Below are positions 1 through 64,000 of a DNA stretch of 64,000 nt, one piece after another. The notes beneath the pieces are model-generated. The model had not been told where the DNA came from and did no database searches. It worked only from the letters and a program-made list of their open reading frames with translations. This DNA is from a virus: the IMG/VR virus record IMGVR_UViG_3300048919_000048, positions 87,944 through 151,943 of that record. The stretch is one strand, 5' to 3'. How positions within the stretch are numbered: position 1 is the stretch's first letter; each line of letters begins with the position of its first letter. The translations under genes and the position numbers were made by a program.

Positions 1-397
1 AGCGAGGCACACCGGAAGACGGATACATATCTGCCTTCATCACGGTAAACCACGTCTGCCCGCCTCCGGAGTCCGGCAGCAACATCTGATCAGAAAGATG
101 CTCTGTGCCCTCTCGTGCTCGGAACAAAAGAGTCTCAGAGTAAACGGTGTAGGAGTCATAGTCCTCTTCACCGCCGATCATCAACTGGTTGTTCTGGTCA
201 CGGATGGCTTTGCCCCGCATCGGTTGGATAGTGCATTCAACGGCAGTGAAGGGGGTGTAAACCACCTCTCGCCCGCCGTTCAGGAACGGACTGTCAGGGT
301 CTGTCTTGACCCACTCACGTTTCCTGCATTGCACCTCGATTCGAGGAATGAGTTTGTTACGGCTTGAGAGCAACGAATAAGCTCTTGGCATCGCCAT
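1..397 (-). CDS. Putative head-closure/neck protein (runs off window edge)
   Basis: Manual translation MAMPRAYSLLSSRNKLIPR...CTIQPMRG...YTVYSET; GGAG RBS; position downstream of head-completion genes; not in ORF track. Confidence 0.6.
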   Translation of the reverse strand, partial: MAMPRAYSLLSSRNKLIPRIEVQCRKREWVKTDPDSPFLNGGREVVYTPFTAVECTIQPMRGKAIRDQNNQLMIGGEEDYDSYTVYSETLLFRAREGTEHLSDQMLLPDSGGGQTWFTVMKADMYPSSGVPR

Positions 398-407
398 CAG
401 TCACTCC

Positions 408-869
408 TTATTTGCCTTGGTACTTGACAACCTTGTACGTTGCCGCACTTGACAAGTCACCATAATGAATCATTGCGTCGTCAAACCCCTTGTAGCTCGC
501 CCAGTCTTTTGATACCTTAGGGTTACTGAATGTCCCAGTGGAGATCGTGAAGCGAATACTATCTGCTGCGTCCTTTCCGATTTTCTCCAAGTAGCTACTG
601 AAGTGGCGACCTTGGATGATCCCGTTGTGCATTCGTTTGATATGCTTCAGGAGACCTTCTTGGAAGTGCAGGGAGGTTGAGAACATGAAGTTACGCTCAG
701 GAAGGTTATTCCAGCCTTCTTCATGGATGGCGGCAAGAGTCGCCATGTTCAGCCCAGAATAGTGTTTCTCGTCGTAAAAACCAGATTCCACTTCTTTCTC
801 AGCTAAATCAGAGAGTTGGCTGAAATACCGCTTCAGTTCAGAGATGTCGGTGAACGACTTCTTTGCCAC
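408..869 (-). CDS. Putative neck/tail-completion protein
   Basis: ATLAAIHEEG...PERNF...KGFDDAMIHYGDL pattern typical of myophage virion morphogenesis proteins; synteny. Confidence 0.65.
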   Translation of the reverse strand: MAKKSFTDISELKRYFSQLSDLAEKEVESGFYDEKHYSGLNMATLAAIHEEGWNNLPERNFMFSTSLHFQEGLLKHIKRMHNGIIQGRHFSSYLEKIGKDAADSIRFTISTGTFSNPKVSKDWASYKGFDDAMIHYGDLSSAATYKVVKYQGK

Positions 870-931
870 GGTATTTCCCCATGAAAGTTATTTTACCACA
901 TTAGGTTAGCAAAAGCAACAAAGTCAACGCT

Positions 932-1459
932 TTAGCGAACCATCCAAGGACTGCGTCTCGCTTGGCTGCAAGGCCATGCTGACTGCTTAGGGATCGCCGG
1001 GGTTGGATACACACCCTGTTCCATAAAGCCGTTCACAGAGTTAGGGTTGTTCTTCACACGGAAGAATTCATCTTTACGTACACCACCAATGATCACGAGG
1101 GCATTGTTGAATCCAAGGGATGGGTCAACATAATCCGGGTTCAGTTCGAGCCAGTCAAGGAAGTCTTTCCATGATTCCCAGCTTGATCCGCCTTTGATGG
1201 AAATAGTCTCGTCACCGATTTTCTCGAATCGCTCACGAATAGATGAAGCACCGCTGGAAACTTCCTGAACAATCAACCAACGGACGCAGTCAACGACGGT
1301 GTTGTACAGGGCCAGTGGGGTTTTATCCGGGTTGTTGTCCAAGTCATACGTCAACTTCCACTTGGTCCAGAAGAAGAGGATCGTCGCATCCGAAATCTCC
1401 TCGGTGGTGATACCACCCAAGAGCATACGGACGATCTCAATTACTTGTTCGTCGGTCAT
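932..1459 (-). CDS. Putative head-tail adaptor
   Basis: VRMLLG N-terminus, EKIGDETISI motif; position after capsid/fibre genes. Confidence 0.6.
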   Translation of the reverse strand: MTDEQVIEIVRMLLGGITTEEISDATILFFWTKWKLTYDLDNNPDKTPLALYNTVVDCVRWLIVQEVSSGASSIRERFEKIGDETISIKGGSSWESWKDFLDWLELNPDYVDPSLGFNNALVIIGGVRKDEFFRVKNNPNSVNGFMEQGVYPTPAIPKQSAWPCSQARRSPWMVR

Positions 1460-1525
1460 AAAAGGGGCCTCCAGTAAGGGTAGACTTCATGTTACCATAT
1501 TTTGCACAAAAAGTCATTGACAGAC

Positions 1526-1551
1526 AAAAAGAAAGCCGCCCGAAGGCGGCT
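1526..1551 (-). terminator. Rho-independent terminator
   Basis: AGCCGCC-cgaa-GGCGGCT hairpin (UUCG loop on minus strand) followed by T-tract. Confidence 0.85.
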
Positions 1552-1555
1552 GTAC

Positions 1556-2365
1556 TTAGTTGGTGTACAACTTGATTTGAACTTCAAGGAATGTTAAGTT
1601 CATATCAACCCCGGTGGTATTGACAAGCCACAGGGTACAACCATCCACAGTAAAGGGGTCGGTTACGGTGTGGGTCCAAGAGTCCAAGGAGATTGCACCC
1701 CTGTCCAGTGATGTACCGGAAACCTTTACCCTCGTGGCTGCTGCCAGTTGAGTTGTACCGTCGGCACGACGCAAGTCAACACGCCATTCACGGGCTTGGT
1801 TAGCACCGCCTGACAGTTCGCCTTGAAGTCGAACAACAAATCGGACATCTCGCCAGCCGTCCACTGCTGGGAACTTGGCTACCCCAGTCGAGGAATTGAA
1901 ATCAATCTGTGCGTTACTGTCCGCCAACAGTGCCCAACCAGGCGCGGTCCCGATGTTAAGGGACTGTCCATTTGTGATGGTGATTGCGTTAGTTGTTCTT
2001 CGAACATCAATGCTGAAGACGGCACCATCATCTCCCGCCGGGCCTTGTGTTCCTTGAGTCCCTTGCGGACCTTGGATTCCCTGAATACCTTGGTCGCCTT
2101 TATCTCCTTTCGGCCCAGTAGCACCAGTCAGTCCAGTGTCTCCCTTCAGACCTTGTTCACCCGCCGGGCCTGTAGGGCCTGCCGGGCCAATTGGTCCTTG
2201 GGGTCCTGGGTCGCCAGGGTCTCCCTTATCCCCTTTTGGTCCCACAGTTCCTCCCCCGGAACCGATCGAGGCAAAAGGAATCATCGTCTCTGACTGGAGG
2301 TCATACAATGCATACCCAAAGTATACACCGTTTTGCTCTCCCGTAATACCTCTTAGTGTTGCCAT
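1556..2365 (-). CDS. Collagen-like fibre protein with C-terminal beta-rich head
   Basis: About 24 G-X-Y triplets followed by a ~150-aa beta-rich domain. Confidence 0.75.
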
Positions 2366-2408
2366 ACTGACTCCTTATACAGAAAAACCGCCCCGAAGGG
2401 CGGCTTTA

Positions 2409-2804
2409 TTATGCTCCCGGAGCAAACAATCCTGTAGCCCTGATAGCAGCTAGCAGATTGTTGAAATCCGCCATTGTCGGATCAGCGGTGATATTTGGGA
2501 AATCTCCTTGGAGAACCCCACCACGCTGTGTTGTAGTTGGAACCTTATTCCCAGCCATTGCTGTGGTTCCAGTTGTACCGATAACAAGGTCGGATGTTCC
2601 AGCGCCGATCGCTGAACGGGCAGTAGCTTGGTCTGCCCCAGCCGCGATAACAGCAGGTTTGTCAGTCACGTCAGCCCATGCTACAGAGCCGCCGCCACCG
2701 CTGCCTTCAAAAAGTTCAGTCAGGGTTTTAGTTTCCCCGGTTGCCTGATCCATGATCTGGTAACCAGTCAGTGTGCCGAGTGATGCACCGCCAATTGCTG
2801 CCAT
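2409..2804 (-). CDS. Head fibre protein
   Basis: VAWADVTDKP repeat and C-terminal PTMADFNNLLAAIRATGL head-fibre motif. Confidence 0.7.
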   Translation of the reverse strand: MAAIGGASLGTLTGYQIMDQATGETKTLTELFEGSGGGGSVAWADVTDKPAVIAAGADQATARSAIGAGTSDLVIGTTGTTAMAGNKVPTTTQRGGVLQGDFPNITADPTMADFNNLLAAIRATGLFAPGA

Positions 2805-2805
2805 G

Positions 2806-3456
2806 TTATTCTCCTACAAAAGTAGTTGGGACTTCAGGGATGTCTGTGATGACAGAGGTGTCGTACACAGATTTTACGTAGGCCAGGAGGTTTTGGTGGA
2901 CCTTCCCGGTTGCGACCATAATCGCATCAATCTTCGCCACTGCGTCTGCGGAAGGCAAAGTAAGGGTTGAAAAATCCGTTTTACGGATTAGAATGTCTTT
3001 GTCAGGATGGGCTTGAGCATACGCCTTGATGGTGTCGAGGTTGATAAGCTCACGAGGCTCAACCGAGAAAGTATCCCCGTCAACAGTTACCCCGGCAGAC
3101 AGGTCTGCGGTATACTGCTGGTAGGCACGGCTACGATGATCTTCTTTGGCCCGGACCAAGTTCTCTGCGATCTCTTCAGGATAGAAATCACGAGCTACCC
3201 AAGTCTTGTACCAGAGGTCATCGTCAGGATTTAGTTTGGGAGTTCCCTCTGTGACAACATCACCGACAGGGATCTCTGAGTCATGAACCATGCAATAACC
3301 CCACAGGTCACGCATGTCAGCTTCCCATACATAAGAGCCGATACTGACGTTGGTATGCTCTTTCAGGAAGTCACTGAGGTAAACGGGGTATTTCATGTCG
3401 GACATGCGAATCATCGGTGTCCAAGCATAAACCTTGCTGGTAGGATCTACAGCCAT
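2806..3456 (-). CDS. Putative fibre assembly chaperone (DUF4376-like)
   Basis: Start moved to MAVDPTSK (GGAG RBS ~3462); directly downstream of long fibre gene; helical C-terminal half with GVTVDGDTF motif. Confidence 0.5.
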   Translation of the reverse strand: MAVDPTSKVYAWTPMIRMSDMKYPVYLSDFLKEHTNVSIGSYVWEADMRDLWGYCMVHDSEIPVGDVVTEGTPKLNPDDDLWYKTWVARDFYPEEIAENLVRAKEDHRSRAYQQYTADLSAGVTVDGDTFSVEPRELINLDTIKAYAQAHPDKDILIRKTDFSTLTLPSADAVAKIDAIMVATGKVHQNLLAYVKSVYDTSVITDIPEVPTTFVGE

Positions 3457-3494
3457 TTGGATCTCCTTTAAAGGGGCCGAAGCCCCTTTTGGTA

Positions 3495-6400
3495 TTAGTC
3501 TACAGTCATCGCCTGAACACCCGTCAGGTCCGTGCCGTCCCAGAAGAACGTCAGGATGGTACGGGTTGTACCAAGCGCAGGCTGGGTTCCGTTTGACCAA
3601 GCCATCGGGGTAGGCCACGTCATAGAGCCGCCTTTACCGATGAACTTAACAACTACCGTCATCGCACGGCCTGCTGGCAGGTTGGAGATGGTAATTGTCT
3701 TGGACGTGGTTCCGTCAACGGTGAACACGTTAGACACAGCAGCATCCAGCGCACCAGTGGCAGACATCACACGGAGGTCGTAACGGTCAAGCTTCTTCCA
3801 CGCACCGTTTGAACGGACGTAGTAGCCGGAATCCTGAGGCGCTTCAAGAACGCTGATCAGTGTCCAGTCACCGTCGATACGGGAATACTGCTTACCATCC
3901 TTAGGTGCATCGTAGACGTTACCACCACCCATGTGGCCCAGAGAACCCCAAGTGGTTGCGTTTGTCTTCAGGAAGAACTCAAGGGTAGAGGAGTTCAGGA
4001 AGTAATCCCCGACACGTCCATCAGCAGGGGTAGGGTTACGGGCAAACACGATCCACAAGGAACCTTGGTCACCTTTATCACCTTTAACACCCTGAGGTCC
4101 GGTAGGACCTGTGTTACCTTGAGGACCAGTAGGTCCGATTGGACCTTGGATAGGACCCAAGTTTTCGTAGGCAGAACCCGTCCAACCCCAGAAATCGCCA
4201 TCGATCAGGTAACCCTGTCCCAGCGTCCCGGTTGGCGGCAGTTCAGAACTGCTGTTCAGCTTACCGATGATTTCTACACCCGGACCCATGTCACCTTGAG
4301 GACCCTGAGGACCGATATCCCCCTTGTCACCCTTAGGACCTTGTGCCCCAGTGGCACCAGTTTCACCTGTGGCACCTGTAGGACCAACTGGACCACGAAC
4401 AACGCCCATGTTAACCCAAGTGCTGCCGTTCCAAGAGAAGCCTGTTCCGGTGTCCTCGGTCACGTAGTAATCACCGACGGTGTTACCAGATGACGGCAGG
4501 GAGCCTTGGTTAGGGACAGTCCCTTTAGGGATTACTCCTGCACCATTATCGCCAGTGTCGCCCTTCGGACCAGCAGGTCCGGTATCACCAGTGTCGCCTT
4601 TAGGTCCGGTGTTACCACGTGCCATCCCGGTATTAACCCACTGGAGGCCGTCCCAAGCAAATCCTTCACCTGTGTCAACAGTTGTCCAGAAGTCACCCTT
4701 CACGTTGTCGGTGGTAGGGAGGGAAGCTTCGTTAGGAACAGTGCCTTTCGGATTCAGGCCAGTACCTTGTGGACCAACGTCACCTTGGTCACCTTTTGGA
4801 CCTTGTTCGCCCGCCGGGCCAGCAGGTCCGGTAGCGCCAGTGTCACCTTTAGGCCCGGCTGGACCCTGCGCTCCAGTATCACCCTTCGGACCACGAACTG
4901 GTCCAACGTTCTGCCATGCAGTACCGTTAAAGATGTACAGGTCGTCACCGATCAGCCATGCATCACCCGTCACCGGATTTGCAGGAAGATCTGCTTCGCT
5001 CGCTTTCTCACCAAGGATAGCTACACCTTCACCAACAGGACCTTGAGGACCTGTCAGGCCAGTGTTACCACGTGGACCCTGAGGGCCAGTGTCACCTTTT
5101 GCACCTTTCAGGCTGGCAAGATATTCGTTCAGCGAACCTGTGAATCCAGCTTCAACCGCAAGAGCATAGTTGTCCTTACCAGTTGCGCCCGGGTCGCCTT
5201 TCACGCCCTGAGGGCCTTGAGGGCCAGTATCGCCCGTATCACCTTTAGGGCCTTGGAATGCCCCGAGGTTCTCCCAGTTTCCGTTACCAGTTGATACCCA
5301 AACATCCGTGCCGATCAGGTATGCATCACCTGCATCTGCTCCGGCAGGGAGACTACCTTCGTCTGCTACCTTACCGAGAATGTTGATGGCGTTGGCGTTT
5401 GTACCGTCTACACCGGGATCACCCTTATCGCCCTTCGGCCCGGTTGGTCCGGTTGGTCCGATGAGAGAGTTCAGGAAGTCAACCTGAGAACCAGTGTGAC
5501 CGTTATCCAGCCAAACCTGATACGCAGACTTACCTTCCGGCCCGACTTGGCCTACAGTTTGCCATTTATCGGTGTCACCTGTCCAGACATACATCTTGTC
5601 TTGGATGATGTAGCAATCGCCGTTGCTGTTGCCTTCCATTGGGAGGAAGGATGGATCAGGGAAAGATCCGAGGATCTGGAGACCGATGCCGTCAGCCCCT
5701 TTCAGGGAACTCAGCCATTCGTCCTCTGTCCCAACGAAGCCTGCGTTAACTGCGACTTCATACGCAGACAGACCCTGAGGACCAGCAAAGCTGCCGAGGT
5801 TTTTCCACTGCTTAACGCCACCCTCTTCTACCACCGTCCAGAAGTTCTGGTTGATGACGTAAGTGTCGCCGAGTTCCATATCCGCAACTGGTGGCAACTG
5901 GGTAACATCACTCAGTTGGTCGATGACGTTGATGCCGATCCCTGCTGGGCCTTTAGGACCTTCCGGACCACGGGCACCCTGTGCCCCGGCTGGGCCAGCG
6001 GGACCTGTTGCACCTTGAGGGCCAGTTTCGCCCTGAGGACCTTGTGGTCCTGTCAAACCTTCTGGGCCTTCCGGACCCTGTGGTCCTGTTGGACCAATCG
6101 GACCTTGCGGCCCGGTAGCACCAGTGTCGCCCTTATCACCCTTGACAGTCTCGACGAAAATACCGTCAGACTTCATCTCGATCTTGTTCGCCGGGTCAGC
6201 AGAGATTTTGGTCTCTTGCGGGCGAACATACATAGCGCCTTGGCGGATTTCGAGCATGTTGTCCTGTGCAGTGGACACAGGGACATTCAGGCCAGCAGAA
6301 CCAGCCTTCAGGGCGTTCTGAGCACTTGGATCAACAATCACATCAATCTGAGTCTTGGCCTTCCCGGTAGGGTCAGCTTTGATATCCAGAGTCTTGTTTG

Positions 6401-6776
6401 GTGACGTGGTTGATACGTTGACAGGATCGGAGTATACTCCTTCCAGCGCTGGGTTACCAGCGTTAGCTGCATCCTGTGCAGAAATGTACGTTACCGTGTT
6501 CCCTTCTTTTGAGGAAATCTTGGTGTCGGAACTTCCAACAAAGAGGCCCTGTTCGTCTGAGGAGCTTACCACCTGGAGGCGGTTACCTGCACGACGGGAT
6601 ACGTTGACATTTGCCAGAAGAGGAGAGGATTGAGTACCATCACCGATCAGTGTGGTAGATACGGTGTCTTGTGTCTCGATCCCCGTGAAAGGGGCACCAG
6701 ACCCACCTGAGGTGCTCGTAGAAGGATCTGGTACGGTAACCAGTACCTCTACGACCTTATCTTCGTATTGTGCCAT
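3495..6776 (-). CDS. Long collagen-like fibre with repeated knob domains and tandem foldon-like motifs
   Basis: G-X-Y runs alternating with 7-8 copies of G..I.G.....LP....GD.Y......W.G..W.N.G; three SAY/NY..A...GF.G...E.L.SL.G motifs; DAPKDGKQYSRIDGDW and EAPQDSGYYVRSNGAW resemble T4 fibritin foldon. Confidence 0.85.
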   Translation of the reverse strand: MAQYEDKVVEVLVTVPDPSTSTSGGSGAPFTGIETQDTVSTTLIGDGTQSSPLLANVNVSRRAGNRLQVVSSSDEQGLFVGSSDTKISSKEGNTVTYISAQDAANAGNPALEGVYSDPVNVSTTSPNKTLDIKADPTGKAKTQIDVIVDPSAQNALKAGSAGLNVPVSTAQDNMLEIRQGAMYVRPQETKISADPANKIEMKSDGIFVETVKGDKGDTGATGPQGPIGPTGPQGPEGPEGLTGPQGPQGETGPQGATGPAGPAGAQGARGPEGPKGPAGIGINVIDQLSDVTQLPPVADMELGDTYVINQNFWTVVEEGGVKQWKNLGSFAGPQGLSAYEVAVNAGFVGTEDEWLSSLKGADGIGLQILGSFPDPSFLPMEGNSNGDCYIIQDKMYVWTGDTDKWQTVGQVGPEGKSAYQVWLDNGHTGSQVDFLNSLIGPTGPTGPKGDKGDPGVDGTNANAINILGKVADEGSLPAGADAGDAYLIGTDVWVSTGNGNWENLGAFQGPKGDTGDTGPQGPQGVKGDPGATGKDNYALAVEAGFTGSLNEYLASLKGAKGDTGPQGPRGNTGLTGPQGPVGEGVAILGEKASEADLPANPVTGDAWLIGDDLYIFNGTAWQNVGPVRGPKGDTGAQGPAGPKGDTGATGPAGPAGEQGPKGDQGDVGPQGTGLNPKGTVPNEASLPTTDNVKGDFWTTVDTGEGFAWDGLQWVNTGMARGNTGPKGDTGDTGPAGPKGDTGDNGAGVIPKGTVPNQGSLPSSGNTVGDYYVTEDTGTGFSWNGSTWVNMGVVRGPVGPTGATGETGATGAQGPKGDKGDIGPQGPQGDMGPGVEIIGKLNSSSELPPTGTLGQGYLIDGDFWGWTGSAYENLGPIQGPIGPTGPQGNTGPTGPQGVKGDKGDQGSLWIVFARNPTPADGRVGDYFLNSSTLEFFLKTNATTWGSLGHMGGGNVYDAPKDGKQYSRIDGDWTLISVLEAPQDSGYYVRSNGAWKKLDRYDLRVMSATGALDAAVSNVFTVDGTTSKTITISNLPAGRAMTVVVKFIGKGGSMTWPTPMAWSNGTQPALGTTRTILTFFWDGTDLTGVQAMTVD

Positions 6777-6834
6777 TACTTACTTCTCCGGGGAAGGGAT
6801 GGGAGAGATGGCCCCGTGAAGGGGCCGGAGGGAA

Positions 6835-7437
6835 TTACAGTGCAGCTTTCAGATCTTCCAACATTGCATCGAAAGTCTTAGCCTTGCTCAGGGAGATTCC
6901 CAGAGTCAGGGCGTAGGATTCCAGAGCGGCCTTTGCAGCAGCTTTCTTGGTATCGTCACGCAGAGTTTCTGCATGGGCGAGGATCTCTGCCTTTTCTTCA
7001 TCAGTGCGAGAAGAAACAGCTTTTTCCTCAACTTCTTCCTTGACTTCTGACGTTGGTTCGATTACAGTTGTCTGTACCAAACCAGCGAGAGGAGAAACTT
7101 CCTCAACGTCAGGAGGGATAACGTTGGCGCGGGCCACACGGATCTCTTCGACATTCGCCAAGAATTTCTCTGGGGTCTTAGGTGTCTCATGGAAGAAAAT
7201 GAGGAACGCCGCACCCTTACGGACAGAGGCGACAGTGTTGATTCCCAACGCCGTCATTTCCTCGATCTGAGTCAGGAATTCATACAGGTTACGGCCCATG
7301 ACGAGTTCATTGTCATAGGAATAAAGGAAAGGTGCCAGGCGGGCTGATGCATCTACATCCAGTTTCGGCAGGTATTGACCGAAGAACTTCAGCATGTGAT
7401 ATTCGCTCTGGAACACTTCCATATGCGGTTGTGCCAT
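6835..7437 (-). CDS. Hypothetical protein, C-terminal HeH/Rho-N-like helical motif
   Basis: 200-aa ORF with RBS; LESYALTLGISLSKAKTFDAML C-terminus. Confidence 0.5.
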   Translation of the reverse strand: MAQPHMEVFQSEYHMLKFFGQYLPKLDVDASARLAPFLYSYDNELVMGRNLYEFLTQIEEMTALGINTVASVRKGAAFLIFFHETPKTPEKFLANVEEIRVARANVIPPDVEEVSPLAGLVQTTVIEPTSEVKEEVEEKAVSSRTDEEKAEILAHAETLRDDTKKAAAKAALESYALTLGISLSKAKTFDAMLEDLKAAL

Positions 7438-7525
7438 TATAGGATACTCCTTCGTTGTGAATCAAAAGCCTATCTTACAATGGTACACTATTTTGGTTAA
7501 AATGTACAGTTATACCGGAACCAAT

Positions 7526-7554
7526 AAAAAAGGCCACCCGAAGGTGACCTTTTT
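7526..7554 (-). terminator. Terminator after major capsid gene (bidirectional)
   Basis: AAAAAAGGCCACC-cgaa-GGTGACCTTTTT. Confidence 0.85.
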
Positions 7555-7557
7555 CAA

Positions 7558-8556
7558 TTATGCAGTGAACTTACCTGTTGACTTAACAACCAGTTCAGGA
7601 CGGTTGTTTACGGTCAGGAAGGAAGTCTCAGATTCGATCTTCGCTTCACGCAGGTAGTTGGACTCTTTGAAGAACACGTACAGTTCCTGAGCCACCTGGT
7701 TTGCATCACGCAGGGTGTCGCTCGGAGCGTAGTAGATCTCGAACATACGAGAGATACCACGTGGGAAGATATACGCTTCACCTGCCGGGATGTTACCGGA
7801 GATATCTTCGATGAACAGGATGTTCTTGTGTTCGAAGATACGGTTGTTAGCGTTACCGCCCAGACGACGACGCAGCATTTCCTGAGTGGATGGGTACTGA
7901 GAGTACGCACCAGTCACCTGTGGGTGAGCGATCAGAGCGGAGAACCACTGACGGGACGCCAGAACGACGATCTCGTAGTTGTCACCGTTGTCACCAGCCC
8001 AGTCGATGATGTGAGCACGAGCTTCAGCTTCCAGAACCTCGATTGGGTCAACACCCAGTTTGGTGAAGTCTACGTCAGCCGTAGTCTGGGTTGCACCCCA
8101 AACGTCGTAGTAGTCGTAGTCACAGGTCGGGTCATCCGGAGACCAAGAGGTGCCCTTCAGAGCAGCATACATGGCTTTGGACTTCAGGATCGCATGGCTG
8201 CGACGGATACGTGCCATGTGGCGCTGAACTTCAGCGTCAACCGTGGCTGGGGCGTTCTCGGTGCCGAACTCACGGAAGTTCTGGATATCAGCACGGTCGA
8301 TGGAACGGTCCAGTGGGAAGAACGGAATGTTCAGGTTGATGATCTTTTTACGATCGTTCGCCAGGTGCTGACGTACACCACCACGCTGAACAGCCTTGAT
8401 GTCACCAGCGCCGTCATCACGACGCTCGATACGAGCCACAGTGGTACGACCATAGTGTTCGGAGAACAGGTTCATGCTCTGGAGCAGAGTGTCCACACGT
8501 GGCATGGTAGAGATCAGGCCAGTGTAGTCAAGAATCTGGAAATCACCGTTTTGCAT
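7558..8556 (-). CDS. Major capsid protein
   Basis: 332 aa, lambda gpE-like features (IPFFPLDRSI...YYAPSD...IESETSFL..NNRPELVV), strong codon bias, follows decoration gene. Confidence 0.9.
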   Translation of the reverse strand: MQNGDFQILDYTGLISTMPRVDTLLQSMNLFSEHYGRTTVARIERRDDGAGDIKAVQRGGVRQHLANDRKKIINLNIPFFPLDRSIDRADIQNFREFGTENAPATVDAEVQRHMARIRRSHAILKSKAMYAALKGTSWSPDDPTCDYDYYDVWGATQTTADVDFTKLGVDPIEVLEAEARAHIIDWAGDNGDNYEIVVLASRQWFSALIAHPQVTGAYSQYPSTQEMLRRRLGGNANNRIFEHKNILFIEDISGNIPAGEAYIFPRGISRMFEIYYAPSDTLRDANQVAQELYVFFKESNYLREAKIESETSFLTVNNRPELVVKSTGKFTA

Positions 8557-8575
8557 TTAAATATCTCCTGTTGAA

Positions 8576-9034
8576 TTACAGTACGGAACCGATGAACTGG
8601 GTGCCGACAATCTTATCAGTTACCTGGTTACCTTGGGCTTCCAGAACCTTGATACCTGCGGCGTCGATCGCGGTGCCGTCAGCGTATTTGACTTTCAGAG
8701 CGTTCAGGGTCAGGCCGCGAACCGCCAGAACCATAGGAACTTTCTCGCCTGGTGTGAAAACACCAACGTAGTGTTCAACACCCGGCAGAACCTTACGGTC
8801 AACCAGAACACCGTAGATGTCAGCAGCGTCAGCAGGAGCGGCAACCGGAGTACCGTCTTCTTTTACCAACAGGCCAGCAAACAGGGTAGTTTTTGAATCC
8901 GCAGCCGCGCCGGATGCGATAAAGGTCATATCCACTTCTTTGAAGTTCCAGCCAGTGTCACCGAAGGCAACAACACGGCCCAGAACGATATCGGAGTAGT
9001 TACCTTCGAGGGTAGCAACGTGTGCTTTAGCCAT
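8576..9034 (-). CDS. Head decoration/stabilisation protein
   Basis: Position between scaffold and MCP; YGVLVD...LAVRG motif. Confidence 0.75.
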   Translation of the reverse strand: MAKAHVATLEGNYSDIVLGRVVAFGDTGWNFKEVDMTFIASGAAADSKTTLFAGLLVKEDGTPVAAPADAADIYGVLVDRKVLPGVEHYVGVFTPGEKVPMVLAVRGLTLNALKVKYADGTAIDAAGIKVLEAQGNQVTDKIVGTQFIGSVL

Positions 9035-9051
9035 TTTTAGGGGTCTCCAGA

Positions 9052-10155
9052 TTAGGCGTTAATGAATTCAGCAGAGCCAGAAGCTTTCGCCAGTTCTGCT
9101 TGACGTTCTTTGATCACACGGTCCAGACGGGCCTGTGCATCTTCGGAACCCTTGGCGACTTCGGTCAGGGTGCCGTCAGCACCGATGCCTTTGCCATCAG
9201 CGAAGGATTTTTTAATCTGCTCGATCTCTGCATCTTTAGCAACAAGAGCGTCGTCTTTTGCTTTCAGATCAGCGGCAGCTTTTTCCAGTACAGAAACCAA
9301 GACGGCCTGCGCTGGGTTTTCGATCACATCGGCAACAACTTCACGCTGGTCAGCAGCTACGAAGGAAAAGCCGGAGGCTTTCTCAATAGCTACGGCGCGT
9401 TTAGCTGCCAGTTGAGCCTTAACGATTTCCTCAGCAGCACCAAAGGTTTTCTGCATAGAGGTCATCTGGGCAACCAGAGCTTCATTGGCCTTCATCAGAT
9501 CAATGAACTGCTGGGATTTGGTTACGTCAACTTCTTTCTCCACGGGATTCTCCTCGATGGTGTTGGTAGATGCTCCAGCGGAGCTTTCAGTTGGTGCCTC
9601 AGCAGTAGACTTTTGTGTTTCCACAACAGGCTTGACTTCTGGAGCAGGTTCGGTTACAGTCTTATCACCGAAGTCGATACCCAAGTCACGGCAACCGTCT
9701 TCAAAGTCCTTGCGGGCCTTGATAAGCTCGAACTGTTCCATAAGGGACAATTCTGCGCCGTCACGGGCCTTTTTGATGATGGATACGGAGGCGAGTTTTT
9801 CATCCAGGTATTCCTGGTGTTTCTCGTTCCATTCCGCTTCCCATGAGTCATCATTAGGCGGGTTATCTTCGATGGACTGTTCGAACTCGGTTTTCATCCC
9901 AAGCACCTTGGTGAGCAACTCAGCGTCTCCACTCCACAAATGGAAGAAGCGGCGCAGGTACTCTTCCATGGAGATGGTGAGCGTAACCTGTTCGAGAGAT
10001 TTAAGGATGTCAACCGTGAGCTTGTCAGGGTCAACTTCAGATTTGGTCAGGAGGCTGACGTGGCGGTTATTCGCGCTGTAGCCCTGATCTTTGTGAGTGA
10101 GAGCAATGCCGCGAGACTTAATCTTGCGACCTTTCTCGATCCACGTCTTGATCAT
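9052..10155 (-). CDS. Scaffold/prohead core protein
   Basis: Ala/Glu/Lys-rich coiled-coil C-terminus; position after protease. Confidence 0.7.
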   Translation of the reverse strand: MIKTWIEKGRKIKSRGIALTHKDQGYSANNRHVSLLTKSEVDPDKLTVDILKSLEQVTLTISMEEYLRRFFHLWSGDAELLTKVLGMKTEFEQSIEDNPPNDDSWEAEWNEKHQEYLDEKLASVSIIKKARDGAELSLMEQFELIKARKDFEDGCRDLGIDFGDKTVTEPAPEVKPVVETQKSTAEAPTESSAGASTNTIEENPVEKEVDVTKSQQFIDLMKANEALVAQMTSMQKTFGAAEEIVKAQLAAKRAVAIEKASGFSFVAADQREVVADVIENPAQAVLVSVLEKAAADLKAKDDALVAKDAEIEQIKKSFADGKGIGADGTLTEVAKGSEDAQARLDRVIKERQAELAKASGSAEFINA

Positions 10156-10727
10156 TTGGCTTCCTCTTCTTCGAGTGAAATACTGAAGTCAAGTTGAGTC
10201 AGTTCGTTAGTCTCTTCGTTCAGCATTCCGCCGCACTGAAGTGACAGGCCACCGATAATTCCGGCCTTTTTCAACTCCCATGTTTCAGGGGTGTATTGAA
10301 CCTTCGCTACCCATGACCCAGCTTTAATTACTTCGCCTGTTTCAGCGACTGTGACGTCGAACTCTGGTTGAATCCAGTGGTCAACGATTTTCCAAGAGTC
10401 GGTATCAAAAAGGTGATACAGGTTCTCCGTGACAGCACCGAGTTCCTGAGCCTTTTTGAAATCCTGTTGGGCTTTTACCAAGGTATCCTTGGACATCCAT
10501 TGCCCGTGAAGGTCCGGGGTGTCAGGTTCATAAATGATCTCGTAAGAAACCATCTCCTCTGCACCTGCGGATTTCTGGACAAGGACGGAGCCAACGGCCC
10601 CGTCAATTGCAGCAGCTTTATTAAAACCCTGCGACAGAAGGTCGTTGGCCTTTTTCACAAACCGACTCTTTTGAATTCGAGTCAGAATAGCCTGTGAAGG
10701 AAGGTCGGAAAGGGTAATGTTTTCCAT
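10152..10727 (-). CDS. Prohead protease (XkdF-like)
   Basis: YEPDTPDLHG, NLYH, GSWV, GGLSL motifs; start at MENITL with GGAG RBS. Confidence 0.75.
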   Translation of the reverse strand: MENITLSDLPSQAILTRIQKSRFVKKANDLLSQGFNKAAAIDGAVGSVLVQKSAGAEEMVSYEIIYEPDTPDLHGQWMSKDTLVKAQQDFKKAQELGAVTENLYHLFDTDSWKIVDHWIQPEFDVTVAETGEVIKAGSWVAKVQYTPETWELKKAGIIGGLSLQCGGMLNEETNELTQLDFSISLEEEEAK

Positions 10728-10796
10728 CATTGCTCCCGTGATAATTATTTTAGCACTGAACTGACTGTTTTGCAACAGGTTGTTTTCACGACCGGA

Positions 10797-12320
10797 TTAA
10801 TTATCCAAATTAGCCGCTGAATTATCCCGTGCAGCAGAGATTTTACCAGTACCGTTACCGGAAGAACCCTTCGTCATGCCGTCCCCGGCGCGACTGGTAT
10901 CTTCTCCCAACAGCTTCATGAGTCCCTCTTGAGAAATGTCTTCCTCAATCTTCTCATCAATGCCCAGAACTTCAAGAACACGGTTGATAACCTTAGGAGT
11001 CTTCGGCAGGTAGCCAACGGCACCGATACGCTGAATCGCCTTAGAGAAACCTTCCATGTCTACGTCCACAATCTCCCCAGCCTTGACGTATGGCATCTCT
11101 GTCTCTGGGAGGCGGATGTCATTCAGGGCCAGCAGTTGTGGCAGCAGGTTTTCGTTCAGAGCTTCCAGAATGATCTCGTTTACACGCTGAACAAACTGGG
11201 TGTGGATGGTCTGTTTTGACTCAGACAGGTTGTAAGAACCGCCCTTGTCGTTACCCACGTTGATGAATCCAGCACCGAGGCGGTCAAGGATGGACTTCTT
11301 ACGGTCGCTAATCAACTGTGCGGTACTGTACTGCTTGCCCATCCCATCGATCCCTTTCAGGGTCATGGAATACTGAGGGGCGTTGTCCTTGGTGTCAGAA
11401 GGCAGCATGAAGAATGACTGCTCACCAGAGTGGGCGTTTGCAGCATCTTCCATCAGGCCACGAACCATCTCCGCTTCCGGGGAGGACGGGTCCATAGCCG
11501 CCTTGTTAAGGATCTGGGAAGGGATCTTCAATTCGATCACACCGCCCATGTCCTTGGTGGCACCAACGACTTCGAGGTTCTCAATCAGAATCTTTTCACG
11601 CCAGGCGCGGTAACATCCTACCAGGGGTGATACGCCGAGAGCTTGGGAGGAAGAACCACCCGTATTCATGAGCATCACACGGTTGATAGGGATGATTACG
11701 TCACTCATCCGGGTGGATGTACCACCAACGCCGATTTCGCTGGCTGTGTAGTTCTGGAAAGCCGACAGGGATTGTTTTACACCGACGATAGCAGAACCAT
11801 CTTCGTTATAGACAATCGGGTTTGTACGGCTCAGTGAAGCTTGTGGTCGGAAAGCAAGGTTTTTAATCTTGTACTTGCCGATGTATTCTCCAACTGTTAC
11901 CTGCGTGTAGACTTTCTCCACAACGGACAGGCCATACTCGTTGAATGTCGCAGCATCACGGGCGAACTGGCGGAGGGTCTGACCATCCATGTTCTTCAGG
12001 CAATACTCGACGAACTTAGCAGCCTTTTTGGACTCCTCAGATTCACCAGGGATTACCTTGAAGTCCTTGAACGCTTTTTCCACGAAAGTGTACAGCATGT
12101 CAAGGCCAGTCGCAACAGTCGCATCCTGCTTCATGGATTCAACTGTGCCGATCAGGTTAGGCCAGCGGATCTCTTCCGCCTTCATACGTTCTGAGTCAAC
12201 CTGAACCTTTGCCAAAGCAAAAGTCCCCTGCTCACTCATACGCATACGGGATACGTTGACCTGTTCGCTGGTGGCCTTAGCCACACGAACTTGGCGATTA
12301 CGATTACGTTTTCTTGACAC
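10797..12320 (-). CDS. Portal protein
   Basis: 507 aa directly after TerL; YGLSVVEKVY, GVSPL..CY..W..K, GSYNLSE motifs. Confidence 0.88.
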   Translation of the reverse strand: MSRKRNRNRQVRVAKATSEQVNVSRMRMSEQGTFALAKVQVDSERMKAEEIRWPNLIGTVESMKQDATVATGLDMLYTFVEKAFKDFKVIPGESEESKKAAKFVEYCLKNMDGQTLRQFARDAATFNEYGLSVVEKVYTQVTVGEYIGKYKIKNLAFRPQASLSRTNPIVYNEDGSAIVGVKQSLSAFQNYTASEIGVGGTSTRMSDVIIPINRVMLMNTGGSSSQALGVSPLVGCYRAWREKILIENLEVVGATKDMGGVIELKIPSQILNKAAMDPSSPEAEMVRGLMEDAANAHSGEQSFFMLPSDTKDNAPQYSMTLKGIDGMGKQYSTAQLISDRKKSILDRLGAGFINVGNDKGGSYNLSESKQTIHTQFVQRVNEIILEALNENLLPQLLALNDIRLPETEMPYVKAGEIVDVDMEGFSKAIQRIGAVGYLPKTPKVINRVLEVLGIDEKIEEDISQEGLMKLLGEDTSRAGDGMTKGSSGNGTGKISAARDNSAANLDN

Positions 12321-12338
12321 GGCATATCCCCTGTGGTA

Positions 12339-13826
12339 TTAATAACGTCGTGAAGCGTACAAAGTAGGGGCATTTGGTCGAGGAATAGCGACGGCGCGGA
12401 CAACCTCGGTCTTCTCCAGGAAGTTAATTCCTGATGCCACGGCATCCGCCCAGTCATCCTTACGGGACCCAGTAGAACGCTCACCGTTGAAAGCTTCAAG
12501 CTCTTTCATCAGGGCGATATACGTGTCCATCGGGAATGACTTTTTGACGATCCGGACAAATCCGTTTTGAGCCAATTGGGCGAACGGAGAGAAGCGGGTA
12601 AGCTTCGATTTGTTACCGGGCGTCGGGTCTTTTTCCACCAAGTACCCTTTGGAGATAAGATCTCTGGATGACGTTGTAAACTCAGAAATACCTGCTTGGC
12701 CCGGGTCAACGGAGAAGATGATGATTGTATCGTCACCATCAATGATCGCCTGTTTGGTGATCAGTACATCACGCTCGCCAGCCTTTTTACAAAAGCGGCC
12801 TGCGGTCCCGGTAGACCATTCACCGTCGTCGATGAAGTCTTCATGGTAATCTCCGAACAGGTAGTAAAACCCGTCGTCATCACGCGCCACACCGATCCCG
12901 GCAGTGAAGTCGGGGGTCTTGTTAGCTGTGGAGCGCTCCGTGCCTGCCTTATCGTAAGCACGTACTTTAGTGACGTTCAGTGGGAGGCAATCAACCTCTT
13001 TCAGGAACTCACGTTTGAAATAGTTTGCACCTTCCGGGCGGGCATCCCAGTTGCCGTGAAGCAGACGGGCGCGGTCAACGTCGTTCAGACCTTCCAACTG
13101 GGCAAGGTATTCCGGGTTGTTGATCAGCATCGGAGGGTTGTCGTAAATGGTGGAAGAGATGAAGCTGAAAGATACCGGGCGAGTTTTCTTGCCGTATCTC
13201 TCTTGGAGTTCTTCCTTGGTGGCACCCCAAATGTAGTTGTCGTCAATACGGACAAACCAGCGGATGACACCGTCACGCTCTGGGATCGGGAAGCCGTTCT
13301 CGTCCAGATACCAGTCAATCATTTCCCGGAGTTTGTGATCCGGGTCCGGGTTACAAGAGATAACCATGCGGGAAGGATATTTCGAGCCAGAACGCAAACG
13401 AGACATCATGTACTCAAGCTGTTCCCACTCAAACTGTGTTCCTTCGTCCACGCCGATGAAAGTAAATTCCAGACCCTGGATGTTGTACTTATCGTTGATA
13501 TGCTGCATGGACTGCCACTTCACCGTCGCCCCGTTAGGGAACGTCGCAATCATCTCGTTCTCTTTGAACTTCGGCTTGACGATTGGTGGAAGCTGGTTGT
13601 AAATATCTTTAGCCTTGTCGAACAGACCGCCCTGACCACGAATCTGAGGCACTGTACGGCGGAACATGATACATGCTGTACGAGGATCGTCTACGATCAG
13701 GAGCGGCATCAACTGGAGCAGGTAAGACTTACCTGAACCTGCTGCACCACCCATGACGAGGATCTGGGCCTTGGATTCGAGAACCATCTGTTGCTTACGG
13801 CTCGCAGGTGCGAACGTAGCTGACAT
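12339..13826 (-). CDS. terL: Terminase large subunit
   Basis: Walker A GGAAGSGKS, Walker B GVDE, SCNP coupling motif, RAYDKA and DDWADA nuclease motifs. Confidence 0.95.
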   Translation of the reverse strand: MSATFAPASRKQQMVLESKAQILVMGGAAGSGKSYLLQLMPLLIVDDPRTACIMFRRTVPQIRGQGGLFDKAKDIYNQLPPIVKPKFKENEMIATFPNGATVKWQSMQHINDKYNIQGLEFTFIGVDEGTQFEWEQLEYMMSRLRSGSKYPSRMVISCNPDPDHKLREMIDWYLDENGFPIPERDGVIRWFVRIDDNYIWGATKEELQERYGKKTRPVSFSFISSTIYDNPPMLINNPEYLAQLEGLNDVDRARLLHGNWDARPEGANYFKREFLKEVDCLPLNVTKVRAYDKAGTERSTANKTPDFTAGIGVARDDDGFYYLFGDYHEDFIDDGEWSTGTAGRFCKKAGERDVLITKQAIIDGDDTIIIFSVDPGQAGISEFTTSSRDLISKGYLVEKDPTPGNKSKLTRFSPFAQLAQNGFVRIVKKSFPMDTYIALMKELEAFNGERSTGSRKDDWADAVASGINFLEKTEVVRAVAIPRPNAPTLYASRRY

Positions 13827-13893
13827 AATTCTCCTGAAATAAATGTTGACAACTAATGCAATATGGGTATATTACCATAATACGGCCCAAAAG

Positions 13894-13924
13894 AAAAGGC
13901 CCTCCACGTATGGAGAGCCTTTTG
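13894..13924. terminator. Bidirectional terminator after spanins
   Basis: AAAAGGCCCTCCA-cgta-TGGAGAGCCTTTT. Confidence 0.75.
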
Positions 13925-13930
13925 GCACAA

Positions 13931-14245
13931 TCACTTACCCTTGTCGCAGACTTCCCCAACCGAATCGTGGAAGAGGTTGCAGACGTATTGCTGGAGGTCT
14001 TCGAACCTGCGTTCTATTGTCCCTGCACGTAAGTTGTTGTTACTAACCACAACTCCGGCCTCACCGTTGTCAGCACCCCTCTTCAGGTACTGCTTTGGCG
14101 GCGACTTACGCATTAGCTCTCTGTCCGGCTTTGCTGCAAGGTCTTCTATCGTGGTGCCCTTGAAGGCAACCTCTGGGATTCTGTCTTTATTGCTACATCC
14201 TGATAGTGCCAGAACCATGAACATTCCGAGAATAAACTTCCTCAT
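13931..14245 (-). CDS. o-spanin (lipoprotein)
   Basis: Lipobox LALSGC, C-terminal LQQYVC, overlaps stop of upstream membrane/coiled-coil gene. Confidence 0.8.
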   Translation of the reverse strand: MRKFILGMFMVLALSGCSNKDRIPEVAFKGTTIEDLAAKPDRELMRKSPPKQYLKRGADNGEAGVVVSNNNLRAGTIERRFEDLQQYVCNLFHDSVGEVCDKGK

Positions 14246-14616
14246 CAGTCCCCCAAGGATTCATTGTACAGGTCGATAAAGTCATCATCCAGCCCTTTCT
14301 TCCGGGCGGCTTCAGTCTTGTTGTATTCGATCTGCTTGTGAGTTACATCCTGGGTACGCTTCTCTTCAAGCTTGCGCTTCTCTTCAGATACCCGGGCCAG
14401 TTGTTCGTTAAGAGACACGTTCTCGGCCTTACCTTTGTCGATAAGGTCAACGTACTCCTTCCCTTTCTTCTCCCACTGGACATTAGCAGACTGGAACCCA
14501 CGGTCATATGCCGCAGACTCCTTCGTACCGACGTACCAGTTGAAGGAGAAGATCAGTGCGATCGCCACTGCAATGCCGATCAGATACTTCTTGTATTTCA
14601 GAATAAATGCGTTCAT
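14245..14616 (-). CDS. i-spanin
   Basis: N-terminal TM (LIGIAVAIALIFSF) plus coiled coil; start at MNAFILK with GAGG RBS. Confidence 0.8.
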   Translation of the reverse strand: MNAFILKYKKYLIGIAVAIALIFSFNWYVGTKESAAYDRGFQSANVQWEKKGKEYVDLIDKGKAENVSLNEQLARVSEEKRKLEEKRTQDVTHKQIEYNKTEAARKKGLDDDFIDLYNESLGD

Positions 14617-14725
14617 ACTTCCCTCCTCTGAGTAGTTTATCACCGTTTGCACAAATAAAAAAGCCCTCCACGAAGGGAGGGCACTGAGGCGAAGGAGAGG
14701 AGATATTTCTGTTATTATAAGAATG

Positions 14726-14801
14726 TGGTGGAACTGAACGGATTTGAACCGCCGACGCGATGCTCTTCAGGCAACCGCTCTACCAACTGAGCTACAGTTC
14801 C
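14726..14801 (-). tRNA. tRNA-Phe(GAA)
   Basis: Cloverleaf, loop CTGAAGA, encoded CCA. Confidence 0.93.
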
Positions 14802-14803
14802 AA

Positions 14804-14892
14804 AATAATCAGGGACTTGCGTTACTCCAGTATCGGAATCCACATTGAGTACGCCTACTCAACCCTACTCACATTCAACCGGAGCCTGATTA
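14804..14892 (-). ncRNA. Putative structured ncRNA between tRNAs
   Basis: ATAATCAGG/CCTGATTAT closing stem, CTCC/GGAG, TTGAGTA-cgcc-TACTCAA hairpin. Confidence 0.45.
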
Positions 14893-14898
14893 TCTATT

Positions 14899-14985
14899 TG
14901 GCAGAAGAGGAGAGACTTGAACTCTCAGGCCCCTAGGGACCCCGGATTAGCAGTCCGGTGCGGCTACCAATTTCGCCACTCTTCT
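14899..14985 (-). tRNA. tRNA-Ser(GCT)
   Basis: CCGGA-CTGCTAA-TCCGG, long variable arm, G73-CCA. Confidence 0.93.
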
Positions 14986-14989
14986 AAAT

Positions 14990-15082
14990 TGGCGGAAGAT
15001 AATAGAGTCGAACTATCACCGTGGGGTCGCCACAGCGGGCCGGGGTTCAAATCCGGGTGCGTACCACTACGCCCTATCTTCC
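14990..15082 (-). tRNA. tRNA-Ser(TGA)
   Basis: Loop TTTGAAC, long variable arm, G73-CCA. Confidence 0.9.
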
Positions 15083-15083
15083 A

Positions 15084-15746
15084 TTATTTGATAGAAATCC
15101 AAGCCGTTTTAGTGTTTGTCGGGTAGGTTGAATTTCTGAAAAGTGTAAGAGGTGCTGCGCCAGCTCCACCTTGTGCGTTAACAAAGGCTGAAAGTTGGGC
15201 ATCACTGACGGGCTGGAAAAACACTTCAACTCCGTCCAAGGAAAGATGGATTCCATCGCTTCCCATATAATAAGAGATAAGATGCCAACCCGTCTTTACG
15301 TTTTCCGTCCCGGACATCGGGTTTGCTTGACCATTCCAGCCATAGAAGCAAACCCTTAATTGATCACTTACCAACTTTAGCCCGAAAGACCAATAGTTTA
15401 TACCGGAATTCTGAACCATGAATCCGATCAGGGTGGGGTGGATCTGGTTAGGATAAACATCATTCACCCTATCAACATAAACCATGGCGTCTACCCTTGC
15501 CCCTCTTCGAAAGGCAGATAAGTTTGACCCGTAGTTGTACGAGATGTATCCGTTATTTGATTGAATAACATCGTTACCACCAAACAATGTCTTTGTTACA
15601 CCAGAATAACCTGTTGGAGACCTATTACCAGACAAATCGGGATTCATGCCATTCTGAGCCGAGGCCAAGAACAAGCAAGTCGATGGATCTGGCGGTGGAA
15701 GATACACGCCCGCCGGGCGACCACCAACCATTAGAATTTCGTTCAT
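15084..15746 (-). CDS. LamG/ConA-like lectin-fold protein inserted in tRNA array
   Basis: Start MNEILMV (GAGG RBS); YWSFGL and TGWHLISYY.....HLSLDG match the concanavalin/LamG pattern. Confidence 0.65.
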   Translation of the reverse strand: MNEILMVGGRPAGVYLPPPDPSTCLFLASAQNGMNPDLSGNRSPTGYSGVTKTLFGGNDVIQSNNGYISYNYGSNLSAFRRGARVDAMVYVDRVNDVYPNQIHPTLIGFMVQNSGINYWSFGLKLVSDQLRVCFYGWNGQANPMSGTENVKTGWHLISYYMGSDGIHLSLDGVEVFFQPVSDAQLSAFVNAQGGAGAAPLTLFRNSTYPTNTKTAWISIK

Positions 15747-15759
15747 ACACACCTCGAAT

Positions 15760-15835
15760 TGGGGTGACCTGTGGGACTTGAACCCACGACTGCCCGGTTC
15801 ACAACCGGGGATTCTACCTGCTGAATTAAGGCCAC
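15760..15835 (-). tRNA. tRNA-His(GTG)
   Basis: CCCGG-TTGTGAA-CCGGG, C73-CCA. Confidence 0.93.
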
Positions 15836-15840
15836 ATTTC

Positions 15841-15900
15841 AGTGCTCTCCTGTTGAAGCCATCACAGCGTTGCTGATCCATCATTCAACCCAAAAGCACT
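15841..15900 (-). ncRNA. Putative small structured RNA
   Basis: Nested stems AGTGCT/AGCACT and GTTGAA/TTCAAC. Confidence 0.4.
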
Positions 15901-15906
15901 CAAAAA

Positions 15907-15982
15907 TGGCGGGGGATGGAGGATTCGAACCTCGCGTTAGCGGGATCAAAACCCGCTGTTTTGCCAATTAAACTAATCCCCT
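15907..15982 (-). tRNA. tRNA-Gln(TTG)
   Basis: GCGGG-TTTTGAT-CCCGC, G73-CCA, A1-C72 mismatch. Confidence 0.9.
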
Positions 15983-16022
15983 ACGCTGGGTGAGATAACC
16001 CGATCACCACGGGCAATAAAAT

Positions 16023-16096
16023 TGGAGCGGACATCCGGGATCGAACCGGACTCATTAGCTTGGAAGGCTAAGGCACAACCACTATACCATGCCCGC
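16023..16096 (-). tRNA. tRNA-Gly(TCC)
   Basis: TTAGC-CTTCCAA-GCTAA, U73-CCA. Confidence 0.93.
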
Positions 16097-16102
16097 TTTA
16101 TG

Positions 16103-16180
16103 TGGTACTCCAGGAGAGATTCGAACTCATCACTGACATGATCCTAAATCAAGTGCCTCTACCAATTGGGCTACTGGAGC
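16103..16180 (-). tRNA. tRNA-Leu(TAG), short variable arm
   Basis: Loop TTTAGGA, A73-CCA, 78 nt. Confidence 0.85.
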
Positions 16181-16185
16181 GAAGA

Positions 16186-16260
16186 TGGATGCGGGGGTCG
16201 GATTCGAACCGACGACATGAGGCGTATGAGACCTCCGCGCTACCGCTGGGCCACCCCGCA
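16186..16260 (-). tRNA. tRNA-Met/Ile2(CAT)
   Basis: GAGGT-CTCATAC-GCCTC; lacks initiator hallmarks; atypical U73. Confidence 0.8.
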
Positions 16261-16266
16261 ATAATT

Positions 16267-16343
16267 TGGTCGGTGTACGAGGACTCGAACCTCGGACCTA
16301 ATGCTCCCAAAGCAATCGCTCTACCAAACTGAGCTACACACCG
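16267..16343 (-). tRNA. tRNA-Pro(TGG)
   Basis: Loop TTTGGGA, C1-G72, A73-CCA. Confidence 0.93.
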
Positions 16344-16347
16344 TGTA

Positions 16348-16423
16348 TGGTTGGAGATGGTGGTTTCGAACCACCGACCTGACCCTTATCAAGAGCCTGC
16401 TCTACCAACTGAGCTAATCCCCA
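16348..16423 (-). tRNA. tRNA-Ile(GAT)
   Basis: Loop TTGATAA, CCA end. Confidence 0.92.
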
Positions 16424-16427
16424 AAAG

Positions 16428-16503
16428 TGGCGGTCCTAACGGGATTCGAACCCGCGACTCTCCCGTGACAGGGGAGTATGTTTACCGCTAATACCATAGG
16501 ACC
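16428..16503 (-). tRNA. tRNA-Asp(GTC)
   Basis: CTCCC-CTGTCAC-GGGAG, G73-CCA. Confidence 0.93.
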
Positions 16504-16509
16504 TGAATT

Positions 16510-16616
16510 TGGTTTTGAGATGAGAGTCCGAGTCTTGTACAGCCTTACCCGTTGTCAATTGGCAGCTATCGCGCGATTCGCACTTCCGACACGGGATTTA
16601 ACTGTTACACCTCAAA
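16510..16616 (-). ncRNA. CCA-terminated tRNA-like RNA without anticodon arm
   Basis: 9-bp terminal stem TTTGAGGTG/CATCTCAAA + ACCA; internal ACAGTT/GGCTGT and CCCGT/ACGGG stems. Confidence 0.6.
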
Positions 16617-16618
16617 GA

Positions 16619-16700
16619 TGGCAGGAAGGTGAGGAGTCGAACCCCCGGAGCCGGGGTTGGAACCCGGTGGAGTTCCACAACCCCATTAATCTACCAACCT
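16619..16700 (-). tRNA. tRNA-Trp(CCA), non-canonical D arm
   Basis: CCGGG-TTCCAAC-CCCGG, TTCGA T loop, G73-CCA; two U-U acceptor mismatches. Confidence 0.75.
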
Positions 16701-16706
16701 AAAAAC

Positions 16707-16784
16707 TGGTACACCCAACGGGACTCGAACCCGTATTTGCCGACGTGAAAGGTCGGTGTCCTATTCCAATTAGACGATAGGTGC
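16707..16784 (-). tRNA. tRNA-Glu(TTC)
   Basis: CCGAC-CTTTCAC-GTCGG, CCA end. Confidence 0.93.
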
Positions 16785-16834
16785 TTTTAACGAATAGCCA
16801 TCGAAATGACTATTGATTAATTACACATATTGTT

Positions 16835-16910
16835 TGGCTGACGGTACTGGATTCGAACCAGTTATCCTGGGCTTAACAGGCCCCCGCATGTCCATATATG
16901 CTCACCGTCA
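16835..16910 (-). tRNA. tRNA-Asn(GTT)
   Basis: Loop CTGTTAA, G73-CCA. Confidence 0.9.
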
Positions 16911-16916
16911 ATAATA

Positions 16917-17077
16917 GGGTGCGCCCCTTCCGGTGTGATTACGCAGTTATCGTCGAGGGAACTCGTAAACAGGGACCTTCAGTTGGACGACTTGCGGTTA
17001 GCTAATCCGCTTCCTTTCTTTACCGTGGGCCGCAGGGAATGCAAGCATTTTACCTGAAGATATTTCCACGGTTTACC
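16917..17077 (-). ncRNA. Putative pseudoknotted ncRNA in 3' trailer of tRNA-Lys
   Basis: Several crossing complementary segments (see findings); no ORF. Confidence 0.5.
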
Positions 17078-17154
17078 TGGTGGACCGTCAGGGACTCGAA
17101 CCCCGAACCTCGGGATTAAAAGTCCCTTGCTCTAACCAATTGAGCTAACGATCC
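17078..17154 (-). tRNA. tRNA-Lys(TTT)
   Basis: Loop CTTTTAA, A73-CCA. Confidence 0.93.
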
Positions 17155-17158
17155 GATC

Positions 17159-17253
17159 TGGCAGTAGGAGGGAGATTTGAACTCCCGGGACCAGGGGCTA
17201 CCTGATCCGACACCTTTCCAAGATGCTGCTTTAAGCCACTCAGCCATCCTACT
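17159..17253 (-). tRNA. tRNA-Ser(GGA)
   Basis: Loop TTGGAAA, long variable arm, G73-CCA. Confidence 0.92.
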
Positions 17254-17259
17254 AAAATT

Positions 17260-17347
17260 TGGTGGGGAGTGATGGAGTCGAACCACCCGAGTCGCAATGA
17301 CAACAGATTTACAGTCTGCACCGCTACCTCTACGGAAATAACTCCCC
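17260..17347 (-). tRNA. tRNA-Tyr(GTA)
   Basis: GCAGA-CTGTAAA-TCTGT, long variable arm. Confidence 0.93.
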
Positions 17348-17351
17348 GAAA

Positions 17352-17481
17352 TTCTCTTTTGTTCGGCTCACCTGATATCCATGAGGCTGCGCTACCTCAT
17401 ATAGACCTTATTCGCTGGACCGCCCCGTTGTACACCGTGACTATCTTGCGAGTTCGTTAACAGATGCCCGACAGAAGAGAA
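17352..17481 (-). ncRNA. Putative rod-like ncRNA (~130 nt)
   Basis: Closing stem TTCTCTTCTGT/ACAAAAGAGAA, CGG/CCG, CATCTG/CAGGTG, internal ATGAGG/CCTCAT hairpin. Confidence 0.5.
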
Positions 17482-17514
17482 CTTTAATAAAGGCCCCTAA
17501 TGAGGGCCTTTCAA

Positions 17515-17889
17515 TTACTCATCTTCCCCTACCACTTTATACTCACGAATTTCGGTTGTCAATGGCATAACCGCTTTTAGTTCATCAGATGAACCTGAGT
17601 GAGTCTGGGAGGAGGCAGATGTTGTGCCGCCTGCTGCGTCGTCTTCGTTATCCTCTTCAGTGTAGAGGTTGTTAACCTCTTTCGCCTGCTCAAGGATATA
17701 CTTCGCCGTCGTTTCTTTCACCTTCTCTGTGCCGGAGGTCAGAAGACCTTCGAGAGTGGAGATAGCTTTCGGCGTCAGACGGGCTAATTCGCCTCGGAGA
17801 TTAATCATTGCCTTTTCAAGGGCAATGGCTGTACTCTCCTCTTTGCTTGGGCGACCACGCTTACGAGTTACAATCGCAGCCTTGCTCAT
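17515..17889 (-). CDS. Candidate terminase small subunit / DNA-binding protein
   Basis: RKRGRPSK AT-hook-like motif and PKAISTLEGLL...EKVKETTAKYILE helical pattern; own promoter (17916-17944) and hairpin (17489-17511). Confidence 0.45.
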   Translation of the reverse strand: MSKAAIVTRKRGRPSKEESTAIALEKAMINLRGELARLTPKAISTLEGLLTSGTEKVKETTAKYILEQAKEVNNLYTEEDNEDDAAGGTTSASSQTHSGSSDELKAVMPLTTEIREYKVVGEDE

Positions 17890-17960
17890 AATGCCCCCAT
17901 TGAGTTAGTGTATTCATCTTAGCAGTATAATTACACTATGTCAATAGGTTACATGAAAAT

Positions 17961-18083
17961 TGGCAGCGACTCCAGGATTCGAACCCGAACAGCCCGGCGA
18001 TCAACCCGGGAGCGAAGTACCCTATTGGATAGATGGTCTACTCATGCCTGAGCGATTCCCATTTCTCCTCAACCTCAGTCGCC
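17961..18083 (-). ncRNA. tRNA-like RNA with greatly expanded D region
   Basis: Acceptor GGCGACT/AGTCGCT + G-CCA, canonical TTCGAAT T loop, CCCGG/CCGGG stem with 8-nt loop, ~65-nt insert in place of D arm. Confidence 0.65.
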
Positions 18084-18089
18084 AATGTG

Positions 18090-18169
18090 TGGTGCCCCTC
18101 CCCGGAGTCGAACCGGGAACTCCTGCCGTTTGAAAGCAGAGCCTCTACCTTTTGTTGGGCCAGAGGGGC
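18090..18169 (-). tRNA. tRNA-Leu(CAA), short variable arm
   Basis: CTGCT-TTCAAAC-GGCAG, A73-CCA. Confidence 0.85.
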
Positions 18170-18170
18170 T

Positions 18171-18247
18171 TGGAGCAACGTACTGGATTCGAACCAGTGA
18201 ACACCTCGTTTGCAGCGAGAGCCGTTACCAGACTCCGGCAACGTTGC
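18171..18247 (-). tRNA. tRNA-Cys(GCA)
   Basis: Loop CTGCAAA, U73-CCA. Confidence 0.92.
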
Positions 18248-18253
18248 ATGATC

Positions 18254-18329
18254 TGGTGCTGGATGCAGGGGTCGAACCCGCGACCTTCTGATTACAAATC
18301 AGTTGCTCTACCAACTGAGCTAATCCAGC
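18254..18329 (-). tRNA. tRNA-Thr(TGT)
   Basis: Loop TTTGTAA, CCA end. Confidence 0.93.
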
Positions 18330-18597
18330 AAATCTCCCAGCAAGTCCGGTAGCTGTTACACTCCGGGGGAGGGAGAAATGGGCAGAGGACGTATGCCCGT
18401 GGGGTTGACTTCCCCTTACCGTCCAGCAAAACATGTTTCACGTTACGGGTGGTCGTAAGACCTGAAGCAACCGTCGCTATTCCAGAGGTCGTCGATGGAG
18501 CCGCTGTCTTCCGGCTGAACTGGCCCAACGTCATCGCAGAGGGTCCACTTTATCCATCCACCTACTTGATTGTCATCTCGTTCGGGACATATTCAGA

Positions 18598-18780
18598 TTA
18601 CTTGGAGTCATGTTCTTTGTCAACAGGCTTTTTATCGTTTGCACAAAGATTGCACATTATACTCCGTTTTGGACCGAGATATCGGTTACCGCACACGAAA
18701 CAGAGGCAGATGTAGCCCTTGTATTCGTGGTTCCGGGGGTCATCAGCCCCCGGCAGGTGATTAAAGGTCCGGGCGCTCAT
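18598..18780 (-). CDS. Small Zn-ribbon protein
   Basis: CFVC...CNLC; start MSARTF with GGGGAG RBS. Confidence 0.6.
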   Translation of the reverse strand: MSARTFNHLPGADDPRNHEYKGYICLCFVCGNRYLGPKRSIMCNLCANDKKPVDKEHDSK

Positions 18781-18853
18781 CGAAAACTCCCCAGTCCTCT
18801 TCATTTCTTATACCCTCACCCCAGCCTACGAAACCGTCGAACTCGTCTTTCAT
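18761..18853 (-). CDS. 30-aa acidic micro-protein
   Basis: MKDEFDGFVGWGEGIRNEEDWGVFDERPDL; GGGGAG RBS 6 nt upstream; paralogue of neighbour. Confidence 0.6.
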   Translation of the reverse strand: MKDEFDGFVGWGEGIRNEEDWGVFDERPDL

Positions 18854-18854
18854 G

Positions 18855-18944
18855 TCAGACTCCCCAATTGTGTTCAAAGAACTCAAAATCTTCTTCGTCA
18901 CGGATACCATCTCCGTATCCAATCACCAATTCAGTGCTGTTCAT
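18855..18944 (-). CDS. 29-aa acidic micro-protein
   Basis: MNSTELVIGYGDGIRDEEDFEFFEHNWGV; ATGA overlap with upstream gene, GGAGG RBS. Confidence 0.6.
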   Translation of the reverse strand: MNSTELVIGYGDGIRDEEDFEFFEHNWGV

Positions 18945-19162
18945 ACTGAAATATCCTCCACATAGTAGGTTAATCCCGGGAGACCATCTCCCTTCATGTC
19001 GTTATCGACAAGCTCTTTAATCCCGGATGCAAGAAGTTTATGCATTTCAACCTTGATCTGGTCCATAGACAACTGCTTCAACTTTTCCTCCAGATAAGGG
19101 GCCAAGTCGGCATTGCTGTAGTCCATTTCAAAAGTGACCTTCACTTCGATAACCTGCTTCAT
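18941..19162 (-). CDS. Hypothetical protein
   Basis: ORF with RBS, coupled to neighbours. Confidence 0.6.
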   Translation of the reverse strand: MKQVIEVKVTFEMDYSNADLAPYLEEKLKQLSMDQIKVEMHKLLASGIKELVDNDMKGDGLPGLTYYVEDISV

Positions 19163-19386
19163 TTAACCTCTCCGTCGAAGGTTACAGAGACTTTGGTCGC
19201 TCCAGCTTCACCCATCCCCCGCATCAAGGTTTCTGTTATTGCCTCTGGGAACTTGTCTTCCGCTACAGAGTATACCGGGTTACTCTCGTCAACACCAGGC
19301 ACATTCTTCAGTTCTTTGATGACCTCTGGTGTAGATAGATAATCATCATCCAGATCAATCGTAACGACATACTGAAATTTTCTCAA
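19159..19386 (-). CDS. Hypothetical protein
   Basis: ORF with GGAGG RBS, 4-nt overlaps. Confidence 0.6.
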   Translation of the reverse strand: MRKFQYVVTIDLDDDYLSTPEVIKELKNVPGVDESNPVYSVAEDKFPEAITETLMRGMGEAGATKVSVTFDGEVK

Positions 19387-19634
19387 ATTTCCTCCTTCAA
19401 AATTGCCAGTTTATAACGAGAGGTCTTATCAACCTCATTTGGGTAAAACGAGTATAAACGGTTACCATCTCCAAAGTCAACACTTTGCCAATGCTCAAGT
19501 GGGAACCCTACGGTGCTGAAGGCTAAATCGTCCGCATCGTCGAGGGCATCTTGAAGTGTGGGGTAATGCTCAGAGTGTTCTTCGGAAGTGTAATCGGGGG
19601 TGACAAAACTGAGAGTGAGTTTATAGGGATTCAT
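19383..19634 (-). CDS. Hypothetical protein
   Basis: ORF downstream of TTGACT-17-TAAAAT promoter (19669-19697). Confidence 0.55.
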   Translation of the reverse strand: MNPYKLTLSFVTPDYTSEEHSEHYPTLQDALDDADDLAFSTVGFPLEHWQSVDFGDGNRLYSFYPNEVDKTSRYKLAILKEEI

Positions 19635-19693
19635 AAGTCCAACAGTAAGTTAATCAAGTGATATGGTCATTTTACTGGAGGACTTAACGATAG

Positions 19694-20023
19694 TCAACGC
19701 TTGACGAAGGAGTCAAGGAAATCGGCAAGCAGGCCGGGGGTTGGGGTCAAGGTTAGCTCGACACGTAGCGTCCGGCTCTTCGTATCCTCCTCGGAAAGAG
19801 GGAGGCATTTTACGGCAGGAGTGAAGTCAACCAGGGGCTTAACTTCCTCCCCGTCAATAAAGCACCTGACTTCCTTGTTGTCATAAACGCGCTGTGCGAC
19901 GTTCTCAGCGTTTTCTGCGTAGTAGTCAAGCAAACCCTCGTCTACGGTCTGTTGTGGCTCCTTAGAGCGATCCAGGTGGGTTGCTGCACGGTTCCTGTCA
20001 TGTTTTGCGACAAGGTTTCTCAT
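19694..20023 (-). CDS. Hypothetical protein
   Basis: MRNLVAKHD.NRAATH.D N-terminal motif seen in many phage proteins. Confidence 0.6.
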   Translation of the reverse strand: MRNLVAKHDRNRAATHLDRSKEPQQTVDEGLLDYYAENAENVAQRVYDNKEVRCFIDGEEVKPLVDFTPAVKCLPLSEEDTKSRTLRVELTLTPTPGLLADFLDSFVKR

Positions 20024-20190
20024 TCGCTGTGCTCCGAGATGATTGAATGGATGTTTCCGAGTTCAACATCGACGGTATCGAGTTCATCAAGAGGCTCGAA
20101 GTCTTCAATGTTTCCTTGTCGGTCCAAATACACTATGGCGATCTCAGTGATGGTCCGGGTAATAGTTGCCTTTACCTTACGAGGTTTCAT
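20020..20190 (-). CDS. 56-aa hypothetical protein
   Basis: MKPRKVKATITRTITEIAIVYLDRQG...; AGGAG RBS, ATGA overlap with next gene. Confidence 0.6.
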   Translation of the reverse strand: MKPRKVKATITRTITEIAIVYLDRQGNIEDFEPLDELDTVDVELGNIHSIISEHSE

Positions 20191-20231
20191 ATTTTCTCCT
20201 GTGAGAAAACCGCCCCGAAGGGCGGTTGAAA

Positions 20232-22022
20232 TTATTTCAGGTTTGCTGTGACACGCTCACGGATTTCAGTCAGCGTTTCGTCAACCAACAGTTTGCCGTC
20301 ACGGAACACGACACGGAGTTCGTTATCGGCATCGTTGACTTGCTCCAGTTGGAGGTTATCAACCAGCTTCAGTTCTCCGTCTTCACCACGAACAACCTTC
20401 AGGAAGCCCTGAGCAGACTTCTTGCCAAGGTCGGTCTTAGGCTCTTTGACGACCATGATTTGCTGACCGTCGATAACCGCGCCAGTTGCCTTCACGGCCT
20501 GACCCAGAGAATCACGGGTGTTGAACTGAGTGGTGAAAGAACCAACACCAAACACAACGTTGCTTGATGCAAAGCCCTTCGCTTCCAGACGCTCGAAGAT
20601 CTCTTTGGCGCGGGCCACGGTGATGGAGTCACCGTAAATCAGACCGACATGAGTATCCAGAGTGCGGTAGCCTTTGGAGTTCACATCTCCGCCGAACACA
20701 TCGTGCAGGAGTTCAACAGAACCTTTCTGCTCGTTGGTCAGTTCTGGCTTGTCGATAGCCGTCACCTTGCTACCATCAACGTAGTAATACGTGTATTCAG
20801 CACGGTTCCACTCAATGGAGCCACTCATGCGGTACAGTTCACCGTCGAACAGGAAGAAACGCTCAACGATGTCATCGCCACGTTCACCATGTGGAGTATC
20901 CTGACGGACCTCTTCAACGGCGCTTTCCAGTGCCCAGCTTGCCGCTTTTTCCAGAGTACCAGCTTCATCGAGTGCCTCGATTTTACGCCAGTCGAGTGTG
21001 CCACAGATGATATCTTCCGGTACGCCGGAGTCCGGGCGGAATACCACACGACCGTCACGGGCCATGATTTCATCTTTCAGGATGCGAACACCCTCAGTGA
21101 TCAGACGGAACCAGTCATAGCTATCGCCGACATATGACACGAAACCTTTCGGGAAGATTTCCGTGATGTAACGACGCAGGAACTCGACCTCTGCGTGGAA
21201 ACGCAGGTCATCCAGCGACATTTCCGGATGCTCAGAACGAAGGCGTCCGATGATGAAGCCGATGTTCGTTGTTGCAACGCTGTGCTCGGATGCCGGGATG
21301 GAGCCGGATACGAACTTACCCTTCATACCGTAATAACGGTTTGCATACAGAATCGCCGGGATGGTATCTGTACCCTGGGAGTTCATCAGTTGACCGAACT
21401 CAGACTGCGCCGCATCGTGAGTACCAGCCTGACCACGATAAGCAAAGCAGTGGATCTGGTATGGAACGTGCAGGTTGTTGTCACAGGTTTTCTGCGCCCA
21501 CAGTTCAGCCAGCTTACGATACTGCCAGAAAATGGTTGCCGTGGTTACGGTTTTCCAGTTTTCAGAGGAGATCACCGACTCCAGATAGTTAGGTAACCAG
21601 TAGAAGTCCGGATGCGTGTTCTGAATGGTGAACAGCGGAACCTGTACCGGAGAAAGTGTACCTTCCGGCAGAGCACGGATTTCAACAGGCAGGTAACCCA
21701 AGTCGTGCAGCTTTTCAAAGCCCCACGTTTCAACCATGTCCGGGCCGATAGCCAGGTCACAGGTTTCTTTGAATTCGCCGATAGCGTCTTCCTTCGGACG
21801 ACCGAAGAACTCACGGTTGAAGTGGTCGATCAGGAACCACTTGATAAAACCTTGCAGTCCGGCAGACATGACGCGCTGGTCATTGTCGGAGAAATGCTGG
21901 AAGTGCTTGCTTGATCGTGGTGTCATGTTGTCCTGTACGATTTCAGACTTTTTGCTGTACATGGAGATGTGGCTTGGTTTATACCAGTCAGCAAACAGAA
22001 TAGGCAGGTCATTATGTAACAT
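20232..22022 (-). CDS. NAMPT-family protein (probable Namat, nicotinamide ADP-ribose transferase)
   Basis: DWYKPSH, HCFAYRG, PASEHS, SYVGDSYD, RPDSG, LIYGDSIT, KKSA motifs; paired with Prs-like gene. Confidence 0.9.
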   Translation of the reverse strand: MLHNDLPILFADWYKPSHISMYSKKSEIVQDNMTPRSSKHFQHFSDNDQRVMSAGLQGFIKWFLIDHFNREFFGRPKEDAIGEFKETCDLAIGPDMVETWGFEKLHDLGYLPVEIRALPEGTLSPVQVPLFTIQNTHPDFYWLPNYLESVISSENWKTVTTATIFWQYRKLAELWAQKTCDNNLHVPYQIHCFAYRGQAGTHDAAQSEFGQLMNSQGTDTIPAILYANRYYGMKGKFVSGSIPASEHSVATTNIGFIIGRLRSEHPEMSLDDLRFHAEVEFLRRYITEIFPKGFVSYVGDSYDWFRLITEGVRILKDEIMARDGRVVFRPDSGVPEDIICGTLDWRKIEALDEAGTLEKAASWALESAVEEVRQDTPHGERGDDIVERFFLFDGELYRMSGSIEWNRAEYTYYYVDGSKVTAIDKPELTNEQKGSVELLHDVFGGDVNSKGYRTLDTHVGLIYGDSITVARAKEIFERLEAKGFASSNVVFGVGSFTTQFNTRDSLGQAVKATGAVIDGQQIMVVKEPKTDLGKKSAQGFLKVVRGEDGELKLVDNLQLEQVNDADNELRVVFRDGKLLVDETLTEIRERVTANLK

Positions 22023-22075
22023 ATGAATCTCCTCAGTTAAAAATCGGGGCGGTGTGCCCCGGAACGTGATATAAG

Positions 22076-22966
22076 TTACTGGAACTTCACCATCTTGTCA
22101 ACCGATTTGAAAATTTTATTTTCGTTTCGGCCTTCGAGGTTCTTCATCCACGGGTATGCGGAGTAAACCTCGTCGATGACATCCTTAAACACATCCGCAC
22201 CGTAGGAATAAATCCCATGGGTGGTGTACAGAATGACTTCGCTTGCGCCTTGGTCACGAAGGACCTTGCCCAGTTCGATGAAGGTTCGACCGCCATCGCA
22301 GATGTCATCAACCATAATCACACGCTTGCCCTTAACGTCAGGGCCGGAGTATGTGGTATCCGTGATCTCATTGGTAATGAGGTTTCGGTGCTTCGTACCA
22401 ACACCAATATGTCGGTGACCAACCTTCTTCGCCAGCTTGGTGACTTTCTTAATCGCCCCGGCGTCAGGTGCCACAATGACAGCGTCATCAAAGAAGCCCG
22501 GGCCGAGAATATCCAGAGCCAGTTCGTATTGCTCGAAGACGGATACGTTTTTGATGTGGGACGGGGACACGTCTGAGTGCGGGTCATCCACAATAATTCG
22601 GTCAAAGGAGCACAGCCCCAGAATTCGACCAAACACCTCAGCCGACAGCGGCTCACCTGGAACCATAACCCGGTCTTGTCGGGCATACGGGATGTAGGGC
22701 AGGTGGCAAACCTTTTTCACCAAGTGCCCGGTGCCACGACCCAGACGGTTGAATGCGTCGGTGAACAGGAGCAGGTCCATGATGGCATCTGAACTGTCCA
22801 CGTTGGCATAGACCACCAGGTCTTTACCTTCCGGCATGTTTTCTTTCAGATCGGGGTTGAATGGGCTGGTCAGCATATACCCGTTGATACGGACGCTGCG
22901 CTCACCCCCGGCGAATGTTCCAAATTCGATATCCAGTTGGCTACCGCCAAGATATGCACGAATCAT
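22076..22966 (-). CDS. Prs-family pyrophosphokinase (probable Adps, ADPR-PP synthetase)
   Basis: FAGGE, PYIPYARQDR, DPHS, APDAGA, VDDICDGGRTF, THG motifs. Confidence 0.9.
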   Translation of the reverse strand: MIRAYLGGSQLDIEFGTFAGGERSVRINGYMLTSPFNPDLKENMPEGKDLVVYANVDSSDAIMDLLLFTDAFNRLGRGTGHLVKKVCHLPYIPYARQDRVMVPGEPLSAEVFGRILGLCSFDRIIVDDPHSDVSPSHIKNVSVFEQYELALDILGPGFFDDAVIVAPDAGAIKKVTKLAKKVGHRHIGVGTKHRNLITNEITDTTYSGPDVKGKRVIMVDDICDGGRTFIELGKVLRDQGASEVILYTTHGIYSYGADVFKDVIDEVYSAYPWMKNLEGRNENKIFKSVDKMVKFQ

Positions 22967-23020
22967 ATTTCTCTCCTCTCAGTTAAAGTGTCTGCATGGT
23001 ACAAAAATAAAAAGGCCCCG

Positions 23021-23386
23021 TCAAGAGCCTTTTAAAATATTCGGGTCATTTACCACAATGTACAGCCGGGACTTCACCTTACCCTCGTACACGGTGTCTT
23101 CCTTGTGCGTCGAGATGTAACCCATCTCCTCCATCCTCTTCAGGAATTGTCCAACCTTGGTTCTTGAGTTTACAGACATGCCAAAGAGAGCCGCAAGCTT
23201 ACCCTGCGATTCATAATAGCACTTCTCGACCGGGATACCTTCCTTCACCGCCTTACGTGCAAAAAATCCAAACCTCCAATGAAGAATCACCATCTTCTTT
23301 ACATCGTCCCCCTTCATGTCCATCACCCACTGCATTGGGAACTGGATGAAGGCACCCTCCGGGACGAAACAATCAAACTCTTCCAC
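23021..23386 (-). CDS. Winged-helix DNA-binding protein (candidate origin binder)
   Basis: YESQGKLAALFGMS...RTKVGQFLKRMEEMGYI HTH plus beta wing; adjacent to AT-rich array. Confidence 0.55.
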   Translation of the reverse strand: MEEFDCFVPEGAFIQFPMQWVMDMKGDDVKKMVILHWRFGFFARKAVKEGIPVEKCYYESQGKLAALFGMSVNSRTKVGQFLKRMEEMGYISTHKEDTVYEGKVKSRLYIVVNDPNILKGS

Positions 23387-23413
23387 TTGCCCTCCTTACT
23401 CTAACCCGACTCC

Positions 23414-23712
23414 AGTTTGCCATCTTGTCTTCCACATGTCAACCATGTAGCCCAAAAGGCACACAAGAGTATATAACTACATAAAACCTCGCTACGCTCG
23501 CCCTCCGGGCTACGGTTTTATTAATCTTATAATTTATTCGTTACACTCATAAATTATTAATCTTATAATTATTATTCATATTCATTCATAATAATTATTA
23601 AAAAGAAGAAAACAATAGAAGATTTCTATCAATCTTAAAGATCTTTATATAGATCTTACATGAAAAATTTTAAATTTAAAGTATTGACAGGAGGATCATC
23701 AGATCATAGAAT
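23414..23712. other. AT-rich hairpin array between divergent promoters (putative replication origin)
   Basis: Three hairpins with TC...TC loops, AGATCT palindromes, TTGACA promoters at 23437(-) and 23684(+), strand switch. Confidence 0.55.
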
Positions 23713-23751
23713 GAATACATCGAAACGAGACAACCGTATGAGGGTTATAGA

Positions 23752-24033
23752 ATGTTAAGTAATAAGAAACGTAATAAAATTGATGAACTGGAATTAGCTC
23801 ATCTGGAAGCTGTGCGTGAGGCATGGCACTCAGCGAAAGCTGGCCTGAAGGTCTGCATGGTGTCTGTTTACGAGTGTGGATGGGACACCCTGTTGGGTAA
23901 ATATTATGGTGTGATGATCAAATATGTTGAGAAGGGCTTGATTTATCATCGTGTGGAAGATAGTATGAAGCCTGAACTCCAGCTTACCGCTGATGACCTT
24001 GACAATGTACTGATTACGATGGAGATGATCTGA
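23752..24033 (+). CDS. Hypothetical protein
   Basis: First ORF after TTGACA-17-TAGAAT promoter. Confidence 0.6.
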   Translation: MLSNKKRNKIDELELAHLEAVREAWHSAKAGLKVCMVSVYECGWDTLLGKYYGVMIKYVEKGLIYHRVEDSMKPELQLTADDLDNVLITMEMI

Positions 24034-24260
24034 TGAAACAGTGTGTGAATGATATTGTGGCCTTCGGCCTGAATCAACGCGAGTTGGACTTGGTGGCCTT
24101 TGTGGTGATCATTGTGCTTGGAATTGTGCTTGGCCGATGGATGCTGTCCTACCTCGACCACGGGTTGGAGACTAAAGAGGAGCGCTGGGCACGGAAGAAC
24201 CCGTTCTTGGCGGTTGACTTGGACATGCACCCTCGTGGGAAGAAACGAAATGTGTGGTAA
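24033..24260 (+). CDS. Small membrane protein
   Basis: TM LVAFVVIIVLGIVLG. Confidence 0.55.
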   Translation: MKQCVNDIVAFGLNQRELDLVAFVVIIVLGIVLGRWMLSYLDHGLETKEERWARKNPFLAVDLDMHPRGKKRNVW

Positions 24261-24450
24261 CTGTGATGATGGTTCATACCCTCACTACGGTGTTGGACCA
24301 CATATCTGCTTCTACAAGATACCGGGCGCGGTGATCGGGCAATCAATAACTTTGTCCACAGCACCTCCAAATTACGTGGAGGATTCTGACTGCCCCGGGT
24401 TGGGTGTTTGGTACTGCCCGGAGTGCCGGGCTGGAATGAAGGAGAAATAA
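24250..24450 (+). CDS. Small Cys-rich (Zn-binding) protein
   Basis: MCGNC...YCPEC. Confidence 0.55.
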   Translation: MCGNCDDGSYPHYGVGPHICFYKIPGAVIGQSITLSTAPPNYVEDSDCPGLGVWYCPECRAGMKEK

Positions 24451-24752
24451 TGGCTTTAAATTTCCGAGATGGTGTTGTCGATCGGATGGAGGAGATCTAC
24501 CGGGCACAAGAGAAGCCTCGATTCTACAAGTGGTCTATTGATCTGAATGACCAGTTGGAGTATCTTGAGGAACGGATGCACCGGGCCAATATCGACTTCA
24601 CTGTGACCAAGGTAAAACAGAACTGTGACAACATGCACTTGACAGTGTCAGGAGACCCGGATCAAGTGGCATGGATGGACATGGCGCTGCTTGTGTGGGC
24701 AAACAATAAACGGTGCAAGCACCTGTTGGTACTGGAGCATGTTGATGGATGA
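24450..24752 (+). CDS. Hypothetical protein
   Basis: AGGAG RBS, TAATG coupling. Confidence 0.6.
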   Translation: MALNFRDGVVDRMEEIYRAQEKPRFYKWSIDLNDQLEYLEERMHRANIDFTVTKVKQNCDNMHLTVSGDPDQVAWMDMALLVWANNKRCKHLLVLEHVDG

Positions 24753-25077
24753 GACAATCATCGCCTACAAATTGTTTCGTGTTCGGAAGGATGGCACAAT
24801 AGGCCCCCTATTCATCAACAGGAAGCTCGTGGTGGCCCCTGGTGAGTGGATGGAGGCAGAGTGCCACCCGACAAAAGGGTTCGCTTTACGGCCCGGCTGG
24901 CACTGCACACTGGCCCCTGTGGCCCCGCACCTAAGCACCAACCTGAAATCCGGTGAAGTGCGTAAATGGTTTAAGGTGGAGGTTCAGGGTATTACAACCT
25001 TCCAGCGTCCGGAGTCCCAAGGTGGGACGTGGGTCCTGGCTAAAAGACTCCGTGTCGTGGAGGAAGTGGATGTGTAA
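24745..25077 (+). CDS. Conserved phage hypothetical protein
   Basis: AYKLFR...GPLFIN...RPGWH...QGGTW pattern. Confidence 0.65.
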   Translation: MDETIIAYKLFRVRKDGTIGPLFINRKLVVAPGEWMEAECHPTKGFALRPGWHCTLAPVAPHLSTNLKSGEVRKWFKVEVQGITTFQRPESQGGTWVLAKRLRVVEEVDV

Positions 25078-25288
25078 CTGTGAAGAATGCAAGCGCTGGA
25101 GCCGGGTTTATGAAATCCAAGTCTTCCTGCGGCACCATGGAGAAGAGGCATTGCTCGACGGTCTTGATGAACTGTATGAGACGTATGTCCATGACAGCAT
25201 GGATCACGAGCATCTGAAGGCGATCGTGGACAACAAGTGGCCTTCTGCGGAGGCATACATGAAAGAAAAGGGGTGGGTTCGTGGCTAA
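25070..25288 (+). CDS. Hypothetical protein
   Basis: GGAGG RBS, coupled. Confidence 0.55.
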   Translation: MCNCEECKRWSRVYEIQVFLRHHGEEALLDGLDELYETYVHDSMDHEHLKAIVDNKWPSAEAYMKEKGWVRG

Positions 25289-25706
25289 GAGTTTATCGGA
25301 GATGTGGTTGGATGCAGGAATCGACCGCTGCCTTGAGCAGCCTAAGATTGAGGAAGCCCTTCGTGAGAAGTTGAAGGATTTCTCAAATGAAGAAGATATC
25401 CAACCTTTTGACGAAGAGGAGGAACCGGAGTACGACTCACCTAACGGAAGTGTGTGGATCGTAGCTGTCGATTACGCCGGGAGGGTAACTGTTCTGGAAA
25501 CCCCGAACATTCACCCGGCACTGCTGGACAACGGCCCGGAGGCAGAATATCTCGGCCTCCCGCCGGACGTGGATGACATGGACCCAGGGGTTTATCGCTG
25601 GACGTGCAGTTATCACACCCATATTGACCGGGAGTCTGGTCAAGTTGATGATTACGACTTTGAGATAGAGGAGTCGGTATTGCTCTGGTCACCAGATAAT
25701 GCTTGA
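25281..25706 (+). CDS. Acidic hypothetical protein
   Basis: ORF coupled to neighbours. Confidence 0.6.
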   Translation: MAKSLSEMWLDAGIDRCLEQPKIEEALREKLKDFSNEEDIQPFDEEEEPEYDSPNGSVWIVAVDYAGRVTVLETPNIHPALLDNGPEAEYLGLPPDVDDMDPGVYRWTCSYHTHIDRESGQVDDYDFEIEESVLLWSPDNA

Positions 25707-25983
25707 CGCGGTTCGGTTCCTTGCGGTATTCTTGGTTTTCGGCGGGGTTGTCCTCGCCGGACTTACCATAATGGCGATGGCAGGAGGTGTCGGCGGTGAG
25801 AAGTGTAAAGGAGATTGAGGCTGACCTGAAAAAGCAAGATTTTAGGATCTACTATCGGGCGGTTAAGGCGAGAAGCCGCCTGCAAGGCTGGCTCCCGGCA
25901 CTGATTAAGGCAAACGACGAATTTTTCCGAGATAATCCGGACTACGTCGAAGGTGCAATGTGTGGAAAACTGAAGGAGAAACA

Positions 25984-27363
25984 ATGAGTAACGTAACGAG
26001 TATTCTTGCAGAGTTGTCAGCAACCCGATCCTTGAAGGAGAAGGAAGCGATCCTGCGAGCAAATGCGGATAATGATGGCCTTAAACAAGCCTTCCAGATC
26101 GCATATTCCAAAGAACTGAACTTCTTCGTTCGTGGGCTGCGTGTCCCGTTCTTCACCCCCGGCCTTCGGACACTGTCAGATAGTGTCCAAATGTTGGTTG
26201 AAAACATCGCCGGGCGTGTATATACTGGTGACGATGCCAAGTCGTACATGACCCAACTGGTGCAGACCTGCGAAGAGCCGGACACCCTGATGAAGATCAT
26301 CAACCGAGACCTGGAATGTGGCATCCAGACCACGCTGACCAACAAGGTGTGGAAAGACCTGATCACGGAACCTCCGTACCAGAGCTACACCCTGTTCAAA
26401 GAGGACCTGTTGCGTAAGTTCAACTACAAGGGCGCTTTCTCCGACGAGAAAATGGACGGCCTGTATGCGGACATCATGGTGTGGCCTGAGCAGGTGGTCT
26501 ACCGATCACGTTCCGGCAAGGAACTGAACTTCCGCGCCCCGGAGAACGTTGAACGTGCGCTGATGAAAGCGGCTGTTGACGATGACGGCACGGCGAAGCC
26601 ATACGTGGCACACGGAGAAGGTCTGGTTATTGATCCAAACGGGTTGCACGGTGTTATGGAACGTGCCGAAGGCAACGGATACCTGAACCAAGACCCGGCA
26701 GATATCGATCGTGACCGTGTTCGCCTGGTGATCTGGGACCGTGTGACGATGGATGAGTATATTGCCCGCAAGTCGAAGCGTCCGTACAGCGAACGCCGCC
26801 TGTCTGCGCAGGGCCTCGCCTGGTGGGTGGAAGATCCGGAGCACATGCAGTTCGTGAAAGGTCGACAGATCAACAGCCTCAAAGAGGCGATCGATCACTT
26901 CATCGAGATGCGTCTCCAGAAGAAAGAAGGCACGGTCCTGAAAGAGGCCGCGATGCCTTGGGGCGACAATAAGACGAAGAAAGGCGTCAAACTGAAGAAC
27001 GAGTTCGATGTGGATCTGGAAGTTGTCGGGACGACCCCGCACAAGAAAGATCCAACACTGATCGGCTCACTGATCTGTCGTACTCGTGACGGACTGCTTG
27101 AAGTTGGTGTCGGCTCCGGCCTGACCGACGCGCTTCGTAAGAAGCCTGCGGAATATTTCATCGGACAGATCATCACGATCAAGGCCAACGACATCACGAA
27201 GTCGGAGACCAAAGAGCTTCAGTCTCTGTTCCTGCCGCGCCTCAACTACAAATTCGTTGAGATCCGCTTGGACAAGACGGTCGCAAACAGTCTGCCGGAA
27301 GTGATCGAGGCGTCTGACTCACTGCTGGATCTGCTGCGGGCCATCGCGGAGGACCTGGAATGA
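25984..27363 (+). CDS. lig: ATP-dependent DNA ligase
   Basis: EKMDG (KxDG), HGE, WD, EGTVLK, KLK, GVGSG, SLFLP motifs; start MSNV with AGGAG RBS. Confidence 0.93.
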   Translation: MSNVTSILAELSATRSLKEKEAILRANADNDGLKQAFQIAYSKELNFFVRGLRVPFFTPGLRTLSDSVQMLVENIAGRVYTGDDAKSYMTQLVQTCEEPDTLMKIINRDLECGIQTTLTNKVWKDLITEPPYQSYTLFKEDLLRKFNYKGAFSDEKMDGLYADIMVWPEQVVYRSRSGKELNFRAPENVERALMKAAVDDDGTAKPYVAHGEGLVIDPNGLHGVMERAEGNGYLNQDPADIDRDRVRLVIWDRVTMDEYIARKSKRPYSERRLSAQGLAWWVEDPEHMQFVKGRQINSLKEAIDHFIEMRLQKKEGTVLKEAAMPWGDNKTKKGVKLKNEFDVDLEVVGTTPHKKDPTLIGSLICRTRDGLLEVGVGSGLTDALRKKPAEYFIGQIITIKANDITKSETKELQSLFLPRLNYKFVEIRLDKTVANSLPEVIEASDSLLDLLRAIAEDLE

Positions 27364-27800
27364 CAGGATTTTGGATCGGTGCTGTCGCCTGCGTCATTCT
27401 CGGGTGTGTTTGGTACTGGGACAAGTTCATAACGCCAAAGCGTATGACCCGGCCCCCGGTAAATCGGATCATGGAGCTTATTGCAGAGAAGAAGCTGGAA
27501 GTGTACGACAATCCGTCACAAGCGGATCGGGATCGCTGTAGCCACTTTGTTGACTATGTGATCCTCGACACCCAGCGCGGCGCAAAGACCTTCATGTACC
27601 GGGATGCCTTCCACGGATCTGCTGTTACCTCCGGAGATCTTGACTGGATGAATCGCTGGGAGCAAAACCGAGTTCTTAAACTGGTCGAGCAGATCTGCGG
27701 TGCCCGAAGGAAGGCGTATCGTAAAGCGTGTGCCGTCGAGAGGGAGGCCCGTGACGAGCGCCGACGGGAAGAAGCACAAAAGATTTACGAAAGTCGTTGA
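27360..27800 (+). CDS. Membrane-anchored hypothetical protein
   Basis: N-terminal TM. Confidence 0.55.
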   Translation: MTGFWIGAVACVILGCVWYWDKFITPKRMTRPPVNRIMELIAEKKLEVYDNPSQADRDRCSHFVDYVILDTQRGAKTFMYRDAFHGSAVTSGDLDWMNRWEQNRVLKLVEQICGARRKAYRKACAVEREARDERRREEAQKIYESR

Positions 27801-27830
27801 CAGTGTGCCGGGGCCATGTATAATGGCCCC
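27797..27830 (+). promoter_or_regulatory. Sigma70-like promoter, 16-bp spacer, palindrome over -10
   Basis: TTGACA-16-TATAAT; GGGGCCAT-gtata-ATGGCCCC. Confidence 0.75.
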
Positions 27831-27855
27831 CACTGAAACAGAAAAGGAGAAGTTG

Positions 27856-28218
27856 ATGTCGCAGTTTATTAAAGATGCCATTCGTACCGAGTCCCACAAT
27901 TTCTATCTGGATGCGGTTGGGCCGCGCCTGATTCACGCCTCTATGGGTCTGGTAACGGAAGCGGCAGAGTTTCAGGATGCTCTGAAGAAGTCACTGTTCT
28001 ACGGTAAGCCGCTGGACACCACCAACCTGAAAGAAGAGGTGGGTGACCTGCTGTGGTATCTGGCGCTGGCGATGGACGCACTGAACACCGATTTCGATGC
28101 GGAGCAGGATCGTGTGATCCGTAAGCTAAAGGCTCGTTACCCAAGCAAGTTCGATAACGAACTGGCAGAGAACCGCGATCTGGCAACCGAGCGCAAGATC
28201 TTGGAGACCGACAAGTAA
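27856..28218 (+). CDS. MazG-like NTP pyrophosphohydrolase
   Basis: GLVTEAAEFQD.LKK...EEVGDLLWY...KLKARYP. Confidence 0.85.
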   Translation: MSQFIKDAIRTESHNFYLDAVGPRLIHASMGLVTEAAEFQDALKKSLFYGKPLDTTNLKEEVGDLLWYLALAMDALNTDFDAEQDRVIRKLKARYPSKFDNELAENRDLATERKILETDK

Positions 28219-28394
28219 TGCCGATGTATTCTTACAAATGCCCCGAGTGCGGGTCAGTATTTGACAAGAATCGAAAGATTGCAGAGCGCGAAACTGCCCC
28301 TTGCAATTGCGGCGGTACTGCGGTAAAGTCTCTTTCTGCTCCCCGGGGCATTAAGAATGGTTATTTTGAACAAGGGCGAATGTTCGTCCGATAG
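28218..28394 (+). CDS. FmdB-like zinc-ribbon protein
   Basis: MPMYSYKCPECG...APCNCGG (58 aa, below ORF-track cut-off). Confidence 0.8.
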   Translation: MPMYSYKCPECGSVFDKNRKIAERETAPCNCGGTAVKSLSAPRGIKNGYFEQGRMFVR

Positions 28395-28402
28395 GAGGAC
28401 TA

Positions 28403-28738
28403 ATGGAAACTAAAATGACAATGCAGAGCCTGGTACCGTTCGCATACGACCCGACCAAAAACGCTGTGATTTTCGATGGTCATCGCGTAACTGGTTTTGC
28501 ACAGCCACTGAAGTACCGCCGTGTTGAGGAGGATACTCACGAGCTTCATCTTCAGGTCGTGAGCGAGTTCCTCCAGAAGATCGGTGTCGGTAATACTGGC
28601 GTACTAACCATCGGCGCACATGCGGGTGGCGAACGTAAAGTTTCGATCAACTGCGGTGTTCTTCGTGTGGAAACCATTTACATCAAAGAACTGACCGGAG
28701 ATGTACCTGAGGTTGTGGTAGTTCTGAAAAAAGTTTAA
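28403..28738 (+). CDS. Tail-tube-like (DUF3277-like) truncated protein
   Basis: AYDPTKNAVIFDGHRVTGFA and LHLQVVS resemble myophage tube motifs; located outside structural region. Confidence 0.5.
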   Translation: METKMTMQSLVPFAYDPTKNAVIFDGHRVTGFAQPLKYRRVEEDTHELHLQVVSEFLQKIGVGNTGVLTIGAHAGGERKVSINCGVLRVETIYIKELTGDVPEVVVVLKKV

Positions 28739-28807
28739 GTTTTTGTTTACACGCTGAGTTAAAACGAGCATAATGCTCACACATTCACTGAAGAGGAGTA
28801 ATACACA

Positions 28808-29125
28808 ATGGCTAAAATCAAAATCGAACTGCTGAACACCCTGCCTTCTGATCCGGCTGTCCGTAAGCGCCTGGCAAACATCGTTCAGGAAGGTGTTGAT
28901 GCGATTCGTAAGCAGAAAGATGGCGCAGAGGATCTGAAAAGCATCCTGGCGATCACCAAAGAAGACCTTAACATCGATCCGAAATTCCTGCGTACCCTGA
29001 TCAATGGTGAGTACGACAAGCAGGATGCCGCAGAGAAAAAACGTGCGGCGCTGGAAGGCCAGATCGAACAACTGAACGAACTGGACATCCTGATGGGTCG
29101 TAAGGCCGACGAAGACGGCGAGTAA
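28808..29125 (+). CDS. dsDNA-binding protein (T4 DsbA/GapR-like)
   Basis: Helical EDLKSI...KEDLNIDPKFLRTLI pattern; strong RBS and codon bias. Confidence 0.65.
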   Translation: MAKIKIELLNTLPSDPAVRKRLANIVQEGVDAIRKQKDGAEDLKSILAITKEDLNIDPKFLRTLINGEYDKQDAAEKKRAALEGQIEQLNELDILMGRKADEDGE

Positions 29126-29198
29126 TACCCCGCTATGCAGTACCCGCCCCTCCGGGGGCGGTTAACCCCAAATAATAATTGAGAAAGGAGATTTACCC

Positions 29199-29477
29199 AT
29201 GAATATCAACTTCAACGATGCAACCTTCGAAAAACTGCGTTTCCTGGCTGACCGTGAAGGTCGCTCCGTAGCCGCATTCGTTTCCATGCGTATGGATGAA
29301 CTGGCAGACCAACTGGTAAACACCACCTTCACTCTGAACGAACTTCCGGCGGGTGTGCAACTGGCACATCTGGACCCGACACCGCGCCCGGCCCCGGTGC
29401 GTAGCGGAGAACAAGCGTTCTACGTTCTGCCAAGCGATAATCAGAATGAGCGCCGTTACGCTGAAGACCAATACTAA
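29199..29477 (+). CDS. Ribbon-helix-helix regulator
   Basis: MNINFNDATFEKLRFLADREGRSVAAFV Arc/CopG signature. Confidence 0.7.
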   Translation: MNINFNDATFEKLRFLADREGRSVAAFVSMRMDELADQLVNTTFTLNELPAGVQLAHLDPTPRPAPVRSGEQAFYVLPSDNQNERRYAEDQY

Positions 29478-29575
29478 AATAACCGCCCTTCGGGGCGGTT
29501 TTTCTTTATATCCCTATTGACTCCTGCCAACCATCCTGTATACTACTCACATCAAACAACGAAAGAGGAAATATC

Positions 29576-30094
29576 ATGTCGAACAGCATTAACCTGACCT
29601 TCATCGAAAAATGGATCAACAATGTATCGATCTACCCTCCGGCAGAGATTTTCTTCCAAGCTCCAAAGAGCCAAGAGAAGAAAGAGAAGCGCTGCAAGGA
29701 GATTTGTGAGTCTCTATACCGTTTCAACTGGGAGGACTCCCCGGTGCCAAACCCAATAGGCACTGTTCGTGAGATTGTCCGGGAGATGGTGGTGGTTGAT
29801 AAACTGTTCGAATACAACCGATTCCCACCGGATTACCAGAACATCCTGAAATTGCTTGCGAGGTTTTTGAAGGCGGCATGTTATCTGATCGACCAGTTGA
29901 ACGATATGCACAAAGAGCATGAGAAACTGAGCGAATGGTACTTGGAATGGCGACGTGGTCAGTTGCACATCATAATGAACGCAAACCGCTGGGGTGCTGA
30001 CATCCTGCGATTGCCGACAGAGGGCGAGTACGCCGATCAGATTCAAAAACAGTTTTTAGACGACGTATCACTGACACTGAAGGAAATGGAATGA
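29576..30094 (+). CDS. Hypothetical protein
   Basis: Follows TTGACT-16-TATACT promoter (29517-29544), GAGG RBS. Confidence 0.65.
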   Translation: MSNSINLTFIEKWINNVSIYPPAEIFFQAPKSQEKKEKRCKEICESLYRFNWEDSPVPNPIGTVREIVREMVVVDKLFEYNRFPPDYQNILKLLARFLKAACYLIDQLNDMHKEHEKLSEWYLEWRRGQLHIIMNANRWGADILRLPTEGEYADQIQKQFLDDVSLTLKEME

Positions 30095-30290
30095 GGACAG
30101 ATATGAAATGGCGTGACCTAGCCTTGCAGTTCGATGGTCATCGTATGCAGGCTCTCTGTTTTCTGAAGCAGATTCTCGGATCTTTGCCGGAAACGGAGTT
30201 CCCAGAGGCCCGGCAGTTTTTGAAAGAAGGTCCAATCCCCGGCGAAGAGATCCTTCGTCAACGTCTACAGGAAATGATGGAGAAAATAAA

Positions 30291-30497
30291 ATGAAATACT
30301 TCGCACTGGGCTTTTCTATCGCAGCACTGGTTGCCGTCATTATGATGGGTAATGCACAGGCGGCACAGACGCTTGACCTGGAGGATTACTACACCGACGG
30401 CAGCGACAAGGTATGCATCTACAGCAACGGTCGAACCACTGTGGCAATCACTCACGAGGGGGGCGGTTCTTGCCCTTCCAAATACGTTAAGCACTGA
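30291..30497 (+). CDS. Small exported protein
   Basis: Signal peptide ending AQA; two Cys (CIY...CP). Confidence 0.6.
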   Translation: MKYFALGFSIAALVAVIMMGNAQAAQTLDLEDYYTDGSDKVCIYSNGRTTVAITHEGGGSCPSKYVKH

Positions 30498-30716
30498 GGT
30501 GACAATGACATATTTCAAAATTAAGTCAGCGCACCTGCCGTGGCTGGAGATGGAGATTTGCAAGGGGACGATCTTTTATCAGCACTACAGCTTCGCCACA
30601 CCAGACTGGGTTCCATGCGGAGCTTACCGGGAAGGCAGTGCCAGCTATGATCGTCTGTCGGCAGAAGAGGTCAGCCGCATGATCAAAAAAGACAAAAACG
30701 TATACTGGAGGAACTG

Positions 30717-31229
30717 ATGACTTTATTCGAAGAGTACGCGATGTTGGTGTCCAACGGCAATGCTGACTTGCACAAGGACCTCCACGGGTGTTATGATGAC
30801 CCACAAGTGATGTTGCTGCTGGTGGACTTTGAGCGCAAGGTGAAAGCCAATCTCTTCAGTGTATTCGACGAGATGGCTCCTGAAGGTCTCCCGGATGTTT
30901 GCTACAAAGTGGCGGATTGGTGGGACGGACGTAAGTTGCAGCGCCGGATTGTGTCGGCAGCAAATCGCTTCGAACTGAAGGACGGTGGGACTCTGGTTAT
31001 CCCCGGTGCCCGTCACTACTCCCGCGATATGGCGGCGGTTATTGACCAAGTACGCGACAAACTGGTGAATGATCATGTGCATGGGGATGACCAAGGGTTC
31101 ATCGACCAGTGGGGAGAGTACCACACCCGCGAAGAAGCAGTTATCATCGCCACCCACGCCGGACAGATTGACCGCTGGCGTCGAAAAGGTGGTCCGGCAA
31201 ACGAATTATTCAGCGAGGACCTTTACTGA
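30717..31229 (+). CDS. Conserved phage protein (LFSEDLY family)
   Basis: IVSAA...GARH...QGFIDQ.G...REEA..IA...GQ...LFSEDLY. Confidence 0.6.
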   Translation: MTLFEEYAMLVSNGNADLHKDLHGCYDDPQVMLLLVDFERKVKANLFSVFDEMAPEGLPDVCYKVADWWDGRKLQRRIVSAANRFELKDGGTLVIPGARHYSRDMAAVIDQVRDKLVNDHVHGDDQGFIDQWGEYHTREEAVIIATHAGQIDRWRRKGGPANELFSEDLY

Positions 31230-32539
31230 TGGGTAGGTTAAGGGTCGGTGAAAGTCATGACAATCCATTTATGACTTTATCACAATTCCAGAAGTATGCG
31301 TCCCCACGCGACTGGAAATGGTTCTCCACATCGTTCTTTGAGGCGGGGTATGGAAACGACACACCCGGCGAGGTTATGATTCACTTCTATGAGTGCAGAA
31401 ACAAGTACATGTCTGAAAGATGCGCTGAAGAAATGAGCGCTTGGTACAATAAGGAGAGAGGGATTTAATGAAAATCTGGACAATCTTTTACAAAGTTGAT
31501 GGCGTTGAGAAAACGTACCAAATCCCGGCGGAAGACTATATTCACGCCCTTGTGCGCCTGGGTCAGATCTACGGCGACAAAGAAGGCAAAGATGATCGTG
31601 TAATCGTCGTGCAGAAGGTGATGTGATGGAAACTGTGACTATCGAAGTATTTGCGGTGGATATGTCGAAGGCTGTCGGGTTCCGCAAGATGGAGCCTACT
31701 GGCCCGGCGGGGCTACGATTCGGACTGTATCTTCCGGCGAAGGGTGAGAAATTGACCCGATTTGGTCAATTGGTGGATATTCTTGACGCCCATTTGATTG
31801 ACAGCCCGTTGTTCCCGTGGAAGATTTCCTATATCCACATCAACCCCGGGTATTACAAAGAGGATTCCAGTATTCTGCTGGCGCAGTATCTTCCGGAGCT
31901 TCCTTTGTCGGCAGACTGCCGCATCAGTTGCCCGGCGTCCCTAATTTTTGGAGATGGACTATGATTAAGATTCTTTTTGCATTTCTCTATGTCGTGTTCA
32001 TCGTCGCTATGAGTTGCATTATTCCGGCGATTATGATCCCGGTGTTCCAAGACTACGGGTTGTATGCCCGAGATGTGGTCGGTTTCACCCTGACGATCAC
32101 CCTAATTTCTGATATAATCCTGCTCGGATTTGGGGCAGTGGTGTGGAGCGTATACGCATGAAAGTGATTCATCCAATCAAAAACGGCATGTTCCCGATCC
32201 AGACAGTCCTGCGGGACCTTGCTAACCAAGAGAACTGCGATGGTGATCCATATGACCAGATGTATCAGGCCGCTGATTACATCGACGATCTGGAGGCTCG
32301 CTTGGAGTTCTTCCGTGAAAAGTACAACCGACTTGCCGGGGAGTTTAACGTATGAGTTATGTTGCGGGTTTTTACATGATCACTCAGCGAAATGGCCTGA
32401 CGCCGATCAAGTTCCGCATTGATGGTCATCAAGTCATACCGACATTCTCGTCATATCGTGAGGCATCTATGTTCGCCGACGATAACGTTCCGATGGATGT
32501 TGACTACCGTGTCACTGAAGTAGCTATTGGGAGAGCATA

Positions 32540-33097
32540 ATGAAAGTAACCGATAAGCATGTGTTCTTTTACTCGTGGAAGGACATGTTTAGCAATCATT
32601 ACCGCAATGACCGGGCTTTCGCTTTACCGCGCCATGAGCAGGAAGGTGTGAAGTTCTACACTGGGGAGCACATGATGATGTACGAAAAGGCCATGCTGTT
32701 TGCCGATCACAATATCGCCCGGCAGATCACAGAGGTCTTCCACCCGCAAGAGGCCAAGATGCTGGGCCGTAAGGTAAAGGGATTCAACAACGTACTGTGG
32801 GAGAAGTCCAGAGAGCAGATCGTCGAGAACGTCTGCTACTGCCGCCTGGTGTTCGACCTCGGCCTCCGCTGCGAGGCGATACAGCACCGACTGGCGGGCC
32901 GCAGTTTCGTCGAGGCATCTGACCGGGATCGCATCTGGGGTGTGGGTCTGAGCCAAGATCACCCGATGATTGATGACGAGGCCAACTGGCTGGGCCTGAA
33001 CCTACTGGGTAAGGCGTGGGACCGGGCGACTGACGCCCTTATTGATCGCTGCGGCGGATATGACCGTGTGAGAGGTGATTTTGCAGATCAAGCATAA
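32540..33097 (+). CDS. NADAR/YbiA-family ADP-ribosyl glycohydrolase
   Basis: FSNHY, EHMMMYEKAMLFAD, KMLGRKV, VEAS..DRIWGVG, GLNLLG. Confidence 0.9.
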   Translation: MKVTDKHVFFYSWKDMFSNHYRNDRAFALPRHEQEGVKFYTGEHMMMYEKAMLFADHNIARQITEVFHPQEAKMLGRKVKGFNNVLWEKSREQIVENVCYCRLVFDLGLRCEAIQHRLAGRSFVEASDRDRIWGVGLSQDHPMIDDEANWLGLNLLGKAWDRATDALIDRCGGYDRVRGDFADQA

Positions 33098-33584
33098 GAT
33101 TTGTCTAATCCCACAAACGGCGTGGGATAACAACCTTCGCTCCTACCTCACCCAAGCTGGGTGGGATAAGGTGCGCCGTAAGTGCTATGCCGAGCACAAC
33201 TATACCTGCCAGATCTGTGGCGGGCAGGGTGGTAACGGAAGAAAACATCCGGTTGAGTGCCATGAAAGCTGGACATTCGAAAACGGAGAGGTTAAACTGG
33301 TCGGCCTCATGAGCCTGTGTCCGCCGTGCCATGAGTTCCACCACCCGGGACTCGCAGAGAAGAACGGGAAATTGGAAAGAGCGATCAAGCAATTCATGAA
33401 GGTCAATGGGATCAGTCGTGATCAGGCCATTGCCTATCTGAAAAGTGAGTTCGCCACATGGCAGCAGCGCAGCCAGCAGGAGTGGTCGCTTAACATCGAC
33501 TACCTGAGTGAGTACATGGGGCCGGACTTCAAGTTCAAGCGCCCCGTCAAGGAAGACAAGGATGATTTTGGTGATGCGTTCTAA
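33075..33584 (+). CDS. HNH endonuclease-like protein
   Basis: CQICG, VECHE, LCPPCHEFHH. Confidence 0.8.
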   Translation: MILQIKHKICLIPQTAWDNNLRSYLTQAGWDKVRRKCYAEHNYTCQICGGQGGNGRKHPVECHESWTFENGEVKLVGLMSLCPPCHEFHHPGLAEKNGKLERAIKQFMKVNGISRDQAIAYLKSEFATWQQRSQQEWSLNIDYLSEYMGPDFKFKRPVKEDKDDFGDAF

Positions 33585-33596
33585 GAGGAGTAGGTA

Positions 33597-34709
33597 ATGG
33601 GTTATCCTGTAGTAGAAAACTTTAAGGATATTGTTACGGATGATGTTACTATTGTTCTTGATTTGGATCAGACGTGTTATGTTGCGGCGGCGGGCGCGGA
33701 AAAGCGAACCATTATCGCAACCCACATTAAGTCTGGTCGCCAGATGGAGTTCAAGAACAAGACGGAGTTCTGGGGCCGACAGCAAACCGTAGTTGGCGGC
33801 TGGCTGAAGGACCAGAACACCAACATGGAAGCCAAAATGCTGGCGTCGGGGAAGGAATTCAAACCTTGGACCCGTGAGGACTTCACGATCGAGGATAAGC
33901 AGACCCCGGAACCCGTGGAGAACTGCCTGCATTTGCTGAAGATCAAGATCAACGCGATCCTTGAGCATATGGGCACAACCAATGGGCTGGGCGTCCTTGG
34001 AGGGGAAGGTAATTTCCGGCTGGTTTTACCTACTCCGGAGATCTACAAAGGGAACCGTGAGGATACTATCCGGCCGCTCCTTTTGGCAGACACTCGTGAG
34101 TATGTCCAGCGTAAATACGGCGCGATCGTCATCGACGGTATCGAGGCCGATGACTACCTGACCATGAAGCAGTATGAAGGCTGGTTGCATTACAAAAAGA
34201 CTGGCAAATTCAACTACATTGTGGCATCCTTCGATAAGGATCAGGTGCAGTGCCCGGGGCTGATCTTCAACACCATGCGCGATTCGACAGAGCGCGACTG
34301 GAAGCACCCGCTCCCGTGGCTCATTGATGACTCCATGGGTGAGATCTGGATGGAGAGCGGGAAGGTTAAGGGCTGGGGCAAGAAGTTCTTTGGCTACCAG
34401 ATGCTGTTCGGTGACCAGTCGGATAACGTCAAGCCGTACCAGAACTTCGACAAGATCCGGTTTGGTGAAACATCTGCCTTCAAGGTCATCTCTCCTTGTC
34501 AGGACGAGAATGCCATGTGGGCAGCGATCGTTAATCAGTACAAGAAGTGGTTCCCTGACGGGGTTGAGTTCACTGACCACATGGGTGTTCCTCGTAAGTT
34601 CACCGCCGGGCAGTGGGCATCGGTTATCTTCCAGGCTGTCTACATGAAGCGTACACCGGACGATAACACCACTTTGGGAAATGTTCTTCGTAAAGCGGGG
34701 GTTGTGTAA
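33597..34709 (+). CDS. 5'-3' exonuclease (T7 gp6/FEN-like)
   Basis: DLD, NFR..., YKGNR, EADD, DKD, GDQSDN. Confidence 0.88.
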   Translation: MGYPVVENFKDIVTDDVTIVLDLDQTCYVAAAGAEKRTIIATHIKSGRQMEFKNKTEFWGRQQTVVGGWLKDQNTNMEAKMLASGKEFKPWTREDFTIEDKQTPEPVENCLHLLKIKINAILEHMGTTNGLGVLGGEGNFRLVLPTPEIYKGNREDTIRPLLLADTREYVQRKYGAIVIDGIEADDYLTMKQYEGWLHYKKTGKFNYIVASFDKDQVQCPGLIFNTMRDSTERDWKHPLPWLIDDSMGEIWMESGKVKGWGKKFFGYQMLFGDQSDNVKPYQNFDKIRFGETSAFKVISPCQDENAMWAAIVNQYKKWFPDGVEFTDHMGVPRKFTAGQWASVIFQAVYMKRTPDDNTTLGNVLRKAGVV

Positions 34710-35024
34710 TGAGTCAAGACGACGCCAAGGGTTTAGATTCTCGCGTCGAGGAGATGATTAAGGCCGATGAGATCCGGGCGGCGTTTGTGCCCGGTTCCTC
34801 AAAGAACTTTTATCTCATCGAGGAGCCATGGACAATGCTTGAAGAGCCATGGCGTATCCAGTGGTATGATAATCGTACCCGCAGCCTGTGTGAGGTTTAC
34901 CCGGTGGGTGTCCCTTACCCAGGGGACAAGTACGCCATGTTCACGGTGTACGACGAGATCAGTAAGGTCATTAAGAACTACGTGTTTTTGATGAACGAGT
35001 ACCATTTTATTGCTGAGGACGAAG

Positions 35025-35648
35025 ATGCGCTTATTGTCGATTGATCAGAGTATGGCCTCCTGTGCGTATGTTGTCCTTGATGACGGGGTTCCGATCTTCA
35101 AAGAGGTCTTGCATACGACCGGGTCTGAGAAAAAGGCAGGCTCGTCTTCAGACTGGTGTTTGTTCTTCAAACACCCGGCGGAGCAGATCGCATACATCTC
35201 CCGTAAAATTGCGGATGTGTGTGAGTCTTTCGAGGTCGAGCACATCGTGCTTGAATCTTTGAGTTTCGGCTCCGCTGGCAATGCGACCCGCGATCTGGCT
35301 GGTTTATTTTTTGGAATCCAGTTGACACTGCTTCGTGATGGGTATAGCATGGACAATATCCACACCATCGCGCCAACGTCCGTTAAATCTTGGGCACGTA
35401 AATGGCTTCCCGGCGAAGAGCAGGAAGTTCCTAATGCGAAAGGCACCAAGATGGACAAGGTTAAGATGGGCAAAGACGAAATGATGCGTGTCTGCGAGAT
35501 CCTCCACCCGGGGTTCTTGAAGGGCTATAACAAGTCCGGAAAGAATGGCGGGGCAACTGACCTCGCTGACGCCATCCTGATTGGAGGGTGTTTCCTTGAA
35601 AGAAATGGAGATCGACTGGGTTTCGCTAAGAAGGGAAGCAACACGTAA
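35025..35648 (+). CDS. RuvC-like Holliday junction resolvase
   Basis: LSIDQS, VLE, IAPTSVK, DLADA. Confidence 0.8.
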   Translation: MRLLSIDQSMASCAYVVLDDGVPIFKEVLHTTGSEKKAGSSSDWCLFFKHPAEQIAYISRKIADVCESFEVEHIVLESLSFGSAGNATRDLAGLFFGIQLTLLRDGYSMDNIHTIAPTSVKSWARKWLPGEEQEVPNAKGTKMDKVKMGKDEMMRVCEILHPGFLKGYNKSGKNGGATDLADAILIGGCFLERNGDRLGFAKKGSNT

Positions 35649-36279
35649 AATCGTCCTCTGCGGTGATCGGAACGACTGTGAGTATTGGCTGCACGGGCTT
35701 AGTGGTACACTGGGCCGTGACAACACCTATATCTCTCGTGCTCGTGGTAACAGGACGGAACTCTTGGTGCTCGATAAGGCGCTAAACCTCCTGTTCTTGG
35801 TGGAATTCATCAGTACGAACCAGTGGTCGTGGTACGAAAAGATGAGGGGCACCCGGTATGACGAGGTTCTCATCACCCGGCGCGGTATGCAGAGGATGCA
35901 ATACCCGGAACAACTGGCTGATACACTTTCTCGGAGGGAAAGGAATGGGACGGTATTGGAGATGTCTCTTTACTACCTCACGCAAAACGACAGCCAAGCA
36001 GTGAAAAAGTTGGGGCTGGAAACAGCCCAAAGCACTGCGCTCGATAACGGGGATGATGTCGGAACAATGTCGGAAGAATTTGACTTCCCTGTTTCACTTT
36101 TCCGTCGAAGCATGATGGGTTATTTTGAAGATTACCGCCGTCCAACACGTGAGGAATTTCTCTTCGCGCTGACAATGGAGAATATTAGTGGCAGTACGGC
36201 CCGGGAGAAGAAGGCGATCGAAGAGGCCCTCCTTTACGTCCAAAGTAAAGGCAACAACGCCAATTCGAGTTCCGCTTAG
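35605..36279 (+). CDS. Hypothetical protein
   Basis: ORF filling gap between RuvC-like and EndoVII genes. Confidence 0.55.
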   Translation: MEIDWVSLRREATRKIVLCGDRNDCEYWLHGLSGTLGRDNTYISRARGNRTELLVLDKALNLLFLVEFISTNQWSWYEKMRGTRYDEVLITRRGMQRMQYPEQLADTLSRRERNGTVLEMSLYYLTQNDSQAVKKLGLETAQSTALDNGDDVGTMSEEFDFPVSLFRRSMMGYFEDYRRPTREEFLFALTMENISGSTAREKKAIEEALLYVQSKGNNANSSSA

Positions 36280-36757
36280 TAAGGACAAGTGGGTTTCTGG
36301 TTCCAAGAGCATAGCGGCTTACCGCGACCAACTCCTGCTGGAGCAAGGCGGTGTTTGTGCTATCCTTGGGGAGCCTATGACGGACCCATGTTTGGACCAT
36401 GATCACTATGACGGTAAGTGCCGTGGTGTGATTGGTTCCACACTGAACCTGTTTGAAGGCGGAGTCCAGAAGTTATGGGCAAAGCACATGGAAGGTAAAA
36501 CAGGGTTGACAATGAGTGAGACGTTGCGTAGACTGGCAGACTACCTTGAGACTGACCAGACGCACCGTAAGTTCCACGGCGAGATTGTTGCGGATCTTAA
36601 AAAGTCACTCAAGAGGTGGACTAAGGAGACTATCGCCCGTAACGCATACCTGAACTTCGGTATCGTTATCGACGAGAACCTGGACAAGGGCGTGATGATT
36701 ACCATCTACGTTACTGAGTTTGTCCGGAAATTGGAGGAAGACTATCTTTATGAGTAG
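36188..36757 (+). CDS. Endonuclease VII-like
   Basis: QGGVCAIL...CLDHDH..GKCRGV...NLFEG...LADYL. Confidence 0.85.
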   Translation: MAVRPGRRRRSKRPSFTSKVKATTPIRVPLSKDKWVSGSKSIAAYRDQLLLEQGGVCAILGEPMTDPCLDHDHYDGKCRGVIGSTLNLFEGGVQKLWAKHMEGKTGLTMSETLRRLADYLETDQTHRKFHGEIVADLKKSLKRWTKETIARNAYLNFGIVIDENLDKGVMITIYVTEFVRKLEEDYLYE

Positions 36758-36983
36758 CATTGATAGAAGTTTATACGCCGGGTTGGATACCCCATACATT
36801 CGATTCTTCTACCGTAACTGGAGAGGTGAATGCGGTTATCGAACCATCAAGGGTGCCCCGATGTTCTGGTACGGGGAAAGTCAGTACCATAAGGGTGCTC
36901 AGTGGTTCATCAAGGCCCACGATGTTGATAAAGACGACGTTCGTGATTTTGCCCTGGTAGACATTATCGAATTTTGTAAGTAA
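36750..36983 (+). CDS. Stand-alone WYL-like domain protein
   Basis: F.YRNWRGE...R.I...P...QWFIKAHDVDKDDVRDFAL..I. Confidence 0.65.
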   Translation: MSSIDRSLYAGLDTPYIRFFYRNWRGECGYRTIKGAPMFWYGESQYHKGAQWFIKAHDVDKDDVRDFALVDIIEFCK

Positions 36984-36997
36984 TCGGGAGATTAATT

Positions 36998-38080
36998 TTG
37001 GCTAATGTAACTTTCACTGTTGAACAGGTTATGGCTCTGATGAAGGGTGGGTTGTCCCAACGCGAGGTGGCCCGTCAACTGGGCAAGGAATCTCAAGAGT
37101 CAACTGTACGCAACATGCTGAAGCGTGAACTGGAAGCACGTAATCTGGACTCTGTCCAAGAACTGATTGACAGCATCCCAACCCCGGACGAGTATGCTGA
37201 CTTTATGCAGCAAGAGGTTAGCTCCGGAAAAACCGTAGCCGAGATCCAAAAGAGCTTCATCGATCATGTACGTGATAGCAACCCCGGCGCGAAGGTGTTC
37301 TTGGGCGACGTGGAAACATCCCCAAGCATCGCGTATTCCTTTGGTCGCTTCAAGCAATTCATTGCTCCGAAACAGGTGATCATGGAACCGTACATGCTGA
37401 CGTTTGCCGGAAAGTGGCTGCACAACCCGTCGATCTTCAGCCGCAAGCTGACTGACTATCCGGAAGAGTTTAGCCGGGATCACCAGTCTGACCGAAAACT
37501 GATCGAAGACCTCTGGAAAGTGTTGGACGAGTGTGATATCTTCATCGCACACAATGCCCGCTTTGACCGTGGTTGGGCCAACCAGCGTTTCGCATACTAC
37601 GGTATGCAGCCGCCAAGCCCATATATCACGATCGACACCCTTGCGGCGCTGAAGGAGGCGTTCTCTCTTCCTTCAAACGCACTGGAAGCAGCGTGTAACT
37701 ACTTCGAGCTTGACAGCCGTAAGCTGTCTCACGAAGGTTTCGGACTGTGGCGTCGTTGTGTGGAAGGCGATCCTACCGCATTCGACGAGATGGAGGAGTA
37801 CAACATCGGGGACATCCCGACGCTGGAAGAGTTGTACCTGACTGTTCGTCCGTACATGCGTAAGCACCCGAACATCGCCCTGTTCCATCCGGATCAGTCA
37901 GTGATGCGCTGTGTGCGCTGTGGCTCCGACGACCTGGTGGAAGAGAAAGGCAAGTCTGCCCACACCTTCCTGTCCAAGTTCAAGGTGTACCGTTGTCAGG
38001 AGTGCGGATCTTGCGCTCGTGACCGTCAGAACGTTCGTGAGAAGGCAGCGATGAAGAAAACGCTGGCGAACATTCTGTAA
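36998..38080 (+). CDS. DnaQ-like 3'-5' exonuclease with N-terminal HTH and C-terminal Zn ribbon
   Basis: DVETS, HNARFD, YNIGD; LSQREVARQLG; CVRC...CQEC. Confidence 0.8.
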   Translation: MANVTFTVEQVMALMKGGLSQREVARQLGKESQESTVRNMLKRELEARNLDSVQELIDSIPTPDEYADFMQQEVSSGKTVAEIQKSFIDHVRDSNPGAKVFLGDVETSPSIAYSFGRFKQFIAPKQVIMEPYMLTFAGKWLHNPSIFSRKLTDYPEEFSRDHQSDRKLIEDLWKVLDECDIFIAHNARFDRGWANQRFAYYGMQPPSPYITIDTLAALKEAFSLPSNALEAACNYFELDSRKLSHEGFGLWRRCVEGDPTAFDEMEEYNIGDIPTLEELYLTVRPYMRKHPNIALFHPDQSVMRCVRCGSDDLVEEKGKSAHTFLSKFKVYRCQECGSCARDRQNVREKAAMKKTLANIL

Positions 38081-38084
38081 TCAA

Positions 38085-38112
38085 AGCCGCCCTTCGGGGC
38101 GGTTTTTCTTTT
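38085..38112 (+). terminator. Rho-independent terminator
   Basis: GCCGCCC-ttcg-GGGCGGT + T tract. Confidence 0.85.
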
Positions 38113-38429
38113 GGCGAGGGGAATATGTATATTACGGCAGAAATGAAAGCGGCTCTTGACAAAAAGCAGTCCCATCGGGATAATGGTGACCAGTTCAAGT
38201 ACCGTCTTTTCTATGATCCTACCTCATACTTCTTTAAGTACAAGGTTCAGGAGTTCAGGTATGTTGAGAGTGAGCCTTATGTGGGGAGACCGCTTCACAA
38301 AAAAGGATGGAAAACTCTCCGCCAGTTCGCCAGTGAGGGTAAGGCTCGGGCGGTAATTGATGAGCTTGAGCGTATTAACGGTTATTTGGCTAAAAAGCCG
38401 TCTTGGTACAAAGAGGAGTTTGAGCAATA

Positions 38430-39086
38430 ATGATCCTGATTAATCTGAATGCCCCGGCGGGCGCTGGAAAAGATGCCCTGTGCGCCGAAATCGAGCAGTA
38501 TGTGAATACCCCGGGATACGAAGTGATCCACATGGAATTCAAAGAACTGCTGTTCGACATCGCCATCCGAGCATCCGGCGTCAGCCGTAAGCTGTGGTTT
38601 GCACTGTATGAGCGCGAGTACAAGGAAAAGCCTTGCCCTTACCTGCAAATCAATGGTGTTAACGTGAGTCCACGTGACTGGATGATCCACTGCTCCGAAA
38701 ACATCATGAAGCCGACATTCGGCAACGATGTGTTTGGGAAGGCATTTGCCGCCAAGCTGAAAAAGCTGAAGGAAGAGACTCCGAAGGGGATTAAGCGTAT
38801 TGTGGTGGTTAGCGATGGCGGGTTCATCGAAGAGTCCATTCCGGTTGTTGAAGTGGTTGGCCCGGACAATTATTTCCTGTGCCGAATCCACCGACTGAAA
38901 CCAGATGGGACGGAATATAACTTCGACGGTGACTCTCGCAGATACATCAGCGCGGATGAGTTCCCGGCGGATCTCCGTCCGTATGAAACGGACATTCTGA
39001 ACGAAGAGGGTGACCTGATCGGAACGGTGGTCAAGATCTTTGACTTTGTACAAGACATTAAAGGAGTTGGATTGAATGGCGCATAA
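38430..39086 (+). CDS. Deoxynucleoside monophosphate kinase
   Basis: P-loop APAGAGKD, SPRDWMI..SE, VSDGGF..E. Confidence 0.75.
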   Translation: MILINLNAPAGAGKDALCAEIEQYVNTPGYEVIHMEFKELLFDIAIRASGVSRKLWFALYEREYKEKPCPYLQINGVNVSPRDWMIHCSENIMKPTFGNDVFGKAFAAKLKKLKEETPKGIKRIVVVSDGGFIEESIPVVEVVGPDNYFLCRIHRLKPDGTEYNFDGDSRRYISADEFPADLRPYETDILNEEGDLIGTVVKIFDFVQDIKGVGLNGA

Positions 39087-39687
39087 TAAAACCCCGATCC
39101 TGATCGATGTGGACCTGACTTTCGTAGACTCCGGCTGGCCTTGGTTGGAATGGATGGAAAATGTGTACCAGATCCCTGCTGATCGCCTGTTAATGGAGAA
39201 CGACCACAAGGAACATGGCCTTTTCAACTACAACCTGTCGAAATATTTCCCGACTCGTTGCAAAGAGGCTATTGCCCCATACGAGTTTTGGGAAGACCCG
39301 CACCTGTATGACAAAATGGTTCCTCGTGAAGGTGCTGTGGAGGCCGTCCGTCGTCTGCACGAAGCCGGGCACCCGATCCGCTTTGTGTCTTACTGCAAAA
39401 AGGGACACTTCAGCAGCAAGGTCCGCTTCCTGAAGCGCCACTGCCCATTCTTGGATTTGGACAACGGCACGGATGGTAGCGGGTTCTATGCGACCAAGGT
39501 GAAGGCTGGTGTAGCGGGTGGGGTTATCATTGATGATCGTAACCAGTTCCTCAATCAGTTCCCGGATGACGTGATTAAGGTTAAATTTAACACGCCGTTC
39601 ACTCAAGACGAGGAGCCTCGTACCCAGTACGACCTTACCTCCAACGACTGGAACGTGATTGCCGAGTGGCTCTTGGAAACACTGTAA
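39076..39687 (+). CDS. HAD 5'(3')-deoxyribonucleotidase
   Basis: DVDLT, IIDD HAD motifs. Confidence 0.8.
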   Translation: MAHNKTPILIDVDLTFVDSGWPWLEWMENVYQIPADRLLMENDHKEHGLFNYNLSKYFPTRCKEAIAPYEFWEDPHLYDKMVPREGAVEAVRRLHEAGHPIRFVSYCKKGHFSSKVRFLKRHCPFLDLDNGTDGSGFYATKVKAGVAGGVIIDDRNQFLNQFPDDVIKVKFNTPFTQDEEPRTQYDLTSNDWNVIAEWLLETL

Positions 39688-39883
39688 TGCGGTGTGGTAA
39701 AGGCAGGTATGTTGTCCGGTACGGGGAGCATATCGAGGTTAGATCGGAGCAGGGAGACCTGCTCACTTCTTTCCGGGTGACGAAGGACATGTGCAAAGAA
39801 ATGCTTGACCTGTACCTCGCCGTCCGGCACAATGTTGTTGTTCCTTACCGTTTGCGTAAGTTGAAGTAATTAGAGGAGATTTT

Positions 39884-40966
39884 ATGGGTCAGGTATTTAG
39901 CAAGGGAAACATCGAAGTTCAGATCATTGCGGATTCGGTGGGGCAGCGCAGCGGGCGTATCACGACGTTTGAACTGACGTACCCCCGTATCATCCACAGT
40001 GAGTTTATGACTCACCGACTGTTCAGCCGCAACGCGATGTCATCCCGCGCCGTGCCGATCAAGAAGATGGTTGAATTGATCCGTACCAACATGGCAATGC
40101 CTGTCCGATTCGGCTCAAACCAACCCGGGATGCAGGACAAAGGCGTCGAGCACGACGGTCAGGTTTGGTACGGTTGGACCGAAGACGAAGACGGCTCTAT
40201 GAAAGAACTGTACTGTACCGGGAGAGAGGCATGGCACCGTGCAGCAGAAGAAGCCTGCCGATGGGCAGAGCGTTTTGACGAAGCAGGGTATCACAAGCAG
40301 ATCGCCAATCGTCTGATTGAACCATTCCAGATGATGAAGACGGTCATGACCACAACGGAGATGGAAAACTTCCTGTGGCTGCGTGTCGATGCTGACGCTG
40401 ACCCGACGATCGAAGTGCTGGCAAACCTCATGAAAGAGGCGCTGGAAAACTCTGAACCTGAGTGGCTTCAGCCTGGCGTATGGCACACACCGTATGTTGA
40501 CCACGTTTACGGCTTCGGGCCGGAGGGCGACGCACACATCTTTGAAGGTTACTGCGTTCTGGACGAGAATGATCGCCCGGTAATGCTGACAGAGGAAGAG
40601 GCGCTACGCATCTCTGCCTCTTGCTGTGGTCAGGTTAGCTATCGCCGTCTGGATAGCACCAAGGACAAGGCTCTGGATATCTACACCCGCCTTGTGGCTG
40701 GCAAGAAGGTCCATGCATCTCCCTTCGAGCACCAGGCGAAAGAGATTGCGGCGGAGTACCACCGCACCAATGATTACGGGGAGGTTCTGTGGTCTATTAA
40801 CCACCCAACCAATTTCCGGTCTTGGGAGAAGGGTATCACCCACGTTGATCGTGACGGTAACTTCTGGAGCGGAAACTTCAAGGGATTCATTCAGCACAGA
40901 CAGCTTATCCCAGGTCATGTCAAGAACTGGGCTGAAGGGATACGAAGGGCCGTGGGGGTTCAGTGA
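39884..40966 (+). CDS. thyX: Flavin-dependent thymidylate synthase
   Basis: EFMTHRLFSRNAMSSRA, HKQIANRLIEP, HASPFEH. Confidence 0.9.
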   Translation: MGQVFSKGNIEVQIIADSVGQRSGRITTFELTYPRIIHSEFMTHRLFSRNAMSSRAVPIKKMVELIRTNMAMPVRFGSNQPGMQDKGVEHDGQVWYGWTEDEDGSMKELYCTGREAWHRAAEEACRWAERFDEAGYHKQIANRLIEPFQMMKTVMTTTEMENFLWLRVDADADPTIEVLANLMKEALENSEPEWLQPGVWHTPYVDHVYGFGPEGDAHIFEGYCVLDENDRPVMLTEEEALRISASCCGQVSYRRLDSTKDKALDIYTRLVAGKKVHASPFEHQAKEIAAEYHRTNDYGEVLWSINHPTNFRSWEKGITHVDRDGNFWSGNFKGFIQHRQLIPGHVKNWAEGIRRAVGVQ

Positions 40967-41058
40967 CTGGAAGATATGTGTTGACAAAGAAGTAACCTTA
41001 CCCTATTCTGTTATGACCGGGGCATTGACCCCGGGATTTTGTGTACGAGGAGATGTAG

Positions 41059-41553
41059 ATGGCTTTTGGAAAGAATGTGAAATATGGCTCTGTGACTCTG
41101 GACTTCATCCTGGCCTGTGCGAAGATCCTTGATTTAAACCCGAAGGACGACAAGACTCTGCGTATCGTTCTGCACCGAATCGGATTCCAAGTCTCCGTCC
41201 TGAACGAAGAGACTGGCGAGTACGTTCCGTGCAAGATTGACCGCATGAATAACGTCAACGTCCGTTGTGCTGACAAGCCTTATATGTTCCGCAAAACCAC
41301 CGTTTTTTCTGGTCGCCTGCGTGATGAACGTGACTTCCCGTTTGTGGGAATTTATGATAAAGTGGATGTCCTCGACGTGGATAGTGCGATCGGCGCTGCC
41401 ATGGTAAACTCGCTGTCTTTTGACATTCCCTCTGTGGAAAAGGTCAACACCCGCAAGTATACCAAACGTGAGGATCGTAGCGACGTTGTTGTCATGGACC
41501 TCCCAGAGTTCGGTGACACGGATGACATCTTTAATCTGGTGAAAGGAGCGTAA
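41059..41553 (+). CDS. Hypothetical protein
   Basis: Follows TTGACA-17-TATTCT (40981); AGGAG RBS. Confidence 0.65.
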   Translation: MAFGKNVKYGSVTLDFILACAKILDLNPKDDKTLRIVLHRIGFQVSVLNEETGEYVPCKIDRMNNVNVRCADKPYMFRKTTVFSGRLRDERDFPFVGIYDKVDVLDVDSAIGAAMVNSLSFDIPSVEKVNTRKYTKREDRSDVVVMDLPEFGDTDDIFNLVKGA

Positions 41554-41806
41554 TCATGACTAAAAAGAACAATGCTGTTCCGGACGAGCAGACCAAGTGG
41601 TTCAAACGTGGCTTCCAAAGCAAAGCCGAGTACATTGGCTGGTTGCAGTTCAACGATCTGTGTGACGAGTCGATGGGTTACGATGATACATACCACGACC
41701 CGTACTCCGGTAAAACGATCCGTCTCGGTGCGGCTTCCGAGGAAGATGTTGAGCAGTATGAAGTAAAACAGCCTGAAGCTAAGTAATTCATAATAAGGAG
41801 ATTCGC

Positions 41807-44065
41807 TTGACCAGCATTAATGTTGTAAAAAATTCCGGCGAAACGGAGAAGTTCGACGCCGAGAAGGCTAACCGTGTGGTAGAGTGGGCCTGTGAAGGTC
41901 TCGATGTGAGTGCATCAGAGATCTTGATGAAAGCACAGATCCAGATGTTCGACGGCGTAACAACCCGGGCAATTCATGACACCCTGATCAAAGCCGCTTC
42001 AGACCTGATCAGTGTCCAGAACCCGGATTATCAGTATGCCGCTGCACGACTGCTGCTGTTCAAGATCCGAAAAGAGGCGTATGGTGACTTCAAGCCATTC
42101 AGCCTGTTCGAGCAGATTTATCTGAACGTTGGGAATGGGAAGTATGACCGTCACCTGCTGGAAGACTACAGCCGTGACGAAATCGACTTCCTTGACGGAA
42201 AGATCGTACACGATCGTGACTTCGACTACACTTATGCAGCAATGCGTCAGTACGAAGACAAGTATCTGGTCAAGAACCGTGTCTCCGGGGAGATTTACGA
42301 ATCCCCACAGATGGCACTGATGCTTATTGCGATGGGCCTGCTGTCCAAGGAGGACAAGGCCACTCGTCTGGAGCGTATCGTTGACCTGTACGAGAATGTG
42401 TCTCTGATGAAGGTGTCTCTGCCGACACCGATCATGGCGGGTGTTCGTACCCCGACACGCCAGTTCAGTTCTTGCGTATTGATCGAGTCCGGCGATGATA
42501 TCGACCAGATCTTCAACGCACTGACGGCGCAAGGTAAATACGCTGCCCAGCGAGCAGGGATCGGCCTTAACTTTGGCATGATTCGTGGTCAGGACGCACC
42601 AATCCGTGGCGGAGAGGTGAAACACGCAGGGACTGTGCCGATCGTCCGTTCTTACCAAGAAGGTCTTGGGTGGACATCTCAGGGCGGTGTACGTAAGGCT
42701 TCGGCTACTTACTTCTACCCGATGTGGCACTGGGATTTCGAAAATCTGATCGTGATGAAGAACAACCGTGGTACAGAGAGCACTCGTGCTCGTCACGTTG
42801 ACTATGGTCTGCAAATCAACAAAATGCTGTATGCACGTCTGCAACATGGGCGAAATATCACCCTGTTCCATCCTAACGTTGCAGGTGGCAAGCTGTACGA
42901 GTATTTCTTCTCCGATCAGAAGAAATTTGAAGAGTTGTACGAGAAGTTGGAAGCCGATCCGGAAGTGGCTAAGAAAACCATCTCCGCAGCGGAAGCCTTC
43001 TCCGTGGCTATGCAGGAGCGCAGTCAGACAGGACGCATCTACATTCAACACGTTGACCACTGCAACACCAACAGCCCGTTCAATCCAGAACTGGCCCCAG
43101 TGAAACAGTCCAACCTGTGCATGGAGATTGCCCTGCCTACTCACGCGATCAATGACCTCAAAGACCCTGAGGACGACGGGGAGATCGCACTCTGTACGCT
43201 GTCTGCAATTAACCTTGGCAAGGTTGAGAGTCTGGAAGACCTTCGTGGCCCGGTCCGCACCTTGGTGCGCTCACTTGACCGCCTGTTGGACTACCAGAAC
43301 TACCCGGTGCTGGCGGCAGAGAAGACTAAGGATCGTCGAACGTTGGGTATTGGCTGGACCAACCTTGCGTATTACCTGGCGAAGCGTGGGCTGAAGTACA
43401 GTGATCCTCGTGCTGCAAATGCGGTTCACGAACTGGCAGAAGCATTCCAGTTCTACCTGCTGGAAGCGTCGATGGATTTGGCGAAGGAACTTGGGAAGTG
43501 TAAGTTGTATGACCAAACCTCATACTCCCAAGGCATTCTGCCTATTGACCGTTACAAAAAGGAAGTGGATAATCTCCACACTGCTGAACTGAAGATGGAT
43601 TGGGAATGGCTCCGCTCTCAAATCGCTATTCATGGTCTGCGTAACTCTACGCTGTCAACCATGATGCCGTGTGAGACATCAAGTCAGATCACCAACTCAA
43701 CGAACGGGTTCGAGCCGCCTCGTGATGCGATTTCCTTCAAGAAGTCCGCTGCGGGTATGCTCCCAGTGTTGGTCCCGGGCGTTGGTGACCCAAGTGTGGT
43801 GTACGAGTACAAGTGGGACATGGAATCCCCTCTCCCTTATCTGGGACTCGTGGCTATCATGCAGAAGTTTATCGACCAGTCAGCTTCTGCCAACACGTTC
43901 TACAAGCCTTGGAGCTTCCCAGACGGTAAGCTGCCAATCAAGGTTGTCATTCGTGACATCATGTGGGCGTACAAGCACGGCCTGAAGACTCTGTACTACC
44001 AAGAGACTAAGGACGGCAACGATCAGGAAGATGATGGTTGCGGAAGTGGTGCATGTAAACTGTAA
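41807..44065 (+). CDS. nrdA: Ribonucleotide reductase class Ia alpha subunit
   Basis: ATP cone, SLPTP..AG.RTPTRQFSSC, QSNLCMEI, TLYY, C-terminal CGSGAC. Confidence 0.97.
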   Translation: MTSINVVKNSGETEKFDAEKANRVVEWACEGLDVSASEILMKAQIQMFDGVTTRAIHDTLIKAASDLISVQNPDYQYAAARLLLFKIRKEAYGDFKPFSLFEQIYLNVGNGKYDRHLLEDYSRDEIDFLDGKIVHDRDFDYTYAAMRQYEDKYLVKNRVSGEIYESPQMALMLIAMGLLSKEDKATRLERIVDLYENVSLMKVSLPTPIMAGVRTPTRQFSSCVLIESGDDIDQIFNALTAQGKYAAQRAGIGLNFGMIRGQDAPIRGGEVKHAGTVPIVRSYQEGLGWTSQGGVRKASATYFYPMWHWDFENLIVMKNNRGTESTRARHVDYGLQINKMLYARLQHGRNITLFHPNVAGGKLYEYFFSDQKKFEELYEKLEADPEVAKKTISAAEAFSVAMQERSQTGRIYIQHVDHCNTNSPFNPELAPVKQSNLCMEIALPTHAINDLKDPEDDGEIALCTLSAINLGKVESLEDLRGPVRTLVRSLDRLLDYQNYPVLAAEKTKDRRTLGIGWTNLAYYLAKRGLKYSDPRAANAVHELAEAFQFYLLEASMDLAKELGKCKLYDQTSYSQGILPIDRYKKEVDNLHTAELKMDWEWLRSQIAIHGLRNSTLSTMMPCETSSQITNSTNGFEPPRDAISFKKSAAGMLPVLVPGVGDPSVVYEYKWDMESPLPYLGLVAIMQKFIDQSASANTFYKPWSFPDGKLPIKVVIRDIMWAYKHGLKTLYYQETKDGNDQEDDGCGSGACKL

Positions 44066-44163
44066 GTAAACCGCCCTTCGGGGCGGTTTTTCTGTCTTAG
44101 GGTATTGACACTCGGTCCGTCATCCGTATAATGGACCATAAGTTTAGAGAAAAGGAGAAAACA

Positions 44164-45261
44164 ATGTCTTACAGCACGTTTAACCAGAACAAGTTCGACT
44201 TTCTGACTCAGCCGATGTTCCTCGGCGAGACTCCGAACGTTTCTCGTTATGACCAGCAAAAACACGCCAAGTTCGAAAAGCTGATCGAAAAGCAACTGGC
44301 ATTCTTCTGGCGTCCGGAAGAGGTGAACGTAACCCGTGATCGAATTGACTATATGAATCTGCCGGATCACGAGAAGCACATCTTCATCAGCAACCTGAAG
44401 TATCAGACCCTTCTGGACTCTGTACAGGGCCGTGGTCCGAACGCAGTTCTTCTGCCGATCGTGTCAGACACGACCTTGGAAACGTGGATCGAGACTTGGG
44501 CGTTTAGTGAGACTATCCACTCTCGCTCATACACCCACATTATTCGCAACATCATAGCGGACCCTTCAATCGTCTTTGACGACATCATGAAGTCTCCGGA
44601 GATTATCGCCCGCGCCGAAGCTGTGACGAAGATGTATGACGACCTGTACGTGTTGAACTGCCGTAAGGCCCTGAACCTCCCGGTTGACCCGTACACCCAC
44701 GCCCGTGCGCTGTACCTGTGCCTGCACAACATCAACGCACTGGAGGCGATCCGCTTCTACGTGAGCTTCGCCTGCTCCTTCGCCTTCGGCGAGCGCGGGG
44801 TGATGCTGGGCAATACCAACATCATCGAGTTAATTGCTCGTGATGAAGCCTTGCATTTGTCAGGAACTCAGTATATTCTGAGAGAAATGCAAAATGGTAA
44901 CGAAGGGGACCTGTTTGCTCGTGTGGCAGAGGATTGCTACGAGGAAGCACGACAGGGCTTTATCGACGCTTCTGTGCAGGAGAAAGATTGGGGTAGCTTC
45001 CTGTTCAAAGACGGTTCAATGATCGGTCTGAACAAAGGTATGCTGGACGGATACATCGACTACATCACCGACCAGCGTATGCGAGCAGTTGGCCTGGGGG
45101 AACTGATCGGTAAGCCGACTAAGAACCCGATCCCTTGGATCAATAGTCACCTGAGCACCAGTAATGTGCAGGTAACACCACAGGAAACTGAGAACGGGCA
45201 ATACCTGTCCGGTCAGGTTGATTCTTCAATGTCTGCGGATGACTTCCGCATGGAACTCTAA
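44164..45261 (+). CDS. nrdB: Ribonucleotide reductase beta subunit
   Basis: [32 protein letters not shown]. Confidence 0.97.
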
Positions 45262-45491
45262 GGGGGTTTTATGGCAAAGTTGAAATGTTTGACCGTCGGT
45301 AAGCGATATGGTGAATTCTTCACCGTGGGAAAGGTTTACGGGGCGGATCTGGAATATGGAGTGGCTGATAACCATTCTTTTGACGACACCGACCACAACT
45401 GGGAGCTTGAGCCTGACGGAATCACCGTCCGGGAGACCTGTTGTGATGAAGACAGCGCCATCGTGGCTACCTTTGAAGTGGTGGAGGAGTA

Positions 45492-45773
45492 ATGTACTTT
45501 ACAGTCTTCGGTAAGGAAAACTGCCCGTACTGCGTGCGGGCGAAGGAACTCCTCCAGTCAAAAATGGCGGAGTTTACATACAAGGATGTGTTGGAGGACG
45601 AAGTGTTCTTCATGCAAATGAACGCTTGGGTAAAAGATGCGACGGGACGACCTGCTTCTACCGTGCCGCAGATTTTCCTTGACGATCAGTACATCGGTGG
45701 GTACACTGATTTAGTTGAGCATTTCAACAAGCCGGAAGAAATCAATCCTTCCGACTATTTTGGCGAACTGTAG
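45492..45773 (+). CDS. Glutaredoxin
   Basis: CPYC, TVPQIF, IGGY. Confidence 0.93.
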   Translation: MYFTVFGKENCPYCVRAKELLQSKMAEFTYKDVLEDEVFFMQMNAWVKDATGRPASTVPQIFLDDQYIGGYTDLVEHFNKPEEINPSDYFGEL

Positions 45774-46196
45774 GAGAAGGGAATGGAGACAAGCACCATT
45801 GTTTCACCAGAAGATGCACATCTGAGCATCGTTCATAGCGTGGCTACTCGCCTTGCCGACATGAACATCGAACCACAGATCGAGGTGGCCTACAGTACAC
45901 TGGAGTTCCTCCAGGATATTGAGGATAAAACTGCCGACGATCTGCGCCGCATCAAGGAACAAGAAAAGCTGGTAGACATGCTCTCTGGCAACGATTATCG
46001 AAATCGTCTCCGGAATCTGTTTACTGAGCATCTGTCCAAGCTGGCTCCGGTTCACCTGAAGCAGTATCATTCCGATCTTCTGTATCAGGATGCCATTGAG
46101 CAGATGAACACAGAGATCATCCCGGCGCTTGAGGAAGCGCAGCAGGAGCTTCTTTATGGCGTAGTAAGTAAGCCAACCCTGCAATAAGGAGTTGTA

Positions 46197-46790
46197 GTGC
46201 CAGAACGCTTTAGTAAAGAGGGCATTATCCGTGCCAAGGTGAACATCGAGGCCGGATATGTCAACAACAAGAACGACCTGGGTGGTGAGACCAATCATGG
46301 GATCACTATTGCAACCGCCCGGGAGTTCGGTTACAAAGGTGCGATGAAGGACTTAACAGTTGCCCAAGCCTTGGACATTTATGACCGGGGTTGGTGGCAG
46401 CGTATGTGGTTGGACGATATCTTGGCTATCAGCCCGGCTATCGCTGACCGCATGTTTGACTTCGGGATTAACTCCGGACGTGCAAACGCAGTTAAAACCC
46501 TCCAACGTATGTTGAACGTATTGAATCGCCAAGGTAAACTCTACGGGGATATCGAGCCAGATGGTGGCATGGGTAAAAACACCCTCGCAGCACTGAAGGC
46601 ATTCCAGAAGGCGCGTGGAGACAAGGGAGTAAATATCCTTGCCTTCGCACTGACCTGCCACCAGGTGTCTTATTACACGGACATCAGTGAGAAGCGTCAG
46701 GCCAACGAGGAGTTCACCTACGGGTGGTACGATCGTGTGTTCCGGGAGATGCCGGAGTACAACGTTGAACTGGGCCTTTGCCAGAAGTAA
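46197..46790 (+). CDS. Endolysin, GH108 family
   Basis: EAGYVN..NDLGGETNHGIT, FDFGINSG, F.YGW..R. Confidence 0.88.
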   Translation: MPERFSKEGIIRAKVNIEAGYVNNKNDLGGETNHGITIATAREFGYKGAMKDLTVAQALDIYDRGWWQRMWLDDILAISPAIADRMFDFGINSGRANAVKTLQRMLNVLNRQGKLYGDIEPDGGMGKNTLAALKAFQKARGDKGVNILAFALTCHQVSYYTDISEKRQANEEFTYGWYDRVFREMPEYNVELGLCQK

Positions 46791-46834
46791 CTGACGGCCC
46801 CCGCCGGGGGCCATAAACAGCTTTGGGAGGTACT

Positions 46835-47572
46835 ATGCGTCATAGCAATCGTCAGGCACGTCAGGATCGTCGTAAGGATAAATTTTCAGCGGGTCGCCAG
46901 GTGACACCGAAGGCGGAGCCGGAACTGAAAAAGCCGATCACACCAAAGGGTCGGTTCCAAAAGGATCTTCTCAACGCCATTCACCAGCATCAGGCCGTTT
47001 TTGTTAACGCGCCCGCCGGGACTGGTAAGACGTTTGTAGTGATGAGTACCGCTATCGACTGGTTGAAGCAAGGCAAGATCGATAAAATCATTCTTTCCCG
47101 CCCAACAGTGGGGATGGGTAACAGTATCGGCCTCCTGCCCGGGACTATCCGGGAGAAGTTTGAGCCGTTCTTGGCAGCGCTGGTTCAGGTTGTCAAGGAT
47201 CGCTACGGTCACGGCTTCTATGAAACGCAGTTGGGTTGTGGTAACATTGAGTTCGTTCCGCTGGAATACGTTCGTGGTCGTTCTTTCGAGAACGCTGTGG
47301 TTATCGTCGATGAGTTCCAAAACACCGACATTGAAACAGCGTATACGATCATGACTCGTACCGGGGAAGGCTCTAAGCTGTATTGCTTGGGTGATATTTC
47401 CCAGAACGATATGAAGAGTCGTGAGACTGGTCTTAACTGGGCAATTGAGTTCATTGATCGACACGAACTGTTCGACTTTGCTGACTACGTGGAAGGGACG
47501 AGCGACGATATCGTTCGAAGCGACCTGTGTAAGGCAGTCGTCAAGGCTCGTGAGAAAGACCTGGAGGGTTAA
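46835..47572 (+). CDS. phoH: PhoH-like ATPase
   Basis: PAGTGKT, RGRSF, DEFQN, GDISQ.D, DIVRS. Confidence 0.92.
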   Translation: MRHSNRQARQDRRKDKFSAGRQVTPKAEPELKKPITPKGRFQKDLLNAIHQHQAVFVNAPAGTGKTFVVMSTAIDWLKQGKIDKIILSRPTVGMGNSIGLLPGTIREKFEPFLAALVQVVKDRYGHGFYETQLGCGNIEFVPLEYVRGRSFENAVVIVDEFQNTDIETAYTIMTRTGEGSKLYCLGDISQNDMKSRETGLNWAIEFIDRHELFDFADYVEGTSDDIVRSDLCKAVVKAREKDLEG

Positions 47573-48174
47573 TGACGGCATACACCGGGATTGGTTCCCG
47601 TGAAACCCCGGATGAAGTCGTAGGCGTCATGGAGGACGCCGCTTACCGACTGGCCCGAATGGGGTTTGTATTGCGTTCCGGAAAAGCAGCCGGGGCCGAT
47701 GCGGCGTTCCAACGTGGGGCGCAGAGGTTTAAAGGTGCAAAGTGCGAGATCTTTATCCCGTGGAGAGGGTTCACAGGCGGGGATGGACTGATTAGCGATT
47801 GGGACATAACCTTGGATGCTGTGGACAGGCAATTCCCAGAACACGCAGAAATGCGTTGGGATTGGGTTAAAGAAGTGCATGGTGGATGGGAGAGATTGTC
47901 CCAAGGCGCTCGCAAGCTGCACGAGCGTAACGTCCATCAGTTGTTTGGTGCGGATCTCGGCAACGCCTACTTGAACCAAAGCAAGTTCGTGATATATTAC
48001 GCTCTTGAAACCAAGAAGGGTGATCCAAAAGGTGGTACTGCGACGGCGGTAAATCTGGCGAAGAAGCAGGGTATCCGTACCTTGAATCTCCTCCACGATA
48101 AAAACCGAGAGGTGCTTGAGAAGTTCTTGGTGAGTATGGAGGTTAAGCGTGGCATTAAACAAGAGCAACCTTAA
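47572..48174 (+). CDS. SLOG/DprA-like nucleotide-binding protein
   Basis: YTGIGSRETP, LRSG.A.GAD, RN, GGT..A. Confidence 0.75.
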   Translation: MTAYTGIGSRETPDEVVGVMEDAAYRLARMGFVLRSGKAAGADAAFQRGAQRFKGAKCEIFIPWRGFTGGDGLISDWDITLDAVDRQFPEHAEMRWDWVKEVHGGWERLSQGARKLHERNVHQLFGADLGNAYLNQSKFVIYYALETKKGDPKGGTATAVNLAKKQGIRTLNLLHDKNREVLEKFLVSMEVKRGIKQEQP

Positions 48175-48473
48175 CAACGCTTTTTCGTTGGGTAAGGACA
48201 AGAAGACAGGCAAGTGGTCTGTTGGACAGTGGGCAAATCAAACGCTGTGGGCCATCGACGGCTCCAATAAGCGGATCTGCTCCTTCAAGGAGATGACCCA
48301 TTGGCGGTATTTCCGTCAAGCGATGGAGCATGTGTCAGATGTGCCTTTGACACCGGGTGAACGTGTAAGTATCAGTGTTAAGCGAGGTATCAATGAGTGG
48401 TACTACGTTATTGACAAAATTACGTCAGATGACGGAAAATTTCACTACCTCGTCGGTATCTAAGGGAGAGTTT

Positions 48474-48950
48474 ATGGATAAGGGTATTTTTGCTACGGTT
48501 GAACATCGTAAGCTGATGGAGCTTAAAAACTGTGGCGCTGTAGATGCCGCTCGCCTGGAGGATCTGGCGGAAGTTCTTTTCCTGAACATGAAGGAGGAGA
48601 TTATTGCTGTACGTAAGCTGGACACCAAAAAGGGATTCTGGGGCCGCTTGTTTAATCTGTCCATGCCAGTGGAACAAGAAGTTCCTCTGATGTTCTCTAC
48701 CCGGCAGGAGCTTGTTGACCACCTGTCCGAGATCGAGGTTCCGAGCCTCCTCTGTCCTGTCACAGAAGAGGGGAAGGAGCGCTTGGTGTTTGTTCACCGG
48801 GCGGCGAAGTACGCCGAGGAGGCTGTTAAGATCCTCGACATGTTTAAGCGTCACCACGAGGTGATTGTGGATTCAGATCGTTCCCAAGTGATCGACTGGA
48901 TTCTCCAGAACCACATTCGTGTCCGTACTGAACTGAGCAAGGGGGCCTGA
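48474..48950 (+). CDS. Hypothetical protein
   Basis: GGAG RBS; KKGFWGRLF motif. Confidence 0.6.
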   Translation: MDKGIFATVEHRKLMELKNCGAVDAARLEDLAEVLFLNMKEEIIAVRKLDTKKGFWGRLFNLSMPVEQEVPLMFSTRQELVDHLSEIEVPSLLCPVTEEGKERLVFVHRAAKYAEEAVKILDMFKRHHEVIVDSDRSQVIDWILQNHIRVRTELSKGA

Positions 48951-49960
48951 TGGAAGAGCAAGATATTATCGATCCAACGTACCGTGGCAATATCTGGTGT
49001 ACACCGCAGGAGCGTATGGACTGGCGTCTGTATGTGACAGAACTCGGGGATGATCCAAAGAATCATATCGAAGCTTTGGATATGATCCGGACGGCGGAAG
49101 AGGAAGATACAGTAGAGGTTCTGATCACCTCTCCGGGAGGATACTGCAACATCGCCGATATGTACTTGGCGGCTTTTGCTGACAGCAAGGCCAAGATCAT
49201 CACCCGTGCAATCGGGGAATGCTGCTCTGCGGCGACAACGATTTTCTTGGCAGGCCATGAGCGGGTGTGTGATGATGGCTGTTACTTCATGTTCCACAAC
49301 GTGCAGTTCGGTGGTCTCGGTGGAGATTCTGCAAATGTGTTCGGAAGAACCAAGTTCTACGAACGCCTGTTCAAGGAGAAGTCCTACCACCAAATGGCGG
49401 AAGTCCTGAACAAAGAAGAATTGGCTGAACTGTTTGACCGTGCCGGGGAAGTTTACCTGTCCGCAGCGGAAATGCGTGAACGTCTACAAAACAGTGAACG
49501 TCGTAGGGAGACGCTGAACTTACCGGAGACGGTAGCTGGGGTATGGGACGGTAAACCCGGGGCTGTTATGCGATTTGGGGATGGCAACATGCTGGGGTAT
49601 GGTATCACTGTAAGCCCAGAGGCCCGTGGGGAACTCACACCGAAGGAATGGTGGGATCTTGTGATTAAGAACCCAATGCGTGGAACCTCAACGTCTACGG
49701 TGAGTCTGCCATTCCCAGAGACGAAGGTGCGTTCGGCAACGGAGTTTGAACAAGGTGATGAGTTCGAGATCACCTTGGACGACGGGTACAAAAAGACTTT
49801 CCGCTTAAGCACCCTGGGTCCTCGTGACTTTGCAGAGTACAATACTGACGAGATCGTCGAGATGGGGCAGGCGTTCGGTGCAGATCTGAGTGGTATGCCA
49901 TATTATCAGGCGGTTGATGCACTGATTGAGGAAATTCAGAACGGCGGGGGTGAGCAGTAA
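48950..49960 (+). CDS. ClpP-like serine protease
   Basis: ITSPGG, CSAATTIFLAG, FMFH. Confidence 0.8.
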   Translation: MEEQDIIDPTYRGNIWCTPQERMDWRLYVTELGDDPKNHIEALDMIRTAEEEDTVEVLITSPGGYCNIADMYLAAFADSKAKIITRAIGECCSAATTIFLAGHERVCDDGCYFMFHNVQFGGLGGDSANVFGRTKFYERLFKEKSYHQMAEVLNKEELAELFDRAGEVYLSAAEMRERLQNSERRRETLNLPETVAGVWDGKPGAVMRFGDGNMLGYGITVSPEARGELTPKEWWDLVIKNPMRGTSTSTVSLPFPETKVRSATEFEQGDEFEITLDDGYKKTFRLSTLGPRDFAEYNTDEIVEMGQAFGADLSGMPYYQAVDALIEEIQNGGGEQ

Positions 49961-50472
49961 TGGCGGCATTGAAGCCAAAGGGTGAGCGTAAAGAGTACGA
50001 CGTTTATGAAACACCCGAGTGGGCCGTCAAATGCCTGTTCGATCTGATTCCAATCCGAAAGGGCTGGACGTACATGGAGCCGTGCCGCGCCTCCGGGCGC
50101 TTTTACAACGAACTGCCGATTGGTTCGGCGTGGGGAGAGATCCGGGAAGGTGTTGATTATCTTAATACCTCTTACGATCGTGTGGACTGCATTATCACCA
50201 ACCCCCCGTACTCGCTGGCGCAGGAGTTCGTCGAGAAGGCGCACAACGATGCTGACGTGGTGATTATGCTTCTCCGCTTGGGGTTCTTGGAGAGTATGCG
50301 CCGGGAGGAGTTCTGGAAAAAGTATCCGCTGGACAACCTGATCACCCTGTCGAAGCGCCCATCTTTCACAGAGGACGGTAAGACGGACGGTGCCGGGTAC
50401 GGGTTCTTTATTTGGGACCCGCTCAAAAAGCTGAATCTGGCAAACCCGTTCTATTGGGTATCTCCAAAATAA
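49960..50472 (+). CDS. N6-adenine DNA methyltransferase (orphan)
   Basis: YETP, MEPC..SG.F, IITNPPY. Confidence 0.85.
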   Translation: MAALKPKGERKEYDVYETPEWAVKCLFDLIPIRKGWTYMEPCRASGRFYNELPIGSAWGEIREGVDYLNTSYDRVDCIITNPPYSLAQEFVEKAHNDADVVIMLLRLGFLESMRREEFWKKYPLDNLITLSKRPSFTEDGKTDGAGYGFFIWDPLKKLNLANPFYWVSPK

Positions 50473-51106
50473 TAAAAAGGTCACCTTCGGGTGGCCTTTT
50501 TTGTTGCATTGCGCCAGAGGATGTGTATAATGACAACCACTGAAGAGGAGACAACCATGAAATACGACATCTTTTACCGACCAGTGTTCACCAAGAAAGA
50601 ACGGAAACTCTCCGGCTACGAGATGATCGTGTACCCTCATGACTCCCCCCGCCCGGCGGGTGACTTCGACGTTATGACCATCGAGCCTGCGGCGGACAAT
50701 GAGTTCACCCGTTTTGAGAACATGCTCCGTAGTGGGTACGACCCGCTCAGTGATGTTTCTTTTGTTGACAAGCATCCGCTGAATATAATAAGATACCTGC
50801 GTGGTGAGAAAGAAATGCCCAAACGCACGATCGGCTGGGAAAAAGACATTGACCGCTGGTCTGTTAACTTACGAGGGGAGCGAGTATGAGTCATGTAGTA
50901 AGAGATTATCTGTTCGAGGGGTGCCAAATACCCCAGAAATTCATGGATGCGGTATACAGCCCCTCTTGGGACGCAAGAAACATGCGATTCCAAGGGACTG
51001 ATCAGGCAGACTACGGCGAAGCGATCACCGTGCGCATATCGGCAGAGAGCAATGAGACCTTGGACTGGTTCCTCGGCGAATGGACCAACTGGAGAGAGGT
51101 GAAGCA

Positions 51107-52426
51107 GTGAAAATTTATTTGGTTGGCGGGGCAGTCCGCGATGAACTGATGGGTGTGCCAAGCAAGGACCGTGATTACGTGGTTGTTGGCTCAACCCATG
51201 AAGAAATGCTGTCCTTGGGGTTCGGTATGCCGCACGGCGCTGCCTTCCCGGTGTACCTGCACCCGGAGACAAAGGAAGAGTATGCACTGGCACGTAAAGA
51301 GCGCTCTACCGGGGACGGATACCACGATTTCGAAGTTATGTTCAGCCCGGATGTGACCATCGAAGAGGACTTGGCCCGCCGGGACCTGACTATCAATGCG
51401 ATCGCAAAGGATCTGGAGACCGGGGAATACATCGATCCATACGGCGGCATCCGTGACATCCAAAAAGGTGTCCTGAGGAACGTATCAGCGGCAGCGATGC
51501 GTGAAGACCCTCTCCGAATCTACCGACTGGCCCGCTTCCTGGCCCGATTCGGCGGCAAGTTTGTGGTGGACCACTCAACGATGTTCATTTGTGAGAGTGC
51601 AAAAGCGACACTGGCGGCGCTCCCGAAAGAGCGCAAGATGGCGGAGATCCGAAAATGCTTCGAGGACCAGAGCAATGATAACCGACCATCGTTGATGATC
51701 GATATGCTCTGCAATCTCGGCGAGATGCCGGAGGTGGCGAACCTGCGTGGTGCTTTACAGCCTAAATCTCACCACCCAGAGGGCGACGCATACATCCACA
51801 CCCTCCTGTGCCTGGATTACGCCCAACGCATCATGTCGGCCCCGGAAACAAAGTGGGCTGTTCTGTGCCATGACCTCGGTAAAGTTCAGTATTTTGAGTA
51901 CGGAAATCTGCACGGGCACGAGGAGTTCGGTGTTGTATTGGTTGAACAACTGAGTAATCGCTTCGGCGTACCGAACAAATGGGTGGACCTCGCCAAGCGT
52001 GTTTGTGCCGATCACACCCGTCTGCACCGGATCATGGATCTGAAGCCACGCAAGGTGTTTGAGTTGATTGAGCGTATCAAGGCTCATAAGCCGGACGAAA
52101 ATCACTTTGCCTTGAAGTTTATGGAGGCTTGCCTGTGTGATGCACGGGGCCGTGGCCCAGAGAAAATGTTTGACATCTACGATCAGCCTCATGTATTATG
52201 GGCCTGTGCTGTGGAGTTGCACAAGAACCGACTGGAAATCTCTGAGAAAAGCAAAGAGATCTCCGCCCGGCTGGCAGGTCGTCGTGAATTAATCTCTTCA
52301 GAGATCAAAGCGATGAAAGTAAAATACGTTGCCCGCGCCCTTGTCAGGGTAAAGGCAGAACTTAAAAAATTAAGAGAGGAGGAAGGTTATGACGATTCCA
52401 ATTTACCTACTTGGCGTCTGTATTAG
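51107..52426 (+). CDS. cca: tRNA nucleotidyltransferase (CCA-adding) with HD domain
   Basis: YLVGGAVRD, DRD, DLARRDLTINA, EDPLR..R.ARF, HPEGD, LCHDLGK. Confidence 0.92.
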   Translation: MKIYLVGGAVRDELMGVPSKDRDYVVVGSTHEEMLSLGFGMPHGAAFPVYLHPETKEEYALARKERSTGDGYHDFEVMFSPDVTIEEDLARRDLTINAIAKDLETGEYIDPYGGIRDIQKGVLRNVSAAAMREDPLRIYRLARFLARFGGKFVVDHSTMFICESAKATLAALPKERKMAEIRKCFEDQSNDNRPSLMIDMLCNLGEMPEVANLRGALQPKSHHPEGDAYIHTLLCLDYAQRIMSAPETKWAVLCHDLGKVQYFEYGNLHGHEEFGVVLVEQLSNRFGVPNKWVDLAKRVCADHTRLHRIMDLKPRKVFELIERIKAHKPDENHFALKFMEACLCDARGRGPEKMFDIYDQPHVLWACAVELHKNRLEISEKSKEISARLAGRRELISSEIKAMKVKYVARALVRVKAELKKLREEEGYDDSNLPTWRLY

Positions 52427-53803
52427 TGCGGTTGTGTGGTTCTTGGGAATCAAGATTCGCCAACGTGGGTATTACCTGCCAATGCCTCGTAAGTATGATG
52501 GCAATCTACTTGACCCGCTTGACAAGCCGGAGCGTATCGACTGGACACTCCTGATGCTTGGCTGGTTTATCATATCTGTGGCGTGGCCTTTCTGTTGGAC
52601 GGTGCTGATCCTGTTCTATGTTGTGTCGTGGGTAGTAACCATCTGCGGCTGGGTATGGGAGAAGACTCTCGGCAACGAAAAGTTCGCTCATAAAATTTTC
52701 GGGGTAAAAGGAGAGTAACATGTTTGCATTTGTGCGTGAGTTTGTTGATACCGTTTTCAGTTTCTGTTCCCTACCGTGGGTGTGGGTTCCGTTGGGTGTC
52801 CTGACGTGGGTGGGGACAATCTATCTATTCGCTAAGAATTCCTCCCCTTACGAGCGAGAGTTCCACATTGCTGTCGGGGCAGTTCTCGGGGTGATCTTCG
52901 GGTTTATCGCCCCGGGTGTTGTGGCATTTTCTCCAATCATCTTGGCCTTTGTTGCCGTCATCATGCTGATAGTTTTGGCTGGTGCCGGAGTGGCTAAACT
53001 TCTGGGGGTGGACGAGTGAAAGTATCCGAACTGATATCTGAGTTGCAGAAATGCAACCCGGAAGACAAAGTGGCGGTGCAGATCGACAAAGGCTTCGTGA
53101 CGATCGGCGGTACACCACGTGTCGGGGTAGAGTCTGCCCACAACGGGTTCGACTGGGACCACGGGACTGTCTTCTTGAAGCTGGAAGGCGGAAAAATGTT
53201 GACAGACATTTCTCGTGAAGAGTATACTGAGCATATCCGATACAAACAGTTGGTCAGCGGCCTTCGTGGCAAGCAGGACATTGAGCATTTGTCGAATATT
53301 TTCGTGAAAAAGGACTTCGTGATCAATCGACTTCTGCGACTGGTCAACGTCGAAGAACTTGAACCGTTCGAGGTCTCAGACCTCATTACTGATATTAGAG
53401 AGGAGCGTTTATAATGTTGGCACCAATGTGGCAGTATTTCACGATGATGATCATGTTCTCCCTGGCCTTTGTCTTAAATATTATCGGGGTGGCGGCGGTT
53501 GTCTTTGCAGACCGTAAAATAATGACCAGTGGGAATTACGACACGGCGTTCGGCCTGTTCTTCCGTGTTGTTGTGTCAGGCATTATGATGTACGCTTCCT
53601 ACTCCCTGTTCCAGTGGTACACCGGACCTCTTGGCTTAGGAATTTTGTTGGTACACTGGGCATCGGTCATCTCAACCTTCCTGTACTCCCTGAGCATTTC
53701 AGGCCGTAAGGTAGAGTACACCTTAGGGAAGGCACTTTGGGGCGCTCTGTACACAGGCGGCATGGTGATCTCGTTGATCGTGTATGGCCTGTCATGTCTT
53801 TAA
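52389..53803 (+). other. Cluster of four small ORFs, three of them membrane proteins (52389-52718, 52720-53019, 53414-53803)
   Basis: Multiple hydrophobic segments; coupled starts. Confidence 0.6.
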
Positions 53804-53890
53804 CCAAAGACTGTACCAACTGCGATAACTTCATCCGGGTTAAAAAGCCCGGATGGGTAGGTCTGTGTGATTTGCACGATTGGAGGATTA

Positions 53891-55015
53891 ATGGAAAATA
53901 CCATTGTGGCAAGTGGAAGGGTAAAAAGCATCGTAGAGAAGCTGGAAAGTCACAAAGACGTATCGAAGGTGCTGATGTTATGTCTCGCCGGATCTCATGC
54001 GTATGGGACGGCGACTCCGACTAGCGATACCGATATCCGTGGCATCATCGTGGCCCGCCCGGGAGTAATCCGGGCACCGTTCCGAACCCTGCGTGAGATG
54101 GGGATTGAGGACGAGGAGGACGGCAAGGTTTACGAACTGAACAACTTCATGGAATTGTTCTGCGACATGAACCCGAACATCATCGAACTGGGATTCACCG
54201 ATGACCAGGCGACGCTGTATAAGCACCCGGCTTGGGACTATTTAAGGTCCTTCCTGCCACAACTGCTTAACAAGAACGTTGCGTTCCGTTTCGGCGGCTA
54301 TGCCATGGCGCAGTTGAAACGCATCAAAGGCCACAACAAGCATATCAACAACCCTATGCCGGAGGCCAAGCCTACCCAACTGGAGTTTTTCCGCTTGGTG
54401 CAGAGCTATCTCGACGTGAAGGTGTTTAAGCATGAAGACTTTATGCGTAAACTGAACAACATGGAAGGCATTTGCACCTTGGTGCCGTTCGGTGCGGATA
54501 TCTACGGCGTTGTACCGGACCACCGTGAAAATGTTGGCCCGATGTTCAACCCGGATGGCTCGATCCGTAAGTTGCAGTACGACGAGATCCCGGAGTCTGT
54601 GAAAAAGCAGCCTCCTTTGTTCATCGTTAAGTATCTGAGGCAGGATCACATGGTTGCCAAGGATAAGCACCACAACTACTGGCAGTGGGTGAAGAACCGT
54701 AACGCCGCCCGGCACGAACTGGAAGAGAAGTTCGGTTACGACACCAAACATGCCATGCACTTGGTGCGACTGCTACGAATGGGGGAGGAAATCCTGGAGA
54801 CCGGGCAGGTTATCGTCCGCCGACCTGACGCAGATGAACTGCTCGGCATCCGCAACGGGACCCACAGCTACGATGATATCGTGGAATGGGCGTCCGACAA
54901 GGACAAACTGATCCGTGACGTTCTCTACCGCGAGAGTAAGTTGCCGAAGAACAGCAACAAGCGATTGGCGGAAGAACTGATCCTCAACGTCCAGGATGCC
55001 GCATGGGAAAAATGA
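53891..55015 (+). CDS. Pol-beta superfamily nucleotidyltransferase (RlaP/YcgL-like)
   Basis: GSHAYG.....SDTD.RG, NPNIIE, YDTKHAMHLVRL. Confidence 0.85.
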   Translation: MENTIVASGRVKSIVEKLESHKDVSKVLMLCLAGSHAYGTATPTSDTDIRGIIVARPGVIRAPFRTLREMGIEDEEDGKVYELNNFMELFCDMNPNIIELGFTDDQATLYKHPAWDYLRSFLPQLLNKNVAFRFGGYAMAQLKRIKGHNKHINNPMPEAKPTQLEFFRLVQSYLDVKVFKHEDFMRKLNNMEGICTLVPFGADIYGVVPDHRENVGPMFNPDGSIRKLQYDEIPESVKKQPPLFIVKYLRQDHMVAKDKHHNYWQWVKNRNAARHELEEKFGYDTKHAMHLVRLLRMGEEILETGQVIVRRPDADELLGIRNGTHSYDDIVEWASDKDKLIRDVLYRESKLPKNSNKRLAEELILNVQDAAWEK

Positions 55016-55503
55016 CGAACGGAAGAATGGCATATCTTCTGTCTGTCGATACACACCGGGCCAAAAGCCCGGTTATCTCTTGGATAGAAGAAAACATCCG
55101 GACAGGGAAGGCTAACCCGGATTACGGGACGGCGTGTGCAGAAGTTATTCAAGAAGTTACTATCCGTTTGGTTGAAAACGTGGACTACGAGGTTGAAGAC
55201 GGAAAGGTGATCAGTGTCATCACGGGCTGGAAGTCAACACCTTATTTTGAGAACCCGTCAAAACCAACTAAACAAGAGATTGACTTGCTGGAAATATGCG
55301 AGCATAATCATTTTATCTGGCTGAGAGGCATGTGCTTTGAGATCCTCGATATGCTGGACCACCCTCACTCATGTTCCATTGACTATCACATTATGGAAGA
55401 GGAGTGCAGCGGACCCGGGTGTGAGAGAACAGGGCCAGTAAACTACCACGGGGGTAGAAGCTGGCAATATTATTGTGGTGGCGGGCCGCGCTGCTGCCCA
55501 TAG
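55012..55503 (+). CDS. Hypothetical protein with Cys-rich C-terminus
   Basis: CSGPGC...YYCGGGPRCCP; ATGA-coupled. Confidence 0.6.
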   Translation: MTNGRMAYLLSVDTHRAKSPVISWIEENIRTGKANPDYGTACAEVIQEVTIRLVENVDYEVEDGKVISVITGWKSTPYFENPSKPTKQEIDLLEICEHNHFIWLRGMCFEILDMLDHPHSCSIDYHIMEEECSGPGCERTGPVNYHGGRSWQYYCGGGPRCCP

Positions 55504-55511
55504 GAGAAGAG

Positions 55512-56009
55512 ATGAGCAAAACTATCGCCAATATCCTCCACGAGGTTAAAAATCGTGGTGAATTGAACATCATCACTCTTGAAAAATTCAAGGTGCGTGG
55601 ACAGTTTGGTAACAAGTTCCAAGCTTTAACGCCAAGTGATTACAACGACTTCGACGCATTCACTTTCGAAAAGGGGCTGTACGTCCGTTACAACGGTGGG
55701 TGGTACGACGGGACAAACCATCCGATGAGTCCATTCCCTGAGTGGAGAGACAGCCTTAATGCAGGATACCACCTGAAGAAGATCGAGAAGAGAAACTACG
55801 GGTCCTTCGGAAAGATAATGGAAGAGCTTGAAGAGTTGAACGATGCTCATGAACAGGGGAGCAAGATCATGCAACTGGTCGAACTTTCCGATCTGTACGG
55901 TGCGATCGAAGGCTACCTGCAAGAGCGATTCCCGGGTATGGAGATGCATGACCTCAAAAAATTCTCCGACATAACTAAGCGGGCGTTCAAAAACGGGCAC
56001 AGGGGGTAA
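55512..56009 (+). CDS. MazG-like all-alpha NTP pyrophosphatase
   Basis: KIMEELEEL..A...VELSDL.GAI acidic motif pair. Confidence 0.6.
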   Translation: MSKTIANILHEVKNRGELNIITLEKFKVRGQFGNKFQALTPSDYNDFDAFTFEKGLYVRYNGGWYDGTNHPMSPFPEWRDSLNAGYHLKKIEKRNYGSFGKIMEELEELNDAHEQGSKIMQLVELSDLYGAIEGYLQERFPGMEMHDLKKFSDITKRAFKNGHRG

Positions 56010-56010
56010 A

Positions 56011-56604
56011 ATGAAATATCCAATCAGCGCTGAAGTAATTATGGATGCGTATGCGTGGTGGTCACGTTGGTTTCGTGCCAAAAGGGTGCCGGGCTTGGTT
56101 GACCCGGATGTGATGGCGCACACCTGCCCGCCGGACGTACACGATGATCGGCTATACGGGGCCGGGGCGGATACGGTCGTCGCATCAGCGGAGCAGTCTT
56201 TCATCCAACTGGATAAGGACGGGGAATTGGCACCTGGTAGCTGGATGGCATTGACACCGTGCTATCGTGACGAACCCGTTCTCGACGAAGTACACCTGCC
56301 AGTGTTTCTGAAGCTGGAACTGATCCGTTTGAGCGACGAAAAGAATTTCTATACCCGTTCCGATGCCATGTGGCTGGCTGGGGAAATGCAGAAGTTCTTC
56401 AGCGAGTTCTACGGGATGCCGACTGAACTCGTAGAAACGATGGATGGGTTCGATGTCATGTATGACGGTCTGGAACTTGGATCGTTCGGAGTCAGGCGGA
56501 CCATGACCGGAAAATCGTATGTTTATGGCACCGGATTAGCCGAGCCGAGAGCATCGATCGCACTGATGCGTTTCCAGCAAAAATGTGAAAGCACTTTTGA
56601 CTAA
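56011..56604 (+). CDS. Minimal class II aminoacyl-tRNA synthetase (SerRS-like) catalytic core
   Basis: Motif 1 VPGLVDPDVMAHT, SAE, motif 2 PCYRDE...F.KLE, ELGS, motif 3 GTGLAEPR. Confidence 0.7.
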   Translation: MKYPISAEVIMDAYAWWSRWFRAKRVPGLVDPDVMAHTCPPDVHDDRLYGAGADTVVASAEQSFIQLDKDGELAPGSWMALTPCYRDEPVLDEVHLPVFLKLELIRLSDEKNFYTRSDAMWLAGEMQKFFSEFYGMPTELVETMDGFDVMYDGLELGSFGVRRTMTGKSYVYGTGLAEPRASIALMRFQQKCESTFD

Positions 56605-56809
56605 AAATTCATTGCAAGGTTATGCCTATTGACCAGATCCCGACGATAGGCATTTTCGATGTATTAAAATCTATTTTACGGATTTAAATGTGAAACGGAG
56701 ATTTTGTTGTGTAAAATGACAACACGCCCTCTTTGTCAATAGTTTTCTGTTGTATTTTTGCATAACATGGTAAAATGGTTGTGCGGAATCTTACAACGGG
56801 AGGAAGGCT

Positions 56810-57253
56810 ATGTTTTACGCATACGTTCATCAACTTCCGATGGTAGAGGGTAACCTCGACCTGATCCGAGGAGATCGTCTTGAGTACCCCAGTGGGTCTA
56901 TCCGCCGGGCCAAGGCCGACACTTGGGGATTCAGGGCATATGTCTTGGAGGATAAGGTCCGAGGGGTTACTTACCGGGTAAATCGTCAAGGAATGGTGGT
57001 TGAGACACCTTCCGGGCCGATACCAGTCCCGAACCCCGGAGAGTTGAAGCACACTCCATTTGCCGTCTCTGGCGAGGAGGGGGAGATTAATGCATTCTTG
57101 ACGCTCTGCAAGAAGATCGTTGCGGACCACAAGAAACAGAACTCTCTTTCAAACCGTGTTCGGCGTTTCACACGCAAGCCTTTCGGGATCATCCTGATCG
57201 CCGGGGCTGCAATCTACACCATTGTGACAGTCATCGTGCTGTTCTTTGGATAA
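56810..57253 (+). CDS. C-terminally anchored membrane protein
   Basis: Own TGGTAAAAT promoter, C-terminal TM, downstream terminator hairpin. Confidence 0.6.
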   Translation: MFYAYVHQLPMVEGNLDLIRGDRLEYPSGSIRRAKADTWGFRAYVLEDKVRGVTYRVNRQGMVVETPSGPIPVPNPGELKHTPFAVSGEEGEINAFLTLCKKIVADHKKQNSLSNRVRRFTRKPFGIILIAGAAIYTIVTVIVLFFG

Positions 57254-57300
57254 TCGGGTCGATCGTCGAAAGGCGGTCGGCCTTTCTTTTTGGAGGTAAT

Positions 57301-57708
57301 ATGAACGCAGGGTTGACCATAAAGGGGACGGTTGCAAGCGTACATGGCCTGCCATGCCCTCCCCAGGCAGTATGCGCTGGCGATACATATATCGTGGGTT
57401 CTGACCTCTATGCCTGGGACGGTCGTCAATGGAACTGGGTGGGTCCAATATCTGGCCCAACAGGTGGTTGGTCGGCGATGAAACAATACACCTTGACCTA
57501 CAACGGCGTTTCTGCAACAATTTGGTCGTCGAACGAAATAACATCCCTGTTCTTTGACCCAGAGAACCTTGATATGGATGATTTGGCGATATTTGAGACG
57601 ACGTACCCTGAAGATTACAAAGCCTTCGAGGCGGAATGGTCGGAGAACAGAGCAAGACAATTGGCATCTGATGAACTGAACGTGTGGAGAGACAAATATG
57701 TCAAGTAG
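57301..57708 (+). CDS. Fibre-knob + YPEE-family protein
   Basis: N-terminus matches knob repeat of 3495-6776; C-terminal FETTYPEDY. Confidence 0.65.
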   Translation: MNAGLTIKGTVASVHGLPCPPQAVCAGDTYIVGSDLYAWDGRQWNWVGPISGPTGGWSAMKQYTLTYNGVSATIWSSNEITSLFFDPENLDMDDLAIFETTYPEDYKAFEAEWSENRARQLASDELNVWRDKYVK

Positions 57709-58225
57709 AACAAGATACAATTTTAACCCAGACCATCTCCCGATTGGTTTGAGGTATCTCGGAGAGGTGCAGTCAGTAACAAATCTCCCAAATGATCCTA
57801 TGGTCGGTGACGTTGTGTATGCAAGGGACCAGCAAAGAGCTTTTGCTTGGGTGGGTGTAAACTGGTCAAACTTGGTATTGAGGCATTCCAGCCCTCAAAT
57901 ATCGCACGGTCTTGGTGGAGAGATACAGTGTATTCAACCGCCCCCTGTGTATGTTACCGATGGGCTTATGACCCATCAGAACAAATTGACTTACCGGGGG
58001 ATATCGTTTACCATCGAGTCTGAACACAACATAGCCGAGATGTTTTTGCAACAGCATAATCTAACCAAGCAAGACATGGGCATGTTCAAGATGATGTACC
58101 CTGAGGAATTCAAACAGTTCCGAGAGGGGTGGGCACACAGATGGGCGATCGAAAGAGCCAAAGAAGAATTTGACGAATGGGAGTTAGACTACTATGAGAA
58201 AAAGCCAAGAAGAGATTACCCGTGA
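57698..58225 (+). CDS. Fibre-knob + YPEE-family protein
   Basis: GLRYLGEV....LP....GD....AFAWVGVNW; FKMMYPEEF. Confidence 0.65.
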   Translation: MSSRTRYNFNPDHLPIGLRYLGEVQSVTNLPNDPMVGDVVYARDQQRAFAWVGVNWSNLVLRHSSPQISHGLGGEIQCIQPPPVYVTDGLMTHQNKLTYRGISFTIESEHNIAEMFLQQHNLTKQDMGMFKMMYPEEFKQFREGWAHRWAIERAKEEFDEWELDYYEKKPRRDYP

Positions 58226-58700
58226 GGTGTTTGGACAAGGTTCCCGCTGGATCGGCTGGAACCATTGGCTAACTCATCAGCTTGTTTTCAAATATATTTG
58301 GAACAAGGTTGAGCAAGGAACGATCCTTGGTAGCCGGGCATCCTTTTACCTCAGAACCAGGACGGAGTCTAACTGGGCCACCAAAGATATGATAAAAGTC
58401 AATATCGACAACCAAACTGGAGACCTGTCAAGTGTCGAGATCCCCGGTGGGGACGGAAAATCACGGCTAACGGTAATGGCAAACTGCTCTGTATGGTTAG
58501 ACTCTGACGGGGTATCGGTAACCCTATCGGAGATGTTCGAGGACCCATGGCGACCAACGTTCGAAGAGTTGGATCTTTTCCAAGTTTTGTACGGCGATGA
58601 GCAGATCCTTATTGATATCAACCGTGAATTTTTCGGAATCACCAGGAAGTTTGATAAGGCGGTTGGGAATATGACGATCAGCACGTTCTACCCTAAATAA
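58194..58700 (+). CDS. Hypothetical, divergent YPEE-family motif
   Basis: EMFED...EELDLFQVLYG. Confidence 0.55.
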   Translation: MRKSQEEITREVFGQGSRWIGWNHWLTHQLVFKYIWNKVEQGTILGSRASFYLRTRTESNWATKDMIKVNIDNQTGDLSSVEIPGGDGKSRLTVMANCSVWLDSDGVSVTLSEMFEDPWRPTFEELDLFQVLYGDEQILIDINREFFGITRKFDKAVGNMTISTFYPK

Positions 58701-58710
58701 TTGGAGGTTT

Positions 58711-59182
58711 GATGAGCGAAATCAAAGATGTAATAGAGAGGTTGGCTAAAGACTGGAGTTGGGACTCGGTGATTAATCACCCTACCCGCCGCCATATCAT
58801 TACCACACTGGAGGGAAAACTCCGGGGATTGGGCATTGAGGTCCCTACCGGGCCGAATACCCACCGTGAGTTCACCATGCGTCACGAAAAGAAAAATGGG
58901 GACCTCCGCCTGTGGACCAAGAGCATGAGTGGACTGCTCCAGTGGAGAACCGACCCAGAGAAGGGTGATCGCCTTGTGTATCACCCATTTGGACGTGGCG
59001 GCACAGAGCGCCTGAAGATCGAGGAGATCTTCATGGACACCCACGATGTGGATGAGGGAGAAGTGGCCCTGTTCGAGATGCTGTACTCAGATCTTTCACC
59101 GATGGTGCCATTGTTTGCGGGCGCTCTCGACGAAGCTGACCGTTTATTGAAGGAGAAATATGGTGATCCAAAAGCAAATTGA
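58711..59182 (+). CDS. Hypothetical, divergent YPEE-family motif
   Basis: EIFMD...EVALFEMLYS; GGAGG RBS; ORF track frame 58709..59182. Confidence 0.55.
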
Positions 59183-59576
59183 GTCTATGCAGAGGGCCGA
59201 GCAAATTCGGGCGCAACTTATGGCAAATATGTTTAGTGCAGACAGTGGCGTAATGGGGGTTAATGGTATGATGGGACCGGGGCCGGGACCTCAAGGTCCG
59301 AGGGGAGAACCAGGGACTCCGGGTATTGAAAGGGAAAAATACATCCTTCGCTATGCTGGCCTGCCCTTCGAAATCTGGCTGAAGCCTGGTACTTTTGCCA
59401 TGATCGAAGACGCGACCGAGGTTAACGGCGATGACCTTGAATTCATCAAGATGATGGATAAGGATGAATGGGAGAAGATCCGCGAGACGTGGTGTTTAGA
59501 ATGGCATAAGCGCCGGGGGCACCGGGCTTTTGAGGCGGGCCTCTACGAAGAGTTTGAAGCAGGGGTGGTATTATGA
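59160..59576 (+). CDS. Short collagen + YPEE-family protein
   Basis: GPQGPRGEPGTPG then LRYAGLPFEI...DLEFIKMMDKDEWEKIRETW. Confidence 0.65.
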   Translation: MVIQKQIESMQRAEQIRAQLMANMFSADSGVMGVNGMMGPGPGPQGPRGEPGTPGIEREKYILRYAGLPFEIWLKPGTFAMIEDATEVNGDDLEFIKMMDKDEWEKIRETWCLEWHKRRGHRAFEAGLYEEFEAGVVL

Positions 59577-60019
59577 CAGAAAAGACATACCAGCAGGTTT
59601 TTAGCAGCAGCAACCTGTATGACTCTGGAACAGGATCGGGTCAGATAGACCCCTCTTGGCTGACTGGTCCGTCTATGAACACTGATTTCTCCCGCTGGGA
59701 GGAGGCCAAAAGGGAACTCCAGCGCAAGAGATTGGCGGATATCCTCAACAGCAACCCACCTTGGAAAGGTGCGGGCATGATCGCCGAGACTGATGACAAG
59801 CCAAAGTCACGTACCCGGACATTGAAGTTCAAAGATGTCACTTTTGTGGTGAGTCTTTTCGACGCAACCATGGAATTTTTCGAGGACGAAAGGATGATAA
59901 CTCAAGATGAGTTACGCCTTGTGCGGGTAACTTACCCCGAGGAGTACGAGAAGATAAGGAAGTCTTGGACTCATGCATGGAGAGAACTAAAAGCGATCGA
60001 AGCTTTCGAAAGTGATTGA
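59573..60019 (+). CDS. YPEE-family protein
   Basis: LKFKDVTFVV...ELRLVRVTYPEEYEKIRKSW. Confidence 0.65.
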   Translation: MTEKTYQQVFSSSNLYDSGTGSGQIDPSWLTGPSMNTDFSRWEEAKRELQRKRLADILNSNPPWKGAGMIAETDDKPKSRTRTLKFKDVTFVVSLFDATMEFFEDERMITQDELRLVRVTYPEEYEKIRKSWTHAWRELKAIEAFESD

Positions 60020-60072
60020 CATCCACATCTGGTCCTGTATGATGGACCCATCAAACAACGAGGAGAGTAAAA

Positions 60073-60246
60073 ATGAGTAAAGTTACCATCGGCGAGAAAG
60101 CAGTGATTATCGGCACGTTATCCTTGATCGGGGGCTGTGTCGCTGTACTGGCGGACAAAGGCACCACAGGTGCGGCGATTATCGGTGTAATCTCCGGCAT
60201 TATCGGTGCGGGTGTGATTGGACTGTTGCACAAGGTGCGTAGCTGA
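60073..60246 (+). CDS. Small two-TM membrane protein
   Basis: MSKVTIGEKAVIIGTLSLIGG...; AGGAG RBS; after promoter at 60016. Confidence 0.6.
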   Translation: MSKVTIGEKAVIIGTLSLIGGCVAVLADKGTTGAAIIGVISGIIGAGVIGLLHKVRS

Positions 60247-60545
60247 TGGGAAAATACACAAGATACTCTTCGCTTTTGGTTCATGCGATGTCTCCTGAAC
60301 TCCGAGAAAAATTCTTTTTGGATGGCGAGCAGGATACCGACGCCGGGTGGGATCTTTTCGAGACCTTGTACCCAGAGGAGGCAGATATTCTCATGGAGGT
60401 TCTGCAACCAAAACTGGATGAAATCATAAAAGACTTACAGTTCCGCCGGGATTACAATACACTTCTTGGCGAAGGTAAACAAACAGAGGCCACCCGGTTG
60501 CTAATCTGCCACCGGGCAGACAAACTTAACTGGGATAAGGACTAA
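60246..60545 (+). CDS. YPEE-family protein (short)
   Basis: KFFLD...WDLFETLYPEEA. Confidence 0.55.
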   Translation: MGKYTRYSSLLVHAMSPELREKFFLDGEQDTDAGWDLFETLYPEEADILMEVLQPKLDEIIKDLQFRRDYNTLLGEGKQTEATRLLICHRADKLNWDKD

Positions 60546-61160
60546 ATCATGCTTCAAATGAACAAAGAGGTTACTATCGAGGCACTGACGGATGCGGCGG
60601 GATACACCCCGGGCCGGATGTTACTGGTATTTGCAAACAGTCACCATCATGCCGTCGGCGGATGGAAAGATTTCTTAGGTGTGGCTCTCTCCGTGGATAG
60701 CGCCAAGGAATTGATCCACAATTCAGGGATCACCTACGGTGATTACCAAGTTGTTGACTACAAAAGCCTTTCTGTAGTGGCAGAAGGCTCTTTTGGGAGC
60801 TTAAACTGATGCGGTCACGTTTCGGAAGTGTTGTATACATGGCAGTTGTTGGCGGACAAGCCTCCAACTGCGGTTTTGCCCGGAACTGTAAGAGCATGAT
60901 CCTGACCGCCTTTCCGGGTATGCCCCGGGAAGTTTTTGACCGGGAAGACATCAAAAAGATGATGTTTGAGGTTGACAACGTGTCGGGCGCTCTGTATGTT
61001 ATTGAGCCAGTGGAGGGTAATCCTCTTATCATGAACTCAACCCTTGAGGGTTTGCAGAAGGAGTATGACGAATGGTTGGACCGTACATCGTAGCTGCGCT
61101 GTTCTCTGTCATCTGGATCGGGTGCTGCATTTGGATCGGACTTATGCTGGGGAAACGCCG

Positions 61161-61367
61161 ATGAAAAAGGTGCTGATTTTACTGGGACTGTTGGCCTTCG
61201 GGGCCAGTGCCGAGGAAGAGGTGAAGAATTGTACCATCCATGACCATGGCGGCGGGGCGACGATCATCGCCTGCCCGGACTACGTCATCACAAAGACTTC
61301 CGAAAAGACGATGATTTGTCGTCTAATGCAAGGCAGTCCCAATGCCAGTTGCACACAGGTTCCTTAA
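61161..61367 (+). CDS. Small exported Cys-containing protein
   Basis: Signal peptide MKKVLILLGLLAFGASA; four Cys. Confidence 0.6.
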   Translation: MKKVLILLGLLAFGASAEEEVKNCTIHDHGGGATIIACPDYVITKTSEKTMICRLMQGSPNASCTQVP

Positions 61368-61502
61368 AACGCTCTACAACGCGTTCTGAGAGCTTTTAAG
61401 ACGAGGCAAGGTGATTTATCATCTTCTCCCAGAAAACCTCTCAGAAACGCGCTGGTGAATCCTGACGGGCATTCCCGTCTCAAACTTTATCGGAGAACTC
61501 AA

Positions 61503-61835
61503 ATGAAAGTACAAGGTGCCCTTTGGAAGCAATTTTATAACGACGAAGAATACTGGAAAGGTTATTATCACGATGACACCGTTGTGACATTTGATGGTGT
61601 TGAGCAGGAAGATTATGACAACCCGTCTGACGACGCTGTTGTTAACATCGAATCTGGCTATGTGTACAAGGAAGGTGATGAGTACCACTCCCGGGATGTG
61701 ACACTGGTAACGTTCTTCCGTCGATGGAAGAAGATTCAAACCACAACCGTGATCGTAGTTACCGTGGACAAGGACTACGCCGAATCTGTCCGCGACGAGA
61801 TTGATCGTCTCGATGGCGTCAAGGCGGTGAAATAA
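61503..61835 (+). CDS. Hypothetical protein
   Basis: GGAG RBS; acidic/aromatic. Confidence 0.6.
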   Translation: MKVQGALWKQFYNDEEYWKGYYHDDTVVTFDGVEQEDYDNPSDDAVVNIESGYVYKEGDEYHSRDVTLVTFFRRWKKIQTTTVIVVTVDKDYAESVRDEIDRLDGVKAVK

Positions 61836-62027
61836 TGGCAACATTGATGGCAATATTTATGTGGGTGTTCGGGGTAATATTCCCGGTCGTAGGCCTGGTA
61901 TATGTCCTGTACTGGTGCATGGAAATGGCAAGCCATGTGATCAAAGGTCTGCTGGGCCTGTTCGCATACTTACTTGTGGGCCTGCCAATCTACTACACGG
62001 TGATGTTTTTCATCGGGAAGATTATCT

Positions 62028-62534
62028 TTGGCTAAGTTCGATCTTTGTGAGGGATTAGAGGATCTTCTTCGTCGGGCCGGGTATAAAGTGCCCGCCGGGG
62101 AGATATTTTCTTACATCCGCACTATAGCAGCGGCGGAAATTTGCAACACACCCGGGCCACCAGGGCCACCTGGACCTATGGGTCCGGTAGGCGCACCAGG
62201 GGAACCCGGACCTGCTGGTCAGGATGCGTGGGACAAGTACCGATGGGATTCCAAGACGGAGACCATGTTCACATCCAGTTGGAAGGGGATTGAGTTTACA
62301 TTTCCCCTGCCGACTTGTTTTGTTGAAGGATTCCCCGAGGGTGAACTAAGCTACGGGGATATAAACTACATCCGCACCATCTATGGCAATATGGTGGTGG
62401 AAACCATGGCAGTCTTCTGGCGCAGAGCCTACGATTACCATACGGATATGCAACTTTTCATCAACGAGGAGGACTCATGTCGTTTGCAGAGTATCAACCA
62501 ATCAAATTCGTTTCCGGACCCTTTGAAGGACTGA
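62028..62534 (+). CDS. Collagen + divergent YPEE-family protein
   Basis: PGPPGPPGPMGPVGAPGEPGPAGQD; SWKGIEFTF...DINYIRTIYG. Confidence 0.6.
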   Translation: MAKFDLCEGLEDLLRRAGYKVPAGEIFSYIRTIAAAEICNTPGPPGPPGPMGPVGAPGEPGPAGQDAWDKYRWDSKTETMFTSSWKGIEFTFPLPTCFVEGFPEGELSYGDINYIRTIYGNMVVETMAVFWRRAYDYHTDMQLFINEEDSCRLQSINQSNSFPDPLKD

Positions 62535-62647
62535 CCGGGAAAACACTTTCTGCCGTTCCAGATACGGAGAACTGGTACGTGGAAGTTAAAATCGGCCTGA
62601 ACCCGGTGATTCAAGAGGTCCCGGAGTCAGACATCGCCCCTCTGTAA
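62477..62647 (+). CDS. Stand-alone KOW (NusG-CTD-like) protein, 56 aa
   Basis: MSFAEYQPIKFVSGPFEGLTGKTL...YVEVKIG...EVPESDI; GAGGAGG RBS. Confidence 0.6.
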   Translation: MSFAEYQPIKFVSGPFEGLTGKTLSAVPDTENWYVEVKIGLNPVIQEVPESDIAPL

Positions 62648-62698
62648 GGTGAATTTCACAGGGATGTGTGATAAAATTACCTTTTAAAAGGAGGATCT

Positions 62699-63859
62699 AT
62701 GTTCGAAATGATGACTGCTATGGGGAAGCCACCACTCCCGGCGGGAAACATAAAAAAGTTCAGTACAGGCGCAAATGCCATTGTGGCCCTTTCAAAGAGC
62801 GGTAATCTGTACTCCATCGGGGACTCGTGGTTCAGTGGAACTGGCGGAACTACAACCGTTTGGACCCTGGTGGGATCGGGTGTTGAAGAATTTTGGACCG
62901 GATACCGACAACTTCTCGTTAAGATGGTTGATGGACGATGGATGTTCATGGGGTCTAACCGCCAATTCCCGCTTACCATTGGGACAAGTCCCACAACCCT
63001 GCAAGATGTAACTGCCTATATGCAATACACGGCGGGGCTTAGCATTAAGCAGGTTGTTGTCGGGAACTATTCCCTGGCAGTTGTGTTCACCAATGGTCAG
63101 TATGCCATGTGTGGTGCCAATTCCAACGGTGGCCTGGGGCTTGGTAACCAGACGGCTGTCCGTGGCCTGACAATGAGAACAGACTTCACTAACGTCAAGA
63201 AAATTGATTTTGAGTGGGCACTTCCTGATACGTCATACATGCTACTGAATGACGGAAGGGTGTTTGCAGCAGGGGATTCTTCAACAGGCTGCGCCGGAGT
63301 GGCAAGCGGGAACGTCTTGACATGGACCCAACAGGCTGTCGCTGTTTCTGGGTCACCTTGCATCGACATCGTTGCCGGGGCTAGCGGATGGTTTCGTGTC
63401 GTAGAGACACCGTCAGACTATAGGATATTTGGGCAGGGTCGCCAGTTCGATGGTTCCTTGGGGACCGGACAAACAAGTTCGACAAACATGACAACCCCGA
63501 CGTTGTCATACACTGTCACAAGTAAGTCTGGAGGTCCACCTGTTGTTCAGGTCGGGTTGTATTGTGCAAGGTTTATTCACCCGGTGACTCTCAAAGAGAT
63601 GTACACAGGGACCAACTCTAACTCTCAGCAGGGCGGGGGGTTGGCTTGGGCTTCTCCTGTCAGGTATTCCTTTACAGAGATGCCTGTAACACCTGTGGTT
63701 GGTGATTTCACGAACATGCGGGCAAATTATTCTGGGGCCTACAAGGTCAGTAACAACATCCTGTATGGGGTTGGTGTGAATACCGCTTCCGGCTATCTCC
63801 CGGGGCTTGGTACAAGGGTCTATGAGTTCACGCCTTTAGATACGACACTTATCAATTAA
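62699..63859 (+). CDS. RCC1/BLIP-II-like beta-propeller protein
   Basis: Repeats GNLYSIG, GQYAMCGANSNGGLGLG, GRVFAAGDSSTGCAG, IFGQGRQFDGSLGTG; own promoter and terminator. Confidence 0.7.
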   Translation: MFEMMTAMGKPPLPAGNIKKFSTGANAIVALSKSGNLYSIGDSWFSGTGGTTTVWTLVGSGVEEFWTGYRQLLVKMVDGRWMFMGSNRQFPLTIGTSPTTLQDVTAYMQYTAGLSIKQVVVGNYSLAVVFTNGQYAMCGANSNGGLGLGNQTAVRGLTMRTDFTNVKKIDFEWALPDTSYMLLNDGRVFAAGDSSTGCAGVASGNVLTWTQQAVAVSGSPCIDIVAGASGWFRVVETPSDYRIFGQGRQFDGSLGTGQTSSTNMTTPTLSYTVTSKSGGPPVVQVGLYCARFIHPVTLKEMYTGTNSNSQQGGGLAWASPVRYSFTEMPVTPVVGDFTNMRANYSGAYKVSNNILYGVGVNTASGYLPGLGTRVYEFTPLDTTLIN

Positions 63860-63883
63860 CCGCCTTCGGGCGGTTTTTTTTTT
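63858..63883 (+). terminator. Rho-independent terminator
   Basis: AACCGCC-ttcg-GGCGGTT + long T tract. Confidence 0.9.
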
Positions 63884-64000
63884 ATTGCTTGCAATCCGTA
63901 AACAGTCGTGTATACTGGTCATGTTGGTTATCCCTTTTAGGGGATAAGTTATTGATTACCCTCTGAAGGGGATACAGGAGGTCTATGTCTAACGGTAATA

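Follow-up and report, generated by a model that had tools for sequence, protein, structure and literature searches.

A compact SerRS-like catalytic core paired with a HisE/MazG-like domain in phage genomes

In the 64,000-nucleotide stretch of viral DNA analysed here (the window; positions 87,944 to 151,943 of IMG/VR record IMGVR_UViG_3300048919_000048), a 197-aa open reading frame encodes a protein that profile comparisons and a predicted structure identify as a class II aminoacyl-tRNA synthetase (aaRS) catalytic core, nearest to bacterial-type seryl-tRNA synthetase (SerRS). Its gene lies directly downstream of the coding sequence for an 83-aa HisE/MazG-like domain, and in the 106 loci examined this partner adjoins or is fused to the core in 100. 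We propose, with a confidence that tips just to the side of belief, that core and partner are two halves of one phage-specific enzyme that would pass serine to a non-canonical acceptor. The parts of this proposal differ in strength. That the core is an active adenylate-forming enzyme, working as one unit with the MazG-like domain, is highly probable; that the amino acid is serine or a near analogue is reasonably probable; that the acceptor is an RNA or tRNA 3' end is a tentative suggestion, to which we give rather less than even weight.

Truncated synthetase paralogues have repeatedly proved to do new chemistry, including lysylation of EF-P, loading of carrier proteins and synthesis of asparagine. 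Identifying the substrate of the phage pair would correct a systematic misannotation as 'histidyl/seryl-tRNA synthetase' in hundreds of phage genomes and could expose a new way in which phages act on tRNA pools or nucleotide pools; the pair would also be a natural minimal synthetase to set beside engineered ones. The gene itself already carries a label: PHROG 4806 and many GenBank records call it a histidyl- or seryl-tRNA synthetase. Literature searches returned genome notes that repeat the SerRS label and no functional study of the core-partner pair, and a 2022 review that catalogues aaRS paralogues does not include the combination (PMC9437257).

Organization of the locus

The genes discussed here have the following positions in the window.

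51080..52426, + strand: CCA-adding tRNA nucleotidyltransferase with an HD domain (PF01743, phrog_2244)
53867..55015, + strand: RlaP-family Pol-beta nucleotidyltransferase, 382 aa (PF10127, phrog_388)
55003..55503, + strand: Cys-rich protein, 166 aa (phrog_12113), with 8 Cys and the C-terminal end CGGGPRCCP
55512..55757, + strand: N-terminal extra domain (82 aa) of the MazG-like ORF, no assigned fold
55758..56009, + strand: HisE/MazG-like all-alpha domain, 83 aa (phrog_6408 at 4e-41)
56011..56604, + strand: mini SerRS-like class II catalytic core, 197 aa (phrog_4806 at 2e-75)

The nucleotidyltransferase, the Cys-rich protein, the MazG-like ORF (to 56009) and the core all lie where the initial annotation had placed them. 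The MazG-like ORF is open from a TTG at 55473; its likely start, judged from the nucleotide sequence, is the ATG at 55512, which is preceded by a GGAGAAG ribosome-binding site and lies 8 nt past the stop codon of the Cys-rich gene. Its TAA (56007-56009) is separated by 1 nt from the ATG of the core, so that the spacing noted earlier is confirmed by the coordinates. Among the 18 tRNA genes of the phage are three for tRNA-Ser.

The SerRS-like core

The motifs by which the core was initially recognized are all present: VPGLVDPDVMAHT at residues 26-38, SAE at 59-61, PCYRDE at 83-88, ELGS at 155-158 and GTGLAEPR at 173-180. When a profile of the core family is compared with the PDB, the 17 best matches are all SerRS (top E 6e-7) and HisRS is absent among the 39 matches listed, while hhalign aligns the core with residues 185-324 of E. 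coli SerS (probability 93.6%, E 2e-7). The AF2 model of the core (pLDDT 93) retrieves PylRS and SerRS catalytic domains in Foldseek at E 1e-9 to 1e-8, and in VIA it matches mt-SerRS with a Z of 18.4 over 192 of 197 residues; HisRS/HisZ structures score 15.8-16.8. Both the class II fold and the SerRS flavour that had been read from the motifs are borne out by these comparisons, including the Foldseek search that the initial annotation had suggested. The 197-aa core has no match in Pfam (E up to 0.1) or NCBIfam (E up to 1) and falls below the thresholds of both Pfam tRNA-synt_2b and NCBIfam serS, the class II matches of its relatives in Pfam are all sub-threshold, and a single-sequence phmmer search of the core against the PDB gives nothing meaningful.

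By alignment, residues S59/E61, R86/E88, F99, K101/E103, E155/S158, T174 and R180 of the core correspond to T237/E239, R268/E270, F287, K289/E291, E355/S358, S391 and R397 of E. coli SerS, whose roles in binding ATP and serine we presume from the structural literature on T. thermophilus SerRS and seryl-adenylate. Across 256 diverse relatives these equivalents are conserved at 99-100%, with the exception of E88 (E in 222, D in 28, another residue in 6). S59/E61, E103 and T174 are kept in 255 or 256 of the 256, as are the equivalents of the motif-2 Arg, the motif-3 Arg, the adenine-stacking Phe and the metal-site Glu/Ser; motif-1 Pro27, motif-2 R86/E88 and motif-3 R180 are conserved across the core relatives. 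This conservation agrees with the earlier description of a truncated, non-canonical class II paralogue whose adenylation site appears intact. Few natural class II cores that keep every active-site position are smaller.

The N-terminal coiled-coil tRNA-binding arm of SerRS is absent because the core corresponds solely to the SerRS catalytic domain; as the initial annotation had noted, the arm is missing, and the alignment to SerS runs from residue 185 onward. No arm-like N-terminal SerRS domain is encoded by the neighbouring ORFs. [quoted passage not shown] The motif-2 loop, poor in Arg and Lys, numbers 10 residues where that of E. coli SerS has 16. Beyond motif 3 the protein continues for 17 residues. 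(Net charge and pI do not discriminate: the median pI of core and partner is about 5, which is uninformative about their role because E. coli SerRS is just as acidic.)

Compared with bacterial-type SerRS (E. coli SerS; PDB 2dq3, 6h9x, 1ser, 7u2a), the core has the same fold (Z 15.4-18.4 over 190-193 of its 197 residues) and the signatures TPC-F/Y-R-x-E, F-x-K-x-E, E-x-x-S and G-S/T-G-L-A-x-x-R. However, it is less than half the size, has no coiled-coil domain, has a motif-2 loop 6 residues shorter and trimmed insertions between motifs 2 and 3 and, judging from the pairing, would need its HisE/MazG-like partner. The amino acid:carrier-protein ligase Bll0957 (PDB 3mey; Z 15.9) is alike in having a SerRS-like fold without a tRNA-binding domain. 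Such ligases (Mocibob et al. 2010, as cited in PMC9437257) are described as derived from the methanogen-type zinc-dependent SerRS, about 300 aa long and encoded beside carrier proteins; set against that account, the phage core is bacterial-type (S-A-E), about 190 aa long and encoded beside a MazG/HisE-like gene. The methanogen-type zinc site is absent from the core as judged by motifs alone, the zinc ligand not being seen because the bacterial-type S-A-E motif occupies that position. EpmA/GenX (PoxA) and AsnA are likewise stand-alone class II enzymes that deliver an aminoacyl-adenylate to a non-tRNA acceptor, and the fold of the core matches theirs with Z 12.2 and 13.0; they are, however, derived from LysRS and AspRS (class IIb), are 300-330 aa long and have no MazG-like partner, whereas the core is SerRS-type.

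The HisE/MazG-like partner

The partner is probably a MazG/HisE-like domain, an assignment drawn from a sub-threshold sequence signal and a small helical fold that by itself does not discriminate. Its acidic EExxE...ExxD motif (E22, E23, E26, E42, D45) is invariant in 28 partner sequences, and the invariant residues as a whole are Y4, H5, K19, E22, E23, E26, Q33, E42, D45, T73, F77 and R82. The Pfam PRA-PH (HisE) model matches 22 of the 28, always below threshold (best E 5e-4), and an alignment profile of the partner run against the PDB yields coiled-coil noise alone. The AF2 model (pLDDT 93) has three helices; its three best Foldseek matches are HisE/MazG proteins (probability 0.91-0.97, E about 0.4), and VIA places HisE/MazG at Z 5-6 (up to 6.4) among generic helical proteins. 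The label 'MazG-like' given initially is probable, though less secure than the SerRS assignment: the invariant acidic motif and the Foldseek ranking favour it, the family matches are sub-threshold, and VIA does not discriminate. Relative to known HisE/MazG structures (PDB 2a7w, 1yvw, 1y6x, 3cra, 1vmg), the partner has a similar helical fold and the acidic motif, but it comprises 83 aa in three predicted helices, lies below Pfam thresholds throughout, has its own invariant G-Y-H motif at the N-terminus and T..RAF..G.R motif at the C-terminus, and travels with a class II core instead of standing alone. Mean column identity is 52% for the partner versus 30% for the core.

The 82-aa N-terminal extra domain has no match in Pfam. 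It is missing in the closest Certrevirus relatives, whose MazG-like gene encodes 86-93 aa, and is present in other Vequintavirinae-like phages as part of 164-167-aa proteins (P0257-P0265; A7_1). A 2022 paper places a MazG superfamily pyrophosphatase in the RNA-repair neighbourhood of rV5-type phages (PMC9503650); the partner could not be equated with that protein. Neither a sirtuin nor an RNA ligase is found in the ten upstream ORFs (39.9-50.5 kb) or in the scanned ORFs around the block.

Association and distribution of the pair

The link between core and partner is among the tightest measurable two-gene associations. In 76 of 80 viral loci, and in 24 of 26 loci from metagenome-assembled genomes (MAGs; 9 fused), the partner either neighbours the core in the same orientation or is fused to it. 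Among 50,697 phage genomes the core occurs in 271 and the partner, counted by tblastn, in 267, each in one copy and with near-identical counts genus by genus; the co-occurrence across phages that the initial annotation had put forward as a check is thus evident. In all ten natural fusions examined, 11-13 residues separate the motif-3 Arg of the core from the invariant Tyr-His of the partner. A search for fused core forms, which covered lengths above 448 aa and not 345-448 aa, found none, a result that counts for little.

Clustered at 50% identity, the core family falls into at least 1,646 groups. It is essentially restricted to (large) phages; reference genomes covering 185,579 species yielded 26 core-bearing MAG contigs. 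Beyond the Vequintavirinae the pair is found in unrelated contexts, often beside replication or nucleotide-metabolism genes, and when the neighbours are clustered, any third gene family recurs in at most 11 of the 80 loci.

Accessory domains

Both members of the pair acquire additional domains. The CcrColossus core bears an RNA-polymerase alpha-CTD (HhH) domain (PF03118 at 3e-6), several cores have zinc-ribbon tails, and in phi92 a YqeY/GatB-tail-like gene lies immediately downstream (PF09424 at 5e-7). The partner is found fused to a DEDD 3'-5' exonuclease domain (PF03104 at 4e-11), to an ASCH/DUF3850 domain (6e-25), to a radical-SAM-like domain with a CxxxCxxC motif and, in 28 protein clusters, to a cupin-like domain of about 190 aa with invariant H56, H58 and H130. 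In the four fusion types whose neighbourhood was examined (exonuclease, MZ-X427, tandem MZ-MZ and probable radical-SAM), a core gene is beside the fusion or within about 750 bp. The cupin-like domain is not identified by a PDB profile search or by Pfam, except for Cupin_2 at 0.026 in one member, and its Atlas TM-score is 0.44; its H-D-H motif may resemble that of cysteine-dioxygenase-type cupins. Any of these accessory fusions may reflect one chance event in evolution. With that reservation, the exonuclease, ASCH, HhH and YqeY additions point to a polynucleotide target, and we count the zinc-ribbon tails as leaning the same way, whereas the cupin-like and radical-SAM-like fusions favour a small molecule.

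Proposed mechanism and alternatives

In the mechanism that we propose, the core would bind ATP together with serine (or a compound closely resembling it) and form the aminoacyl-adenylate. The HisE/MazG-like half would sit on the core and manage the nucleoside-triphosphate or pyrophosphate side of the reaction; alternatively, it might hydrolyse the substrate or the product in its triphosphate form. The activated serine would then be passed to an RNA 3' end, most plausibly the acceptor end of a tRNA (we rank a free nucleotide second), and the acceptor RNA would be reached through the variable add-on domains. A point against this acceptor is that no element specific for tRNA recognition has been identified. 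A more specific version, which we consider doubtful, holds that core and partner build one composite active site and together form a natural minimal class II synthetase ('urzyme-like', about 270 residues in all) that serylates RNA 3' ends or tRNA acceptor ends. The partner would supply in trans the pyrophosphate and Mg handling lost with the shortened motif-2 loop, and serylation would proceed without tRNA identity elements. If true, this would be a phage device for protecting, repairing or reprogramming tRNAs under attack by host defences.

The rival that we take most seriously, although it remains rather unlikely, is a small-molecule pathway, in which the core would join serine to a free nucleotide or nucleoside, the MazG/HisE-like enzyme would turn the triphosphate of the substrate or product into the monophosphate, and the product would serve as a signal, decoy or inhibitor in host takeover or counter-defence. 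Its logic is that of aminoacyl-nucleoside antibiotic pathways, in which an NTP pyrophosphatase works alongside an amino-acid ligase. Characterized enzymes of the MazG/HisE superfamily use free (d)NTPs or PR-ATP, which favours this reading, and the partner keeps its acidic metal motif together with invariant Lys and Arg. The missing tRNA-recognition domains, the frequent embedding of the pair among nucleotide-metabolism genes, and the cupin-like and radical-SAM-like fusions, which are typical of such chemistry, also fit. However, the polynucleotide-directed add-ons suggest otherwise, the cupin assignment is a lead alone, and the 2022 review of aaRS paralogues lists no free-nucleotide acylator (PMC9437257). 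The literal reading of the gene's label, that of a canonical phage SerRS that boosts translation by charging tRNA-Ser, including the three that the phage encodes, is improbable. The active site is, by its residues, SerRS-type and seemingly intact, tRNA-Ser genes are at hand, and genome papers and GenBank records use the label. Nevertheless, the core is not expected to work as a normal SerRS because it lacks the arm for tRNA-Ser and has a short motif-2 loop poor in Arg and Lys; moreover, Pfam and NCBIfam SerRS models all stay below threshold, and the canonical reaction offers no role for a MazG-like subunit that is almost always present.

Modification of a protein, after the manner of EpmA/GenX or the carrier-protein ligases, with transfer to a thiol or amine (here of the Cys-rich protein), is very improbable. 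It would account for the likeness to Bll0957, for the recurrence of zinc- or Cys-rich tails on cores, and for the Cys tail (CGGSPRCCP) fused to the core C-terminus in P0069/P0070, a relative with 43% core identity. Against it, a Cys-rich protein accompanies the pair in 4 of 80 loci, the tails resemble zinc ribbons more closely than acceptor sites, and neither the neighbours in this phage nor those in the related loci that were surveyed show a carrier-protein or PP-binding domain. Zinc-finger or zinc-knuckle ORFs are enriched beside the pair (12% versus 6%, Fisher p 0.0035), but weakly and across non-independent loci, and they were rejected as a general third partner. We attach least credence of all to a non-catalytic or regulatory paralogue like HisZ or SLIMP, or to a literal histidyl-tRNA synthetase. 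HisRS/HisZ fold scores nearly equal those of SerRS, and the partner resembles HisE, itself a histidine-pathway protein; but the near-universal retention of catalytic equivalents argues for catalysis, the family profile selects SerRS, and neither HisG nor other histidine-pathway genes are nearby. The HisRS label of PHROG 4806 was set aside in any case, as the kinship is one of fold alone and the short stretch past motif 3 contains no C-terminal anticodon-binding domain.

Neighbouring genes

The gene initially described as a GS/DxD nucleotidyltransferase proves to be RlaP, well above the PF10127 cut-off (1.1e-16, 61.8 bits versus a cut-off of 23; phrog_388 at 1e-85), with the Pol-beta motif as G-S at residues 42-43 and D-T-D at 55-57. 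RNA 3'-end repair activity is ascribed to this family (bioRxiv 10.64898/2025.12.29.696909). Of 80 diverse loci, 5 have RlaP no more than 5 kb from the pair, and the idea of RlaP as a general partner was rejected. The Cys-rich protein (phrog_12113 at 1.5e-114, its C-terminal part also matching phrogs 19749 and 14060) is probably a zinc-binding module; an ESM Atlas search with it gave no usable match. The block of RlaP, Cys-rich, MazG-like and core genes is kept solely within the Vequintavirinae (A7_1, L089), and the initial idea of four genes in one general pathway is not supported, given how rarely RlaP and the Cys-rich ORF attend the pair elsewhere.

In this phage the pair sits within a tRNA-maintenance block that has both RlaP, a repair nucleotidyltransferase, and the CCA-adding enzyme, with which this neighbourhood begins (PF01743 1.4e-19, HD 1.9e-8, phrog_2244 3e-140). 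The CCA-adding enzyme is in the same place in PcCB7V, A7_1 and L089, and a peptidyl-tRNA hydrolase is present in the PcCB7V context.

The gene block and its surroundings

The phage from which the window derives is a Certrevirus-like myophage (Vequintavirinae). Bases 53800-56700 show 83-87% identity to Cronobacter phages PBES 02, CR3, and CR8 and to Pectobacterium phages phiTE, CB7, and PcCB7V, and root and soil metagenomes make up the majority of the DNA runs that contain the stretch. The initial annotation described four tightly packed ORFs, the last of which encodes a 197-aa protein resembling seryl-tRNA synthetase (SerRS), here called the core, and begins 1 nt after a MazG-like gene. The ORF coordinates bear out this arrangement, the translation of the core contains all the quoted motifs, and the nucleotidyltransferase gene reported in the block encodes RlaP.

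Genes of the block and the nearby CCA-adding enzyme
51080-52426: CCA-adding enzyme
53867-55015, +: RlaP nucleotidyltransferase, 382 aa (PF10127, 61.8 bits versus a cut-off of 23)
55003-55503, +: Cys-rich protein, 166 aa, 8 Cys, C-terminus CGGGPRCCP; 13-nt overlap with the RlaP ORF
55512-56009, +: MazG-like ORF, likely start ATG 55512, with GGAGAAG ahead of it and a gap of 8 nt to the stop of the Cys-rich ORF
56011-56604, +: mini SerRS-like core, 197 aa; ATG 1 nt past the TAA of the MazG-like ORF

Terminator-like sites are lacking within the four-ORF block, the first strong one being at 57256-57283. tRNA maintenance is the theme of the local neighbourhood, because RlaP is joined by the CCA-adding enzyme and, at the same place in PcCB7V, by a peptidyl-tRNA hydrolase. 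According to a preprint (bioRxiv 10.64898/2025.12.29.696909), RlaP extends damaged RNA 3' ends by one or two nucleotides and contributes to restoring the function of tRNAs.

In PcCB7V (locus L001) the genes for the CCA enzyme and RlaP flank the hydrolase gene (4450-4905); at this place the window instead carries small ORFs resembling membrane proteins. It has four overlapping short ORFs on the + strand at 52389-53803; three are membrane-protein-like as judged by hydrophobic stretches, and the ORF at 53016-53414 belongs to phrog_12566, of unknown function. In the same PcCB7V locus a ~1-kb insertion with two ORFs (8045-8967) separates the MazG-like gene from the core.

Fold and active site of the core

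Searches of Pfam, NCBIfam, and, with the single sequence, the PDB gave no match for the core, which belongs to phrog_4806 of PHROGs, labelled 'histidyl tRNA synthetase'; a HisRS identity is rejected by sequence. When a profile of 36 relatives (alignment A1) was compared with the PDB, the best 17 matches were all SerRS, with Aquifex SerRS at the top (6e-7) and PylRS coming next (~0.01). The hhalign comparison with E. coli SerS gave a probability of 93.6% (E 2e-7) over SerS residues 185-324. With the AF2 model (pLDDT 93), Foldseek, which had been proposed as a check, found a class II fold, matching PylRS and SerRS catalytic domains at E 1e-9 to 1e-8. In an exhaustive VIA search human mt-SerRS ranked top (Z 18.4, 192 residues aligned); other SerRS scored 15.4-16.7, HisRS/HisZ about 14-17, the amino acid:carrier-protein ligase Bll0957 15.9, PylRS/SepRS 15.2, AsnA 13.0, and GenX 12.2. 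Taken together, profile and model identify the protein as a predicted SerRS-type class II core, as had been proposed. [quoted passage not shown]

Residues of the core were mapped onto E. coli SerS from the HMMER and hhalign alignments and, for the C-terminal part, from a local one.

Active-site residues of the core and their E. coli SerS equivalents
S59 / E61: T237 / E239
R86 / E88: R268 / E270
F99: F287
K101 / E103: K289 / E291
E155 / S158: E355 / S358
T174: S391
R180: R397

As in the T. thermophilus SerRS-seryl-adenylate structures, these residues are taken here to bind ATP, Mg, and serine through its amino and hydroxyl groups. Apart from E88, each mapped position is 99-100% conserved in 256 relatives of the core, a set that includes many 50%-identity cluster representatives; at the E88 position 222 have E, 28 have D, and 6 have another residue. 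Judged from these alignments, the active site looks intact. The motif-2 loop is 10 residues long in the core versus 16 in E. coli SerS, and it carries a mean of 0.6 Arg/Lys compared with three Arg in the E. coli enzyme; instead, an Asp and a His are nearly invariant in it.

The MazG/HisE-like partner

The last 83 residues encoded by the upstream ORF (the partner) match phrog_6408. Across 28 diverse homologues the mean column identity is 52%, and the invariant residues (Y4, H5, K19, E22, E23, E26, Q33, E42, D45, T73, F77, and R82) contain the EExxE...ExxD pattern of all-alpha NTP pyrophosphohydrolases. The Pfam PRA-PH (HisE) model matches 22 of the 28, below threshold. The AF2 model (pLDDT 93) has three helices, and Foldseek ranks two HisE structures (2a7w, 1yvw) and E. 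coli MazG highest for it, with a probability of 0.91-0.97 but an E of about 0.4; VIA scores are level with those of generic helical proteins. The MazG-like identity given in the initial annotation thus has the acidic motif and the leading structural matches on its side, but because the PRA-PH matches are sub-threshold, the Foldseek E is about 0.4, and VIA does not rise above generic helical proteins, the domain is best called probably MazG/HisE-like.

The MazG-like gene of the window phage also carries an 82-aa N-terminal domain (55512-55757). The closest Certrevirus relatives (phiTE, CR3, PBES 02, PcCB7V) lack this domain, their MazG-like gene being 86-93 aa, whereas other Vequintavirinae-like phages (A7_1 and the pEp_SNUABM_01 type) have it.

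Linkage of core and partner

Co-occurrence across phages, also proposed as a check, proved to be strong. Among 80 diverse viral-contig loci encoding a core relative (identity 32-92%; many lie on 200-600 kb jumbo-phage contigs), the MazG-like domain accompanies the core in 76, on the same strand and mostly with start and stop codons that overlap, and is fused to it once; one of the four loci that lack it lies at a contig end. In 50,697 phage genomes, 271 records contain the core and 267 the partner, each as a single copy, and the counts by genus almost coincide (core/partner 112/113 for Escherichia, 61/59 for Acinetobacter, 13/13 for Caulobacter, and 10/10 for Pectobacterium). Annotated examples include phi92 gp197/gp196, Acinetobacter phage Lazarus orf119/118, CcrColossus gp132/gp133, Pseudoalteromonas PH357, and the fused ORF131 of Microcystis phage Ma-LMM01. 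In a prokaryote set of one genome per species (185,579 species), the core is found at only 26 loci, all on MAG contigs except for one 775-bp contig; the partner is present in 24 of these and fused in 9. Clustering of all neighbouring ORFs yielded no third family that exceeded 11 of the 80 viral loci. The MazG/HisE-like domain is the true partner of the core. In all 10 fusions compared, 11-13 residues separate the motif-3 arginine from the invariant Tyr-His of the partner, a constant spacing that points to a fixed geometry, and we infer that the two are in physical contact.

The four-gene unit of the initial annotation holds only in part. The link between core and MazG-like gene is general, but of the 80 viral loci, 5 have RlaP and 4 have the Cys-rich protein no more than 5 kb from the pair. 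Since the block is nevertheless kept within Vequintavirinae, these two are lineage-specific associates. Phage A7_1 (core 49% identical) has the same order of CCA enzyme, RlaP, a 162-aa ORF, a 167-aa MazG-like ORF, and core; a ~151-kb contig (core 43% identical) has RlaP, then the MazG-like gene, then a core with a C-terminal Cys tail that ends in CGGSPRCCP.

Two other loci have distinctive neighbours. On a 13-kb contig (L120, 1-1313 and 3501-4612), a few genes separate a tandem MazG-like protein and a core from an HWE histidine kinase of bacterial type that has dCache and PAS domains, an arrangement that may represent a cellular or prophage setting for an otherwise phage-only pair. On a ~94-kb viral contig (L057, 5830-7221), a 463-aa ORF directly downstream of the pair has an N-terminus that resembles class I methionyl-tRNA synthetase, by eye only.

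Add-on domains and the acceptor

Additional domains occur on both proteins. The core of Caulobacter phage CcrColossus has an RNA-polymerase alpha-CTD (HhH) domain (PF03118, 27.3 bits versus a cut-off of 23.8), zinc-ribbon-like tails are found on cores of several lineages, and in phi92 a YqeY/GatB-tail-like gene (PF09424, 30.3 bits versus 27) lies directly downstream of the core. The partner is fused to a DEDD 3'-5' exonuclease domain (PF03104, 4e-11), to ASCH/DUF3850 (6e-25), or to a radical-SAM-like domain that scores below threshold and has a CxxxCxxC motif, and tandem duplications of the MazG-like domain occur. In jumbo-phage contigs it is fused to a ~190-aa domain (alignment A3; 28 protein clusters) with an invariant H-x-H...H, in which FGLG, H-D-H-R, and a later His are invariant (for example, L025 4046-4951, L034 4127-4954, and L045 3737-4555). 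No library identifies this domain, which is possibly a metal-binding cupin, although the evidence for that is weak. Neighbourhoods were checked for four fusion types: a core gene, confirmed by HMM, adjoins or lies within about 750 bp of the exonuclease, MZ-X427 (MZ, MazG-like domain), and tandem MazG-like fusions, and the 194-aa gene downstream of and overlapping the radical-SAM fusion is probably a core.

The HhH, YqeY, exonuclease, ASCH, and zinc-ribbon associations lean toward a polynucleotide substrate. Serine activated by the core might then be passed to an RNA or tRNA 3' end, which ranks first among the candidate acceptors, albeit tentatively. The cupin-like and radical-SAM domains point rather to a small molecule, as does the MazG/HisE superfamily's known preference for free nucleotides; a free nucleotide ranks second as acceptor and is rather unlikely.

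Comparison with known systems

Relative to SerRS, the core has no tRNA-binding domain and falls below curated model thresholds; relative to amino acid:carrier-protein ligases, it has neither the zinc-type core nor a carrier-protein neighbour. A 2022 review of synthetase paralogues lists SerRS2, SLIMP, and the amino acid:carrier-protein ligases as SerRS paralogues, with no phage or MazG-linked form (PMC9437257). Literature searches on the pair yielded only genome papers that carry over the SerRS label, as for g121 of Citromicrobium phage RXM, which adjoins MazG genes (PMC8953757); a comparative study of jumbo phages treats RlaP, CCA enzymes, and MazG separately and does not discuss the pair (PMC7824862). 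The pair is a real, widespread, misannotated predicted enzyme module, functionally unstudied, and it adds a previously undescribed form to the truncated synthetase paralogues, a class already known. Overall, the observation made in the initial annotation stands, and its interpretation as an undescribed adenylation pathway is partly supported.

Other features of the window

A cluster of 18 tRNA genes lies at 14726-18329 (- strand); serine is the sole amino acid with three isoacceptor genes (GCU, UGA, and GGA), all with long variable arms. Five consecutive + strand ORFs occupy 57301-59576 (57301-57708, 57698-58225, 58194-58700, 58709-59182, and 59160-59576). Their N-termini differ, that of 57301-57708 weakly matching tail-fibre PHROGs, and they have in common a C-terminal acidic motif of the type D-L/M-x-x-F-x-x-x-Y-P/G/S-E/D.
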